Source: Actinomycetes bacterium (GTDB taxonomy: Bacteria; Actinomycetota; Acidimicrobiia; Acidimicrobiales; JAJYXR01). From it: a stretch of 64,000 nucleotides of DNA. The DNA is taken from contig JAJYXR010000028.1 in assembly GCA_021801795.1 (NCBI GenBank), positions 21,429 to 85,428 on the forward strand, in the 5' to 3' direction. Under the pieces are notes generated by a model, which was given only the letters and a program-made list of their open reading frames with translations, was not told where the DNA came from and ran no database searches. Made by a program: the position numbers and the translations under genes. Positions 1 through 64,000 of the stretch are shown here, one piece after another (within the stretch, counting starts at the first letter, position 1; the number at the start of each line of letters is the position of its first letter).

Positions 1-46
1 AGCCACCTCCGCCAGGAGCGCAAAGCGCTGGCTGGGGCCGGCAGGC

Positions 47-568
47 TTACACGCAGTCCCGGCACAAGCCGCGCACCGGATCGGCGAGCTGGCTCGGGTG
101 CTTCACGAGGAAGCAGGACCGGCAGACGAACTCGTCGGGTCGCTTCGGTGGCACCCTCTCCACCGAGTCGCTGCGGTCGTCCTCGACCAGGTCGGCATCA
201 TCATCAGCCTCGTCCTCGTCGACGACCAGGCGCTCCTTCAGGATCTCGTCGAGGCTGGCCTCGACGTCCTCGTCGTCATCGTCTTCCTCATCCACCTCGT
301 CGGCGGCGGCAGCCACGGAGGCGGGGTCCAGAACGACTTCCACGACATCTGCGTCCTCGGTGTCGAGCTCGTCATCTGCGAGATCCACCTCGGCCAGGTC
401 GTCGATATCCACCTCGGCCAGGTCCTCCAGGTCGGCCTCGACCAGGTCGTCGTCAGCAAGCTCGTCTATGTCCACCTCGGCGAGCTCGTCGAGGTCCTCG
501 TCGACCAAGTCGGCCAGGTCCTCGGCGTCCAGGTCGTCGTCGGGCATGTCATGGGATTTCTCGGCCAT
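47..568 (-). CDS. DUF4193-family protein (acidic N-terminus, C-terminal 4-Cys zinc ribbon)
   Basis: 173-aa ORF. The N-terminal two thirds are D/E-rich and repetitive. The tail ...RPDEFVCRSCFLVKHPSQLADPVRGLCRDCV (CxxC...CxxC) is the one I recognise from actinobacterial DUF4193 proteins. Confidence 0.75.
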   Translation of the reverse strand: MAEKSHDMPDDDLDAEDLADLVDEDLDELAEVDIDELADDDLVEADLEDLAEVDIDDLAEVDLADDELDTEDADVVEVVLDPASVAAAADEVDEEDDDDEDVEASLDEILKERLVVDEDEADDDADLVEDDRSDSVERVPPKRPDEFVCRSCFLVKHPSQLADPVRGLCRDCV

Positions 569-987
569 CGTTCCCTCTTAGGTGGTCGTTTGGGGCGGGA
601 GCATAACCGCTTCGGAGCACTGATCGGTCGCTTTCCCGGAAAAAGACTGCCCGAGAGCGCGAAGTGCCTGCTCCACGCTTCGGGCGGCAGGCCCGGGGAC
701 CTTTGGTGCCATCGGCCAGCGACCCATCGGGCACTCTGGTCATCGACGTTCTCTACTCGGTCCCCAAGGCCATCCTCCGCCCAACACAGCATCCCCCCCC
801 TTACCGTTCCGTCGGCGAGTACCCAGGCGGGCCAGCACGGGGCAAGCGGGACTCTGGGCAGACTAGGTGCTTCTACCCCCAGCTCGTCAAGTGAGAAACG
901 GCTGCTTCTAGCAGGAGATATGCGTATACCACCTGCTCAGGCACCGCCCAGGATTCCAACTGGAGTCGCTGCGCAGTGCCCCGGCCT

Positions 988-2622
988 TCAGACCGGGGAG
1001 GACGCCAATGGATCCGAGCCTCTGTCGATCCTGCGCTGCTCGGCTCCCAGGCGACCGAGAGCGTAGTCACCGTGGTCGACGAACTCCATCGCCGCCGCGA
1101 TGAGACCGTGCCCCGCCACATCCGCTATGAGCCGGTGCATCTCCTGGGCAATACGCCGGTAGGAGGGATGCCCCTGTTCGGACGAGCGTAGTTCCAGGAC
1201 GTGCATGGCCTCACGGGCGTTCATCTCCATCACATAGCGCACGTGGTGAGCCAGGGAGAGGGCGTATGGCGCCTGAGCAGGGAATCCCTCGCGAAGCGCT
1301 TCGAACAGCTCTGCAGATCGGTCGATGGACTCGCCGAACTGCCTGGCGAGTCCCGCCTCGGCGACCTCGCTGGGCATCGAGTAGCCGAGGCCACCCGTGA
1401 AGCCCTGCCACTCGATCGAGAGCAGCCGGTGGCGCTGGAGGTCCCGGAAGGCTCCGTAGTCCGACACCACCTCGAACCTGTAGGAGGTACGCTCGAAGGC
1501 CCTGCCCGGACGATGACGCCTGTTCGAGCGGCCACCTACGTAGGCCTTCAGGAGTGCCAGCTTCTCCTCACCCCCGAGTCCCCGGACCATGTCCAGTGCA
1601 GCTGCGTCGGACATATGACTGCCCTCGAAACAGACAGCCGCTATCACCTTGTCCTCCCCGGCAGGGTCGAAATCGCTGAGCGTGACGCCAGCCGATCCAC
1701 CCACGGCCTGGTCCCCAGGGGTATCGCCCCAGAGCCTGCTCACGATCTCCTCGGTTTCGCGTCGCCTCTCGCGGAGGTACTCGATCCACACCAGACCCCG
1801 GTCCGGCCTGTCCACGCGCTCCAGGAACGACGGTATGACCTTCCTCAGTTCACCCAACATCATCTCGCCGTAGCGACGTGCCTCGGGAAGCGGATGGGCA
1901 GCCAGGCGCATGACCAGCAGCTCGTAGGATTGCCCCGTTCCGTATATGCCGACATTGGACAGCGATCCTGCGGGCAGCAGACCTCTCAGGGCGTCCAGGG
2001 CCCGCGCCTTGACCGACTGGCGGTAGGCGATCTCGGAGTCCCCCGCCCGGCGCTCGTGGCGCCTGGCGAACCACCCCTGCATGACTGGGAGCAGCTCGGC
2101 GTAGGTGTCGAACATCCGGTCCATGTCGCCGACGTAACGCGCGCCATAGGCAGAGTCCAGGATCTCCCTGTCGCGGTAGTAACGGTAGTGGCCCGTCGGG
2201 AGACGGCTGTCGTAGGCGATATAGCGAGTCGACTGTTCCAGGTAGGACATGAGCCGCCCCCGCTCCAGAACCTTCGTGAGAATGTTGGAGGCCTGCTCAC
2301 ACGCCAGGTGGACTCCGCCGAGCTGGGCGACCGAATCGTCCCCGTACTCCAGGAACACCCGTTCGTAGAGCTGCTCTGCCCTGCTCAGCCCGACGGTCGC
2401 ATCCACGCCGAGGTCGCCGCTCACGTCGAGGTCGCCCACGAACTCGTCGAGGAAGAGCCGCCTCAGGCTCTTCGCAGAGCGCGAGTAGCGGGCGAACAGG
2501 GCACCCTTGACCACTTCCGGTAGGTTCACCAGGGCAAACACGGGACCATCGAGGCTGGTCACGTAGCGGCGAAGCACATCGGCCTCGCTCTCGCTGAATG
2601 GCTCGTCCGCGTAGGGGAACAT
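988..2622 (-). CDS. ThyX-family (FAD-dependent thymidylate synthase-like) protein, double-length form
   Basis: 544-aa ORF. The C-terminal half carries the ThyX-type motif ...FRDLQRHRLLS... (RHRxxS). The N-terminal half looks like a degenerate second ThyX-like module (...GALFARYSRS...). It is about twice the length of canonical ThyX. Confidence 0.6.
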   Translation of the reverse strand: MFPYADEPFSESEADVLRRYVTSLDGPVFALVNLPEVVKGALFARYSRSAKSLRRLFLDEFVGDLDVSGDLGVDATVGLSRAEQLYERVFLEYGDDSVAQLGGVHLACEQASNILTKVLERGRLMSYLEQSTRYIAYDSRLPTGHYRYYRDREILDSAYGARYVGDMDRMFDTYAELLPVMQGWFARRHERRAGDSEIAYRQSVKARALDALRGLLPAGSLSNVGIYGTGQSYELLVMRLAAHPLPEARRYGEMMLGELRKVIPSFLERVDRPDRGLVWIEYLRERRRETEEIVSRLWGDTPGDQAVGGSAGVTLSDFDPAGEDKVIAAVCFEGSHMSDAAALDMVRGLGGEEKLALLKAYVGGRSNRRHRPGRAFERTSYRFEVVSDYGAFRDLQRHRLLSIEWQGFTGGLGYSMPSEVAEAGLARQFGESIDRSAELFEALREGFPAQAPYALSLAHHVRYVMEMNAREAMHVLELRSSEQGHPSYRRIAQEMHRLIADVAGHGLIAAAMEFVDHGDYALGRLGAEQRRIDRGSDPLASSPV

Positions 2623-2735
2623 GCCCTGCCAACAATATGACCCAACGGTCTACCAAGTGGCGGATCGTCCCTGAGCAGGATGCCACGGCTTGCGTCGTGA
2701 CGACTGTCCAGGCAGGTTCCAGTCCGAAGCCAGGC

Positions 2736-4829
2736 TCAGGTATCGGCAGCCACCACCCCCCTGTCGACCATCCCTGCTGCCTGGCCGGCTACGGCCGCGA
2801 GATCACGCGGTGCCACCATGCGAACCTGCCGGAGCAGGTCGGAAAGCTGGCGTGCCGCCCTCACGAAATCGCCAGGGGCGATCTCGGCTGCCTCGAGCAC
2901 CCGGGCCAAGGCGCTGCCCCTGGCCCATCGCCACATGGCCGGGGCCAAGGCATCGTCGAGCTGGCGCATGGGCTCGAGGCCGTAGGAGCTCTCCTTCTCC
3001 CTCGTCGCCTCGCCCAGATCGGCCAGTCTCGCCAGGGCCGAGCCGAGCTCATCAGGCAGGCTCCATCTGCCTCGTCCCCCCGATGAACCCGAGGGAGCCC
3101 TGGGGCCACCGGTCGAGCGTCGGGAGCTTGCACGCGGTCTGCGATCGGCTGGGCGGGTTCCGGCGCGCTGGACGCTCCGACGGCGGGACTCGAAACAGAA
3201 GGCCGACATGAAGGCTGCCAGCCCAGGGGCATCCAGCGTGGCAGCCAGACCAGCTTCTATGGACTCGACGACCAGGAGATCGCATTCGTGGAAGACTCCC
3301 GCCAACATCTCACCGGGAGCCGTCAGGCACCACGCAGCGCGCTGGAGGTAACCCAGCTCCCCGAGCAGCTCCAGGCGCCTGTCCAGCCTCGATGCCAGGG
3401 CTTCGTGATGACGGGGGTCCACGAACTGGGCAAAGGACCTGTCCAGGACATGATGAACCTCGGCTCTGTCGAAGCGCCTTACCAGGTTCACTGCCAGGTT
3501 ATAGGTGGGCCTGAAGGAAGATCGGATGACGGGCGCCTCCGAAGAGGCCAGGCGTGCGACCTCTGCAGCCCTGAGGCTCGGTGACCAGGACACCACCGCA
3601 CAGCCGACGCTATCGAGACCCCGGCGCCCCGCTCGACCGGTGAGCTGAGCGTAGTCCCCTGCGCTGAGCGCAGACCTGCCAGCACCGCTCACCTTGGTAA
3701 GCCGCTCTATCACCACCGTCCGTGCAGGCATGTTGATGCCGAGCGCCAGCGTCTCGGTGGCGAACACCACCCTCAGGAGCCCCTTGGCGAAGCAGTCCTC
3801 CACCGCGCGCCTGAAGGCGGGAATCATGCCGGCATGATGAGCCGCCAGGCCGGCTTCGAGGCCCGTAAGCCATCTCCCGTAACCGAGGGCAGCCAGCTCG
3901 TCGGCCAGGAGCCCCTCGGTGTGTGCCTCGCAGATGGACCTGATCTCCGAGCGATCAGCGCTGCTCGTCAGGCTCACCCCGCCTTCGAGCGCCTGGGACA
4001 CGGCCTCGTCGCATGCCCTGCGACTGAAGATGAAGACGATCCCTGGCAGCAGGTCTGCCTTACGCAGCGCCTCTATCACCTCTGCCCGGCGAGGAGCTAC
4101 GAGCCTGCCACTGGCAGGACCCCAGCGCGACCGTTCCGAGCGAGAGCGCTCGTCGAGCCTGCGGCCTGCGGGTGTCAATCCCCTCGCATCGGCGACCTCG
4201 ACCAGCGCGACATCCCTGGTGAGCCGGTCGCCGGCAGCCACGTAATGGCGCAGGGTCACCGGACGCTGGCTCTCCTCCACCACCTCGAGTGGCCCGCGAC
4301 GCTCGGCCAGCCAAGCACCGAGCTCTCGCGCATTCGACACCGTCGCGGACAGGCACACGAAGCGCGCCCGAGGTGGCGCCAGGATTATCACCTCCTCCCA
4401 CACCGATCCGCGGTATGGATCCTGGAGGAAGTGGACCTCGTCGAGCACGACGAGACCCAGCCGCTCTACCGGCCCCGAGCGGGCGTAGATCATGTTCCTC
4501 AGCACCTCCGTCGTCATCACGACGATCGGGGCCTCGGGTTGGAAGCTGGTGTCGCCCGTCAGCAGTCCTACTGCGTGCTCACCATAGGCCCCCTGGAGCT
4601 CAGCCAGCTTCTGGTTCGACAGCGCCTTCAGGGGCGTCGTGTAGAAGGCCCGCTCGCCCCGCTCCAGGCAGACAGCCAGGGCGTAGTCCGCGACCACCGT
4701 CTTACCAGAGCCCGTGGGTGCCGAGACGAGGACCGACATTCCACGGTCCAGGGCGTCCAATGCCCGCTGCTGGAAGGGGTCGAGATCGAATCCCAGCCTT
4801 TCGCGGAGCCGGGCGCGTAGGTCGCTCAA
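2736..4829 (-). CDS. helY: DExH-box helicase, HelY/Ski2-like
   Basis: 697-aa ORF with Walker A APTGSGKT, a DEVH box, an SAT motif and helicase C motifs (TETLALGINMPAR...LTGRAGRRG). It lies immediately downstream of tatC with a 4-bp overlap, as helY does in Mycobacterium. Confidence 0.7.
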   Translation of the reverse strand: MSDLRARLRERLGFDLDPFQQRALDALDRGMSVLVSAPTGSGKTVVADYALAVCLERGERAFYTTPLKALSNQKLAELQGAYGEHAVGLLTGDTSFQPEAPIVVMTTEVLRNMIYARSGPVERLGLVVLDEVHFLQDPYRGSVWEEVIILAPPRARFVCLSATVSNARELGAWLAERRGPLEVVEESQRPVTLRHYVAAGDRLTRDVALVEVADARGLTPAGRRLDERSRSERSRWGPASGRLVAPRRAEVIEALRKADLLPGIVFIFSRRACDEAVSQALEGGVSLTSSADRSEIRSICEAHTEGLLADELAALGYGRWLTGLEAGLAAHHAGMIPAFRRAVEDCFAKGLLRVVFATETLALGINMPARTVVIERLTKVSGAGRSALSAGDYAQLTGRAGRRGLDSVGCAVVSWSPSLRAAEVARLASSEAPVIRSSFRPTYNLAVNLVRRFDRAEVHHVLDRSFAQFVDPRHHEALASRLDRRLELLGELGYLQRAAWCLTAPGEMLAGVFHECDLLVVESIEAGLAATLDAPGLAAFMSAFCFESRRRSVQRAGTRPADRRPRASSRRSTGGPRAPSGSSGGRGRWSLPDELGSALARLADLGEATREKESSYGLEPMRQLDDALAPAMWRWARGSALARVLEAAEIAPGDFVRAARQLSDLLRQVRMVAPRDLAAVAGQAAGMVDRGVVAADT

Positions 4830-5581
4830 CGCTTCAGTATCCTGCCGATGACTATGGACATCTCGTAGAAAACGTAGAGAGGCACCGCTAGAGCTGTCAT
4901 CGAGAACGGATCACTGCTGGGCGTGATGATCGCCGCGAACAGGACGATGAGGAAGATCGCCCACCGGCGCCAGGACGACAGGGTCCTCGGGGAGACCACG
5001 CCCGCCAGCTCCAGGGACACCAGGACCACCGGGAACTCGAAGGCGATGCCGAAGATGGCCATGAGAGCCAGGATCAGACCCAGATAGCGCTGTGGGTTAT
5101 AGATCTCCTTCAGGGTCGGGCCACCTATGGACTGGAGCCATTGGAGCGCATGGGGAAATATCAGGAAAGCCAGCGCGGCACCCAGGCAGAAGAGGATGAT
5201 CGAGGAGAGGAGGAATGGGATCGCGTAGCGCTTCTCGTTTGCCTTCAGGCCAGGGGTGATGAAGCGCCACATCTCCCACAGGACCACCGGGAGTGCCAGG
5301 AAGGCACCACCGTAGGCTGCTATCTCGATCCTCAGCGACAGACCGTCGAGCGGGCCGGTGACGTAGAGCTGGCAGGGATGCGCCACCCTGCAATAGGGAC
5401 CCTCCAGGAAGGAGAGGATGTGGCCGTAGACGACGAATGCCACAGTCGCCAGGACACTGAAGGCCACCACGGATATGATCACCCGCCGGCGCAGCTCGCT
5501 GAGGTGCTCCACCAGCGTCATTGCCTCGGGTCGTGGCCTGTTGCGGTGGCGGCGTAGCCGCGTGAGAATGCCCACCCGCAC
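4826..5581 (-). CDS. tatC: Twin-arginine translocase subunit TatC
   Basis: 251-aa polytopic membrane ORF. It has ...MTLVEHLSELRRRVI... and 6 predicted TM segments typical of TatC. The true start may be the internal ATG at 5521. Confidence 0.85.
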   Translation of the reverse strand: MRVGILTRLRRHRNRPRPEAMTLVEHLSELRRRVIISVVAFSVLATVAFVVYGHILSFLEGPYCRVAHPCQLYVTGPLDGLSLRIEIAAYGGAFLALPVVLWEMWRFITPGLKANEKRYAIPFLLSSIILFCLGAALAFLIFPHALQWLQSIGGPTLKEIYNPQRYLGLILALMAIFGIAFEFPVVLVSLELAGVVSPRTLSSWRRWAIFLIVLFAAIITPSSDPFSMTALAVPLYVFYEMSIVIGRILKR

Positions 5582-5588
5582 CGCTAGG

Positions 5589-5999
5589 TCAGTTCAGGCT
5601 CGGGTCTTCGAGCGTCTCCCCTGGAGCAACATCGACGCTTATCCGAGACACCACACCGTCGGGCCTGGCAGCACCGCCTGCGGGCACGTCGGGATCTGAC
5701 CCTCCGCCACCGGCCAGCGCTGCATTTGGATAGCCCTGCTCCGCCGTCTCGCGTTCGTGAGCGTCGGCCAGCCGGTCCAGGAAGGCCAGCGGTGAGCGCA
5801 CCGCCTGGGTCACCTCGTGCGTAGATGGTATGTCAGGAAAGGCCCCGCGTACCTCGCTCTCCAGCCGCTCGCGCAGGCGCCGGAGGTCGCCCCAGGCAGC
5901 CCCGACCTGGCGAGCGAGTTTCGGGAGCTTGTCCGGTCCGAGAACGATCAGGCCCACCACCAGGACGACCAGGAGCTTCGCAGGGTCGAGGTTCAGCAT
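5589..5999 (-). CDS. tatB: Sec-independent translocase TatA/TatB family, TatB-like
   Basis: 136 aa with an N-terminal TM helix plus hinge ...VGLIVLGPDKLPKLARQVG... The LGPxxLP hinge is characteristic of TatB rather than the FG hinge of TatA. An amphipathic helix and an acidic tail follow. Confidence 0.65.
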   Translation of the reverse strand: MLNLDPAKLLVVLVVGLIVLGPDKLPKLARQVGAAWGDLRRLRERLESEVRGAFPDIPSTHEVTQAVRSPLAFLDRLADAHERETAEQGYPNAALAGGGGSDPDVPAGGAARPDGVVSRISVDVAPGETLEDPSLN

Positions 6000-6051
6000 G
6001 ACAATGTGATTCTACGACCTCGGGCTCGCCTGGGTGCACAGGGCGGACCCG

Positions 6052-6801
6052 TCAGAACCAGATCTTGAACCGTGAGAGGGGCCAGATCCGCGCGACCACC
6101 CTTCCTACTATCAGCTTCCCCGGTATCGGTCCGAAGTAGCGACTGTCGAGCGAGTCGGTACGGTTGTCGCCCATGACGAAGTACTCGTGAGGGGGGATCA
6201 CCTGGGTCCTGATGTTATTGGTGACAGTGCCCGGAGGCAGCCATGGCTCGGGCAGCAGCTTGCCGTTTATGTATACCTGACCACCATGTGAGGAGATGGT
6301 GTTTCCCGGCAAACCGATAACGCGCTTAACCAGGTCCTTTATGCTGGGCGGACCGATCTCGGGCTGGTTCGGGGGGCGCCTGAAGACGATGATGTCGCCA
6401 CGGTGAACCGGGTGGAAGTCATAGCTCAGCTTGTCGACCAGGATACGGTCCCCGATGTCGAGCGTGGGCTCCATCGAGCCCGAGGGGATGTAGAAGGTCT
6501 GCAGCACGAAGGTGCGGACCCCCACGGCTACCACCAGGGCCACGACGACCACCACCGCCCACTCGATCAGCCATCGGTGCCGCCTGGGCCGGCGCCTGTC
6601 TGGTATCTCTCCGCCGGCGGTGCCGTCCTGTAGCTCTCCGCTGGCAGTGCCGTCCTGTAGCTCGCCGCTGGCGGTGCCGTCCTGTAGCTCTCCGCTGGCA
6701 GTGCCGTCCTGTAGCTCTCCGCTGGCGGTGCCGTCCTGTAGCTCTACGCCCGCGGTCGAGGCCTCCGGACTGGTGGTCTCATCGCTGTCTTCGGCTGCCA
6801 T
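6052..6801 (-). CDS. lepB: Signal peptidase I with a repeat-containing N-terminal tail
   Basis: 249 aa. One TM segment is followed by box B ...IPSGSMEPTL..., box D ...KRVIGLPGNTI... and box E ...GDNRTDSLDSRYFG... No alternative start lies between the repeats and the TM helix, so the repeats are translated. Confidence 0.85.
   Translation of the reverse strand: MAAEDSDETTSPEASTAGVELQDGTASGELQDGTASGELQDGTASGELQDGTASGELQDGTAGGEIPDRRRPRRHRWLIEWAVVVVVALVVAVGVRTFVLQTFYIPSGSMEPTLDIGDRILVDKLSYDFHPVHRGDIIVFRRPPNQPEIGPPSIKDLVKRVIGLPGNTISSHGGQVYINGKLLPEPWLPPGTVTNNIRTQVIPPHEYFVMGDNRTDSLDSRYFGPIPGKLIVGRVVARIWPLSRFKIWF
6607..6741 (-). repeat. 5 x 27-bp in-frame tandem repeat in the lepB 5' region (encodes LQDGTASGE x5)
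   Basis: Read directly. Units are 6607-6633, 6634-6660, 6661-6687, 6688-6714 and 6715-6741, with 0-3 mismatches per unit. Confidence 0.95.
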
Positions 6802-6859
6802 GGTAGTGCGAGGCTAGCGGACTCAGGCTGAGAGATGGGTGCAGGAGCGCCAGGCGTTC

Positions 6860-8218
6860 TCAGAGGTTCGCCATGAGCTTGTCCACCCTGTCGTCATGAG
6901 CCCGGAAGGGGTCCTTCAGCAGCACCGTTCGCTGCGCCTGGTCGTTCAGCTTCAGGTGCACCCAGTCGACGGTGAAGTCCCGACGGCGCTGTTTCGCCCT
7001 CTTCACGAACTCACCCCTCAGCTTCGCCCGGGTCGTCTGGGGAGGGGTGGTCACCGCCTCTAGAACCCGGGCATCGTCCACCACCCGCTCCATCATCCCC
7101 TTCGAGGCCAGGCGGTAGTAGAGACCCCTGGAGCGGTTCACGTCGTGGTACTGCAGATCCACCAGCGCCACTTTCGGGCTGCCCAGCGGTAGTGAGTGGC
7201 GGGCGCGGTAAGCCTCTATCAGCTGGTACTTGGCCACCCAGTCGCACTCTCGCGCCAGGCTCATGGGGTCGGCCTCTATGCCCTGGAGGCAGTGCTGCCA
7301 CATCTGCAGGGCGCGATCCTCCTCGGGGGACAGGCCACGGCTCTCCTTGAAGCGGGTGGCGCGCTCTAAGTACTCGCTCTGCATCTCGAGGGCGCTCAGC
7401 TCACGACCGTTGGCCAGCTTCACCTTCCTGCGGCAGGTGAGATCATGGCTGACCTCCCTGATCGCCCTTATCGGGTTCTCCAGGGTGAGATCACGAAGGA
7501 CGATCCCCGGCTCCTCGAGCATCCGCAGCACGATGCTGGTGGCCCCCACCTTCAGGAAGGTCGCGTACTCGCTCATGTTCGAGTCGCCCACTATCACGTG
7601 CAGCCGACGGTAACGCTCTGCGTCTGCATGAGGCTCGTCGCGGGTATTTATGATCGGCCGCGAGCGGGTCGTGGCGGAAGAGACACCTTCCCATATGTGC
7701 TCGGCTCGCTGGGAGATCGAGTAGGTGGCCCCCCGGGCCGTCTGGAGCACCTTGCCCGCACCCGCGTATATCTGGCGGCTCACGAAGAACGGGATCAGGA
7801 CCTCCGTGTAGTGGGTGAAGTCGTCCCGCCTGCTGGTCAGGTAGTTCTCGTGGCACCCGTATGAGTTACCGGCCGAGTCGGTGTTGTTCTTGAACAGGTA
7901 GATGGTGCCCTTTATCCCTTCCTCGCGGAGGCGTGCCTCGGCACCACCGACCAGGTGGTCCAGGACCAGCTCGCCCGCCTTGTCGTGCGCGACCACGTCG
8001 GCCACCAGGTCGCACTCTGGAGTCGCGTACTCGGGATGGCTCCCCACGTCCAGGTAGAGCCTCGCACCGTTCTCCAGGAACACGTTCGAGGACCGTCCCC
8101 AGCTCACCACCCGCCTGAAGAGATACCTCGCCACCTCGTCCGGGCTGAGACGCCTCTGGCCGCGAAGCGTGCAGGTAACGCCGTACTCGTTCTCGATACC
8201 GAAGATCCGACGTTCCAT
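6860..8218 (-). CDS. pafA: Pup--protein ligase PafA
   Basis: The ORF runs to 8248, but the ATG at 8218 ([13 protein letters not shown]...) follows GAGGGTGGG and gives 452 aa, the PafA length. It belongs to the carboxylate-amine ligase Pup ligase/deamidase family. It is the shorter paralog and lies distal to pup, as in Mycobacterium. Confidence 0.85.
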
Positions 8219-8290
8219 CCCACCCTCACCGTAGTGTCTGGCGGCCACCAGGCACGCGCATCTCCGAATCCCAGCCGGTAGCCTTGGTGC

Positions 8291-8557
8291 GTGGGCAAGC
8301 TCGGCATGGTGGCGCTGACCACCGTGGGGTCGACCTTCGAAGCGCGTGTCATGGCAGCTCGCCTCGGCGCGGAGGGAATCCTCACGGAGCTGCGCGGGGC
8401 ATCTGACGGACCCTACCCGCTTCCGGGACTGGTGGAGATACTGGTCCCCGCGAGCGAGCTCTCCGTCGCGCGCCAGATACTCCTCGCCGACCAGGTCGAC
8501 TCGCTATTCGACGGCATAGACACTGCCTCTGCCCCGAACGAGACCGACGCCGACTGA
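8291..8557 (+). CDS. Small hypothetical protein, DUF2007-like (putative signal-transducing fold)
   Basis: 88-aa ORF on the opposite strand between pafA and prcA. The sequence ...[24 protein letters not shown]...[15 protein letters not shown]... resembles DUF2007. This is a weak call. Confidence 0.4.
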
Positions 8558-8639
8558 ACAGAACGCTCCCCGGACGCACCTGGCTCCAGCCATGGGTCGA
8601 GTTCAGGTCCCACTAGAACCGCCAAGGCAGGTGGGAAAG

Positions 8640-9356
8640 CTAACTGCTCTTCGGACGCGACCTGCTCCGGGAAGACGAGGGGACACCCAGCCTCTCGGTG
8701 AGCTCCGGCACCCCGATACGCCGGAACGCACGGCGTGCTTGGCCACGGGTGAGCACGGCTACCTCCAGCTCCTCTGGAGCCAGCACGCGCTCCCCCCCGA
8801 GTGCCTTCACCAGCTTTCGCAGAGCAGCGTCCAGATCCCAGCGATCCTCGAAAACGGACTCGACTGCCTCCCGGATGGCCTCGGCTTCTCCACCTAGGAC
8901 AGTGAAGGTCACCTCGTCGGTTATGGTCCCCTCGTACGCGATGTGGTAGAGCTGGTCCCCGCTCGGCTCCACTCCGAGCTCTGCTACGAGGATCTCGACC
9001 TCCAGAGGCTTCATCTCGTGGGTGAAGACGTTGCCGAGGAACTGCGCGTAGAGGTTCACGAGGGACCGGGCATCGACGTCCTCACGGCTGAACGCATACC
9101 CCTTCGTATCCGCGTGACGGACACCCGCGACGCGTAGCTGGTCGAACTCGTTGTACTTGCCCACGCCTGCGAACGCGATCCGGTCGTAGATCTCGCTGAC
9201 CTTGTGAAGTGACCTAGAGGGGTTCTCCGCCACTATCAGGATGCCATCCGAGTAGGTCGTTCCCACCAGCGACCGACCGCGCGCTATGCCCTTCTGGGCA
9301 TACTCGGCCCTGTCCTTCATGACCTGCTCGGGCGCCACGTAGAAAGGCATCGTCAT
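8640..9356 (-). CDS. prcA: Proteasome alpha subunit
   Basis: 238 aa. MTMPFYVAPEQVMKDRAEYAQKGIARGRS... matches the bacterial 20S alpha N-terminus. There is a 4-bp overlap with prcB. Confidence 0.9.
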   Translation of the reverse strand: MTMPFYVAPEQVMKDRAEYAQKGIARGRSLVGTTYSDGILIVAENPSRSLHKVSEIYDRIAFAGVGKYNEFDQLRVAGVRHADTKGYAFSREDVDARSLVNLYAQFLGNVFTHEMKPLEVEILVAELGVEPSGDQLYHIAYEGTITDEVTFTVLGGEAEAIREAVESVFEDRWDLDAALRKLVKALGGERVLAPEELEVAVLTRGQARRAFRRIGVPELTERLGVPSSSRSRSRPKSS

Positions 9357-10240
9357 GGCCGGCCGGCCTCCCCCGCCCCGGCTCGCCTCGCCTCGACCAG
9401 CAGCGCGAACCGCTCCGCCACCTCCGCGCCCTCCAGGCGCTCGTAGCCACCCGACGTCACGGTGGCCACCAGTGGGTAGATGCCGCGCACGAGGTCGGGG
9501 CCACCGGTAGCAGAGTCCTCGTCGGCAGCCTCGTAGAGTGCCCGTATCGCCAGGTCCAGAGCGCTGGCACGATCGAGTCCCTCGGCCCAGCCGAGCTTTA
9601 TCGTGTTGCGTGCATCCCGCCCGCCTGATCCCGTCGCGGCGTGGTCCGCTTCCTCGTAGTGCCCACCGGTGACGTCGTAGGTGAAGATCCGTCCCTCTCC
9701 ACGCCTTAGGTCGTAGCCCGCGAAGAGCGGCACCACCACCAGCCCCTGCATGGCCATGGGCAGGTGCTCGCGGACCATCTGACCGAGCTGGTTGGCCTTT
9801 CCCTCCAGGCTCAGCGCTACACCCTCGACCTTCTCGTAGTGCTCCAGCTGGGTCTGGAAGAGCCTCACCATCTCCACGGCGGGCCCGGCCACCCCTGCAA
9901 TCGCCACCACCGAGTGATCGTCCGCGGGGAACACCTTCTCCATCGCCCGGTGCGCTATGAGGTGTCCCTCGGTCGCCCGCCGGTCACCGGCCATGAGGAC
10001 GCCGTCTGCATAGCGCATGGCGACCACGGTCGTCGCGTGGGGAAGAGGCGGGTAGCCGCCGGCTGCTCCAGGCACGGCGGCACCCTGGGGGACCGGGACC
10101 TGGACCGGAACACCTGGCAGGTAGCCGAGACGAGTGCGACAGGCGCCCGTAGGGTCGCCGCCACCGCGGCCTATCCTGGCAAGCAGGTCCACGAAGTGAG
10201 GCCCGGGGTCTTCCCCGGGCGCGAACAGAGGTAGGGCCAC
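9353..10240 (-). CDS. prcB: Proteasome beta subunit with about 69-aa propeptide
   Basis: 295 aa. ...PLPHA|TTVVAMRYADGVLMAGDRRATEG... aligns with mycobacterial PrcB ...PHG|TTIVALKY...GDRR. The GTG start at 10240 directly abuts the pup stop codon. Confidence 0.9.
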   Translation of the reverse strand: MALPLFAPGEDPGPHFVDLLARIGRGGGDPTGACRTRLGYLPGVPVQVPVPQGAAVPGAAGGYPPLPHATTVVAMRYADGVLMAGDRRATEGHLIAHRAMEKVFPADDHSVVAIAGVAGPAVEMVRLFQTQLEHYEKVEGVALSLEGKANQLGQMVREHLPMAMQGLVVVPLFAGYDLRRGEGRIFTYDVTGGHYEEADHAATGSGGRDARNTIKLGWAEGLDRASALDLAIRALYEAADEDSATGGPDLVRGIYPLVATVTSGGYERLEGAEVAERFALLVEARRAGAGEAGRP

Positions 10241-10438
10241 CTACTCCCCACCCTTTTGGACGTAGCTGCGCACGAACTCCTCGGCGTTCTCCTCGAGAAC
10301 CTCGTCGATCTCGTCGAGAAGGTCGTCGAGCTCCGCCTTCAGCTTCTCGCCCGTCGCGCTGGCTGCCGGCGCCTCTTCCGGTGCCTTCTCCTCTGCTCGC
10401 GTCGTGCTGGAGCGCTTCTTCTGCTCCCGTTCAGCCAT
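10241..10438 (-). CDS. pup: Prokaryotic ubiquitin-like protein Pup (C-terminal GGE form)
   Basis: 65 aa. ...[28 protein letters not shown] is near-identical to the Pup C-terminal half. It lies between dop and prcB. Confidence 0.95.
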
Positions 10439-10465
10439 TGCTCATACACCCCTCGTCTCGCAGGC

Positions 10466-11953
10466 TCATCCTGCGCTCAACCTTTCCAACAGCTCCGAGG
10501 CCGATGTGCTTCCATCCAGAAGCGCCTCGGTGTGCTCGGCTGTGCCCCGCAGGGGGTCCATCATAGGTACGCGCTGGAGTGGCCCGGTACCCACGTCGAA
10601 GACCAGGGAATCCCAGTTCGCGCTGTTCACCGCCCCAGGGAAGCGCCGGAGGCACTCCCCCCTGAAGTAAGCCCTGGTAGACCGGGGAGGCTGTACCACA
10701 GCCGCCATGACACTCTCCTCCTCTACCAGCCGCTCGGCATCCAGCCTGGCGAAGAGCGACCGTTCGGGTCGCAGGTCGTGGTACTGCAGGTCGAGAGCAG
10801 CCAGGCGGTGGTCGTCCCATCCTATGCCGTGACGATCCCTGTAGGCCTCGATGAGCTGGAGCTTCGCTGCCCAGTCCACCTGGCGCGCCACCGCCGACGG
10901 GTCGGTCTCGAGGCCGTGGAGCACCTCCTCCCAGCGACGCAGGATCTCTCGACCCACCCCCTCTCCTCCCACCGAGTCCAGCCCACGCTCGTCTGCGTAC
11001 TTCCTGGCCAGCCGGTGAAGCTCCCATTGGATGTCCAGTGCGCCTGCGGTGCGCCCGTCGACCAGCTCGACCGGCTCGCGCATCGACAGGTCATAGGAGA
11101 TCTGCCGGATCGCCTGGACGGGCCTGGAGAGCCGGAGCTCCACGTTGCCGAGCGCGTCGTCCTCGATCATGGAGAGCACCAGGGCGGTGGTGCCCACTTT
11201 GAGGAAAGTGGCTACTTCGCAGAGGTTAGCGTCACCGACGATCACATGGAACCGGCGGTAGCGCTTCGGGTCTGCATGGGGTTCGTCGCGGGTGTTCACG
11301 ATGGGTCGCTTCAGGGTGGTCTCCAGGCCGATGGTCTCCTCGAAGAACTCCGACCGCTGGGAGATCTGATATGTCACCTCCCTGGCATGCGAGCCACCTG
11401 CCTCTGAGCCCACCTTCCCCGCACCGGTGTAGACCTGCCTGGTGACGAAATGCGATGTCACCTGATCGGCTAGCCGGGCGAATGGCAGGGCGCGATCCAT
11501 CAGGTAGTTCTCGTGGCAGCCGTAGGAGTTTCCCTTGGAATCGGAGTTGTTCTTGTAAACGGTGATCCGCTGGCCATCGGGCAGGATGCGGTTCACCGCG
11601 ACCATCGACCGGCGAAGGACCTCCTCCCCGGCCTTGTCGTATCGCACCAGCTCGAGCGCATCCGAGCACTCCGGGGTGGAGAGCTCCGGGTGGGCATGGT
11701 CCACGTAGTAGCGAGCCCCGCTGGTGAGCACCGCGTTCACCAGGTGGGTCTCCACCGCGGGTGGCATGGCACCCTCGCGCGTGTAACCCCTCGCATCGTT
11801 GCCCGGCGACTCGTCCTCGAAGTCCCAGCCGGCCCGCTCCAGGTCGGCGACATAGGCGCTCACCAGCATCGAGGATGAGGAGACGGGGTTGTCACCACCG
11901 AGGTGATGGATCCCGTACTCGGTCTCTATGCCGCAAACCTTCTTCACAGCCAC
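10466..11953 (-). CDS. dop: Depupylase/deamidase Dop
   Basis: 495 aa in the same family as PafA (VCGIETEYG...). It is the longer paralog and lies immediately upstream of pup, which is the position and length expected for Dop. Confidence 0.85.
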   Translation of the reverse strand: MAVKKVCGIETEYGIHHLGGDNPVSSSSMLVSAYVADLERAGWDFEDESPGNDARGYTREGAMPPAVETHLVNAVLTSGARYYVDHAHPELSTPECSDALELVRYDKAGEEVLRRSMVAVNRILPDGQRITVYKNNSDSKGNSYGCHENYLMDRALPFARLADQVTSHFVTRQVYTGAGKVGSEAGGSHAREVTYQISQRSEFFEETIGLETTLKRPIVNTRDEPHADPKRYRRFHVIVGDANLCEVATFLKVGTTALVLSMIEDDALGNVELRLSRPVQAIRQISYDLSMREPVELVDGRTAGALDIQWELHRLARKYADERGLDSVGGEGVGREILRRWEEVLHGLETDPSAVARQVDWAAKLQLIEAYRDRHGIGWDDHRLAALDLQYHDLRPERSLFARLDAERLVEEESVMAAVVQPPRSTRAYFRGECLRRFPGAVNSANWDSLVFDVGTGPLQRVPMMDPLRGTAEHTEALLDGSTSASELLERLSAG

Positions 11954-12044
11954 GTCGCGACCCTAGTGCTTCATCTGAAGCCGTTGCCCCTCCACCCGCC
12001 AGGGGCCTTGAAGCTCATGCCTACTCAAGGCGCAACGGCGATGC

Positions 12045-13895
12045 TCATAGGTACTGACCCGTCCCCACTCGCTCGATGGACCGTCCACCGCGAGCCTCGT
12101 CGGAGTCGGCCAGGAGGGTGCGCACGTAGACGATCCTCTCCCCCTTCTTGCCCGATATCCGTGCCCAGTCATCCGGGTTCGTGGTGTTCGGCAGGTCCTC
12201 GTTCTCCTTGTACTCCTGGCGGATGGACTCTATGAGGTCTGCAGTCCGGATGCCCCGCCCCTCGCCCCCGATTTCACGCTTTATGGCCAGCTTCTTCGCC
12301 CGGCGCACTATGTTCTCGATCATCGCCCCGGAGGCGAAGTCGCGGTAGTAGAGGATCTCCTTGTCGCCGTTCTGGTAGGTCACCTCGAGGAAGCGGTTCT
12401 CGTCGTCGGAGCGGTACATCTCCGCCACAGTCCTGTCGATCATGGTGGCTATGGCCTTTGCCTCGTCGCCTCCACCCAGGCTCTCGACCTCTGCCTCGTC
12501 TATCGGGATGTCAGAGGTGAGGTAACGGCTGAACACCTGTGCGGCCGCCGACTCGTCGGGACGCTCGATCTTTATCTTCACGTCGAGACGCCCCGGACGG
12601 AGGATCGCGGGGTCTATCAGGTCCTCCCGGTTCGAGGCACCTATCACGATCACGTCGCGTAGCGCCTCCACGCCGTCGATCTCCGCCAGCAGCTGGGGCA
12701 CGATGGTCGACTCCATGTCGGAGCTGATCCCAGTGCCACGGGTCCTGAAGAGCGAGTCCATCTCGTCGAAGAAGACGATCACCGGCACGCCTTCCTCGGC
12801 CTTCTCACGTGCCCGTTGGAACACCAGCCGGATCTGACGCTCGGTCTCCCCCACGTACTTGTTCAGCAACTCGGGTCCCTTGATGTTCAGGAAGTAGCTC
12901 CGCGCCTCGGCGTTACCAGTCGCCTCGGCCACCTTCTTGGCCAGTGAGTTCGCGACTGCCTTGGCAATCAGGGTCTTCCCGCAGCCCGGAGGGCCGTACA
13001 GCAAGATCCCCTTCGGCGCCGGCAGCCTGTACTCGCCGAAGAGGGCACGGTGCAGGTACGGTAGCTCGACCGCATCCGTGATCGCCTCGATCTGCTGGTC
13101 CAGACCCCCCACATCGGCATAGGTGACGTCGGGCACCTCCTCGAGCACCAGCTCCTCCACCTCGGGCCGTGGGAGCTTCTCCACCACGAGTCCCGAGCGC
13201 GCCTCCAGGAGCAGAGCGTCGCCGGAACGCAGGTGGACACCCGCCAGCGAGTCCGCGAGGGTGACCACACGCTCCTCGTCCGCGCGCCCGTAGATGATCG
13301 CCCTATGCTCGTCCAGCACCTCCTTCAGCGTGACGACCTCCCCAGAGTCCTCGCCTGGACGGGCCAGGACCACGTTCAGGGCCTCGTTCAGCACCACCTC
13401 CTGCCCCCGCTTCATCTCCGCCGGGTCGAGGTCGGGGTGCAGCGAGACCCTCATCTTCCGACCACCCGAGAACACGTCGACGGTGCCGTCCTCGTTCGCC
13501 GAGAGGTACGTCCCGTACGCCGAGGGAGGCTGGGTGAGCTTGTCCACCTCCTCGCGCAGGGCAGCTATGTGCTCCTTGGCCTGCTGGAGCGTATAGGTGA
13601 GCTTCTCGTTCTGGGACACCGCCTGGGCAAGCTGCCCCCGGGTTTCCAGAAGCCGTTCCTCGAGGGATTGGACGCGAGCCGGACCTTCGGAGAGCCGCCT
13701 ACGCAGCAACGCGACCTCGGCCTCGGCATCCTCGGCGCGTTCGGTGACCTCGGAAAGCTGCCTGCGCAGCTCTGCGATGTCCTGCCTTTCCGTTCCGGGC
13801 GTCACTACCACCTCCTCTGATACCTGACCGATAACCTCCATCGGCTTCGCGTACGGTGCGAACCTCCGAGCGACCCTTCGATTCCGACCATACAC
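12045..13895 (-). CDS. mpa: Proteasome-associated AAA ATPase Mpa/ARC
   Basis: 616 aa with an N-terminal coiled coil. Walker A is GPPGCGKT, and ...IVFFDEMDS... and ...[19 protein letters not shown]... are present. The C-terminal ...GTGQYL is the proteasome-docking motif. The start is uncertain: GTG at 13895 or ATG at 13841. Confidence 0.92.
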
Positions 13896-14040
13896 CGCTC
13901 GTGAACGCCACCGGCGGCGGATGAACCGACCGCCGGCTGCCCGATAGTTGACACCGTGCCACCAGCATCGTTACCGTCAGGGAAAGGAGCCGCCAGGCGC
14001 CACGGCAGAGGCCTGTGGTCACGTGGGCGGAAACGACGAT

Positions 14041-14277
14041 ATGAAGGTCTGGATCGACCAAGATCTCTGCACTGGTGACGGTCTCTGCGAGGAGATCTGC
14101 CCCCAGGTGTTCACCCTGCTCGACGATGGCCTCGCCTATGTGAAAGAGGGCGACGAGGTGAAGAGCGACCCAGGTGGAGCCGCTGGCATGGCCGTAGTCC
14201 CAGACGGCTTGGAGGATGCCGTCACCGAGGCATCGGAGGAATGCCCGGGCGAGTGCATCTTCATCGAGGCCGGCTGA
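14041..14277 (+). CDS. Single-cluster ferredoxin
   Basis: The ORF opens at 13948, but the homology starts at the ATG at 14041: MKVWIDQDLCTGDGLCEEICPQVF...ECPGECIFIE. The Cys pattern is CxxDxxC...CP plus a distal CP. Confidence 0.8.
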   Translation: MKVWIDQDLCTGDGLCEEICPQVFTLLDDGLAYVKEGDEVKSDPGGAAGMAVVPDGLEDAVTEASEECPGECIFIEAG

Positions 14278-14294
14278 GTCGCTCCAGAGCGACT
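14277..14294 (+). terminator. Candidate hairpin just after the ferredoxin stop (no U-tract)
   Basis: AGTCGCT-CCAG-AGCGACT forms a perfect 7-bp stem with a 4-nt loop, overlapping the last base of the TGA. It is an I-shaped type only, so the call is weak. Confidence 0.3.
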
Positions 14295-14356
14295 GCTCTC
14301 CAGGCCGGCGCCGGCGGGACGAGAAGCCTGACTCGGCTCGCAGGACCAGCACTACC

Positions 14357-14392
14357 GGACCGAGGCCGGGACCGAGGCCGGGACCGAGGCCG
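14357..14392. repeat. 3 x 12-bp perfect tandem repeat GGACCGAGGCCG
   Basis: Read directly. It lies in the convergent gap between ferredoxin and trmI, 14 nt past the trmI stop. Confidence 0.9.
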
Positions 14393-14405
14393 CCAGAACG
14401 GCAGT

Positions 14406-15191
14406 TCAGGAAAGCAGCCGCGCTGTGGTCAGGAAGCCGGTGTGGGCCACCATCCTGTGGTCAGGCCGCACGGAGCGCTCCTCGACGTGCCAGGTCCGGT
14501 GAAGAACCTCGAAGGTCTCGGCGAAACCGAACCGGCTGTCCTCCAGAGCTGCGCGCAGGGATGCGACCTGGTTCACGGTGGGCAGGTAGGCGAGCAGGAT
14601 CCCGCCCGAGCGGAGAGCTCCCTCGGCATGTCCGAGCACCCGGTGGGGTTCTGGCAGGTCGAGAACTATGCGGTCCAGGCCCCTCTCGTCGATCCCCTCG
14701 TAGACGTCTCGCTCCTCCACCCGGTACGACACCTCGGATCCCAGCCAGGAAGCCACGTTCTGCCTGGCTCGCGCTGCGAAGTCGGACCGGATCTCGTAGC
14801 CGACCACCTCGACGCCTATACGGAGCATGGCAAGCGAGAGGGCTCCGGACCCCACTCCGGCTTCCAGGACGCGCTGGCCAGGTCCGAGGTCTGCCGCCAT
14901 GAGGATCGCACCCAGATCCTTCGGGTAGATCACCTGCGCGCCCCGGGGCATCTTCAGGACGACATCGGAGAGGGTGGGTCTCGTCACCATGAAGCGCCTA
15001 CCGGTCGATCCCACCACGGTGCTGCCATCCTCGGCGCCTATCACGTCGTCGTGCGCGACGATGCCCGCATGGGTGTGGAACTGGGCTCCGACTCTCAGCT
15101 CCAGTAGATACCGTCTGCGCTTCGGATCCACCAGGAGCACCTTCTCCCCGGCAGCCAGGGGGCCGCTGGAGGTGACCAGGGCCGGCCTCAC
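14406..15191 (-). CDS. trmI: tRNA (adenine58-N1)-methyltransferase TrmI
   Basis: ...FHTHAGIVAHDDVIG...MPRGAQVIYPKDLGAIL...VLEAGVGSGALSLAMLR... aligns with Rv2118c-type TrmI. The ORF extends to 15440, but the first 83 codons look non-homologous. The GTG at 15191 gives about 262 aa. Confidence 0.8.
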   Translation of the reverse strand: MRPALVTSSGPLAAGEKVLLVDPKRRRYLLELRVGAQFHTHAGIVAHDDVIGAEDGSTVVGSTGRRFMVTRPTLSDVVLKMPRGAQVIYPKDLGAILMAADLGPGQRVLEAGVGSGALSLAMLRIGVEVVGYEIRSDFAARARQNVASWLGSEVSYRVEERDVYEGIDERGLDRIVLDLPEPHRVLGHAEGALRSGGILLAYLPTVNQVASLRAALEDSRFGFAETFEVLHRTWHVEERSVRPDHRMVAHTGFLTTARLLS

Positions 15192-15583
15192 ACCCTTCCC
15201 ACGGCTCGACCCGGCGGCCTGCGGGATACTTGCGGCCACGGATGCCTCGGAGCCGAGGGGCGCTCCAGCCTCCACCTGGGCTTCAGTCCCCCGAGCCCGT
15301 ATGGGCGCGAGGATCGAGGCTGGAGATGACGAGCCGTTCGCCGGGATCGAGCCTGGTCCTCCACACCAGCGACGGTGGGCGCCTGCGTGCCCTGCGAAAA
15401 ACCCACAGGGAAACGGCCAGCACCAGCCAGAGCGGGTCACCGGAGCGGGCGCGCCGGAAGAGCTTCCTTACCAGGACGCCGAGCAGGCGGTCCATCACGA
15501 TGCCCCGAGGGGACTGGCAGCTTCAGGCGTCGGAGAAGTCACCGTGACGCTCCAATCGGGCTGATGGCTCCAGGCGTCATGGG

Positions 15584-15820
15584 CTATAGCCGGCGGATCT
15601 CGACGAGGGCCGAACGGCGTGTCCCGGCACGCCTGCCCAGTAGGTACACGCCGACCAATACCACCACCCCCACTACCGCCGCTCCTCTCACCAGGCTGGG
15701 ACGCACCTCCTCCATCTGCTCCCCGATGCCGCCCGCGAGCTGCCTGAAGCTGGCCTCGATGTCGTCGCGGCTGATCGCACGCTGTCGCGCTACACCATGT
15801 GCAGGTGAACGCCTGCTCAT
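15584..15820 (-). CDS. Small membrane-anchored hypothetical protein
   Basis: The ATG at 15820 is preceded by AAGGGGGG and overlaps the upstream gene's stop (ATGA). The product is 78 aa with one C-terminal TM helix (AAVVGVVVLVGVYLL). Confidence 0.5.
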   Translation of the reverse strand: MSRRSPAHGVARQRAISRDDIEASFRQLAGGIGEQMEEVRPSLVRGAAVVGVVVLVGVYLLGRRAGTRRSALVEIRRL

Positions 15821-16377
15821 CTGTCCCCCCTTTCGCGTCCTGCGCCGGGCTCGACCCGACGCGCCGGAACACTCATGACACGCCAGGCCGCGAGACCCAG
15901 GACCACGAGGGCCAGTAGGGCTCCAGCCAGGTAGGGCACCCACGAGAGGTTCCCCGCGAAGGTTCTGCCGGTCTCGCCCTGGAGCAGGCGCACGAGGGCC
16001 ACCACCAGGAATATCAGCCCAGCAGCCCAGGCTACCGAGCCCACCACACCGAAGGCCACGAACCTGGCAAGACCCTTCAGGGGGCCTATGGTCTCCTGCT
16101 TCGCGTACGCGACCAGGAGGTCCATTAGGTCGCCACCCGCGCCAGAGACCCCTCCGGCACCTTGCCTGTCCTTCAGCCATCGCTTGGGTCGGTTCAGGGC
16201 CGCCACGTCGACACAGCCTCCATTCGTCGTATCAGCCCTGCCTGCGGGCCTCGTATCAGCCCTGCCTGCGGGCCTCGTATCAGCCCTGCCTGCGGGCCTC
16301 GTATCAGCCCTGCCTGCGGGCCTGGTATCAGCCCTGCCTGCGGGCCTGGTATCAGCCCTGCCTGCGGGCCTCGACAT
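15817..16377 (-). CDS. Two-TM membrane protein resembling actinobacterial Holin-X / phage-holin-3_6 family; start uncertain
   Basis: The C-terminal 102 aa (MDLLVAYAKQETIGPLKGLARFVAFGVVGSVAWAAGLIFLVVALV...VPYLAGALLALVVLGLAAW) have the two-TM layout of that family. Candidate starts are 16125 (core only) and 16377 (includes the RPAGRADT x6 repeat). Confidence 0.45.
   Translation of the reverse strand: MSRPAGRADTRPAGRADTRPAGRADTRPAGRADTRPAGRADTRPAGRADTTNGGCVDVAALNRPKRWLKDRQGAGGVSGAGGDLMDLLVAYAKQETIGPLKGLARFVAFGVVGSVAWAAGLIFLVVALVRLLQGETGRTFAGNLSWVPYLAGALLALVVLGLAAWRVMSVPARRVEPGAGRERGDR
16229..16372 (-). repeat. 6 x 24-bp tandem repeat (GTATCAGCCCTGCCTGCGGGCCTC); would encode RPAGRADT x6 on the minus strand
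   Basis: Read directly. There are six contiguous units with at most 1 mismatch each. Confidence 0.95.
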
Positions 16378-16462
16378 CCTCCCCCGCGGGACACCTCCAC
16401 CGCAAGAACCGTTCCGTGCTCGACCAGCACGACTGCGGGCCTGGCGGCAATCCTCGGGATCG

Positions 16463-16882
16463 TCATGACCTGTCGCTGTAGAGGTACGTCGAGGAGGCCT
16501 TGGCCACGGTGCGACCCGAGTCGTCGACCACCTCGGCCTCCACGAAGGCAGCGCGCCTGCCGCCCGACACCACCTCTGCCCTGCAAGTGAGCATCCCACT
16601 GGGCGACACCGGTGCCATGAAGCTGACCTTCAGCTCTACGTTCGCGGAGTAGACCCGGCGATCCGGGTCCACCGAACGTGCGTAGGTGAGGCTGGCAGCC
16701 CCCATCGCCGAGTCGCACATTGCCGCCAGGAAGCCGCCCTGGAGAACGCCTGCGGGGTTCGTGAAGCGCTCGTCGGCGGGCATCTGCCACACGGTGTGTC
16801 CTGGCTGGGACTTGTCCACGCAGACGAGCCCAAGGGTGAGGTCGCAGTTCGGTGGGACCTGCACGCGGCCAGATGCCATCAC
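16463..16882 (-). CDS. PaaI-family hotdog-fold thioesterase
   Basis: 139 aa. ...FTNPAGVLQGGFLAAMCDSAMG... and ...RAAFVEAEVVDDSGRTVAKASSTY... are typical of the PaaI/YbgC-like 4HBT fold. Confidence 0.75.
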   Translation of the reverse strand: MMASGRVQVPPNCDLTLGLVCVDKSQPGHTVWQMPADERFTNPAGVLQGGFLAAMCDSAMGAASLTYARSVDPDRRVYSANVELKVSFMAPVSPSGMLTCRAEVVSGGRRAAFVEAEVVDDSGRTVAKASSTYLYSDRS

Positions 16883-16948
16883 AGCCCTCCGGTGGTGATC
16901 CTGGTGTCCTTGGTCGGCAGTGCCACATCATGAAGCTAGCCTGGGAGC

Positions 16949-18106
16949 GTGCACGAAGCGGCGAAACCGGTGGTGCGCGGCGCCCGAGTGCTCACTCCAT
17001 CCGGCATGGTGGAGAACGCCGAGGTGGTCATGAAGGGTGGGCTGATAGAAGAGGTCCGGCGCGCAGCCGGACCTGCCCCGGACGTGACCGTGGTGCCGGG
17101 CTTCATAGACCTCCAGGTAAACGGGGTAGACGACATAGACGTGGCTGTCGCCTCGGTGGACCAGCTCGACGCCCTGGCTGCGAAGCTGGCACGGCTCGGT
17201 GTCACCAGCTGGTGCCCGACGCTCACCTCGGCACCGCTAGGGGACCTCGAGTCCGCTGTCGGACGCATAGCTGCGGCTCGCGACCTGGAGCGCGCGGAGG
17301 AGGCATCACCCCGGGCCCGCATAGCCGGCGTGCATCTGGAGGGGCCGTTCATAACCGTGCCAGGCGCCCACCCGCTCTCGGCGATATCTGCTTCGCTCGA
17401 CCTGGGCTGGCTGGAGCGGATCACAGAGGCCCACGAAGGCATAGTACGCATCGTCACCCTGGCGCCCGAGCTGGACGGTGCCCTGGAGGCGATATCCAGC
17501 CTCACCAGGCACGGCGTGGTCGTCGCGCTGGGCCACAGCGCCTGCAGCTTCGAGCAGGCCGGCTCGGCTGCCGATGCTGGAGCCCGGCTGGTGACCCATC
17601 TCGGAAATGCGATGGGCTCGCTCACTGCACGTGCTCCGGGGCTTCTCGGAGCTGCTCTGGCAGACGACAGGCTCTATGCAAGCGTGATCGCGGATCTCGT
17701 GCATCTCCACAGGGGGTTCATGGGGCTGGCATGGAAGGCGAAGGGTGCCGAGAGGATGCTGCTCGTCACCGATTCGGTGGCGGTCCTGGCAGGGCATGCA
17801 GGACCGATCGAGCTGGCCGAACAGGCTGTGGCGCACGAGGGGCCGGCACGCCTGGCAGACGGAACCCTGGCCGGCGCGACCACGGGCATGGCAGAGGCGA
17901 TCCAGCACCTGGTCAGGGACGTAGGCATCCGGAGCGAGGACGCACTGCGAGCCGCGACGGCCCTGCCAGGGTCGTTGCTCGGCCTGGACGACCGCGGCAG
18001 GTTAGAGCCCGGAGCGCTGGCAGACATCGTGGTCCTCGACGCCGACTACAGGGTATGTGGTGTCTGGATCGGTGGAGTGCCGGTGTCCGGCGCCAGGCAC
18101 TCCTGA
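16949..18106 (+). CDS. nagA: N-acetylglucosamine-6-phosphate deacetylase
   Basis: 385 aa. The amidohydrolase signatures of NagA are present: ...VVPGFIDLQVNG..., ...GVHLEGPFI..., ...ALGHS... and ...THLGNAM... Confidence 0.8.
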   Translation: MHEAAKPVVRGARVLTPSGMVENAEVVMKGGLIEEVRRAAGPAPDVTVVPGFIDLQVNGVDDIDVAVASVDQLDALAAKLARLGVTSWCPTLTSAPLGDLESAVGRIAAARDLERAEEASPRARIAGVHLEGPFITVPGAHPLSAISASLDLGWLERITEAHEGIVRIVTLAPELDGALEAISSLTRHGVVVALGHSACSFEQAGSAADAGARLVTHLGNAMGSLTARAPGLLGAALADDRLYASVIADLVHLHRGFMGLAWKAKGAERMLLVTDSVAVLAGHAGPIELAEQAVAHEGPARLADGTLAGATTGMAEAIQHLVRDVGIRSEDALRAATALPGSLLGLDDRGRLEPGALADIVVLDADYRVCGVWIGGVPVSGARHS

Positions 18107-18208
18107 CGACCGTGCCAGGCGCTTGGAACGGACTACGGTGTTCAGGGTGACCCCACTGAATCTCCAGCCTCCCAGGATCGGAACGGTCTCGAACCGCGTG
18201 GTCACCCG

Positions 18209-20257
18209 ATGAGCAGCCCTTCAGAGGCCACTGCCTACACTTCCTTGGACGACCAGGCCGTGGCGGTCATCCGCGGGATCGCCATGGACGGACCGGAGGC
18301 CGCCATGAGCGGTCATCCCGGCACCGCGATGGCTCTGGCGCCGCTCGCCCATGTGCTGTTCAGCCGTGTCATGAACCACGACCCCAGCGACCCGTCCTGG
18401 CCGGATAGGGATCGTTTCATCCTGTCCTGCGGGCATGCCTCGATACTGCTCTACTCGATGCTCTACCTCTGCGGCTACGGTCTCACCCTCGACGACCTGA
18501 GGTCCTTCCGCGAGTGGGGAAGCCGCACCCCAGGCCATCCCGAAGCTGGCCTCACTCCAGGGGTGGAGGTGACCACCGGCCCCCTCGGACAGGGCATCGC
18601 GAACGCGGTGGGCATGGCGCTGGCCGAGCGGTGGCTCAGATCACGCTTCGGCAGTGACATCGTGGATCACCGGACATTCGGGATCTGCTCCGACGGGGAC
18701 CTAATGGAAGGCATAAGTCACGAGGCTGCCTCCCTGGCAGGTCACCTCCGTCTCGGTCGGCTGGTGCTCGTCTACGACGATAACCACATAACCATCGACG
18801 GCCCCACCGAGCTGGCTCTCGACGACGACCCGGTAGGCCGCTTCGAGGCATACGGCTGGCACGTCGAACGAGCTGGCGAGATCGCCAACGACATGGTGGC
18901 CATAGAGGCTGCACTGCGCCGGGCACTGGAGGTGGAAGACAGACCGTCGCTGGTCGTGCTCAGAAGCCATATCGGCTGGCCCTCGCCCCATAAGACAGAC
19001 ACCTCGGCAGCCCACGGAGACCCTCTCGGTGCCGAGGAGATAAAGGCCACGAAGGCCATCCTGGGACTCCCGGTAGATCAGCCCTTCTACTCTCCGGATG
19101 AGGTCAGGGATCTCTACACCCGTCTCATGGCGCGTGGCCAGGAGATGCGGATGGCCTGGGAGAAGCGTCTAGCCGCATCCCGGATCGACCGCGAGGCATG
19201 GGACCTGGCCATGAGCTCTCGCCCGGTGCCGGGATGGGCTGACGGCCTCCCTGCCTTCGAGGCCGGCAACCAGATCGCGACGCGCCGCGCACTGAACGAC
19301 TGCATAAGGGCCACCGCGTCCGGCATACCCGGCCTGCTCGCCGGCTCGGCCGACCTCACTGGTAACACCGGCGTGGCCCTGGCAGACCACGACGACCAGT
19401 CTGCCTCTAACCCCGGCGGCACCCAGGTGCACTACGGCATCCGCGAGCATGCGATGGGCGCCATGATGAACGGGATGGCACTCCACGGAGGCGTGCTGCC
19501 CGTCGGCGGGACTTTCTTCGTCTTCAGCGACTACATGCGTCCGGCCGTGCGGCTCGCTGCTCTGAGCGGTGCCCATGTGGTCTACTCCTGGACCCACGAC
19601 TCCATAGGTCTCGGCCAGGACGGGCCGACCCACCAGCCAGTGGAGCACCTGGCGGCACTTCGGGCCATGCCTGGCCTCAGGGTGATACGCCCTGCCGACG
19701 CCAACGAGTGCGCCGAGGCGTGGCGGCTGGCGGTCGAGCTTCCCGGACCTACCGCCCTGGTACTCAGCCGCCAGGCGCTCCCCGTGCTCGAAGAGACTGC
19801 CGCCGCACGGAGATCAGGCGCCGCTGGCGTGGCTGCAGGAGGCTACGTCCTGCGCGAACCTTCCGGGTCCTCACCCGCGGTGGTGCTCGTCGGCACCGGC
19901 AGCGAGGTGCAGCTGTGCCTGGAGGCCGCGCGCGAGCTGGATGCGGGTGGCATCCCCGCACGCGTGGTGTCCCTGCCCTCCTTCGAGCTGTTCGCCGAAC
20001 AGGACCCGCTCTACCGCCAGAGCGTCCTGCCCGCGAACGTGCCCACGCTGGCCGTAGAGGCTGCCTCCAGTTTCGGCTGGGAGAGGTACGCAGACGACAT
20101 GCTGGGCATCGACCATTTCGGGGCCTCGGCACCCGGAGCCGAGGTGATGGCTCACTTCGGCTTCAGCGCGGGGGCGGTGGCCGAGCGCGCCCGAAGGCTG
20201 TTAGCACTGGGCCCCCCTGGGGCCCCTCGTGGGCAGTCCGCGCGTCCGGGCTCATGA
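18209..20257 (+). CDS. tkt: Transketolase
   Basis: 682 aa. It has ...SGHPGTAMALAP..., ...DRDRFILSCGHAS.LLYS... and the TPP-binding ...GDLMEGISHEAASLAGH... Confidence 0.92.
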   Translation: MSSPSEATAYTSLDDQAVAVIRGIAMDGPEAAMSGHPGTAMALAPLAHVLFSRVMNHDPSDPSWPDRDRFILSCGHASILLYSMLYLCGYGLTLDDLRSFREWGSRTPGHPEAGLTPGVEVTTGPLGQGIANAVGMALAERWLRSRFGSDIVDHRTFGICSDGDLMEGISHEAASLAGHLRLGRLVLVYDDNHITIDGPTELALDDDPVGRFEAYGWHVERAGEIANDMVAIEAALRRALEVEDRPSLVVLRSHIGWPSPHKTDTSAAHGDPLGAEEIKATKAILGLPVDQPFYSPDEVRDLYTRLMARGQEMRMAWEKRLAASRIDREAWDLAMSSRPVPGWADGLPAFEAGNQIATRRALNDCIRATASGIPGLLAGSADLTGNTGVALADHDDQSASNPGGTQVHYGIREHAMGAMMNGMALHGGVLPVGGTFFVFSDYMRPAVRLAALSGAHVVYSWTHDSIGLGQDGPTHQPVEHLAALRAMPGLRVIRPADANECAEAWRLAVELPGPTALVLSRQALPVLEETAAARRSGAAGVAAGGYVLREPSGSSPAVVLVGTGSEVQLCLEAARELDAGGIPARVVSLPSFELFAEQDPLYRQSVLPANVPTLAVEAASSFGWERYADDMLGIDHFGASAPGAEVMAHFGFSAGAVAERARRLLALGPPGAPRGQSARPGS

Positions 20258-20344
20258 CGGTGCACACCGACGACCACCTCGCCAGTAACCCCTACGCATG
20301 GCTCGCGCGCCTTGGCTCGAGCCCGATCATCCGGAGGAGAGCAC

Positions 20345-21466
20345 ATGACACGGCTGCATGACCTCTACGAGATAGGGGGTCAGAGCCCCTGGCTCGATAA
20401 CCTGAGGCGCGACTACCTGCGCTCTGGACGCCTCGGAGATCTCGTCTCCCGTGGAGTGAGGGGCGTCACCTCCAATCCCACCATCTTCGCGAAGGCCATA
20501 GAGACCGACGACGACTACGACGAGCAGTTCGGCGACCTCCTTGCCTCCCATGACATCGAGGCCGCCTACTGGGAGATGGTGGTCTCGGACATCACCGCCG
20601 CGCTCGAAGTGCTGGCGCCTGTCCACGAGGCTTCCGGCGGCATCGACGGCTATGTCTCGGTGGAGGTCGCTCCAGCCCTGGCCCACGACGCACCAGGTAC
20701 CCTGTCGGCTGCCAGATCCCTGCACGAGCGTATCGCAGCGCCGAACCTGCACGTGAAGGTCCCGGCCACCCTCGAGGGCGTAGAGGCCATCCGAACCCTC
20801 GTCGCCGAGGGTCACAGCATTAACGTGACCCTCATATTCGGCCTGGCGCGCTACGGGGAGGTCGTGGAGGCTTACATCGGTGGCCTCGAGGACCGCCTGG
20901 CGAGCGGCGTCGACGACCTGTCGCCCGTCCGCAGCGTGGCATCCTTCTTCGTCAGCCGGGTCGACACAGAGGTGGACCGCAGGCTCGACAGGCTCGCGGA
21001 CCGCGACGATTCGAGAGCCGAGCAGCTCCTGGCACTGAGGGGAACCGCAGCAGTCGCCCAGGCGCGCGCCGCATACGGGATATTCACGGAGAAGTTCTCC
21101 TCACAGCGCTGGGTGAACCTGGCGGCGCATGGAGCGACCGTACAGCGACCCCTCTGGGCGTCGACCTCGACGAAGAACCCCGCCTACCCCGATCTCGCCT
21201 ACGTGGAGACGCTCATCGGCCCCGACACCGTGAACACCATGCCGGACGAGACCCTGGATGCCTTCCTGGACCACGGTAAAGTCCTGCGGACCGTCGACTC
21301 CGACCCCGGTGCCGGCCCGGCCGCACTGGACAGGCTGGCCGAGGCCGGCATCGACATGGAGGATGTAGCCGCGACGCTCGAGGACCAGGGAGTGGCCGGC
21401 TTCACGAAGTCCTTCGACGAACTGCTCGAAGTCCTGGCGACCAAGGCCAAGCAGATGGCCGGATGA
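20345..21466 (+). CDS. tal: Transaldolase (actinobacterial long type)
   Basis: The ATG at 20345 follows GGAGGAG. MTRLHDLYEIGGQSPWLDNLRRDYL...VTSNPTIFAKA... matches the family. Confidence 0.9.
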   Translation: MTRLHDLYEIGGQSPWLDNLRRDYLRSGRLGDLVSRGVRGVTSNPTIFAKAIETDDDYDEQFGDLLASHDIEAAYWEMVVSDITAALEVLAPVHEASGGIDGYVSVEVAPALAHDAPGTLSAARSLHERIAAPNLHVKVPATLEGVEAIRTLVAEGHSINVTLIFGLARYGEVVEAYIGGLEDRLASGVDDLSPVRSVASFFVSRVDTEVDRRLDRLADRDDSRAEQLLALRGTAAVAQARAAYGIFTEKFSSQRWVNLAAHGATVQRPLWASTSTKNPAYPDLAYVETLIGPDTVNTMPDETLDAFLDHGKVLRTVDSDPGAGPAALDRLAEAGIDMEDVAATLEDQGVAGFTKSFDELLEVLATKAKQMAG

Positions 21467-21491
21467 TGTCCTGCGCGAGGAGGTATGAGAC

Positions 21492-22499
21492 ATGAAGATC
21501 GGCATGGTGGGCCTGGGGAAGATGGGCGCGAACATGACCCAGCGTCTCATCGAGAAGGGTCACGACGTGGTGGCATTCGACCTGAGCAGCGAGGCCCGCG
21601 CTGACGTGGCTCGCAGGGGAGCCACACCTGCCTCCACCATCGAGGAGCTCGTATCCTCACTCGACGCCCCACGCGTCGTCTGGGTGATGGTCCCGGCAGG
21701 AGAACCCACCACTTCCACCATCGCCACTCTGGCGAAGGTACTGTCTGGCGGGGACGTGGTCATAGATGGCGGTAACTCGAACTATCGGGAGGCAGCTCCC
21801 ACCGCGGCTCTACTCGCCGAAAAGGGCATCGGCTTCGTGGACGCAGGCACCTCGGGAGGCGTATGGGGCCTTGCGAACGGATACTGCCTCATGGTCGGAG
21901 GCACCCCGGAGGCCGTCGGTGTCTGTGAGCCGATCTTCCTGGCTCTTGCACCAGAAGGAGGATACGCACACGTAGGACCCGTAGGTGCAGGCCACTTCGT
22001 GAAGATGGTCCACAACGGCATCGAGTACGGCCTGATGCAGGCCTATGCCGAAGGGTTCGCGATCATGGGAGCCGCTGACGAGTTCTCCATCGACCTGCAC
22101 CAGGTGGCGTCGATCTGGCGATATGGCTCCGTAGTGCGCTCCTGGCTGCTCGAGCTCACCGAGAGGGCCTTGGCGCCAGGTTCTGGGTTCGAGACCATAG
22201 AGGGCTACGTCGTCGATTCGGGCGAGGGCCGCTGGACACTGGAGGAAGCCATCGAGCGCAGCGTTCCAGCGCCTGTTATCGCGGCTTCCCTCTTCGAGCG
22301 GTTCGCCTCGCGCGAGCCGGATTCCTTCGCGAACCGGCTCCTGGCAGCACTCAGGAACCAGTTCGGCGGCCATGCCGTGCTGAGTGAGGGATCGGCTGCC
22401 CCAACAGGCACCACTCCCCCGGGCTCTGCCAATGTCTCGAAGGGCACAGCTACCGGCACAGCTACCGGCACTGGGCCCGGTGGCGCCAGGCCCAAGTGA
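21492..22499 (+). CDS. gnd: 6-phosphogluconate dehydrogenase, short (YqeC/Gnd-like) decarboxylating form
   Basis: MKIGMVGLGKMGANMTQRLIEKGHDVVAFD... is the Rossmann start, and ...GAGHFVKMVHNGIEYG... is present. The low-complexity C-terminal tail (GTATGTATGTG) comes from a 12-bp repeat. The stop overlaps the zwf GTG (GTGA). Confidence 0.85.
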   Translation: MKIGMVGLGKMGANMTQRLIEKGHDVVAFDLSSEARADVARRGATPASTIEELVSSLDAPRVVWVMVPAGEPTTSTIATLAKVLSGGDVVIDGGNSNYREAAPTAALLAEKGIGFVDAGTSGGVWGLANGYCLMVGGTPEAVGVCEPIFLALAPEGGYAHVGPVGAGHFVKMVHNGIEYGLMQAYAEGFAIMGAADEFSIDLHQVASIWRYGSVVRSWLLELTERALAPGSGFETIEGYVVDSGEGRWTLEEAIERSVPAPVIAASLFERFASREPDSFANRLLAALRNQFGGHAVLSEGSAAPTGTTPPGSANVSKGTATGTATGTGPGGARPK

Positions 22500-24019
22500 C
22501 CACAGCGGCTCCAGGCCAGCAGACCGGCGCTGCGCCACGCTCCGGGCTCTCCCCCGCGCCGCCACACATCCTGGTCGTGTTCGGTGCCTCCGGTGATCTG
22601 GCGACCCGTAAGCTGCTGCCTGCGCTCGCAGGGCTGGCCTCCCAGGGAGCCTTGCCCGAGAACTTCAACGTGGTGGGAGTGGCCAGGACCACTTGGACCG
22701 ACGACGAGTTCAGGAAGGTCGCGCTGGAGTCCGCGCCAGAGGCTTCCTCGTCGTGGACGAAGCTCGCATCCCGGTTCCGCTACGTCGCAGGCGAGTACTC
22801 CGACGCTGGCACATTCACCAGGCTGGCCGGCGTGCTCGCGGACTGCGACGACCAGCTCGGTACCGGAGGGAACCGGGTCTACTACCTCGCCACCGTGCCC
22901 GACGCCTTCGCCACCGTAGCCGACGGCCTGGCGGCCTCGGGCCTGAACCGGCCCTCTTCAGCCTCCTCGACGGCGCGCCTGGTGGTGGAGAAGCCTTACG
23001 GGCATGACCTCGACAGCGCCCTCGAGCTCGACAGCGCCCTGAAGCGCTCCTTCGAGGAGAAGGATCTGTTCCGGATCGACCACTACATGGGAAAGGAGAC
23101 CGTCCAGAACGTGCTAGCCCTGCGGTTCGCCAATGCGGTGTTCGAACCCGTCTGGAACAGGCGCTACGTGGACGCCGTCCAGGTCACCGTGGCCGAGAGC
23201 CTTGGCGTGGAGCACCGGGGTGGCTTCTACGAGCACGCGGGGGCCCTACGCGACATCATCCAGAACCACATGATGCAGGTCCTCGCCCTCACCCTCATGG
23301 AGCCCCCCGCCACCGTCGACGCCCTGGGGATACGTGACGAGAAGGTGAAGCTCCTGAGGGCCATCGAGGTGCCCAGCGTCGACGCCGCGGCGGGATCCGT
23401 GGTCCGTGGCCAGTACACCGCTGGCACCATCGACTCGAGCCCCGTCCCTGGATACAGGCAGGAAGACGGCGTGGACCCTCTCAGCAGCACCGAGACCTAC
23501 GTTGCCATGCGCCTCGCGGTGGACAACTGGAGATGGGCGGGTGTGCCTGTCTACGTCCGAACTGGCAAGCGTCTCCCCGAGCGCCTCACAGAGGTCGTGC
23601 TGCGCTTCCACCGGGTCCCGCACCTGGCATTCGGAGGCCGGCTCGCCCGTGAGCTCCAGCCGAACTGCCTGGTGCTGCGCATCCAGCCCGACGACGGCAT
23701 CACCCTCCACTTCGGTGCGAAGATACCCGGAGAGGCATTCAGGGTACGCACCGTGAAGATGGAGTTCTCCTACGCCGAGGCCTTCCAAGACCCCAGGGCG
23801 GATGCCTATGAGCGCCTGCTGCATGACGCGATGGTGGGTGACGCAACCTTGTTCGTGCGCGCCGACGAGGTGGACCAGGCATGGCGGATAGTGGACCCCT
23901 TCCTCGACGCATTCGAAGACGACGCCGTGCCCCTCGCAACATACCCTGCAGGCACCTGGGGACCTCGCGAGGCCGAACTCCTGATGAGCGGCAGGGAGTT
24001 CGGCTGGGGCGTACCCTGA
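22496..24019 (+). CDS. zwf: Glucose-6-phosphate 1-dehydrogenase
   Basis: 507 aa. It has ...VFGASGDLATRKLLPAL... and the active-site ...RIDHYMGKE... Confidence 0.92.
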   Translation: MTTAAPGQQTGAAPRSGLSPAPPHILVVFGASGDLATRKLLPALAGLASQGALPENFNVVGVARTTWTDDEFRKVALESAPEASSSWTKLASRFRYVAGEYSDAGTFTRLAGVLADCDDQLGTGGNRVYYLATVPDAFATVADGLAASGLNRPSSASSTARLVVEKPYGHDLDSALELDSALKRSFEEKDLFRIDHYMGKETVQNVLALRFANAVFEPVWNRRYVDAVQVTVAESLGVEHRGGFYEHAGALRDIIQNHMMQVLALTLMEPPATVDALGIRDEKVKLLRAIEVPSVDAAAGSVVRGQYTAGTIDSSPVPGYRQEDGVDPLSSTETYVAMRLAVDNWRWAGVPVYVRTGKRLPERLTEVVLRFHRVPHLAFGGRLARELQPNCLVLRIQPDDGITLHFGAKIPGEAFRVRTVKMEFSYAEAFQDPRADAYERLLHDAMVGDATLFVRADEVDQAWRIVDPFLDAFEDDAVPLATYPAGTWGPREAELLMSGREFGWGVP

Positions 24020-24046
24020 GCCGCTCCTAGCCACCTGGATCCACTC

Positions 24047-25570
24047 ATGCGCTTCAAAGCTGCTCCCACCGAGCGCCTGGTAAGGCGCGTGGTAGTGCAG
24101 GTAGGCATCACCTACGTGCTCGTTGGGATATTCGCCGTCTCGGCCACCGTCTTCGAACCGCGCCTGCGCTCCAGAGCAGACCTGGCGGCTGCCCTCGGCA
24201 TCGGGGCTGTCCTCCTGGTCACCAACCTCCGCGACTTCCATAACCTGCGCGTCGGGCACCTCGAACGATTCGCGCCCTACTTCGTCCTGGCCCAGGCCTG
24301 CGGAGGGATCCTGGCACTCGCTCTCTTCGTCCGCTCCGTGGGCGCCCATCACGGCACGTTCGTCCTGCTGGTGGTGCTGCCCGTCATCGCCGTAGCAGTC
24401 ATAGGGGACCGCGCCATGCTGGCCGTGGCCTGGGTCGTCTCCATAGGGGCGTTGGTCCTGGTGGTCGGGCCCGAAGTGCACTCGGCCGGAGCTGAAGCAT
24501 GGACCGTCCTGCTCTACGCTCTCGGAGCCGGAGGGATCTCGCTCCTGGTCGACCATGCGGTGCGGGGAATGCTGCACAGCTCCCTCGTGAACCAGGCCCT
24601 CACCGAGGTGGCAGCTCACACTGCGAACGTGAGGGACTGGCCTGGAGGCGTGCTGCCTGTGGCCGCGCTGCTGGCGCAGGCCCTCGACGCGGAACGCTAC
24701 GCGGTCCTGGCGCGCCGGGTCGGCTCCGAGGAGATCGAACCGGTTCTGACCTGGCCACCAGATGCGCTCTGGGCCGACTGGCATGACCTCGTCGAGATAG
24801 CGGCCACGGCATTCGACGACCACCTGCCTACGCTCGGAAGCCACCTCGTGGCCGCACCTGCGTGCACCGAGGACCTCTGCGTGGCCGTGGTCACCCCCAG
24901 GCGGTCCCGCACGGACCCGATGGACCAGAGGGTCCTGGCAAGCACGGTCGCCGGGTTCCTCGCCGCCATGGCCGACCGCGCCACCCTCGTAAGACGCCTT
25001 CTCGAACAGGCTCGGACGGACGAGCTCACCGGCTTGCCGAACCGGAGGCACATGTTCGACGTGCTGCACCGGGAGCTGGCCCATGCTGCCCGGAGCGATT
25101 CAGCCCTTTCGGTCGCGATGCTCGACCTCGACCACTTCAAGCGCTACAACGACCGCTTCGGCCATCAGGCCGGTGACGAGCTTCTCAGATCCTTCGCGTC
25201 GCAGTTCACGCGGCGGCTGAGGGCCCAGGACACCATCGCTCGCTACGGCGGCGAGGAGTTCCTGGTCATCATGCCCTCTACCGACACGAAAGGCGCCGCA
25301 CTCCTGGTCCGCCAGGTAGCAGCCGAACCGCTCCTGGGCGAGGGTGGAGATCCGGTCACCTTCTCCGCGGGGATCGCGTCCTGGGACCACGCAGAGGATG
25401 CCGACCGGCTGATCGGCAGGGCCGATGCCGCTCTCTACCGCGCGAAGGCGGCGGGCCGGAACCTGGTCGTCGTGGCCGACACCAAGGTGGCTGCCCCCAA
25501 GCCAGCTCCCGCGTCGCATGGCAGGGACGCTGAAAGGCCACATGATCTCCCGGGTGGGAAACCTCGCTGA
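24047..25570 (+). CDS. Membrane-anchored diguanylate cyclase (GGDEF)
   Basis: 507 aa. About 5-6 N-terminal TM helices are followed by a GAF-like middle region. The GGDEF domain has ...DELTGLPNRR... and ...RYGGEEF... Confidence 0.85.
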   Translation: MRFKAAPTERLVRRVVVQVGITYVLVGIFAVSATVFEPRLRSRADLAAALGIGAVLLVTNLRDFHNLRVGHLERFAPYFVLAQACGGILALALFVRSVGAHHGTFVLLVVLPVIAVAVIGDRAMLAVAWVVSIGALVLVVGPEVHSAGAEAWTVLLYALGAGGISLLVDHAVRGMLHSSLVNQALTEVAAHTANVRDWPGGVLPVAALLAQALDAERYAVLARRVGSEEIEPVLTWPPDALWADWHDLVEIAATAFDDHLPTLGSHLVAAPACTEDLCVAVVTPRRSRTDPMDQRVLASTVAGFLAAMADRATLVRRLLEQARTDELTGLPNRRHMFDVLHRELAHAARSDSALSVAMLDLDHFKRYNDRFGHQAGDELLRSFASQFTRRLRAQDTIARYGGEEFLVIMPSTDTKGAALLVRQVAAEPLLGEGGDPVTFSAGIASWDHAEDADRLIGRADAALYRAKAAGRNLVVVADTKVAAPKPAPASHGRDAERPHDLPGGKPR

Positions 25571-25599
25571 TGGCCCCATCTGGCCGGTAAGGTGGCCTG

Positions 25600-27903
25600 G
25601 TGGACATAGGAGATCCCGCCGGAGCGGCACTGGACATCGAGTACCTGACACAGGCCACCAGCAGGCAGCTCGCCGAGAGCGCCCGCAGTATCCGTCTCTC
25701 CCAGTGGGGATCGCGGGTCACCTACTCCCCCAAGGTCTTCATCCCGCTAACCCAGCTCTGCCGGGACCGTTGCGGATACTGCACCTTCGCCAAACCGCCC
25801 GCCCGTACCCGCTCCCCCTACCTGTCGCCAGACGAGGTGCTTGCCATAGCGCGTGCCGGTGCCTCCTCGGGATGCCACGAGGCTCTCTTCACCCTCGGCG
25901 AAGCCCCCGAGGAGAGGTACCCCGCAGCACGCGACTGGCTCGCCCGCAGTGGATACGAGACCACGATCGACTACCTCGTCGACATGTGCGCGCTGGTGCG
26001 CGACGAAACGGGCCTGCTGCCTCATGCCAACGCCGGCGCACTGAGCTCTGGCGACCTGGCAGCGCTGAGGGCGGTGACGGCCAGCCAGGGGATGATGCTA
26101 GAGACGCTGAACCCGGATCTCGACTGCCACCGGAGCTGTCCCGATAAGGCTCCCGAGCGCCGCCTGGCCACCCTGGAGGCGGCCGGGAGCCTGCGGATCC
26201 CCTTCACCACCGGCATCCTCGTGGGGATCGGTGAGACCCGTGCGGACCGGATAGAAGCTCTCCGTGCGATCCGTGACGCCCATGCCCGCCATGGTCACGT
26301 ACAGGAGGTGATCATCCAGAACTTCCTGCCAAAGCCCGGCACCGCCATGCACGACAGCCCCGCCTGCGACATCGAAGAGCTGCTCTGGACCATCGCGCTG
26401 GCACGGATCCTCCTCCCGAGTACGGTGCATCTCCAGGCGCCGCCGAACCTCGTGGACGACATCTCCGGGCTGCTGGCCGCCGGGATCGACGACTTCGGTG
26501 GGGTATCACCGGTCACGGCAGACCATGTGAACCCCGAGCGTGCCTGGCCCGAGGTGGAGCGCCTCGTCGAGGCCGCCAGATCCGAGGGTCTCGAGCTGGC
26601 CCCGAGGCTCACCATCTATCCCGGCTACGCCCTGGATCCCGCCACCTGGCTGGACCCCGAGATGCGCTTCGCGGTGCTGGATGCTTCCGACGCCGAGGGC
26701 CTCGCGAGAGAGGACCGCTGGTGCAGCGGCGGCGACGCTCCCCCTCCCCTCCTGGTCTCTGCGTCCCCCTCAGCCAGGCAGGGCCGCCTCTCGGGCGCGC
26801 TCCAGGAGGTCCTCGACGGGGTCCTCGACGGTCAGCGGGTCTCCGAGGACGAGATCGTCACCCTGTTCGGGGCCCGCGGGCGCGAGGTGCGCGCTGTGGC
26901 AGAGGTGGCAGACGAGCTGCGCCGCCAGGTCAACGGGGACGCAGTCACCTACGTCATGAACCGGAACATCAACTACACGAACATCTGCACCTACCGGTGC
27001 CGGTTCTGCGCCTTCTCGAAAGGCCCCCTCTCCCTGAACCTGCGCGGTGATCCCTACCTTCTCGATCTCGAGGAGATCAGCCGCCGTGTAGCAGAGGCCG
27101 AGGCGGCAGGTGCCACAGAGGTATGCCTGCAGGGCGGCATCCACCCCAGCTTCGACGGCGACTACTACCTCCAGGTGATCCGGGCAGTTCGCGATGCATC
27201 GGCGCACATCCACATACATGGCTTCACTGCCCTGGAGGTCACCGAGGGAGCACGCCGTCTAGGCGAGCCACTACCGGCCTATCTCGCTCGCCTGAAGGAG
27301 GCCGGCCTGGCCACCCTGCCGGGCACCGCTGCGGAGATCCTCGACGACCAGGTGCGCGCGGAGCTCTGCCCTGACAAGATCTCCACCGCCGAATGGATAG
27401 AGGCCCACCGAGCGGCCCATGAGGTGGGCCTTAGGTCGAACGTCACGATCATGTTCGGGTCCATAGAGCATCCCCGCTCCTGGGCACGTCACCTGATGGT
27501 GACCCGCGACCTCCAGGAGCAGACCGGTGGGTTCACGGAGTTCGTCCCGCTGCCCTTCGTGCACATGGCCTCTCCCATATACCTCCGTCGTCATGCCCGG
27601 CGCGGGCCGACATTTCGCGAGGTAGTCCTCATGCATGCCGTCGGCCGTATCGCCTATCACGGCTTCATCGAGAACATCCAGGCCAGCTGGGTAAAGCTTG
27701 GTCCAGCCGGCGTAGCCCAGCTGCTCGATGCAGGTGTGAACGACCTCGGAGGCACCCTGATGGACGAGAACATATCGCGCGCCGCTGGCGCGACCCATGG
27801 CCAGGCGCTCGGCCCGGCAGAGCTCGAGGGGATCGTCACCCCCCTCGGCCGCAGGCTGGAGCAACGCACCACCCTCTACGGCCGGGTGCCGGCAAGTGCC
27901 TGA
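25600..27903 (+). CDS. fbiC: FO synthase (fused CofG/CofH), F420 biosynthesis
   Basis: 767 aa. Two radical-SAM motifs, CRDRCGYCTF and CTYRCRFCAF, sit in two homologous halves. The start is GTG. Confidence 0.9.
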   Translation: MDIGDPAGAALDIEYLTQATSRQLAESARSIRLSQWGSRVTYSPKVFIPLTQLCRDRCGYCTFAKPPARTRSPYLSPDEVLAIARAGASSGCHEALFTLGEAPEERYPAARDWLARSGYETTIDYLVDMCALVRDETGLLPHANAGALSSGDLAALRAVTASQGMMLETLNPDLDCHRSCPDKAPERRLATLEAAGSLRIPFTTGILVGIGETRADRIEALRAIRDAHARHGHVQEVIIQNFLPKPGTAMHDSPACDIEELLWTIALARILLPSTVHLQAPPNLVDDISGLLAAGIDDFGGVSPVTADHVNPERAWPEVERLVEAARSEGLELAPRLTIYPGYALDPATWLDPEMRFAVLDASDAEGLAREDRWCSGGDAPPPLLVSASPSARQGRLSGALQEVLDGVLDGQRVSEDEIVTLFGARGREVRAVAEVADELRRQVNGDAVTYVMNRNINYTNICTYRCRFCAFSKGPLSLNLRGDPYLLDLEEISRRVAEAEAAGATEVCLQGGIHPSFDGDYYLQVIRAVRDASAHIHIHGFTALEVTEGARRLGEPLPAYLARLKEAGLATLPGTAAEILDDQVRAELCPDKISTAEWIEAHRAAHEVGLRSNVTIMFGSIEHPRSWARHLMVTRDLQEQTGGFTEFVPLPFVHMASPIYLRRHARRGPTFREVVLMHAVGRIAYHGFIENIQASWVKLGPAGVAQLLDAGVNDLGGTLMDENISRAAGATHGQALGPAELEGIVTPLGRRLEQRTTLYGRVPASA

Positions 27904-27923
27904 TCTACCGGGGACCGAGCGGG

Positions 27924-27968
27924 CGCAGGTCCCGCGCGCGCAGGTCCCGCGGGCGCAGGTCCCGCAGG
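27924..27968. repeat. 3 x 15-bp direct repeat (core CGCAGGTCCCGC) in the fbiC/LOG intergenic region
   Basis: The cores are at 27924-27935, 27939-27950 and 27954-27965. Confidence 0.85.
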
Positions 27969-27981
27969 CTGGCTAACCCAG

Positions 27982-29001
27982 GTGGGCGATGCACACGAGC
28001 TGGCGGGGCCGATCGAGGCATTCCTCGACGCCTGTGGTGCCGAGCAGCACCGCGACATCTGCCGGTCGATGCTCGAGACCATCGGGTCGCTGGTCCACCA
28101 GCAGGCCGACACCCTCGACCTGAAGCTGGCGAACGCTGCGCTGGCGGAGATGGTGGACGCCTTCCGCGTCTTCGCCCCCTACAGGGACGCCCCGAAGACG
28201 ACCTTCTTCGGCTCCGCACGCACCGAGCAGGAGGATCCCAACTACCTCCAGGCTCGTCGCCTCGCGAAGATGCTGGCCGCGGAGGGATGGATGGTGGTCA
28301 CGGGTGCGGGGCCGGGCATAATGCAGGCCGCGATGGAAGGAGCCGGCACGGACAGATCCCTGGGGGCGAACATCCGGCTGCCACACGAACAGGGAGCCAA
28401 TCCCTTCATCGCCCAGGATCCGAAGCTCGTCGAGATGCGCTACTTCTTCACCCGCAAGCTGATGCTGATAAAGGAGTCAGACGCCTACGTAGTCCTGCCG
28501 GGAGGCTTCGGCACCCTCGACGAGGGCCACGAGCTGCTCACCCTGCTGCAGACCGGGAAAGCACAACCTGCACCGGTGGTGCTGCTCGAGGTGCCCGGCG
28601 GCAGCTACTGGAGATCCTGGGAGCACTTCATCTCGACCGAGGTGCTCGCCAAGGGTCTCATCGACCCCGACGACCGCTTCCTCTACCGGATAACGGACGA
28701 CGTGGTCCAGGCCCGCTCGGAGATACTGGGCTTCTACACGAACTACCACTCCTGCAGGTTCGTCGGCGATCTACTGGTCATCCGCCTGCACCACGCCCCT
28801 TCGGCCCGGGAGCTCACCGAGCTCACCCGGGACTTCCGGGACATCCTGGCAGGAGGATCCATCCGGACTGCCACCGCCTTCCCGCCCGAGCGCTCCGCAG
28901 GCGACCACCTGGAGCTGGATCGTATCGCCTTCCGGTTCAACCGCAGCAGCTACGGAAGGCTTCGCCAGCTCATCGACGTGCTGAACACCATGGCTGGCTG
29001 A
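27982..29001 (+). CDS. LOG-family (TIGR00730-type) nucleotide phosphoribohydrolase, long form
   Basis: 339 aa. ...FFGSARTEQEDPNY...VVTGAGPGIMQAAMEGA... and ...PGGFGTLDEGHELLTLLQTGK... are LOG signatures. Extra N- and C-terminal extensions are present. Confidence 0.8.
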   Translation: MGDAHELAGPIEAFLDACGAEQHRDICRSMLETIGSLVHQQADTLDLKLANAALAEMVDAFRVFAPYRDAPKTTFFGSARTEQEDPNYLQARRLAKMLAAEGWMVVTGAGPGIMQAAMEGAGTDRSLGANIRLPHEQGANPFIAQDPKLVEMRYFFTRKLMLIKESDAYVVLPGGFGTLDEGHELLTLLQTGKAQPAPVVLLEVPGGSYWRSWEHFISTEVLAKGLIDPDDRFLYRITDDVVQARSEILGFYTNYHSCRFVGDLLVIRLHHAPSARELTELTRDFRDILAGGSIRTATAFPPERSAGDHLELDRIAFRFNRSSYGRLRQLIDVLNTMAG

Positions 29002-29024
29002 GGAGGCAGCTCACGGGCCGCGGC

Positions 29025-30668
29025 TCACCCCTGGCCTGTCACGCCGGGATCCACCAGGCATACATCCAGTTCCCCCGCTGCGTAGCCAGCCCTGAGCGCC
29101 TTCTTGTCGAACTTGCCGACGCTCGTCTTCGGGATCTCCTCGAGGAAGCACCAGCGCTCCGGGAGCCACCAGCGTGCCACCCGCCCTGCGAGGAACCCGA
29201 GCAGCTCCTCTGGACCCGGTGTCGTGCCCGGCACGCAGACCACGCAGACCAGGGGCCGCTCGGCCCACTTCTCGTCGGGCACCGCCACCACTGCCGCCTC
29301 GAAGACGGCTGGATGCGCCATGACTGCGTTCTCGAGCTCCACCGAGGAGATCCACTCTCCACCTGACTTGATGACGTCCTTCGTCCTGTCCGATATCTGC
29401 ATGAAACCCTTCGAGTCGAGCGATCCCACGTCGCCGGTCCTGAGCCAGCCGTCATGGAAGCGCTCCGGGCTCGGATCCCCGAAGTAGCTGCCGGTTATCC
29501 ATGGGCCCCTCACCTCGAACTCCCCCACCGATTCCCCGTCGGGTTCCAGCACCGTCCCGTCCTGTCCGACCACCCGCACCTCCACACCGGCCACCACCCT
29601 GCCGGTCTTCGACCGCCAGAGGATCTCCTCCTCGGGTGGAACGCCCTTGGGCGGGAAGGCGACCGCACACAGGGGACTCGTCTCGGTCATCCCCCACCCC
29701 TGGAGCATCGTCACGCCGAAGCGTTCCCTGTAGGCCTCGATGAGCGAGCGGGGGACTGCAGAGCCGCCAGCAGTCAGGAGCCTCACCGAGGACAGGTCCA
29801 CCTCGTGGTCCTCGCCATAGCGCAGGAGGTCGTTCCAGATGGTCGGGACACCGAGCGACATGGTGGGCCTGTGCAGCGCGAACATGCGCGCCAGCGGCTC
29901 TGCCTGCAGGTAGCGCTCCGGCATCACGAGGTCACAGCCAGACATGAAGGCAGCGTAGGGGGTACCCCAGGCGTTCGCATGGAACATCGGCACTATCACC
30001 AGCACCCGGTCACGCTCGCACATCGCCATGGCATTCCCCGAGAGCACGGCCGTCGAGTGCAGCCAGGTCGAACGGTGGCTGTATACCACTCCCTTCGGGT
30101 CCCCGGTGGTGCCGCTCGTGTAGCACATGGCGGCGGCAGCGTGCTCGTCGAATACCGGCCAGTCGATACCGGGCTCCTCGGCAGCCAGGAGGTCCTCGTA
30201 TGCAAGGTGCTCTCCCAGTGCCGAGGCATCCTCGGGACCCACCACCACCAGGTGCTCCACTGCCCTGCACTCGGGCAGCACCCGGGCCAGTGCAGGTGCG
30301 AGGACCGAGTCCACGATGATCACCCGGTCGCCGCCGTGGTTTATCACGTACGCGAGCTGCTCGGGGAACAGCCTGACGTTGAGCGTGTGCAAGACCGCAC
30401 CCATGGCCGGGACGCCGAGATAGGCCTCCAGGTGTGCCTGGTGGTTGAACGAGAAGGTGCCCACCCTGTCGCCGAATCCGATTCCCAGCCTCTTCAGGGC
30501 CTTAGCCAGCTTCTCCGCCCGTGACGCGACGTCTGCGAAGCTGGCCTGGGTATCACCCGAGCTTCCCGCCGATATCACCAGGCTCTCCCCGTAGACACGC
30601 TGACCGTGGCGGAGGATGCCGCTCACCAGGAGAGGTCCGTCCTGCATGGTGCTCGTCATCCCGGCCAT
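29025..30668 (-). CDS. Long-chain fatty-acid--CoA ligase (AMP-dependent synthetase)
   Basis: 547 aa. The AMP-binding motif is ...MCYTSGTTGDPKGVVYSH..., followed by ...GWGMTET... and ...GWLRTGD...KDVIKSGGEWIS... Confidence 0.85.
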   Translation of the reverse strand: MAGMTSTMQDGPLLVSGILRHGQRVYGESLVISAGSSGDTQASFADVASRAEKLAKALKRLGIGFGDRVGTFSFNHQAHLEAYLGVPAMGAVLHTLNVRLFPEQLAYVINHGGDRVIIVDSVLAPALARVLPECRAVEHLVVVGPEDASALGEHLAYEDLLAAEEPGIDWPVFDEHAAAAMCYTSGTTGDPKGVVYSHRSTWLHSTAVLSGNAMAMCERDRVLVIVPMFHANAWGTPYAAFMSGCDLVMPERYLQAEPLARMFALHRPTMSLGVPTIWNDLLRYGEDHEVDLSSVRLLTAGGSAVPRSLIEAYRERFGVTMLQGWGMTETSPLCAVAFPPKGVPPEEEILWRSKTGRVVAGVEVRVVGQDGTVLEPDGESVGEFEVRGPWITGSYFGDPSPERFHDGWLRTGDVGSLDSKGFMQISDRTKDVIKSGGEWISSVELENAVMAHPAVFEAAVVAVPDEKWAERPLVCVVCVPGTTPGPEELLGFLAGRVARWWLPERWCFLEEIPKTSVGKFDKKALRAGYAAGELDVCLVDPGVTGQG

Positions 30669-30703
30669 GGTCCGAGCCTAGCGACGGCGACGGCCTTGCG
30701 CTG

Positions 30704-30770
30704 GTACTGTCCAAGCTATACGCTATATTATACTTTGTCATGTATTGTCATGACTTGATATTACCTGTCG
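30704..30770. promoter_or_regulatory. AT-rich island in the divergent acyl-CoA ligase / SLT intergenic region; candidate promoter and operator
   Basis: This is the only strongly AT-rich stretch I saw. A minus-strand TATAAT sits at 30727-30732, about 59 nt upstream of the ligase ATG. The direct repeat TTGTCATG occurs at 30735-30742 and 30745-30752 (10-bp period). The palindrome GTCATGAC is at 30747-30754. Confidence 0.4.
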
Positions 30771-30846
30771 CATCGGTGGCCTGGTCGCTGCATGGAGGAG
30801 ATGATCCCGCAGGGGGCCATCGAGTCGTGGCCGGGACGAGGCCGGG

Positions 30847-31458
30847 ATGAGGGGCGCGATCTGGCTGGTCGGGGTGATCTTCGCCATCGTGGCTGGTGCG
30901 GCGGCACTTGGTGTGGGCCTCGCGACCCTCTCCTCGGAGCCCTTCTTCGCCATGCTGGGAGGAGGATCGGCTGGCACGGAGGTTGGCATGCCGGCCGGTG
31001 TCCCCGGCGCGGCCAGCAGCGCCGCGCCTCATCCGCCGGCCCTGCTCGTGATGCTCGATACCGAGGCAGCCGCGGGCGTCGACCTGGCGGGCACCGGCGG
31101 TCCGACGGGCACTTGCGGGATCAGCCCAGGACTGCTCCTGGCCCAGCAGTGGGTGGAGTCACGCTTCGACCCCTCTGCGCGAAGCGACAAGGGGGCGGTG
31201 GGAATAGCCCAGTTCGAGCCCGGTACATTCCAGGAATACGCGCTGCCTGTCCCCTACGGTGGAGCGATGCCGCCGACCAGGCTGGACCCGGTGGACAGCG
31301 CCTGGGCCGAGGCCAGGATGCTCTGTGCGGACGGCGGTTCCAGCGATCCCCTCGCTGCCCTGGTCACCTATAACTGCGGCTCGCTGTCGACGTCGTGTCT
31401 GCGGGCAAGCCTTCCATACGCCCTGGAGGTGGTCTCGCTGGCAAAGGATCTTGGCTAG
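30847..31458 (+). CDS. Membrane-anchored lytic transglycosylase (SLT domain)
   Basis: 203 aa with an N-terminal TM helix. The SLT catalytic region is ...LLAQQWVESRFDPSARSDKGAVGIAQFEPGTFQEY... Confidence 0.75.
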   Translation: MRGAIWLVGVIFAIVAGAAALGVGLATLSSEPFFAMLGGGSAGTEVGMPAGVPGAASSAAPHPPALLVMLDTEAAAGVDLAGTGGPTGTCGISPGLLLAQQWVESRFDPSARSDKGAVGIAQFEPGTFQEYALPVPYGGAMPPTRLDPVDSAWAEARMLCADGGSSDPLAALVTYNCGSLSTSCLRASLPYALEVVSLAKDLG

Positions 31459-31558
31459 GATCGGCACGCTGGTCGGTCGCCTCCGTGGCCTCATGCTGGC
31501 GGGCCACCTCGCCGGTCTGGCCGGCAGTCTCGCCGCGAACACGAAGGGCAGGAAGAAG

Positions 31559-32533
31559 ATGGGCCTGGTGAACACGGTAAAGGGTCCGGTGGATGCTGCC
31601 TCGCTCGGACCCACGCTGGCTCACGAGCATGTCTTCGTCCACTCCCCCGAGGTGGAGCAGAACTGGCCTGGCGATTTCGACGAGAGACGGGAGATCGGGA
31701 AGGCTGCCGAGCGGCTGCAGGCCCTGTACGAGGCTGGGATCAGGACCATCATCGACCTGACAGTCGTGGGACTCGGGCGCGACATCGAACGGGTGGCCCG
31801 GGTGGCAGAGCAGGTCGACCTGAACATCGTGGTGGCCACTGGTCTCTACGCATATGCCGAGATACCCCACTACTTCGACTACCGGACAGCGGATTTCCGT
31901 CCTGGCGGTGTCGATGCCCTCGATGAGCTCTTCATGAGGGACATCGAGGACGGGATAGCCAGGACGGGTATCCGGCCTGGAATACTGAAGTGTGCCACCG
32001 ACGAGCCGGGCCTCACCCCGGGTGTGGAGCGCGTCCTGAGGGCAGTGGCGCGGGTGCACAGGAGAACCGGCCTGCCCATATCCACCCACACCCATGTCGG
32101 CACCCGGAGGGGCCTGGACCAGCAGCGCGTCTTCGCCTCGGAGGGAGTCGACCTCTCACGTGTGGTCATAGGTCACAGCGGTGACTCCACCGATCTCGAT
32201 TACCTGCACCAGCTCCTCGACGCAGGCTCCACCCTCGGCATGGACCGCTTCGGCATCGACATGATCCTTCCCTTCGAGGACCGTGTCGACATGGTCGCGC
32301 GCCTGTGCTCCGAGGGTCACGCTGCCAGGATGGTGCTGGCCCACGACGCCGCCTGCCACATCGACTGGTTCGATCCTGCCCTGCGCGAGGCTGCCGCGCC
32401 GAACTGGCACTTCCTGCACATCACGGCCGACGTGCTGCCGGCACTTCGTGCCCGTGGGGTCACAGAGGAGCAGATAACCACCATGCTCGTCGAGAACCCA
32501 CGGAGAATCCTCGACCATGGCGGTCCGTACTGA
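31559..32533 (+). CDS. Phosphotriesterase-family (PHP-like) metal hydrolase
   Basis: The ORF opens at 31259, but the homology begins at the ATG at 31559. MGLVNTVKGPVDAASLGPTLAHEHVFV... (HxH) is followed by ...ISTHT... and ...VIGHSGD...; the product is about 324 aa. Confidence 0.75.
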   Translation: MGLVNTVKGPVDAASLGPTLAHEHVFVHSPEVEQNWPGDFDERREIGKAAERLQALYEAGIRTIIDLTVVGLGRDIERVARVAEQVDLNIVVATGLYAYAEIPHYFDYRTADFRPGGVDALDELFMRDIEDGIARTGIRPGILKCATDEPGLTPGVERVLRAVARVHRRTGLPISTHTHVGTRRGLDQQRVFASEGVDLSRVVIGHSGDSTDLDYLHQLLDAGSTLGMDRFGIDMILPFEDRVDMVARLCSEGHAARMVLAHDAACHIDWFDPALREAAAPNWHFLHITADVLPALRARGVTEEQITTMLVENPRRILDHGGPY

Positions 32534-32585
32534 TCCACCTGGCAGGGCGGCGAGCTCTGCCTACCCGGGTACCAGCATCGGCCCG

Positions 32586-32617
32586 ATCCAGCGCTGCAGT
32601 CGAAGCATGCGCTGGAT
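32586..32617. terminator. Candidate bidirectional hairpin between the convergent phosphotriesterase-like gene and gltD
   Basis: ATCCAGCGC...GCGCTGGAT forms a perfect 9-bp stem around a 14-nt loop, directly after the gltD stop. No U-tract follows. Confidence 0.35.
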
Positions 32618-32620
32618 CGA

Positions 32621-34138
32621 TCACCGCATCGCTAGCTGGCCTGGGACTATAGGTGCAGGGAGGCTGCTAGTGCCTTCCAGCCAACGATCCACTGCCGCCG
32701 CGCACGAGCGGCCCTCGGCGATAGCCCATACGATCAGGCTCTGACCCCGCACGGCATCGCCGCAGGCGAACACGCCTGGTCTCGAGGTGCTCCAGTCGGT
32801 CCCCACCGCGATGTTCGAACGTGCGTCGAGCTGCAGGTCGAGGCTGGCCATCACCCCGTCTCGCTCCGGCCCGAGGAAGCCCATTGCCAGCAGGACCAGC
32901 TGGCAGGGAAGCTCGAAGTCGCTGCCGGGAACCTTCTCGAAGGTGATGCCCGTGGATCCGGCCAGAGCCGACACCTGGTGTCCCTTCAGAGCGCGGACAT
33001 TTCCCTCGTGATCCCCGACTAGCTCGGCTGCGGTCACAGCATAGAGACGCTCACCGCCTTCCTCGTGCGCAGAGGAGGTCCGGAATATGACTGGCCAGGT
33101 CGGCCAGGGGTTCCCCGGTGCTCGCGCCTCGGGTGGGCGCTCCATGATCTCCAGCTGGTGGACGCTCAGCGCGCCCTGGCGGTGCGCCGTGCCGAGACAG
33201 TCGGCCCCGGTATCGCCACCGCCGATGATCACCACCTGCTTTCCCTGGGCCGACACCGGCGACTTCGCCAGAACCCCCTCGCGCACGAGGTTCGATGGCT
33301 TCAGGTACTCCATGGCGAAGTGGACGCCGTTCAGCTCCCTACCTGGTATGGCCAGGTCGCGTGGTGCCGTGGATCCGACGGCCAGCACCACCGCGTCGAA
33401 GCTGCCCAGAAGCTCGTCCACCGCGAGCAGCCTCGCTCCGGGTGCTGTGGCTCCACCCGGGGCCTCTGGCAATGACCCGGGATCTCCACCTACGCAGGTC
33501 GCGCACTCGAACTCGACGCCCTCGGCACGGAGCTGGGCCAGGCGCCGGTCGAGGACGCGCTTTTCCATCTTGAACTCCGGTATGCCATAACGCAGCAGTC
33601 CTCCAGGACGCTCCGCGCGCTCGTAGACGACGACCCGATGGCCAGCCCTGGCGAGCTGCTGTGCGCACGCGAGACCCGCTGGACCCGAACCCACCACTGC
33701 TACCGACTTTGCCGTTCGGAAGTCAGGTCGCAGCGGCACCACCCAGCCCTCCTCGAAGGCCCGCTCCGCGATCTCGTACTCGACGCGTTCTATGGTCACG
33801 GGATCCGAGTTGATGCCGAGCACGCAGGCTCCCTCACATGGCGCCGGACACAGCCTCCCGGTGACCTCGGGGAAGTTATTCGTGGCATGTAGGCGCTCGG
33901 AGGCATCGAAGAAGTCGTCCCGCCAGACCAGGTCGTTCCACTCCGGGATGAGGTTCCCGAGGGGGCAGCCGTCGTGGCAGAAGGGGATGCCGCAGTCCAT
34001 GCAGCGTGCCGCCTGGGTGCGGACCCGCTCCTCGTCGAAGTCCTCGTAGACCTCGTGCCAGTCACGTACCCTGAGCGATACCGGCCGGCGCTCGGGCAGC
34101 TCCCTCGGGTACTCCATGAAGCCAGTCGGCTTGCCCAT
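32621..34138 (-). CDS. gltD: Glutamate synthase small (NADPH) subunit
   Basis: 505 aa. The N-terminal Cys clusters (...CMDCGIPFCH.GCPLGN... and ...CPAPCEGAC...) and the GSGPAGLA dinucleotide fold are present. Confidence 0.92.
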   Translation of the reverse strand: MGKPTGFMEYPRELPERRPVSLRVRDWHEVYEDFDEERVRTQAARCMDCGIPFCHDGCPLGNLIPEWNDLVWRDDFFDASERLHATNNFPEVTGRLCPAPCEGACVLGINSDPVTIERVEYEIAERAFEEGWVVPLRPDFRTAKSVAVVGSGPAGLACAQQLARAGHRVVVYERAERPGGLLRYGIPEFKMEKRVLDRRLAQLRAEGVEFECATCVGGDPGSLPEAPGGATAPGARLLAVDELLGSFDAVVLAVGSTAPRDLAIPGRELNGVHFAMEYLKPSNLVREGVLAKSPVSAQGKQVVIIGGGDTGADCLGTAHRQGALSVHQLEIMERPPEARAPGNPWPTWPVIFRTSSAHEEGGERLYAVTAAELVGDHEGNVRALKGHQVSALAGSTGITFEKVPGSDFELPCQLVLLAMGFLGPERDGVMASLDLQLDARSNIAVGTDWSTSRPGVFACGDAVRGQSLIVWAIAEGRSCAAAVDRWLEGTSSLPAPIVPGQLAMR

Positions 34139-34211
34139 CAGCGAACCCTCCTATCCGATGCTGCCGCCAGCGCAGCCGGCCGAAGCGACCCATACGGGGT
34201 GAGGTGAGTCA

Positions 34212-37200
34212 TCACCCGTGCGCCGCCGCCATGACGGCCTCGTCCACCGAGGTGCCCCTCTCCACTGCCAGCCGGGTCGCCTCCAGCACCCTCCGGTAAT
34301 CCCTCGGCATCACCTTCACGAAGTCGCCGGCTGTGGCGGCGAAGCGCTCAAGTAGCCCAGCAGCGACAGCCGATCCTGTCTCCGTCCGGTGGCGCGTGAG
34401 CACGTCCATCAACCAGCCCAGGTCCCCATCGTCCAGTGGCTCCAGGTCCACCATCTCGAAGTTCGTACGTTCGGCCAGAGCCGAGTCGGGGTCGTAGACG
34501 TAGGCCACGCCACCCGACATCCCTGCCCCGAAGTTCCTGCCGGTAGGTCCCAGCACCACGACGTATCCGCCGGTCATGTACTCGCAGCCGTGGTCGCCGA
34601 CGCCCTCCACGACTGCCAGGGCACCGGAGTTCCGGACGCAGAAGCGCTCACCGGCCTGGCCGCGAATGAAGACCTCGCCGCCGGTGGCTCCGTAGAGGAC
34701 GACGTTCCCGGCTATCACCTGGTCCTCTGCCCTGAAGGTGCTGGATTCGGGTGGCATAACCACGACCCTTGCGCCGGAGAGACCCTTGGCCAGGTAGTCG
34801 TTCGCGTCCCCTCGCAGGCGCAGCGTGATGCCGCGGGGAACGAAGGCGCCGAAGCTCTGACCTGCAGAGCCATCGAATGTGATGTCGATGGTGTCATCTG
34901 GCAGCCCAGCGCTGCCGAGGCGCTTCGTCACCTCGTAGCCGAGAAGGGTGCCCACTGTCCTGTCCACGTTCCTTATGGCGAGGTTCGCGCCCACCCTCAC
35001 GCTTCCGTCACCAGCCTCGATCGCAGGCATGCACACCTCCATGAACTGGTGGTCGAGCGCACGGTCCAAGCCATGATCCTGGCTGCGTCGCCAGAGCCTG
35101 TCTGTAGGAGGTCCGGCCTCGGGCTCGGCCACCACCGGGGACAGGTCCAGTCCACGAGCCTTCCAGTGCGCGACCGCTACCTCGGGGTCCAGCAGGTCCA
35201 CACGCCCCACCGCCTCCTCTAGCGACCTGAGACCCAGCATGGCCAGGTACTCGCGCACCTCCTCGGCTATGAACTGGAAGAAGTGCTCCACGAACTCCGG
35301 CTTTCCCGAGAAGCGCTTGCGCAGCTCGGGGTTCTGGGTGGCGATGCCGACGGGGCAGGTGTCGAGGTGGCAGACCCGCATCATCACGCAGCCGGACACC
35401 ACCAGGGGCGCGGTGGCGAAGCCGAACTCCTCCGCGCCGAGCAACGCCGCCACGACGACATCGCGCCCGGTCTTCATCTGCCCGTCCACCTGGACCACGA
35501 TGCGATCTCTCAGGCCGTTGCGCACCAGAGTCTGCTGTGTCTCGGCCAGTCCCAGCTCCCAGGGAACCCCTGCGTGCTTTATCGATGTGAGCGGGCTCGC
35601 CCCTGTGCCCCCGTCGTGGCCCGAGATGAGGACCACGTCGGACTTCGCCTTGGCCACCCCGGCAGCCACCGTACCGACGCCCACCTCCGCCACCAGCTTC
35701 ACGTGCACCCGAGCTTCCGGGTTCGCGGACTTCAGGTCGTGTATGAGCTGGGCTATGTCCTCTATCGAGTAGATGTCGTGGTGAGGAGGCGGCGAGATGA
35801 GGCCCACGCCAGGAGTGGAGAACCTGGTGCGCGCTATCCACGGGTACACCTTGTGCCCGGGCAGCTGCCCACCCTCGCCGGGCTTGGCTCCCTGGGAGAT
35901 CTTTATCTGGATGTCGTCGGCGTTCACCAGGTACTCACTCGTGACCCCGAAGCGTCCAGAGGCCACCTGCTTTATGGCGCTACGTCTCAGGTCACCGTTC
36001 GGGTCAGGCACGAAGCGCTGGGGATCCTCGCCACCCTCGCCGGTGTTGGACTTCGCCCCGAGGCGGTTCATCGCTATGGCCAGGGTCTCGTGTGCCTCCG
36101 CGGAGATCGAGCCATAGGACATCGCTCCGGTGGCGAACCGCCTCATGATCTGAGACACCGGCTCGACATCCTCGAGGGGGATCGGTGCCGGGGCATTCTC
36201 GTATCCTGCCGAGCGGGTGCGCAGGCGCATCAGTCCCCTGAGCGTCGCCAGCCGCTCGGCCTGATCGTCTACGAGCTGTGTGTACTCCTTGAACACGTCG
36301 TAACGCTTGGCCCTGGTGGCATGCTGGAGCTTGAAGACCGTCCTCGGGTTGAAAAGGTGTACCTCTCCTTCGCGCCGCCACTGGTACTCCCCGCCGGTAT
36401 CGAGCTCACGGTGCGCCAGCTCTCTAGGTCGAGGAAAGTGCGCTCTACGGTGCCGCTCGGCCACCTCCTCTGCCAGCACGTCGAGTCCGACGCCGCCGAT
36501 CCTGCTGACCGTGCCGGTGAAGTACTCGTCCACCAGATCGCGCGCCAGGCCGACCGCTTCGAAGACCTGGGCACCGCAGTAGCCCTGTACGGTGGATATG
36601 CCCATCTTCGACATGATCTTCACCACGCCCTTCGTCGCCACCTTCAGGTAGTTCCTACGGCCCTGGCGCGGGGTCACTCCCGTGACGGCTCCAGATGCGA
36701 TCATGTCGTCGACTGTCTCGAGAGCCAGATACGGGTTGACCGCAGAGGCTCCGTATCCGATCAAGAGGGCGATGTGGTGCACCTCGCGCGCGTCTCCGGT
36801 CTCGACTACCAGGCCCACCCGGGTGCGGGTGCGCTCCCGGACCAGGTGATGGTGGACTGCCGAGGTGACCAGTAGCGACGGCACCGGCGCCTGGAGCGCG
36901 TCCGAGTTCCTGTCGGACAGCACTATCACGTTGGCTCCGGAGGCTATGGCCTCGGAGACCTTCCGGCGCACCTCCTCGATGGCCGACCGGAGGGCCTCCG
37001 CACCTCCGTCCACCTCGAAGAGCGCGTCGATGGCGAACCCCCGGAAACCCGGTGTCTCACCGTTCTCGTTCACGTAGAGGAGCTTCGCGAGGTCCTCGTT
37101 GTCTATCACAGGCCGTGGAAGCACTATCTGTCGACACGAGGCCGCAGTCGGCTCCAGCAGGTTCCCCTCGGGTCCCACCAGCGACCTGGTGGCTGTTACC

Positions 37201-38840
37201 AGCTCCTCGCGGATCGCATCCAGGGGAGGGTTCGTCACCTGCGCGAAGAGCTGGGTGAAGTAGTCGTAGACCAGTCGCGGGCGCTCGGAGAGCACGGCGA
37301 TTGCCGCGTCGTTTCCCATCGATCCGATCGGCTCGGCAGCGGAGCTCGCCATCGGACCGATGATGAGACGCAGGTCCTCGTTCGTGTACCCGAAGACCCT
37401 CTGGCGGCCCACCACCGAGGAATGCTGGGGGGTGAGCATCACCCTGGGCGGCAGCTCTTCGAGACCCACCTGGTTGGCCCTCAACCACTCTCCATAGGGC
37501 TCTGCCGCAGCCAGCTCGGCCTTCAGCTCGTCGTCGCCTACGATCCTCCCCCTCTCGGTGTCCACCAGGAACATCCGCCCGGGCTGGAGCCGACCCTTGG
37601 CCACCACATGGCGCTGGTCGATGTCCAGCACCCCGACCTCGGAGGCCAGCACCACCAATCCCTCGTCGGTCACCCAGTAGCGCGCGGGCCTGAGGCCGTT
37701 CCGGTCGAGGACCGCCCCAGCGACGACACCGTCCGTGAAGACCACGGCTGCCGGCCCGTCCCATGGCTCCATCACCGATGCATGGAAGCGGTAGAAGTCC
37801 CGGCGAGCCTCCTCCATGAGACCGTGGTTCTCCCAGGCCTCCGGGATCATCATGAGAACGGCATGCGGCAGGCTCCTGCCGCCCAGGTGGAGCAGTTCCA
37901 GCACCTCGTCGAATGAGGCCGAATCGGACCCCGACGGGCTGCAGATGGGGAACAGGCGGGACAGGTCGCCCGGGATGAGGCTGCTGGCCAGCAGGGCCTC
38001 ACGGGCGCGCATCTGGTTCCTGTTCCCCCGCAGGGTGTTTATCTCCCCGTTATGGGCCAGGTAACGGTATGGGTGCGCGAGCGGCCAGGATGGAAAGGTG
38101 TTGGTGGAGAACCGCGAGTGCACCAGCGAGATCGCGCTCTGCATCCGCTCGTCCGCCAGGTCCGCGTAGAAGCCGTCGAGCTGCGTGGCGGTGAGCATCC
38201 CCTTGTACACGATGGTGCGCGCGGAGAGGGAGGAGAAGTAGACGTCGGCCACCTCGTTCTCCACCCTCCTCCTCAGGCAGTACGCCAGCCGCTCGAGCGC
38301 CATCACCGCATCGGCAGCATCTCTGGCCTGACCGGTCGGCGCCGGCCCGTCGGATGCCGGCGGTGCGCCGGGGCTGGCCGGTGCCACGAACACCTGGGCG
38401 AAGCGAGGCATCGCAGCCAGAGCAGAGGCACCCAAGCGCGAGGGGTCCACCTCCACCGACCGCCATCCGAGAAGGACCAACCCCTCCTCGACGGCTATCC
38501 TCTCCACCTCGGAGCGGGCCTTGGCTGCCGACTCAGCTTCCTCGGGCATGAAGGCGATGCCCGTGGCGTAGTGGCCGGGCTCCGGCAGGCTGAAGTCCGT
38601 GGTGGCCCTGAAGAGGGCATCGGGCACCTGGACGAGTATCCCTGCCCCGTCACCCGTGTCGGCCTCGGCTCCGCTGGCTCCGCGATGCTCGAGGTGCTCC
38701 AGGGCCGTAATGCCCTGCCGGACGATCTCGTGGCTCCTGCGGCCTCGCATGTCGGCCACCAGGGCAATGCCGCAGGCATCGTGCTCGAAAGCCGGGTCGT
38801 AAAGGCCCCTGGTGGGGTCCGGGCTCGTCATCCCATACAC
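34212..38840 (-). CDS. gltB: Glutamate synthase large subunit
   Basis: 1542 aa. The Ntn amidotransferase start is ...[12 protein letters not shown]... The FMN/Fe-S central domain and the C-terminal GXGXG beta-helix domain are present. Confidence 0.95.
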
Positions 38841-38958
38841 CTCATCTAGATCGCTGGACGTGGTCCTGCGGCCCGGGACGACGCTGGCCCTGCTGCAGCG
38901 TCACCATGTTAGCGCGGGCAGCGGCCCTCCCGGCGTCCCCACTCGCGCCGTATGGATC

Positions 38959-41900
38959 TCAGCCGGTGAGGTAGTAGCCCTCCACGTCGACGATCAGGTT
39001 CGTATAGCCCGTGGCACCGTTGTAGATGGTGATCTGGCCGCCGGTGCCCACCTTCACCACCGCCAGGTTCGCCACCGCTGCCTGGTAGGTCGCGATCGAC
39101 CAGTTCACGTTCGAGAAGCTTCCGGGGTTCGCGCTCAGACCGGTCGGGTAGGCAGAGAGGTAGCCGCCGGTGGAGAAGGATCCCGCGAAGGTCACGTTCA
39201 GGAGCACGGCCGCCACCCCAGTGGCCGGCACTCCTCCTACGCCGGTGACGCTCACGTGTATCTTTCCCCCGCCAGCAGGGGCTGCGAGTGTCGCGTCGGA
39301 TGCCGGCAGGGCTGCGCAGTAGGACGCGCTCAGCTCACTCGGTCGTGGGTTCTCGGCGCACCTGGTGTCCACCAGGCGCTCCGGGGAGACCGGGACGTAG
39401 GTGGAGCCAGCCGCGCTGCCCGTAGAGCTGCCCGATGTGGAGGAGGCTCCGGCCGAGAGGTAGTAGCCCTCCACGTCGACGATCAGGTTCGTATAGCCCG
39501 TGGCGCCGTTGTAGATGGTGATCTGGCCCCCGGTGCCCACCTTCACCACCGCCAGGTTCGCCACCGCTGCCTGGTAGGTCGCGATCGACCAGTTCACGTT
39601 CGAGAAGCTTGCGGGGTTCGCGCTCAGACCGGTCGGGTAGGCAGAGAGGTAGCCGCCGGTGGAGAAGGATCCAGCGAAGGTCACGTTCAGGAGCACGGCC
39701 GCCACCCCCGTGAGAGGCACGCTTCCTACGCCGGTGACGCTCACGTGGATCTTCCCCCCGCCAGCAGGGGCTGCGAGTGTCGCGTCGGATGCCGGCAGGG
39801 CTGCGCAGTAGGACGCGCTCAGGTCGCTCGGCAGAGGGTTCTCGGCGCACCTGGTGTCCACCAGGCGCTCCGGGGAGATCGGGACGTATGTGCCTGCTAC
39901 CTGCGGGGGCGCAATGATCGCATAGGTGTCCGATGTCACCGCTGTGGTGTCGGAGCTGGTCGACAGGGATCCCGTGTAGGAATACGACGGTTTCGTGGGA
40001 TTCAGCACCCCGCTGATGGTCACCGTTACCGCATCCGACGCGCCGATGCCAGTCGCCGACAGGTCCATCGATACCTGGTTAGGAGTGGCAGACCCAGTAC
40101 CGTCGGAGACGCTCACCGACGCGACCGTGTCGGTCGAGGAGGTGGCATCTGTGACGACATAGTCCGACGCGCTGGCCGGCAGCGTGGTACCCGCAGTCAG
40201 GGTGAGGTCGATAGAGGACCCCGCAGCCAGAGCCCCGCTGGCCGAGGTGGTGAAGACCACCGTGTAGGTAGACGTCGATCCCGTGGTGGCTGGCGCAGGC
40301 GATACGGTGAGACCCGAGGCTGACTCAGCGGACTGGGGAGCAGGACAGAGCACGCCAGGAGCGAAGATCGCGGATGTCGGCGTGCCGAGTCCACTGACCA
40401 TGTTGTAACCGGCGGTGGCCGGGTAGAGGCCGCTGTTCGTGCCAGTCATGTCGTTGTTCCCGGTGGTCACCCCCTGGAGGTCCGATGCATGGCTGTACAG
40501 AGCAGGGTTCGCGAACCCGGTCGAGCCCGCACAGCCCTGGTTCGTATCGGCCACCACAGCAGCCCAGAGAGGGGCTGCAGCGCTGGTGCCCCCTGCAGCC
40601 ACCCAACTGCCCTCGTAGTAGATCTCGTAGCCGTGGTTCGGATCTGCCGAGGCAGATACATCCGGCACCTCGCGACACAGGGACCCCGACGGCGCAGAGC
40701 AGGGCGAGCCGGTGGAGTACTGGTTCTCTACCCCGGTACCCTTCTGCCAGGACGGCATGGTCCAGTTCTGTGATATCCCACCACCACCGGCGCCACCTAG
40801 GACTCCTCCATTCCAGGCGCTCTGCACAGCCGGCGGGCCCAGCGAGCTGAGGCTCACACCTCCCACGCCAGTCACGTAGGGCTGCGAGGCCGGGTCGTCG
40901 ACTGCCAGGCCGATGGGCATCACCGAAGACATGAGCTCCGCGGGGACAACTCCCCCGTCGAGGGACAGGACGATGCCCGATCCGTTCGGGCTGCTCCCCA
41001 CTGCCTCACAGACGCTCGCAGCGCCACAGGACACCGCCGATAGGGAACCCGCCCAGGTGCCCGTGACAGCCCCAGGCGCGCCGCTGTCGATGGCGAGCAC
41101 CCCTCCGGTGCCGGTATAGGAATCGATACCCACGGCCTCGCAGGACCCGGCCGAAGGGCAGGCCAGCGAGGAGATGAGCGACATGGCAGGCACGTCGGTC
41201 ACCACGCCTGCGCCGGAGGATCCCACTGGCAGGGCTACTCCCTCGGTGGCACCTGCCAGCAAGCCGGCGGAGGAGGACGTAGAGGGCTCCTCGTAGAGAC
41301 CCACCGCCTCGCATGCACCCGGGGAACTGCAGGACACCGAGATCAGCTCGCTCGCAGAGGAGACTGCCTGCACGGCAGAAGGGCTCCCGCTCGCCAGAGT
41401 GAGGAGGACACCCTCCAGGACCCCACTCGACGTGGCGTACGCTCCCACGGCCTCGCAGCTGCTAGTCGGGCAGTCGATGCCCAATAGCGCGGTCGAGCCC
41501 CCCACTGGCACCGGGGATCCGGGCGCGCCGTTCGTGATGGCGACGGCGACGCCCTCACCGGCTGCATTCTCGCCCACTGCCTCGCACGTCGTGGTAGAGC
41601 TGCAGCTCACGGCGTCGAGGAAGGAGACCGACGAGACGCTCTCTGCGGCCCCGGGGGTGCCGTTCGACACCTGGACCGCCACGCCCACGCCCGAAGAGCT
41701 CTCGCCCACTGCCTCGCACTCCGCAGAGGACACGCAGTAGATGCCCATGATGGCTACGGCTCCCGGGACGCTCACGGCGCCACCCACCGTGGTGCTGGTG
41801 GCGTTCACCGTGGCCACCTCCCCGCTCTGACCCGTCGAACCCCCGGCGAGGCAGGCTGACGTGAAGCAGGACGCGGCATCGAGGCCTGGAGCCGTCCATG

Positions 41901-44900
41901 CGATCGAGACCGCGCCGGGCGTTCCATTCGAGACGCCGACGATCTCCGGTTGGCCCACGCCCGTAATGCCGAGAGCCTCGCACGCACCAGCCGATATGCA
42001 TGACACGCCCAGCAGCTCTGCGGCGGACGAAGTAGTGGCTGGGGATCCAGGCACGCCGTTGGACACCTCGAGTGCCACCCCGAGAAGGGAGGTGCTGCTG
42101 GCCAGGTCGGTGCCCACCGCCACGCAGGTGGTCGACGGGCAGGCCACGGAGCTGAGCAGCGTCGTGCCCGAGACCGTGGAGGCGGCTCCAGGAGACCCAC
42201 CAGTGACGGGGACCACCACGCCCTCTGCGCTGAGCAGAAGACTGGTCGTACCCGACCCAGTCGCATAGTCTCCGACAGCCACACAGGCGCTCGCAGAGCT
42301 GCAGGCCACAGAGGTCAGCTGGCTCGCCCCACTCACGTCTGCCGGTGATCCGGGCGCGCCACCGTCCAGTGCTACGACTGCTCCCACGGACGAAGTGGAG
42401 GAGCTGATCGTCACGCCAACAGCCTCGCAGGAGCTGCTGGTGGCACACGCTATCGAGCTCAGCCTCGACACGCCCGATACCTCTAGAGCACTGCCTGGCG
42501 TGCCATCCGTTATGGGGAGCGTCACGGCCGACACCTGGGCCGAGGTGGAGGAACTCATCACTAACCCCACTGCCTGGCAGCTCCCCGAGGCTGGACATGC
42601 CACGCCCGTAAGCTCCGAGGTTCCTGGGGCATCTACCGGCGTACCCGGGGTGCCCGAATCGATCGGTACGGCTACGCCCTCGAACAGCGTGGAAACCGAG
42701 GTCGCGCTGAGGTTCAGGTCATAGCCGACTGCCTCGCAGGAGGTGGCTGACGAGCACGCTACCGAGGACAGCTCGCTCGTTCCCGGTACCTCTACCGGTG
42801 CACCAGCCACCCCGTTCGTCACCTGCGCCACGACTCCGACGCCATTGCTGTCGTCGCCGACTGCCAGGCACGATGTCGAGGAGTAGCACGCCAGACCCCT
42901 CAGTGTCACCGACGCCGGCGCTGGAGTGCCCACCGAGGTCACGCCTGCAGCCACACCGCTCGTCGAGATAGGCACCACGGCGCCGTTCCCCGCCAGGTCC
43001 GCGCCGACTGCCTCGCAGCCGGTGGATCCCGAGCAGGTGACCCCGTCCAGCCCGCTCACCCCCGACACCTCCACGACGCTTCCCAGGGTGTCGCCGCTCA
43101 TGGGCACAGCCAGGCCACCAGAGGTGGAGGACAGGCCTACGAGGAGGCACGCTCCTGAAGCGCCGCAGGCGGCAGCCTCTATCAGGGTCGCAGAGGTAAG
43201 GACCGTCAGCTGGCCAGGCGTCCCGTCAGTGATGGAGTCGACGACACCGTCGCCCGAGGCGTTGTCACCACCGAAGACGCACGAGGTGGTACCGCTGCAC
43301 GCAACCGCGTCCACCAGGGATGTGCCGGGCACGTCCAGAACGCTCTCGACATCACCATCCACCACCAGCGCCACCAGCCCTTCAGGGTTCGCGACGCTGC
43401 TGTCGGCTCCCACCACCGCGCACGCAGTAGTCGAGGGGCAGGCGATCCCGTAGAGCACCGAGCTGCCCGGTATGTCGATGGGTGAGCCAGGCGTGCCGCC
43501 CACGAGGGATAGCACCACGCCTACCCCGGAGGCCCCAACCCCGGTCATCACGCACCCCGAGCTAGAGGGGCAGTCGATCGCCAGTATGGCAGCCGTATCC
43601 GATGCCACTATGGGAGCTCCGGGAACGCCCGAGTCTATGGGCACCACGACACCCACCCCGTTCGCATTAGCGCCCACCGCCTCGCACTCGGTGGTCGTCG
43701 GGCAGGCCACGGCGAACAGAGCGATGGTCCCGCTCACCATGATCGGCGTCCCGGTGCTGGACCCGTCCACCGGGACGACCACCCCCTCGGCATCGTTCGA
43801 GTTCTGACCGACTGCGATGCACGACGTCGAGGATGGGCAGGCAATGCCGTTCAGCGAGTCAGGCGCTCCGCTGTAGCAGTCCTCGGATCCGGAGTCCCCA
43901 GCCGCAGCGATCATCGTCTGGCCCTGAGCAGCCATCTGCTCGAAGATCGTGTTCTCCGCCCCGGCGGCGGCAGTCCCGGTGGCCGCCTCGCACTCCCCCC
44001 AGCTGGTGGAGACCACCTGAGCAGCGTCGGCGTTCGCGATGGCGGCATAGTCGTCGATGGAGCCCACCTGGCTGTTCGGTGCCTCGTAGACGACGATCTT
44101 CGCCTCGGGTGCCAATGCAGCAGCGTCCTCGATGTCCAGGGTGTCCTCGGCCGAGCCGCCGAGCCCTGAGGTGCCTCCCCCGTCGACCTGGACCTGGCTG
44201 ACCGGCGTGGTGATCCCGTAACAGGACTCGAAGCTGCTTATATCAGAGCTCGAGTACGGAGCCAGCTCGAAGAGGCCTATCGTCTGCCCGGCGCCGAACA
44301 GGCCCTTGGCGTAGGCGCCCGAGCTGAAGCCGTACGCCTGGGCAATCTGGCCGGCAGTGTAGGCGCCTGCAGACGACGCCGCGCTGGAGGCCGCCGAGCA
44401 GGCACTCGGCCCTGACGCGCCACGGGGAGAGACAGCGCTGCCGGGTACTGCCTCGGCGCTCCGAGATTCCCCGGCCAGAGCAGATCCGGCCTGGGGAGCG
44501 ATCTCTGCTGCCAGCGCAGCCCGGATCCGTCCCTCGCCGATGGCTCCGGCTATAGGCGGGAGGCTGCGTACCTGGCTGGCGCCGCTCACGCCTGGCTGGC
44601 CGGTAAGGCTGTCGGTGACGCCAGTGCGGCATAGGCCGAGCGAGCGGGTGCCGTGAAAGGCCCGCGGATAGCCGGGGATCCTCACCAGGCACGCATTCGA
44701 TGCCGAAGGAGCCATCAGCGGGTGCGGACGCACCACCGTGGACAACCCCACGATCGCCTGGACGTAGTGCGATACCGCGGCGTCCAGATGGGGAGGGGCC
44801 AGGTTCGCGAACGCGCTGCGGCCACTCGGCAGCCTGTAGCTGAGCTCGGTCACACCGAGCGCACGCTCGACTGCGGCTGCCTTACCGGTCACCGGTACCA

Positions 44901-45456
44901 CCAAGCCATCTTCACTCAGGTGCCCGGGGCGCAGACCGCCATCCGCCAGCGCGGAGCGGACCTCGGACACGGCGGCGCTGGACGCGCCGAAACGGGCGGC
45001 GAACTGCCCACGCTTCAAGAAGTGGTGGTATTCCGGCGATCCTGGCGTGTACATCTTGTCCAGGAGCGCCTGGAGCCCTGCCTCGTCCCGAGGCCGCAGC
45101 ACCACGTCGAAGGACATCGGCGTAGACGGAGCGAGCCGGCCGATAGCATGCGATCCTGCAGGCAGCCCGGTGACTCCGGCAGGTGCGAGCGGTGCCCCGC
45201 CCCTGAGCGGCCTTCCCAGGCTCTCCAGCGAAGCCCGAGCGCTCTGGTGGTCGGCCCCGGAACCGACCGTGTCGTGCGAGGAAGCTGTCCCCAGAGCGCC
45301 ACCAACAGGGGCGGCCGAGGCGAGAAGCAACGTCCCGGCCAGCACAGCTGCCAGAACAGGGGCTCCCAACAGGGCACCCCGCAGCCCACTGGCTGCCGGA
45401 GCTCCGCTGGCAGCAGCAGACCCGTCGGACTGCTCGCGCTTGGCCATGCCCATCAC
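38959..45456 (-). CDS. Giant secreted sedolisin (peptidase S53). Layout: signal/TM, pro-kumamolisin-type prodomain, catalytic domain interrupted by 21 Cys-pair repeats, Ig-like module, 2 C-terminal 'DTR' modules
   Basis: 2165 aa. The prodomain motif is ...MYTPGSPEYHHFLKRGQFAARFG... The catalytic pieces are ...SAEDTLDIE... (E437/D441 by my count), ...AAAGDSGSEDC... (D521) and ...AAGGTSAAAPLWA... (S1625). About 985 aa of repeats lie between D521 and ...VDDPASQPYVTGVGG... Confidence 0.85.
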   Translation of the reverse strand: MMGMAKREQSDGSAAASGAPAASGLRGALLGAPVLAAVLAGTLLLASAAPVGGALGTASSHDTVGSGADHQSARASLESLGRPLRGGAPLAPAGVTGLPAGSHAIGRLAPSTPMSFDVVLRPRDEAGLQALLDKMYTPGSPEYHHFLKRGQFAARFGASSAAVSEVRSALADGGLRPGHLSEDGLVVPVTGKAAAVERALGVTELSYRLPSGRSAFANLAPPHLDAAVSHYVQAIVGLSTVVRPHPLMAPSASNACLVRIPGYPRAFHGTRSLGLCRTGVTDSLTGQPGVSGASQVRSLPPIAGAIGEGRIRAALAAEIAPQAGSALAGESRSAEAVPGSAVSPRGASGPSACSAASSAASSAGAYTAGQIAQAYGFSSGAYAKGLFGAGQTIGLFELAPYSSSDISSFESCYGITTPVSQVQVDGGGTSGLGGSAEDTLDIEDAAALAPEAKIVVYEAPNSQVGSIDDYAAIANADAAQVVSTSWGECEAATGTAAAGAENTIFEQMAAQGQTMIAAAGDSGSEDCYSGAPDSLNGIACPSSTSCIAVGQNSNDAEGVVVPVDGSSTGTPIMVSGTIALFAVACPTTTECEAVGANANGVGVVVPIDSGVPGAPIVASDTAAILAIDCPSSSGCVMTGVGASGVGVVLSLVGGTPGSPIDIPGSSVLYGIACPSTTACAVVGADSSVANPEGLVALVVDGDVESVLDVPGTSLVDAVACSGTTSCVFGGDNASGDGVVDSITDGTPGQLTVLTSATLIEAAACGASGACLLVGLSSTSGGLAVPMSGDTLGSVVEVSGVSGLDGVTCSGSTGCEAVGADLAGNGAVVPISTSGVAAGVTSVGTPAPASVTLRGLACYSSTSCLAVGDDSNGVGVVAQVTNGVAGAPVEVPGTSELSSVACSSATSCEAVGYDLNLSATSVSTLFEGVAVPIDSGTPGTPVDAPGTSELTGVACPASGSCQAVGLVMSSSTSAQVSAVTLPITDGTPGSALEVSGVSRLSSIACATSSSCEAVGVTISSSTSSVGAVVALDGGAPGSPADVSGASQLTSVACSSASACVAVGDYATGSGTTSLLLSAEGVVVPVTGGSPGAASTVSGTTLLSSVACPSTTCVAVGTDLASSTSLLGVALEVSNGVPGSPATTSSAAELLGVSCISAGACEALGITGVGQPEIVGVSNGTPGAVSIAWTAPGLDAASCFTSACLAGGSTGQSGEVATVNATSTTVGGAVSVPGAVAIMGIYCVSSAECEAVGESSSGVGVAVQVSNGTPGAAESVSSVSFLDAVSCSSTTTCEAVGENAAGEGVAVAITNGAPGSPVPVGGSTALLGIDCPTSSCEAVGAYATSSGVLEGVLLTLASGSPSAVQAVSSASELISVSCSSPGACEAVGLYEEPSTSSSAGLLAGATEGVALPVGSSGAGVVTDVPAMSLISSLACPSAGSCEAVGIDSYTGTGGVLAIDSGAPGAVTGTWAGSLSAVSCGAASVCEAVGSSPNGSGIVLSLDGGVVPAELMSSVMPIGLAVDDPASQPYVTGVGGVSLSSLGPPAVQSAWNGGVLGGAGGGGISQNWTMPSWQKGTGVENQYSTGSPCSAPSGSLCREVPDVSASADPNHGYEIYYEGSWVAAGGTSAAAPLWAAVVADTNQGCAGSTGFANPALYSHASDLQGVTTGNNDMTGTNSGLYPATAGYNMVSGLGTPTSAIFAPGVLCPAPQSAESASGLTVSPAPATTGSTSTYTVVFTTSASGALAAGSSIDLTLTAGTTLPASASDYVVTDATSSTDTVASVSVSDGTGSATPNQVSMDLSATGIGASDAVTVTISGVLNPTKPSYSYTGSLSTSSDTTAVTSDTYAIIAPPQVAGTYVPISPERLVDTRCAENPLPSDLSASYCAALPASDATLAAPAGGGKIHVSVTGVGSVPLTGVAAVLLNVTFAGSFSTGGYLSAYPTGLSANPASFSNVNWSIATYQAAVANLAVVKVGTGGQITIYNGATGYTNLIVDVEGYYLSAGASSTSGSSTGSAAGSTYVPVSPERLVDTRCAENPRPSELSASYCAALPASDATLAAPAGGGKIHVSVTGVGGVPATGVAAVLLNVTFAGSFSTGGYLSAYPTGLSANPGSFSNVNWSIATYQAAVANLAVVKVGTGGQITIYNGATGYTNLIVDVEGYYLTG
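38962..39900 (-). repeat. 2 x 489-bp near-identical tandem duplication encoding the two C-terminal 'DTR' modules
   Basis: The copy starting at 38971 and the copy starting at 39460 are offset by 489 bp (163 codons). By eye I counted about 18 mismatches over about 440 bp. Confidence 0.9.
40912..43872 (-). repeat. 21 degenerate repeats of about 47 aa, each with a C-x(4-6)-C-x-(A/V)-(V/L)-G motif, nested in the S53 domain
   Basis: I counted 21 Cys-pair motifs (CPSSTSCIAVG, CPTTTECEAVG ... CGAASVCEAVG). Each is followed by G(V)VVP(V/I)xxGxPGxxxxVxGxxxLxx(V/I). Confidence 0.85.
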
Positions 45457-45656
45457 CGCCTTTCACGGCTAGACACCCGGTCTCTGTAGCGGTCTACGCC
45501 GCTACAGACGTTACCTGATCGCACGTCGTGATGTCTCTTGAGAATCGAGCAGTGCGGTCGGTTCCCGGCCTGCCGGTATGCAGATGCATCGCCCCGCGGC
45601 GAACCATGGAGCCGCGCCTGGATGCTAGAGGCGATGGGGCCCATAGGATTGTTTCG

Positions 45657-46928
45657 ATGAGTGCTACTCAGCACACCGCTCCTAGCGGCCATGAGGGTGC
45701 TGACGCTTCTCAGGTCTACGGGCGCTGTTTCGACGCGGTGGTGATCGGTGGAGGTGTGATAGGGCTTGCCTCGGCCTGGCAGGCATCCAAGCGCGGCCTG
45801 GCCGTAGCCGTCGTAGACCCCGACCCCGGGCATGGCGCCTCGTGGGCTGCAGCCGGGATGCTCGCGCCTGTGACCGAGGCTCACTATGGTGAGGAGGCGC
45901 TGCTCCACCTGTCGCTGGCGTCTGCCCGTCTCTGGGGCGCTTTCGCCGAGGAGCTGGAAGCCGACACCGGTAGCGACATCGGCTACAGGAGGTGCGGCAC
46001 CATGCTCGTCGCATTCGACGACGACGACCGGATGGCGGCCAGACAGCTCTACGAGTTCCAGCTGAAGCTCGGCCTTCAGGTCCGGTGGGTTTCAGGCCGC
46101 GAGGCTCGTGAGATGGAGCCGAACCTGGCGCCGGGCATTCGTGGTGCCCTGTGGGCCCCGAACGACCACCAGGTGAGGACCCGTCACCTCGTCCGGGCAC
46201 TCCTGGATGCCTGCCAAGAGAGCGAGGTGGCCTTCGTGCCCGAGAGGGCAGTGGCGCTCGAAGCTCCAGGTGGACGCCTGAGCGCGGTACGCCTTGCCTC
46301 TGGTATCCGGCTCACCTGCGGCGCCGCGGTGCTGGCCGCCGGAAGCTGGTCCCGATCGGTCGACGGGCTCCCCGAGCTCGCCCAGGTGCCACTTCGGCCC
46401 GTGAAGGGCGTGATCCTCCGCCTCGCGCCCGCCCCCCTGACCGCCAGCGCCACCCCAGAAACAGAACCTCCACCCCTGCTCACCCGCACTGTGCGGGGCA
46501 TGGTCCAGGGTTCTCATGTATATCTCGTCCCACGCGCGGACGGATCGATCGTGCTCGGAGCCACCTCGGAGGAACGTGGCTTCGACACGACCGTCTCCGT
46601 CGGTGCCCTCCACGACCTGATCCGCCTGGCCAGACGCCTCGTACCTGGTGTCACCGAGATGGTGCTCGCTGACGCGACCGCGGGCCTGCGACCGGCGACA
46701 GCCGACAACGGCCCCGTGATCGCAGCCATGGGCGGCGACTCCGGCGCCGAGGGGCTCGTGCTCGCCTTCGGCCACTACCGAAACGGTATCCTGCTCACCC
46801 CGATAACTGCGTCAGCCGTCTCGGCGTGGCTCTGTGGTGATCCAGCGCCTGACGAGGTGAGCGCTTTCGGGCCTTCACGTTTCTGCGCTCCAGGCTCCCC
46901 TGGGCTCCCTGCGGATGGTGTCCGATGA
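45657..46928 (+). CDS. thiO: Glycine oxidase ThiO (FAD-dependent)
   Basis: The ORF opens at 45528. The likely ATG at 45657 gives ...FDAVVIGGGVIGLASAW... near the N-terminus. There is an ATGA overlap with thiS. Confidence 0.8.
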   Translation: MSATQHTAPSGHEGADASQVYGRCFDAVVIGGGVIGLASAWQASKRGLAVAVVDPDPGHGASWAAAGMLAPVTEAHYGEEALLHLSLASARLWGAFAEELEADTGSDIGYRRCGTMLVAFDDDDRMAARQLYEFQLKLGLQVRWVSGREAREMEPNLAPGIRGALWAPNDHQVRTRHLVRALLDACQESEVAFVPERAVALEAPGGRLSAVRLASGIRLTCGAAVLAAGSWSRSVDGLPELAQVPLRPVKGVILRLAPAPLTASATPETEPPPLLTRTVRGMVQGSHVYLVPRADGSIVLGATSEERGFDTTVSVGALHDLIRLARRLVPGVTEMVLADATAGLRPATADNGPVIAAMGGDSGAEGLVLAFGHYRNGILLTPITASAVSAWLCGDPAPDEVSAFGPSRFCAPGSPGLPADGVR

Positions 46929-47158
46929 GCGACACGGATCGCGTACATGACGGCATCTTCCAGGTCGTGGTGAACGGCCTCTCGTCAACCGTCGTACCAG
47001 GCACCACCCTGGGAGAGCTGGTTCGCCGCGTCACCGACCACCAGGCTGGCATCGCGGTTGCCCTGAACGCCGAGATCGTGCCGAGAAGCCACTGGGATGC
47101 AGTGCAGGTGCAGGCCGGTGATCGGGTCGAGGTGCTCACAGCGGCAGCGGGAGGATAG
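46925..47158 (+). CDS. thiS: Sulfur-carrier protein ThiS
   Basis: 77 aa ending ...VEVLTAAAGG (C-terminal GG). It lies between thiO and thiG. Confidence 0.85.
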   Translation: MSDTDRVHDGIFQVVVNGLSSTVVPGTTLGELVRRVTDHQAGIAVALNAEIVPRSHWDAVQVQAGDRVEVLTAAAGG

Positions 47159-47207
47159 GTCTGGCGGGAGCACCGCCCACGCCGGGATCCGCCCACGCCG
47201 CCGCTAG

Positions 47208-48868
<1,661 letters not shown>

Positions 48869-48877
<9 letters not shown>

Positions 48878-51800
48878 AGAAGGACTCGCCAAGTACCCTT
48901 CCAGGTCCACGATCACGTTCAGAGCCTCAGGCGAACCGTTGTACACCATGACTGCTCCTGAGGAGCTGAGTTCGACCATCGCCATGCTCGCTACGGTCTC
49001 GCCTGGCCCCCAGTCCACCCCTGCCACGACTGGCCGGGTGCCACCGGGGTAGATGGTGAGGTAGCCGCCACTGGCGTCACCGGTGACAGCGACGTCGAGA
49101 GCAGCTGCCGTGGCGCCAGCGGGCGTGCCTCCGAGGCCGGTCACCTGGACCACCATCGACCCTCCCGGAGCGAGGGCGGATCCGCTGTTCGCGCACTGGC
49201 CCGACACGCCAGAGGTCACGTCCCCACTGCCACCGAGATCTCCCGTGCTTCGAGTGTCGCAGATCCTTACCGGTTCCGACTCTGGTGAGAAAAGGGCTCC
49301 CGAGGTACCAGACGAGGTGAAGTACCCCTCCACGTCGGCAACGAAGTCCGTGGCGACGTCGCTCACCACATCGAAGAAACCGCCAGGTCCCGGCTCCACC
49401 ACCACCAGGTTCGAGACCGCCCCCCGGCCCGGCGCGAAGTTCAGGTTCGAGATGCTCGGGGGCGCGGCGTTCGAGGCCGGATAGACGCTCAGGTAGCCGC
49501 CTTCTTCGTAACCGGTAGCCGAGACCGAGAGCACCACGGCCGTCACGCCGGTCGCAGGCACCCCGTCGAGACCGGTGACCTGCACGGGTTCTGGGGAGTT
49601 CGCAGAGAGCGGAGGCAGGCTGGCGTTGTTGGCCGGCAGGTACTCCGACCTACAAAAGCCAGGCTGCGGGCTGGCGGAGCAACGAGTGTCTGCTATGCGC
49701 GCAGGGGAGAGTGGCTGGTAAGGAGCGCCCGAAGCACCAGAGGGTGGGACGTAGTATCCCTCCAGGTCCACCACCACCTGGGATGTAGTGCCCGAGGGGC
49801 CAACCGCTATCTCCACCGTCCCCCTAGCCCCGACCCCCACAGTGACCATGTTCGCCACGTCCTCGCCGGCTGTGAAGTTCAAGTTCGAGGTGGGAGGCGC
49901 GCTGGCTCCCCCAGGAAAGACGCTCAGGTACCCGCCCGCGCTCTCGCCGGTGGCGGTGACATTCAGCACCACCGCGCTAGTCGAGCTGGCTGGCACCCCG
50001 TCTATGCCTGCCACCTGAACGGTGATCGGCTTGCCCGTCTCGGGGATGCCGAGCGAGGCGTTCGCTGCAGGCAGGGATGAACAGTAGGTCGCGCTGAGAT
50101 ATGCAGGTCGAGGGCTCTGTGCACAGCGGGTGTCCACTATGCGGGCGGGGCTCAGCGCGACGAAGGCGCTCGGCTCGCTCGGGGCCGACGTCGGCGGAGG
50201 CTGGCTCGAGGTGACGGTGAAGTCAACGCTTGCCGAGGATGCCGTCTCCGCCCCGCCAGCGGTCGTATCCACGGCCCGATAGACCACCTCCTGCTCACTC
50301 GAGTCGCTCACCGAGAACGAGGCGACTCCCGACCCGTCGGTGGTGGCAGTCGTCGGGGATACCACCGAGCTCGCAGTGCCGCTCTCCCCAGGTGCGAGGG
50401 TCTGCACCAGTCTCACCTGGACCCCAGGCAGGGGGCCAGCGGCATCGGCAAGGTGCACGGTCACCGTGGCGGTGCCGGCCGAGTCCACGGTGGAAGCTGT
50501 TATGGACGAGCTAGTCGCCACACCGCAGAGCCCAGCTATCAGCTTTCCGCCGACCGGGCTCCCGAGCCCAGTGGCCATCGCGTATCCCTGTCCCGCACCC
50601 GGTGCGGCGTAGAGGCTCCCGCTGGTGCCTGACACGTCGGTGTCGCCGGAGCTCGGCTGGTCGAAGGCCGGGGGGTCCACCGCGGCCAGACCGTAGAGTG
50701 CGGGGTTCACGAGACCCAGGCGCTCCGGGGACGACCCGCCACCACAGGCGTCCTCCGCGAGGCCGAGCATGGCGGCGAACGCAGGAGTGGAGGAGCTGGT
50801 CCCGCCGAATCCCTCCCAGGCTCCTTGGGAATAGATCAGATATCCCTGATCGGCATTGGCATCGAGCGACACGTCTGGAACCTCCCGGCAGTACGAACCC
50901 GTTGGTGCCGAGCAGGGGGCCCCGCCAGAGAGGCTGGTGATGACACCCGGCACCCCGCTCGCCTCCTGCCATGCCGGCATCAGGAAGAGCGACGAGACGC
51001 CTCCGCCGCTTCCTCCCCAGACGGTCTGCACCGGGGGTGGCCCCGGCTGTTCGAGAGTGGTGCCGCCTACCGCCGTGATATCAGGCTGCGTGGCAGGGTA
51101 TCCAGGGGTGAGGGCCGCGGGTATGACGATGGCTGGCGGGGCTACCAGGCCGTTTCCGAGGCTTACCACGTCGTTGCTCGAGGCTGGGGCGGGGCCTGCG
51201 AGGGAGTTCGGCTCGTCGCCGGCGACCGCTACGCAGGTAGAAGTCGTAGGGCAGGCCAGACCGGCCAGGTTCGACGGACCATCGACGAGCTCGAGCTCAC
51301 TGGGGACGCCAGAGGAGGATATGTACAGCTCGGCACCTGCACCCAAGACGTCGCTGCCCACGGCCACGCAGGGGCCGGCCGAGGTCGCTCCCTCGCAGGA
51401 GATCGCGTCGAAGGCGGAGCCGAGCCCGGTCAGCGTCACCACGCCCGGCGCGCCGATCGAGCCGCCGCCGACGCCAAGCACGATCCCGAGCTCCTGGTAG
51501 CCCTGGAGCTCGGCCCCGACCGCCACGCAGCTCGAGCTGGTGGTGCAGGCGATCGCGGCTATGGTCGCGTTATTGCCCACCTCCTGGGCGCTCCCAGGTG
51601 TTCCCCCGCTCACCGGCACGACGACTCCGTACCCATCGCCGAAGCCGACGGCATAGCACGACGTCGCCGTGGCGCATGCCACCGAGAGCAGCGTCTCGCT
51701 GGAGGGCACGTCGGATGCCGACCCGGGAGCCGTGCCCGAGACCTGCTCCACCACGCCATATCCGTCACCGGTGCCAACGGCCAGGCAGCTCGTCGAGGAT

Positions 51801-54484
51801 GGGCATGTCACGCCATAGAGCGTGCTCACCGGAACTGCGCTCGCCGAGCCAGACAGCTCAGGGGTGCCCGGAGTGCCGTCCTGGATGGGGACGACGACCC
51901 CCTGGCCGTTGTCGGTACCGACAGCCAGGCAGGTCGAGGACGACTCGCAGGATATGCTATAGAGTCCGGTGGTGCCGCTTACTCCATGGGTGCTCCCCTG
52001 GGTCCCGTCGTCGATGGGAACCACCACCCCGCTTCCCCCGGAACTCCCCACTGCATAGCAGACGCTCTGCGAGGTGCATGCCACTCCCTGGAGGACCACC
52101 GGGCTGGAAGACACCGGCAAAGTGGCATACGGGCCGCCCGGCACGCCAGAGTCGACCTGCTCGACCACTCCGTAGAAGCTGCCGGTGGAACTGCCACCTG
52201 TCAGGCATGTCGTGGTTCCCGGCGCACAAGCAACCGCGTCGATTGCCCCGGTGCCACCCAGCTCCATCACCGCGCCGCCAGGAGTGCCCGACTGAAGGGC
52301 GAGGAGAGCGCCGTCAGACTGGGACACGTTCGAGTCGCTGGGCCCGACGACGGAGCCACCGACGATGCAGGCCACCTGCGAGTAGCAGCCGACAGCGCTG
52401 GCCGACGCGAGACCGGTGAGCGAGACGGGGGCACCCGGAGATCCGTTGGTGATGCTCACAGAGACTGGTCCACCAGAGGAGGAGCCCACCGCGACGCACG
52501 ACCCCGGCGCGCCACACGACACCGAGGTGAGACTCGTGGTGCCCGACACGTCGATTGGCGTGCCGAGCGATCCGCCCGATAGCCCCACTACGACTCCCTC
52601 GCCGGCCTGCTGGCCCACCACGATGCAGCTAGACGACGACATGCAGGAGCCTGATATCAGGTCGGTGCCCGAAGCCGGCGACCCGCTGGCCTGGCCGACG
52701 GTTTCGGGGCTGGACGGGGTTCCGCTCACCAGCGGCACGACCATCCCTTGGAGCTGACCGTTCTCCCCTAGTGCGTAGCAGGTGGTGGAGCCGGCACAGA
52801 CAGCCCCTGCCAGGCTGAAGACGTCGCTCACCTGTTCGAGAGTGCCGGGGGACCCTGAGCTCACCCGCAGCACGCCGTATACGTGGGTGTTCACGTCGTT
52901 GCCGGTCGCCACGCACGAGCTTGCCGTCATGCATGCCACGCCGGTCACGGCCCCGGTCCCAGGCGCGACTGCGGGGCTGGAGGAGGAGCCGTCCACCGCG
53001 ACCACCTCGCCCTGGCCACCGTTAGTACCGCCGGCCAGGCAGCTGGTCGCGCTCGGACAGGCGATCGCGGCCACGTTGCCACCGGAGCCGCCAGGGGGCA
53101 GGCACTCCTGTGCTCCGTTGTCGCCCGATGCCACCACGACCGTCTGGCCCTGGGCTGCCATCTGGTCGAGCACCGTGGCCGTAGCTGCAGCGTTCGAGGC
53201 CGGCTCGTCCAGCTCGCAGAGGCTGTAGCTGGTGGAAACTATCTGTGCTTTGTCTGCCTGGGCAATGGCGGCGTAGGTCTGGTCGAAGAAGCTACTGGTC
53301 GGGCCTACCTCGTAGAAGTCGATGGTCGCCTCGGGATCGAAGCCGATGATGGTCTCGATGTCGCCGTCCGCCTCGACCAGGGCCCCCTGGCTGGTCGTGC
53401 CGCCGGCGACCGGGACCACGTTCACGGTCGCGTCCGTCCCGTAGCAGCTCTGGAAGGCCGCGACGTCGCTAGTCGAGTACACGCTCCTCGATACCACCCC
53501 GAAGGTGACACCCTGGCCGAGATAACCCTCGGAGTAAGCGCTCGTATACCCATATGCCGAGGCGAGCTGGTTCGCGGTGTAGGAGCCACCGGGAGAGGCG
53601 TTGGCGGAGGCGGCGGCGCAGGGCTGAGGCCCGGTGGCAGAAGAACGCGAAGCGATGTGAGGAGAGCTTGCTGGCACAGCGGACGAACCTTGCTCGGCTG
53701 AGCGACGAGAACCGCTGGCCGTTGTCGTCGTCGCATGCTGCCTCAGCACCTGCTCGAGCGCCACGGCGGACACGGGTGCGGCGGAGGCAAGGGCCCTAGG
53801 TACGGTCGTCAGACCGAGTACCGCCTGAGCCCTCTCCGCCAGAGCACGCGGGAGCTCGGGAGCTGCCAGGTTGGCCATGGCCAGGCGACCCGAGGGCAGC
53901 CTCAAGGTGGCGAGGTCAGCCTTCAGGACGCTGTCGGCCCGACCAGCGGTGGTGGTGAAGAACACGTCCAGGTGGTCCAGGACGGGGCCAGCCCGAAATC
54001 CGAGAGCGGACAGTTCACGCTTGGCGGCGGCTATCGTCGATGAAGTAGGCCCGAACCTGCGGGCGAACTGCCCCGGAGCGAGGAAATGGCGATACAGAGG
54101 CGAGCCGGGGCTGCTCACCTGCCTGACGAAGCTCGCCAGAGCACCCTGGTGGGCGGGACGGAGAGCCAGCGCGAGGGTCAGCGTTTCTCTCGGGTCAGGC
54201 CGCGCTACCACCACCGCGCCTGGCGGGACCGGGGATATGGACCCCACCTTTACCAGCCCAGCTTGCTCGGTACCGGATCCTCCGTGGGAGCCAGCAGGCA
54301 CGGAGCCTCTGGCGCTCACGGACGGAGCCACGCTCCCGACAGCAGCCTCGCTGAGCGACTGTCCACGAACCGCGCCCGAACCACCGGGCAGCGCTTCGGG
54401 CAGTCCGAGGAGTGTAGCCAGGGTCGCTACCAGAACTACTACCGCCTCCACGGTAAGGTGGCGCCGCCTGACTGGAAGACTCAC
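48869..54484 (-). CDS. Second giant secreted sedolisin (S53) paralog. Layout: signal, prodomain, catalytic domain interrupted by 14 Cys-pair repeats, Ig-like module, 3 'DTR' modules
   Basis: 1871 aa. It has ...SPGSPLYRHFLAPGQFARRFG..., ...VEADGDIE... (E371/D375), ...VVASGDNGAQEC... (D455) and ...GFGGTSSSTPAFAAM... (S1230). About 660 aa of repeats lie between D455 and ...GYPATQPDITAVGGT... Confidence 0.85.
48872..50170 (-). repeat. Three divergent C-terminal 'DTR' modules (about 140 aa each)
   Basis: The modules start at ...LSPARIVDTRC..., ...LSPARIADTRC... and ...PVRICDTRS... Each ends in ...(V/I)VD(L/V)EGY(Y/F/L). Confidence 0.8.
51110..53101 (-). repeat. 14 degenerate Cys-pair repeats of about 47 aa nested in the S53 domain
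   Basis: I counted 14 motifs (CPSATSCLAGG, CMTASSCVATG ... CPTTSTCVAVAG). Confidence 0.85.
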
Positions 54485-54515
54485 GGCTGTGCCTTCCAGT
54501 ACCCAGCCGCAGCTA

Positions 54516-55964
54516 TCAAGACGGGCTGGTCACATAACCGGGCGGAGGCGTCTGGGCCGAGTGCATCTCGCAGCTCGCGACGGCGAGGGTGTTCGGGTTC
54601 GCCGGTGCCGGCAGGGTTGGCGGCGTGAGGAACTCGGGCTTGGCCGACAGGTCCACCAGGTCCAAAAGGTCCGATGCTGCAGCGTCCCTCTTCGTCATCG
54701 GCGGGAGGTTCCACTTCGTCTCCACGAGCTTCAGCACCGAGGTGTGATCCGCGACAGTATGCGATACGTAGCCAGCCTTCGCGTAAGGCGAGACCACCCC
54801 GAAGGGCACCCTGAAGCCGTAGCGGTCGAACTTGCCAGGAACGTCAGACGAGGTCAGCTCGGGGGGCACGTCGTCGGGAATCGGTGCCGACGGCGGAGGC
54901 ACATGGTCGTAGTAGCCGCCAGCCTCGTCGAAGTTCCACACCAGCAACGTGCTTGACCACTTCGGACCCTTCATCACGGCATTGACGATGCTCGCGAGGA
55001 AGTTGTCGGCCAGCTGGAGGTCATCGCCTTCCCCACCGGAGTTCCCCACGAAGTTCACGAGATCCGGGTCTACGAGTGAAAAGGCCGGCAGGCTGCCCGA
55101 CGCAGCGTCAGAGTAGAACTGGTTTATGTTGACCAGCTTGCCGAAGTTGGCAGGCTCCGTGAGCAGGTACGGGTAGAGCATGAGAGTGGAAATGCCGTAG
55201 TTATAGTTCTTCCACGACACACCGACGGTGTTCAGCATGTCGAATATGGTGCCGTTCGGTGGTCGGTTCGCGACGGTGGCCAGGACGTCGCTGAAGGATG
55301 GCAGGTCGTTTATCATCCCGAGCGAGGTGCCCGAGATGAGGTACCTCCGATTCGGGAAGGTCTGGCCAAGCAGGGACGAGTAGTACTGGTCCCCTATCGG
55401 AAACGTCCCAGCCAGCCCGTAGGTGAACGGAATGTCGTCCGAGTCGTAGTACGCCATCGCCGAGGGGCCGCTCGCCAGCACGAAGCCCTGGTTCGTGCCG
55501 TTCGAGTAGGACATGTGACTGTCGTTCCAGGTCTGGTCAGGCTCGGAGAAGGCCCTGCAAGGGGTCGGGCTGTGGAAGGCGTGGACCAGATCGCCATTCG
55601 ACTCCGGGTTCGTGGCAGTCGGCTGGCCAGAGGAGTCGAGCGTGAAGCCATTACCCCTGGAGAGCATCCCGAGGATGTTGTCGAAGGAGTGGTTCTCCAG
55701 CATCACCACCACGATGTGCTCTATCTCGGGGATCATGTCAGTGCCGGCAGCCTTGGCCGGGAACGGCAACGGCCCCGAGGGCAGCGCCGAGGAGGATCCT
55801 GAGCCGAAAGGCAGGCCACCGCAGCTCGCGAGCGCGAGCCCAGCCCCACCCAGTGCCACACCACCGAGCAGATGGCGCCTGGACAGGGTGCGGTTCAGCA
55901 GTCCTGTCATCGGCGGATGCGTTGCGCAGTCGTGGCCGCTCGTCATACGGAGATCCCCCCTCAT
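54516..55964 (-). CDS. Tat-exported lipoprotein, phosphoesterase family (phospholipase C / acid phosphatase AcpA-like)
   Basis: 482 aa. ...SRRHLLGGVALGGAGLALASCGG... combines a twin-Arg motif with a lipobox. ...IEHIVVVMLENHSFDNILG... is the phosphoesterase signature. Confidence 0.8.
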   Translation of the reverse strand: MRGDLRMTSGHDCATHPPMTGLLNRTLSRRHLLGGVALGGAGLALASCGGLPFGSGSSSALPSGPLPFPAKAAGTDMIPEIEHIVVVMLENHSFDNILGMLSRGNGFTLDSSGQPTATNPESNGDLVHAFHSPTPCRAFSEPDQTWNDSHMSYSNGTNQGFVLASGPSAMAYYDSDDIPFTYGLAGTFPIGDQYYSSLLGQTFPNRRYLISGTSLGMINDLPSFSDVLATVANRPPNGTIFDMLNTVGVSWKNYNYGISTLMLYPYLLTEPANFGKLVNINQFYSDAASGSLPAFSLVDPDLVNFVGNSGGEGDDLQLADNFLASIVNAVMKGPKWSSTLLVWNFDEAGGYYDHVPPPSAPIPDDVPPELTSSDVPGKFDRYGFRVPFGVVSPYAKAGYVSHTVADHTSVLKLVETKWNLPPMTKRDAAASDLLDLVDLSAKPEFLTPPTLPAPANPNTLAVASCEMHSAQTPPPGYVTSPS

Positions 55965-56039
55965 ACGCGGAACGCCACCACTCTATGTCGGCGGCCCATC
56001 ACATGCAACTAACCACCGCACACGAGAACGCGCTCTACG

Positions 56040-57476
56040 TCAGGTTCTAACCACAGAACCAGGTGGCGGAATAGTGCCAGGCCCGGTACGCAGACACGAT
56101 GCCCCGATGGCGGGGTTCGCAGGTGGAACGAGCGCAGGCGGCTTCGCGAAGTACGGTGCGGAAGCCAGGTCGACGGTGTCGAGAAGGTCAGACGCGTTAG
56201 CATCCCGCCGGGTGAGAGCTGGCAGGTTCCACTTGGTCTCCACCAGCCTCAGTATCGAGGTGTGGTCATGGACCACATGGGACACGTAGCCGGGTCGAGC
56301 ATATGGCGAGACCACCCCGAAGGGCACCCTGAAGCCGTAGCGGTCGAAGGCTCCTGGCTGGTCAGGCGGAACCTTTATCTGCGGGGGGATGCCGTCGGGC
56401 CTCGGGGCCCTCGGGGGCGGGACCTGGTCGTAGTAGCCGCCATGCTCGTCGTAGGTCCACACGGCCAGGGTCCTGCTCCAGGCCGGCCCGGACATGAGGG
56501 CGTTCATCACGCTCGCGAGGAACACGTCGCCATACTGGATGTCCTGCGGGTTCTCCTCCGAGTCGGTGGAGAAATCAGGGTCGACCAGGGAGAATGACGG
56601 TAGGGTGCCCGAGGCGGCGTCGGAGAAGAACTGAGATACGGGGACCACCTTGTCCGCTATGTCTGCCTGCGCCAGCAGCTCCACGAATACCCCGGCGGTA
56701 GGGAGGTTCGAGTAGTAGTCCCGCCAGGTGATGCCATGGCGGTTCAGCAGGTCGAAGATGGTTCCGCCAGCGGGCAGTCCGAACGGAGCCGTGTCGTCCA
56801 CCATGCCGATGGAGGTTCCCGCTATCAGGTACCTGCGATTCGGGTACGTCTGGCCGAGCACGGAGCAGAAGTACCGATCGCCGATCGGGAACACCCTGGC
56901 CAGATCGTTCGTGAATGGCAGGTCGTCAGGCGTCCAGTAGCCCATCGCCACCGGACCACTCTTCGACACCACGAAACCCTCGTTAGTGCCCCCGTCGTAC
57001 TGGATGTGGCTGGCATTCCAGCTCTGGGAGGGCTTCCCGTGGAGCTGGCAATCGGTCGGCATGTGGAAGGCACGTACTACCTCGCCGTGGCCGTCAGGGT
57101 TCGACGCGACCGGAAGACCGTCCCTGCCGAGGACAAAGCCGTCGCCACGACCGAGCATGCCGAGGATGTTGTCGAAGGAGTGGTTCTCCAGCATCACCAC
57201 CACGATGTGCTCTATCTCCGGGATGCTCTCATGTCCTTCGGCGAGCTCCGGGTATGGCCGCGAACCCGCGGGCAGCAGTGCCCGGTCAAGACCACCGGAC
57301 CCGGGTTCCCCTCCCGAACCTGCCCTGGTCAGCGATGCACGAGACTCACCGCAGGCAGCACCGATTGCACCGGCCCCGATCATCGCAGCCGCACCCAGCA
57401 GCGACCTCCTCGTGATCCCACCCGGCCATCCCTCCACGCTCATGCCAAGAGCGTAACTGTTGACAGGCCACCCCAT
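56040..57476 (-). CDS. Paralogous Tat-exported lipoprotein, phosphoesterase family
   Basis: The ORF extends to 57743, but the homology and signal begin at MGWPVNSYALGMSVEGWPGGITRRSLLGAAAMIGAGAIGAACG (ATG 57476, alternative 57443). The ...IEHIVVVMLENHSFDNILG... block matches the neighbour exactly. Confidence 0.8.
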   Translation of the reverse strand: MGWPVNSYALGMSVEGWPGGITRRSLLGAAAMIGAGAIGAACGESRASLTRAGSGGEPGSGGLDRALLPAGSRPYPELAEGHESIPEIEHIVVVMLENHSFDNILGMLGRGDGFVLGRDGLPVASNPDGHGEVVRAFHMPTDCQLHGKPSQSWNASHIQYDGGTNEGFVVSKSGPVAMGYWTPDDLPFTNDLARVFPIGDRYFCSVLGQTYPNRRYLIAGTSIGMVDDTAPFGLPAGGTIFDLLNRHGITWRDYYSNLPTAGVFVELLAQADIADKVVPVSQFFSDAASGTLPSFSLVDPDFSTDSEENPQDIQYGDVFLASVMNALMSGPAWSRTLAVWTYDEHGGYYDQVPPPRAPRPDGIPPQIKVPPDQPGAFDRYGFRVPFGVVSPYARPGYVSHVVHDHTSILRLVETKWNLPALTRRDANASDLLDTVDLASAPYFAKPPALVPPANPAIGASCLRTGPGTIPPPGSVVRT

Positions 57477-57494
57477 GGCTAGTGTGCTGGTGGT

Positions 57495-58565
57495 ATGAGC
57501 GACTCCGAACCGCTCCCGCCACCGCTGGGCTCCTCGGGGGGATTGGGCTCCTCGGGGGGGCTGGGCTCCTCGGGGGGATTGGGCTCCTCGGGGGGATTGG
57601 GCATGCCCCATGCGTTCGGCCCTGCGCCGGTCTGGGTGGCTGGGGCCACCAGGAACGCGGGTGCCAGGAACCCGTACCGTGAGGTGCGCCGGATGCAGCA
57701 CGACGTGCGGCTGGCCGGCATCACTGCCCAGCTCGTCTGGCATGAACCTCTGCTCCTGGTGGCGCCGCTGGCTGCTGGCCTCCTGAGCGTGGCCATCATC
57801 TACGCGACTCTAAGTGGACTGTTCGCCCTGGGCGGGAGCGTGCTGGCTCCGGGGGTGTTCGCTCTGGAGTGGCTGGCGTGCGTGGCCGCCAGCCTCGGCG
57901 CGCTCGGCATCACCTGGACGCTGGCAAAGGCGGCATCGGTAGTTTTCATGGGCCGATCCGACACCTCAGGAGCGCTACGACCCTCCTCCATGCTTGCCAC
58001 GACCACCAGTCGGGCGCCTGCGCTGGTCCGCTGGGCGCTGGCAGAATGGCTGGTGGGTCCAATCGTCCGGTCCCTGGAGATACCTGGTCTGCTCGGGCTG
58101 CCAGGCAGGCTGCTCACACGCCCTCTCGGCATGGCCTGGTCTGCAGCAGCCCTGAGCGCGATACCGGTCGCGATATATGACAGCCCGCCGAAGCGCTCCG
58201 CGCTGAGTGTGCTCGGCCGATCGGCCGGTCTACTTCGAGACCGCTACGGCCCAGGTCTGGCTGCGACCGGCACGCTACGCTCGCTCAGCTCACTTGGTAT
58301 CCTCGTTGCCATGGTCCTGTCGCTTGGCGCGTTTGCCCTGACTGGCAGCCTCCCCCTGGCTCTGGGAGTGGTCGCAGCGTGCGCCCTGGCGATACTCGCG
58401 GCTCGATCACTGGCAGGTGCTGCCTACTCCTATGCCCTTTACTCCGTCCTCACCACCGGCGCGCCGGCTCTCGGCATGGACCCCGATGATCTGGCAGCAG
58501 GTCTCAGGCCGCGGCTCACCCGCGTCGAGCCAGGACCACCGAGCGCCTTCCCGCCAGGCACCTGA
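57495..58565 (+). CDS. Polytopic hypothetical membrane protein (about 6-7 TM); start uncertain
   Basis: 356-aa ORF with clear hydrophobic helices from about residue 95 on. From 57495 the N-terminus contains (GGLGSS)x4. An alternative ATG at 57603 would leave the repeat non-coding. Confidence 0.55.
   Translation: MSDSEPLPPPLGSSGGLGSSGGLGSSGGLGSSGGLGMPHAFGPAPVWVAGATRNAGARNPYREVRRMQHDVRLAGITAQLVWHEPLLLVAPLAAGLLSVAIIYATLSGLFALGGSVLAPGVFALEWLACVAASLGALGITWTLAKAASVVFMGRSDTSGALRPSSMLATTTSRAPALVRWALAEWLVGPIVRSLEIPGLLGLPGRLLTRPLGMAWSAAALSAIPVAIYDSPPKRSALSVLGRSAGLLRDRYGPGLAATGTLRSLSSLGILVAMVLSLGAFALTGSLPLALGVVAACALAILAARSLAGAAYSYALYSVLTTGAPALGMDPDDLAAGLRPRLTRVEPGPPSAFPPGT
57527..57598. repeat. 4 x 18-bp tandem repeat GGGCTCCTCGGGGGGATT
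   Basis: Units are 57527-57544, 57545-57562 (2 mismatches), 57563-57580 and 57581-57598. Confidence 0.95.
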
Positions 58566-58588
58566 GCTGCTGGAACCGGACCTCGCTC

Positions 58589-59245
58589 GTGGACACGACT
58601 GGCAACGCCAACGTCCCCATACCCTCCACGGGTCCGAGCATCCGCCCTGCCCTCCTGGTCTTCGGGATCTGTGCGCTGCTGCTCTTGGGGGGTGGCCTGG
58701 CCATGGATCTTTCCTCGGGATCCCCACCAGCGCCGACACACCCGAGCGTCCGTACCGCCAAGGGCTCCCCTCTCAGAGCCGTGCCAGCACGTGCCCAGCT
58801 CGCTCCGATCATCACGAGCGGTCAGCCACCTGGGAACGTCCTGGATGCCCTGGTGCTCCCTGCGGGAGCCAGGGAGACCTCCGCGGTGGACAACGGCAGA
58901 GGTGTCGGTCTCTACGACCAGTCCATATCCTTCAGCGATCATGCCACGGAGGAGGACCTGATCACCTTCTACGAGCTCGAGCTGAGAGCAGAGGGCTGGA
59001 CAATCGTCGACCACAGCTCCACAGGAGCCGGTCACAAGAGCTACGAGGTGGTCGGGAGGATCCCCGGAAGCGACGGGTCGTACTGGGAAGTCGGCGTCAC
59101 CGTGGCCCCGACTGCCTTCTCGGTCACCCCAGGCCCTGGTGCGAGCGCTGGTTCCGGTGCATCTGATGCCTCTGGCACGAGCTCTCTATCGGCTGGCACC
59201 ACGGCCTTCACCCTGGAGGTGTTCGAGGTGCCTGCTTCTGAGTGA
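58589..59245 (+). CDS. Hypothetical membrane-anchored extracytoplasmic protein
   Basis: 218 aa. An N-terminal TM helix (ALLVFGICALLLLGGGLAM) is followed by a globular-looking region and a G/S/A-rich linker. It starts 24 bp after the preceding gene. I recognise no family. Confidence 0.5.
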   Translation: MDTTGNANVPIPSTGPSIRPALLVFGICALLLLGGGLAMDLSSGSPPAPTHPSVRTAKGSPLRAVPARAQLAPIITSGQPPGNVLDALVLPAGARETSAVDNGRGVGLYDQSISFSDHATEEDLITFYELELRAEGWTIVDHSSTGAGHKSYEVVGRIPGSDGSYWEVGVTVAPTAFSVTPGPGASAGSGASDASGTSSLSAGTTAFTLEVFEVPASE

Positions 59246-60717
59246 TCCGGCCCTAGGCCCAGCACTGCTTCCTCGCCGCGCAGCAGCCATGTCCAGGCGA
59301 GCATGTCCAGCGGGTAGAGGAGGTAACCGACCCGGGTGGCCGGCGCCAGCAGTATCGCAGCCAGGGACGCCCAGGCCATGAACCAGGCGGCGTCCCCAGG
59401 GGTGCGAGGCGGGTGCTTCATCAGCAGGCGCCCTATCACCACGCAGCCGACGAGCGCCAGCACGATCGTGTAGGGGCGGTGGAGCGCGGGAAGGGCGGTG
59501 ACGAGCAGGTGACCCGGTAGCGCGCTCGCGGCAGGCGAGTGGATGCCAGTCAGCCCGAGAGGGAACTTCACCACGTTGTCGAAGAAGGCACGGGGGTTGC
59601 GAAGCATCACCGGGAGCACGGCGGGCAGGGCCAGGACGCCCATGCCAGCCAACAGCCTTCCAATGGCGCGATGCCCCTTCGCGTCCCTGGCTACGAACAG
59701 TGCCAGAGCCGCAAGTGGCCACGCCGTGAACTTGAGCGACGCAGCCGCCCCGAGAGCGAGGCCGCCGCTGAAGGGTCTTCGCCGCTGGAGCAGGACGAGG
59801 CCCAACAGCATGAGGGCGACAACCGGGAGATCGTCCCCACCTGTGGCCAGAGGCAGGGCCGCCGTTGGCAGGACGGTCATCACCTGCAATGTGAGCACCC
59901 TGCCGCCTGCTGGTCCACGGCACATCGCGAGAGCCGCGATGACCACCAGGATCGTGATCAGGCTGAAGAGCACCCTCGCATCCGTGAGGCGCTGTGGAGC
60001 GCCGGTTCCACTGGGAAGGCCGAAGACAGCCATGCCGGGCAGGTATGGGAAATAGGTCTCGTAGGCAGGTTCCCCTCTTGGAACAGACGGCTTCGTTCCC
60101 TTCGCTGAGACCTGCTGGTAGAGCCCCTTGCCATGGAGGATCCGGCCCCCAGCCTGTTCCACCACCGCCACCTCCGGCTGTGCGTGGCTCAGGCCTCCCG
60201 AGTTGGCCTGCCACAGAACCTCCAGCGAGAGAGGCATGAGCGTGGCCCCACATAGGACGACCAGGAACACCGCTACCCTCGCGCCCGTCCAATGGGCCCT
60301 GCCGTCCTGGCTGGAACGCATCGCGCCACTGGACGAGCCCGATTCCATGGGGTCAGCTACCGGCTGACGACCACGGCCTCCGGCCTCCACGACATCAGAG
60401 GGGCTCGCCGAACCGGTTTGCCTGACGGCTGACAGCCTGGACGCCCCAGCCTTCTCATCCAGCAGGTCGCGCTGGTCGACTGAGCGATGGCGGTGAGCCA
60501 TCCAGGCGGAGACGACGGCCCCGAGCGCGTAGGGACCGACGGCGAGCTTTCCCCACTGTTGGTAGAGGGGAATGGAGGACCACAGGGTCGTCAGCCCGGC
60601 AAAGAGGGCCGAAGCAGAGTAGAGGACCGCATCGCGCTCTTCGGGACTCCACCCGGCAGCCGTCTTCGCCCACTGCCGAAGCTTCCGGACGAGCATGCTC
60701 ATATCGTACGCTTCCAC
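59041..60717 (-). CDS. Polytopic membrane protein, GT-C-type glycosyltransferase-like (DUF2029/GT87-like)
   Basis: 558 aa with about 10 or more TM helices. The periplasmic-loop motif region ...YETYFPYLPGMAVFGLP... resembles polyprenol-phosphate-sugar-dependent glycosyltransferases. The family call is tentative. Confidence 0.45.
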   Translation of the reverse strand: MEAYDMSMLVRKLRQWAKTAAGWSPEERDAVLYSASALFAGLTTLWSSIPLYQQWGKLAVGPYALGAVVSAWMAHRHRSVDQRDLLDEKAGASRLSAVRQTGSASPSDVVEAGGRGRQPVADPMESGSSSGAMRSSQDGRAHWTGARVAVFLVVLCGATLMPLSLEVLWQANSGGLSHAQPEVAVVEQAGGRILHGKGLYQQVSAKGTKPSVPRGEPAYETYFPYLPGMAVFGLPSGTGAPQRLTDARVLFSLITILVVIAALAMCRGPAGGRVLTLQVMTVLPTAALPLATGGDDLPVVALMLLGLVLLQRRRPFSGGLALGAAASLKFTAWPLAALALFVARDAKGHRAIGRLLAGMGVLALPAVLPVMLRNPRAFFDNVVKFPLGLTGIHSPAASALPGHLLVTALPALHRPYTIVLALVGCVVIGRLLMKHPPRTPGDAAWFMAWASLAAILLAPATRVGYLLYPLDMLAWTWLLRGEEAVLGLGPDHSEAGTSNTSRVKAVVPADRELVPEASDAPEPALAPGPGVTEKAVGATVTPTSQYDPSLPGILPTTS

Positions 60718-60772
60718 CAGGGCTGCGGGCAGGCACTCACCACTCCGGTCCCCCCCCTTGGCCGGGGCGCTC

Positions 60773-62785
60773 TCAGCGCAGCTTTAGGATCCGCGTCAGG
60801 AAGTCGAGCTCCGCCTTCGCAGCGGCCTCTATGGTCTCAGCTCGTCGAAACCCGTGCCCCTCGCCTGCGAAGACCAGGTGCTCGCACTCCACACCTCGTT
60901 CTCGCAGAGCCTCCGCGATGGCGGCAGCTTGGGAAGGGAGCACCACCGGATCCTCGGCGCCCTGGAGCACCAGCACCGGCGCGCCTATGCGCTCGGGGTG
61001 ATAGGCGGGCGATCGCTCCAGATAGCGCCCTTGGCACTGCGGCCAGGGACCAACGAGGGTGTCGAGGTAGTGGGATTCGAACTTGTGGGTATCCCGGCCA
61101 AGCGCGGCCAGGTCGGTAACCCCGTAGGCCACCACTCCCCCTGCGAAGACCGTGGACGCTGCCATGGCCTCGAGCGCGGTGAAGCCCCCTGCGCTCGAAC
61201 CCTTCACCACCATCCTTCTGCCGTCCACGAGTCCCGAAGCTCCCAGCGCCTCCGCTGCCGCTATCACGTCCTCCACGTCCGCTATTCCCCACAGACCGTC
61301 GAGCATCTTCCTGTATGCGCGTCCGTAACCACTCGACCCCCGATAGTCCACCGTGGCAACCGCGAAGCCCCTGCTCGTGAAGAAGGCCACCGACGGGTCG
61401 AAAGCGATCTCTGCGTGCGAGGTGGGGCCACCGTGACATAGGAGGAGGAGCGGCGGCAGCTCGTCGGGCAGACCGGTGAAGCCAGGCGCGGTCGGCAGGT
61501 AGACCACGACGTTCCCTGTCCCCGGCATCGAGCGGGGCCTGGGTAGCCATGCAGGGTCGAGCACCGGAGCTGCCGGTGCAGAAAGCGCGCGCTCCGAGCC
61601 GTCCGCCAGGTCTATCGCCAACACGCACTGGGGCGAATCGACCGGAGTGCCGAGAATCACCAGGGTGTCGGAATCGGAGGCGACACCCCTGACGCTTCGG
61701 CAGGGCTGGGGCACCTCCGCCACCTCCCCCGTGATGGAGTCGAGTATGCCCACATGGTCGCCCTGGATGTCATGCCAGCGACACGCCAGTCTGGTCTCGT
61801 CGAGGGCCGCCATGGTCTGCTGCCCGAGAGACCAGTCGGGCTCGTGGAAATCCACCTCGAGACCCGATGCGCGCGCCACGGGGCCATCCGGGTCATCGGG
61901 GCGATACCGGTAGGGCTGCCACCAGCCGCGCTCATCTGAGACGAACCACAGGCTGCCGTCTGGCCCCCATGTAGGCTGGCCCACGGCCACCTGCTCGCCA
62001 CCAGCGACGAGATGCTGGTGCTCGAGCACGGGTGCGCAGGTGCCGTCTTTTCCTGCCGCCACGTAGGAAAGATCGGCCACCCAAAGCTCGCTCGAATCCC
62101 AGGGCATTGACGGGTGGTCCCAGCACATGAAGGCGACCCGCTTCCCGTCAGGGCTGGCGCGCCCGGCTGAGTAGAAGTCATGCCCTCGAGCCAGTGTCAC
62201 GACCCATTGCCCACTCGCCGCCTCGGCCTGTGCCCCCGGTCCGCTCGGGTCAGGCGAATCCCCCTCGGCCTGTGCCCCCGGTCCGCTCGGGTCAGGCGAA
62301 TCCCCCTCGCCAGCGGATCCTGGCGCGCTGCCCCCGCGCGGAGCGGCCAGGGAGATCGCCACCAGCTCGTTCGTGACGTGCTCGGGCTCGTGGCGCTCTC
62401 GGACCCCGAGCAGCCACGCTGCCCCTGGCACTGGCCACAGATCGCCGTAGCGATGCTGCTCGCCAGGAGCCGGCTCTGGCGTGAGCCTGACCCTCGAGCC
62501 GTCGTGGGTGAGCATCCAGGCCGCCTGCGAGCCCTGCTCGACGTATGCGAGCCCCTCTGCGCAGATGGCGAAGGCCCCGCCTCCGTACTCGTGAACCCGG
62601 CTGCGTACACTCGCGTCCGGCGGCGAGGCGTCCTCGCCAAGTCCGTCTCCGGCCGTCGGCTGCATGGCACTCGACGAGGAAAGAAGCGCTCGCAGCACCA
62701 CCTGGCGCCCAGATTGCTCGGGACGGCTCTCCAGCCACCAGGCAGCCCCTTGCCCCACTCGCAGTCCCGACAGGGACCTGCGCAT
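60773..62785 (-). CDS. S9-family serine peptidase (prolyl oligopeptidase / acylaminoacyl-peptidase type)
   Basis: 670 aa. An N-terminal beta-propeller-like region precedes the C-terminal alpha/beta hydrolase domain. The nucleophile elbow is ...VVKGSSAGGFTALEAM... and ...FAGEGHGF... is present. Confidence 0.8.
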   Translation of the reverse strand: MRRSLSGLRVGQGAAWWLESRPEQSGRQVVLRALLSSSSAMQPTAGDGLGEDASPPDASVRSRVHEYGGGAFAICAEGLAYVEQGSQAAWMLTHDGSRVRLTPEPAPGEQHRYGDLWPVPGAAWLLGVRERHEPEHVTNELVAISLAAPRGGSAPGSAGEGDSPDPSGPGAQAEGDSPDPSGPGAQAEAASGQWVVTLARGHDFYSAGRASPDGKRVAFMCWDHPSMPWDSSELWVADLSYVAAGKDGTCAPVLEHQHLVAGGEQVAVGQPTWGPDGSLWFVSDERGWWQPYRYRPDDPDGPVARASGLEVDFHEPDWSLGQQTMAALDETRLACRWHDIQGDHVGILDSITGEVAEVPQPCRSVRGVASDSDTLVILGTPVDSPQCVLAIDLADGSERALSAPAAPVLDPAWLPRPRSMPGTGNVVVYLPTAPGFTGLPDELPPLLLLCHGGPTSHAEIAFDPSVAFFTSRGFAVATVDYRGSSGYGRAYRKMLDGLWGIADVEDVIAAAEALGASGLVDGRRMVVKGSSAGGFTALEAMAASTVFAGGVVAYGVTDLAALGRDTHKFESHYLDTLVGPWPQCQGRYLERSPAYHPERIGAPVLVLQGAEDPVVLPSQAAAIAEALRERGVECEHLVFAGEGHGFRRAETIEAAAKAELDFLTRILKLR
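62221..62304 (-). repeat. 2 x 42-bp perfect in-frame tandem duplication inside the S9 peptidase gene (encodes EGDSPDPSGPGAQA x2)
   Basis: 62221-62262 and 62263-62304 are identical as read. A 5-bp start of a third unit follows. Confidence 0.95.
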
Positions 62786-62907
62786 CCCCGCCAGCCATCC
62801 CGGCCCGAAGGGAGATGGCCATGTCCCATACCCCCGTGCTACCGGCAGGTGCCCGAGATCTTCTTCGATGGCGAGTCCTCCGTTCTTCCCATGAAATAGG
62901 CTAGGCC

Positions 62908-63975
62908 ATGCATTCGGCAGGCTTTACGACACTGGATGGTGGGATCGAGGAGCCCTTCGAGGCCTACGTCGTCGAACGTATGGACGGCAGCATCGTCCAA
63001 GGCGTCAGAATGCTCGACGCCGACTCCTTGCCCCCCGGTGAGGTAACGGTCAGGGTCGAGTGGTCGGGCCTGAACCACAAGGACGCCATGGTGACAGAGG
63101 TGGGTAACCGTGTAGCCCGCATAAACCCGCTGGTCCCAGGAGTAGACCTCGCCGGCACCGTGGTGGAGAGCAGATCTGCCGAGCATCCTCTGGGCAGTCG
63201 CGTAATTGCCCATGGGTTCGACATCGGCGTCAGCCGCCACGGCGGCTTCTCCCGATACGCCAGGCTGCCAGCCCAGTGGGTGATCCCACTGCCCGCGGGG
63301 ATGAGCACACGTGAGGCAATGGTGGCGGGCACTGCCGGCTTCACCGCCGTAGCATCGGCCAACCTCATCGAGTCCCACGGGACCAGCCCTTGCGCGGGGC
63401 CAGTCCTCGTCACCGGAGCCTCAGGCGGGGTCGGGTGCTTCGCTGTAGCCGTGCTGGCATCCCGTGGCTTCGAGGTGGTGGCAAGCACCGGCAAGTCCTC
63501 GGAGGCGTCCTGGCTGAGGGAACTCGGCGCCGCGCAGGTCATCGGCCGGGAAGACCTAGAGATGGCCCCGGAGCGTGTCCTGGCACCCGAGACCTTCGCG
63601 GGAGCTGTCGACTGCGTAGGGGGACATACTCTGGCGCTCGTAGCTAGGAGCCTGTGCTATGGAGCCGCCGTGGCCGCGAGCGGCATCGTCGGCGGGTCTG
63701 CCCTCGAAGGAACCCTGTTCCCCTTCATCACCCGAGGGATAACCCTCTACGGGGTGGACACCGTGCTCACGCCCAGAGACGGGCGCGAGGCCATCTGGCA
63801 ACGACTCGGCGAGGATCTCTTCGGGATCGAGGGAAACCAGACCGCCGAGCTCACCGATCTACTGGTCGACAGAGAAACCGATCTGTCCGGCCTGCCAGTC
63901 GCGATCGGCGACCTGCTCAGCGGACACGTACGCGGCCGTGTTCTGGTACGTCCGACTACTTCCCCGAAGTCCTAG
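62908..63975 (+). CDS. YhdH/AcuI-type NADPH:quinone/acrylyl-CoA reductase (MDR superfamily)
   Basis: 355 aa. ...VTVRVEWSGLNHKDAMV...INPLVPGVDLAGTVVES... and ...VLVTGASGGVG... resemble E. coli YhdH. Confidence 0.75.
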   Translation: MHSAGFTTLDGGIEEPFEAYVVERMDGSIVQGVRMLDADSLPPGEVTVRVEWSGLNHKDAMVTEVGNRVARINPLVPGVDLAGTVVESRSAEHPLGSRVIAHGFDIGVSRHGGFSRYARLPAQWVIPLPAGMSTREAMVAGTAGFTAVASANLIESHGTSPCAGPVLVTGASGGVGCFAVAVLASRGFEVVASTGKSSEASWLRELGAAQVIGREDLEMAPERVLAPETFAGAVDCVGGHTLALVARSLCYGAAVAASGIVGGSALEGTLFPFITRGITLYGVDTVLTPRDGREAIWQRLGEDLFGIEGNQTAELTDLLVDRETDLSGLPVAIGDLLSGHVRGRVLVRPTTSPKS

Positions 63976-64000
63976 CTGCTGAAATCCTCGGGTCTTACCT

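Follow-up and report, generated by a model that had tools for sequence, protein, structure and literature searches.

Repeat arrays, probably seven-bladed beta-propellers, nested in the catalytic domains of two predicted kumamolisin-like pro-peptidases

Genes and domain organization

The window, i.e., the whole 64,000-nucleotide stretch analyzed here, contains two large minus-strand genes (A and B) whose products carry long arrays of Cys-pair repeats inside a predicted peptidase domain (Table 1). The gene A product consists, in order, of a leader, a pro-domain, the N-terminal S53 part, a 21-unit insert, the C-terminal S53 part, an Ig-like region, and two C-terminal domains. Gene B has the same architecture, except that its insert has 14 units and its C-terminal domains number three. 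The two genes are old paralogs, 35% identical. In A, the pair of C-terminal domains arose as a tandem duplication of 489 bp, the copies being 95% identical. An N-terminal hydrophobic leader is present in both proteins, and both are predicted to be exported.

Table 1. Positions of genes A and B and of their parts in the window
Feature	Position	Strand	Residues	Remarks
Gene A	38959..45456	minus	2165-aa ORF	Recorded start 45447, giving 2162 aa
A, pro-kumamolisin activation domain	44737..45156	minus	aa 101-240	Pfam PF09286, E 4.9e-26
A, S53 catalytic N-terminal part	43858..44391	minus	aa 356-533	Glu437, Asp441, oxyanion Asp521; alignment to 1t1e/1sio
A, units 1-7 (proposed propeller 1)	42907..43857	minus	aa 534-850	Followed by Pro-rich tail
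A, units 8-14 (proposed propeller 2)	41887..42906	minus	aa 851-1190	
A, units 15-21 (proposed propeller 3)	40912..41886	minus	aa 1191-1515	Unit 15 most degenerate
A, S53 catalytic C-terminal part	40342..40911	minus	aa 1516-1705	Asp1520, nucleophile Ser1625
A, two C-terminal domains	38965..39891	minus	~145 aa each	Unnamed (RLVDTRC...VDVEGYY)
Gene B	48869..54484	minus	1871-aa ORF	Recorded start 54451, giving 1860 aa
B, pro-kumamolisin activation domain	53804..54220	minus	aa 89-227	Pfam PF09286, E 5e-17
B, S53 N-terminal part	53078..53611	minus	aa 292-469	Glu371, Asp375, oxyanion Asp455
B, units 1-7 (proposed propeller 1)	52097..53077	minus	aa 470-796	Followed by low-confidence Pro/Ser linker
B, units 8-14 (proposed propeller 2)	51137..52096	minus	aa 797-1116	
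B, S53 C-terminal part	50495..51136	minus	aa 1117-1330	Nucleophile Ser1230

Host peptidase and insertion point

Judged by sequence, A and B are kumamolisin-like pro-peptidases (MEROPS S53, Ser-Glu-Asp). PF09286 scored above its gathering threshold in both proteins, and A without its repeats aligned end to end with the kumamolisin catalytic domain (E 8e-56), whereas Pfam Peptidase_S8 gave no match to the intact A and B proteins. All of the catalytic residues (Glu, Asp, oxyanion Asp, and Ser) are preserved in A (E437, D441, D521, and S1625, equivalent to E78, D82, D164, and S278 in kumamolisin) and also in B (E371, D375, D455, and S1230). The catalytic domain itself is not contiguous; it is interrupted by 982 aa in A and 647 aa in B, and the full alignment was obtained only after excision of these inserts. 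The junction lies inside GDSGS-TD-(insert)-GLYHVDFPAASPYV; at this position, the relative L020, whose site is "empty," has GDSGSDDCETSASLAVDDPASQPYV. Thus placed, the array occupies the loop past the oxyanion Asp, adjoining the S1 pocket. Five residues past the insertion point is the equivalent of kumamolisin-As Asp179, a residue that shapes P1 specificity (PMC11294657); it is Asp1520 in A and has no equivalent in B.

Like kumamolisin and sedolisin (MEROPS S53, clan SB), A and B have a pro-kumamolisin activation domain, an alignable catalytic domain, and a Ser-Glu-Asp triad with an oxyanion Asp. They differ in the 650- to 980-aa repeat array between the Asp169 and Asp179 equivalents and in the additional Ig-like and repeated C-terminal domains. 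In described S53 enzymes and in the nearest database relatives, by contrast, the catalytic domain is uninterrupted; these relatives are ordinary S53 enzymes of 500 to 625 aa (up to 61% identity at 100% coverage). The nested form is rare (1 of 169 related S53 reading frames), and the only other complete one found, L001, is sister to A (66% identity in the catalytic domain), with an insert of exactly 7 units in that loop.

Such a very large multidomain build, with its Ig-like and repeated C-terminal domains, and the loss of the Asp179 equivalent in B might suggest that the peptidase domain is an inactive scaffold, the proteins serving solely as adhesins or as components of a surface layer. We regard this as quite improbable, since the pro-domain and all four catalytic residues are kept in both old paralogs, and the pro-domain and catalytic residues are conserved in L001 as well.

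Repeat unit and Cys pairs

The initial annotation had counted 21 units in A and 14 in B, and we obtained the same numbers independently from a C-x(2-9)-C regular expression and from a unit HMM. The units extend over aa 534 to 1515 in A (40912-43857; previously given as 40912-43872, aa 529 to 1515) and aa 470 to 1116 in B (51137-53077; previously 51110-53101). They are about 44 to 47 aa overall, averaging 46.8 aa (A) or 46.2 aa (B), with a core of 43 to 44 aa; longer units carry an insertion after the AVG strand. The motif described earlier was recovered in the unit alignment as L-x-(G/S)-(V/I)-x-C-x5-C-x-A-V-G ... G-V-V-V-P-(I/V)-x-x-G-x-P-G. When the whole 64 kb was scanned in six frames, the unit HMM matched genes A and B only, besides two single noise hits. 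The repeats are old; Tandem Repeats Finder did not find a DNA-level tandem repeat across the units of either gene.

Every unit contains exactly two Cys residues (42 in total in A and 28 in B), spaced by x5 in 30 of the 35 units and by x4, x6, or x8 in the rest, and all 28 of 28 Cys positions were invariant among 49 sequences. In the AlphaFold2 model of the B insert, each pair brackets the hairpin of strands 1 and 2, the first of the blade. The pairs would therefore fit intra-unit disulfides in an exported protein, a Cys-x5-Cys disulfide pinning strand 1 to strand 2 in every blade. Strict conservation might also be expected for metal binding or redox chemistry, and the pairs would encircle one face of a propeller. 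However, each blade has two thiols that flank a hairpin at a distance of six residues, which is the geometry of a disulfide; the motif includes neither His nor Asp partners, and the number of Cys residues is even throughout a protein that is probably exported, so that a nonstructural role for the pairs seems most improbable.

Fold and copy number of the insert

The AlphaFold2 model of the 14-unit B insert (pLDDT 80.5) is all-beta. DSSP assigned four strands to each unit, three long and one short, and likewise to units 7 to 21 of the A model; the blade-like character ascribed to the unit in the initial annotation is borne out by the B model. That annotation had left a beta-solenoid as an alternative, but the propeller is favored: the best 50 Foldseek PDB matches of the B model contain beta-propellers, as far as they can be placed, and none could be placed as a solenoid. 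Foldseek probability was 1.00, with E values down to 6e-13 against tandem-propeller proteins, and such proteins (EML-type, GH74 xyloglucanases, BT4673, and Pwp2) took the leading ranks; acylaminoacyl-peptidase propellers were also among the matches. Two thirds of the A model folded, and this part best matched 1nr0, titled "Two Seven-Bladed Beta-Propeller Domains." The matches that can be assigned a blade count are tandem seven-bladed pairs. Residues 1 to 270 of the A model (the first six units) are unfolded, an effect of the shallow alignment there, and the model cannot fix the domain boundaries of A because the alignment placed 14-unit homologs on units 7 to 21. In the A model as in the B model, unit 7 is followed by a linker of low confidence.

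Copy number is strongly quantized. A multiple of seven units (7, 14, 21, or 28) was counted in 207 of 255 homologs and another number (5, 6, 8, 11 to 13, or 15 to 20) in the other 48; truncation or a missed degenerate unit was recognized in some, though not all, of the latter. In the unbiased first homolog set, 90 of 120 had a multiple of seven (binomial P = 1.5e-50 versus 1/7). Besides, of 27 homologs with the free-standing module of the PG-type subtype, to which the window's units belong, 25 have exactly 7 units. Unit scores are lowest at each seventh unit in 7-, 14-, and 21-unit proteins, and in A as well as in B they reset at unit 8. Against this, the weakest unit in A is number 15, not 14. 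Neither lag-7 sequence similarity inside A or B nor a register signal among A, B, and L001 was detected.

Taken with the models, these counts suggest that the insert most likely forms three (A) or two (B) closed seven-bladed beta-propellers. An array without seven-bladed rings, whether a beta-solenoid, a single giant 14- or 21-bladed ring, or a set of unequal rings, would accord with the missing lag-7 periodicity and with the unfolded opening third of the A model. It is nevertheless hardly likely in view of the Foldseek matches, the quantized copy number, the degenerate seventh unit, and the occurrence of seven-unit modules on their own; moreover, insertion into a loop needs adjacent ends, which closed rings would permit.

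Repeat family

The initial annotation recognized no named repeat family in the motif, and this agrees with our searches. Pfam gave no family for the A insert and for the B insert only a trace of Beta-prop_EML_2 (E 0.18). Apart from this trace, no match to the inserts was obtained with NCBIfam, with a PDB sequence-profile search, with the WD40, Kelch, and other named propeller repeat models of Pfam and NCBIfam, or, even at E 10, with Pfam PSII_BNR, BNR_2, and Sortilin-Vps10. On the other hand, some relatives with a W-N-G-x-x-W turn passed the Pfam PSII_BNR/Sortilin-Vps10 thresholds (45 to 50 bits versus a cutoff of 27). This WNG type accounts for 194 of 257 family members and is absent from A and B (count 0), whose units have (D/N/S)-G-x-P-G at the Asp-box turn position, between strands 3 and 4. 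We propose that the blades form part of a very large unnamed Cys-pair branch of Asp-box/Ycf48-like propellers, in which the window's copies would represent a subtype with G-x-P-G replacing the Asp-box-like W-N-G-x-x-W turn. Known Asp-box (BNR) propellers (Ycf48, Sortilin-Vps10, and GH74 xyloglucanases) include, in GH74, tandem seven-bladed propellers that are among the best structural matches; unlike them, the window's units lack the Asp-box turn and have an invariant Cys-x5-Cys in each blade.

Approximately 55,000 protein clusters (50% identity) match the Cys-pair repeat. Although it has no name, this type of propeller is thus very common; what is rare is its occurrence inside an S53 protease. 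Modules of seven units, of the subtype seen in A and B, occur in fusion with CE4 polysaccharide deacetylases, GDSL esterases, phosphoesterases, and Ig-like domains. In Actinomycetota and related soil and peat bacteria, many secreted hydrolases carry the Cys-pair propeller.

Comparison with known systems and proposed role

Tandem rings are known from Aip1, the EML TAPE domain, and DDB1, which are leading Foldseek matches and have two or three consecutive seven-bladed rings per chain, as proposed for A and B. Their blades, however, are eukaryotic, cytosolic, and of WD40 type, with ~10% sequence identity and no disulfides, and lie outside enzyme domains. Prolyl oligopeptidase and acylaminoacyl peptidase (S9) likewise combine a propeller, seven-bladed and a structural match, with a serine peptidase domain, but theirs is a single propeller without Cys pairs joined to an alpha/beta-hydrolase catalytic fold, and they are cytoplasmic or periplasmic oligopeptidases. 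The PA-bearing S8 subtilases (P57, C5a peptidase, lactocepin, and the cucumisin/SBT3 type) belong to the sister family of clan SB; as in A and B, their catalytic domain contains a nested accessory domain before the catalytic Ser and near the cleft. The inserted PA domain is implicated in binding substrate or in controlling access (PMC5177683). A and B differ in having S53 rather than S8 as the host and a propeller stack 5 to 8 times larger. The insert itself was modeled as a propeller array and not as a PA fold, and only the nesting principle is common to both.

On balance, we consider it probable that A and B are exported S53 pro-peptidases with seven-bladed propeller arrays in a loop, serving as a putative binding platform. 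The surface loop from the oxyanion-hole Asp to the S1-pocket wall is replaced by 21 (A) or 14 (B) four-stranded blades, and the stack would act as a noncatalytic platform that holds a polymeric substrate or target surface near the catalytic cleft, in a role resembling that of the PA domains inserted in S8 subtilases. We infer a substrate-targeting module because seven-unit modules are elsewhere fused to other secreted hydrolases. Alternatively, the propellers might gate rather than target, capping the S53 cleft and admitting only short or unfolded peptides. The seven-bladed propeller of prolyl oligopeptidases and some inserted PA domains provide a precedent, such domains in AcpII and C5a peptidase being reported to restrict access (PMC5177683), and the insert leaves directly beside the S1 pocket; the acylaminoacyl-peptidase propellers among the Foldseek matches point the same way. 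Gating is nonetheless rather unlikely, since two or three propellers exceed what is needed to cap one cleft and the same module is merely appended to unrelated hydrolases, as is typical of a binding module.

The binding platform might, more speculatively, form one machine with the peptidase, in which seven disulfide-pinned, Ser/Thr-rich loops per propeller recognize a specific polymer and feed or gate it into the cleft of an acid protease; candidate polymers would be a glycoprotein, a cell-wall component, or the envelope of another cell. We advance this only tentatively. If true, it would be a self-targeting secreted protease of a kind undescribed for clan SB, with specificity tuned by whole seven-blade rings (7 units in L001, 14 in B, and 21 in A).

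Significance

To our knowledge, S53 peptidases have until now been described as compact enzymes with a single domain. The presence of one, two, or three entire propellers in the loop forming the S1 pocket wall would represent a new protease architecture and a naturally occurring instance of a large domain inserted next to an active site, and the series of 7, 14, and 21 units would be a clean example of ring closure constraining repeat number. Kumamolisins have already been engineered as acid-stable peptidases, and therefore a natural exosite at the insertion loop may be useful as an engineering handle. Furthermore, naming the Cys-pair propeller would improve the annotation of thousands of "hypothetical" proteins.

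Domain organization of the host proteases

Genes A and B, two paralogous genes for probably secreted proteases of the S53 (sedolisin/kumamolisin) family, both encode a Pfam pro-kumamolisin activation domain, and the equivalents of Glu78, Asp82, Asp164, and Ser278 are all kept in both products. With the repeats removed from protein A, the whole catalytic domain aligned with kumamolisin (1t1e; E value, 8e-56), and kumamolisin-As was matched as well (1sio; E value, 1.4e-54). Besides, the excised domain matched ordinary S53 peptidases of 500 to 625 aa at full coverage and up to 61% identity. The excision point coincides exactly with the loop GDSGS-TD...GLYHVDFPAASPYV, just after the oxyanion Asp164, and an empty-site relative, the S53 locus L020, reads GDSGSDDCETSASLAVDDPASQPYV. 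L020 had seemed to span the junction and was considered as a nested example, and it proved to be an ordinary S53 gene. Since protein A aligns in full only without its repeats, its relatives are ordinary, and the L020 site is empty, the repeats are a domain insertion nested in the S53 catalytic domain, beside the S1 wall and between the equivalents of Asp169 and Asp179. In kumamolisin-As, Asp179 lies in the substrate pocket and confers the preference for Arg at P1 (review, PMC11294657); its equivalent is kept in A (Asp1520) and absent in B. In the literature collection searched, no relevant report was found on S53 peptidases or DUF2510 proteins with a propeller.

At both N termini, charged residues precede a run of about 20 hydrophobic ones, which, together with the even Cys counts of the two proteins, fits export. 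The gene B start on record lies 11 codons downstream of the long-ORF start (54451 versus 54484; recorded product, 1,860 aa) and drops the positively charged n-region MSLPVRRRHLT preceding the hydrophobic residues; translation may in truth begin at the upstream GTG, although an exact-protein look-up of the long-start product matched no record. Within this n-region, RRR is weakly Tat-like.

Repeat units and predicted fold

The initial annotation had counted 21 units in gene A and 14 in its paralog, and both a regular expression (Cys-x(2-9)-Cys) and a unit profile HMM returned these numbers (aa 534 to 1515 in A and aa 470 to 1116 in B). The units have a mean length of 46 to 47 aa with a core of 43 to 44 aa, and each contains exactly two Cys residues in both inserts; the aligned consensus is L-x-G-V-x-C-x5-C-x-A-V-G, a variable loop, and then G-V-V-V-P-I-x-x-G-x-P-G. 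When all six frames of the window were scanned, the unit HMM matched only genes A and B, apart from two single noise hits. Tandem-repeat detection found no DNA-level repeat over the blades, implying that the units are old and diverged and ruling out a recent repeat expansion or an assembly artifact. Long antisense ORFs in the repeat regions (e.g., 50825 to 52582, plus, and 41555 to 42598, minus) were taken to be by-products of the 68% G+C content and not genes.

For the B insert, an AF2 model based on 48 fourteen-unit homologs (pLDDT, 80.5) was all-beta, each unit having three long strands and a short one, and in every unit it placed one Cys where strand 1 ends and the other where strand 2 begins. 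In a Foldseek search against PDB, the top 50 matches to this model were, as far as they could be placed, propeller-containing proteins, the best being tandem-propeller proteins: EML-type proteins (E value, 6e-13), GH74 xyloglucanases, BT4673, and Pwp2 (TM, 0.49 to 0.52). This accords with the beta-propeller fold originally proposed for the insert, and overall both the initial counts and their interpretation are upheld. The model of the A insert was weak (pLDDT, 61.8), with residues 1 to 270 unfolded because the alignment there was only 1 to 16 sequences deep; MAFFT had placed the 14-unit homologs on units 7 to 21, which makes this model unfit for locating ring boundaries in A. For its folded portion, the best match was 1nr0, "Two Seven-Bladed Beta-Propeller Domains." A Pro-rich, low-confidence linker follows unit 7 in both models. 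The inserts probably form closed rings of 7+7 or 7+7+7 blades, with hairpins that would be pinned by disulfides in presumably exported proteins.

Unit numbers among homologs

Searching with the A insert returned 251 matches; in an exhaustive profile search, the number of cluster representatives was 55,318 at an E value of ≤1e-3 and 21,346 at ≤1e-30. After gap correction, 207 of 255 retrieved proteins had multiples of seven (7 units in 27 proteins, 14 in 164, 21 in 15, and 28 in 1), as did 90 of 120 in a first, less biased set (P = 1.5e-50 versus 1/7). Two observations run the other way: 48 of the 255 had other counts, part of them in truncated proteins, and lag-7 unit similarity was lacking. 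The lowest unit-HMM scores in 7-, 14-, and 21-unit proteins fell on the 7th, 14th, and 21st units, as expected of a ring-closing blade, and at unit 8 the score jumps back up in A (from 23.8 to 48.0 bits) as well as in B (from 6.6 to 41.0 bits). Profiles of lag-7 unit similarity within A and B and of register-specific similarity among A, B, and the nested locus L001 were flat and are therefore uninformative as to how the arrays grew. Five phosphoesterase fusions (P0073, P0087, P0092, P0096, and P0104) showed no more than 5 detectable units, although their C-terminal region has room for 7; either two of the blades are degenerate or these proteins truly depart from the rule of seven.

Family relationships of the repeat

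Neither Pfam nor NCBIfam matched the A and B inserts, and searching PDB sequences with a profile of the 14-unit alignment gave no hit either, in line with the initial annotation, which had recognized no named repeat family in the motif. In 194 of 257 relatives, W-N-G-x-x-W (WNG type) stands at the position at which the units of the window have G-x-P-G (PG type). For PSII_BNR (Ycf48), the Pfam gathering score was reached by all four WNG-type proteins that were scanned singly; two of them also reached the score for Sortilin-Vps10. The family is therefore a branch of the Asp-box propellers marked by cysteine pairs, within which the copies in the window are a derived PG subtype. Exactly seven units were found in 25 of 27 other PG-type proteins, and these seven-unit modules adjoin CE4 deacetylase, GDSL esterase, phosphoesterase, or Ig-like domains. 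By name, the best homologs belong to Acidimicrobiales or Actinomycetota.

C-terminal domains and gene neighborhood

Protein A has two copies and protein B three copies of an unnamed domain, about 145 aa long, with the pattern P-x-R-(L/I)-x-D-T-R-C ... V-D-(V/L)-E-G-Y-(Y/F). This domain matched nothing in Pfam or among PDB sequences. It also follows the propellers in P0009, P0033, P0037, P0038, P0043, P0062, and P0097 and is present in L001. In gene A, these domains are encoded by a tandem duplication of 489 bp (95% identity, 1.9 copies; 38968 to 39892), and P0379 (1,999 aa), a database variant at ≥90% identity, lacks exactly one 163-aa copy, indicating that the copy number is polymorphic or was collapsed in assembly.

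Features of the window surrounding the two protease genes
Feature	Position	Strand	Remarks
Glutamate synthase small subunit	32621-34138	minus	Pfam domains
Glutamate synthase large subunit	34212-38840	minus	Read from ORF translation
Gene A	38959-45456	minus	2,165-aa ORF; contains the insert under study
Unnamed ~145-aa C-terminal domains, gene A	38965-39891	minus	
Thiamine cluster (thiO-like FAD oxidase, thiS, thiG, thiD)	45528-48877	plus	Between genes A and B
Gene B	48869-54484	minus	1,871-aa ORF; contains the paralogous array
Unnamed ~145-aa C-terminal domains, gene B	~48872-50100	minus	
Two adjacent PF04185 phosphoesterase genes	54516-57743		Beside gene B
S9 (prolyl oligopeptidase family) peptidase gene	60773-62785		670 aa

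The PF04185 phosphoesterase family is fused elsewhere to the cysteine-pair propeller (e.g., P0073); both copies in the window are without the repeat. The glutamate synthase genes directly downstream of gene A are an ordinary housekeeping context. The window as a whole matches contig DAHWNX010000023.1 of NCBI assembly GCA_027339795.1.

Rarity and history of the nested form

Among the insert homologs, the nested form was found only in two truncated proteins, P0007 (at least 17 units) and P0001 (at least 13 units). When 185,579 species genomes and JGI metagenomes were queried with a sequence spanning the junction, 160 loci were retrieved, largely environmental metagenome contigs from JGI, with 169 S53 reading frames. 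The insert was present only in L001, which comes from a metagenome-assembled genome of Actinomycetota and holds exactly seven units of the PG type in the same loop; the metagenome scan gave no further nested example. In neighbor-joining analysis of the excised catalytic domains, L001 was the nearest relative of A (66% identity) and formed a sister pair with it, and B was equidistant from all (46 to 49%); A and B share 35% identity overall. Since the sister pair carries the insert in the same loop, the insertion is one inherited within the A/L001 lineage, in which the copy number was altered by whole sevens. The nested gene of L001 (5955 to 12281) ends with two more blocks of seven short (40-aa) Cys-pair units, with Ig-like domains between them. 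Its neighbor (3 to 5951) is a 1,983-aa stop-to-stop frame, cut by the locus end, with about 22 WNG-type units.

Proposed role of the propeller stack

PA domains nested in S8 subtilases bind collagen or limit access to the cleft (PMC5177683), and this analogy bears on both roles that may be considered for the stack. The main alternative is that the stack gates the S53 cleft instead of binding a target, as the cleft-limiting PA domains would suggest. The analogy with nested PA domains, together with the promiscuous fusion of the module to other secreted hydrolases, points to our preferred reading, in which the propeller stack would act as a substrate- or target-binding platform for the protease.
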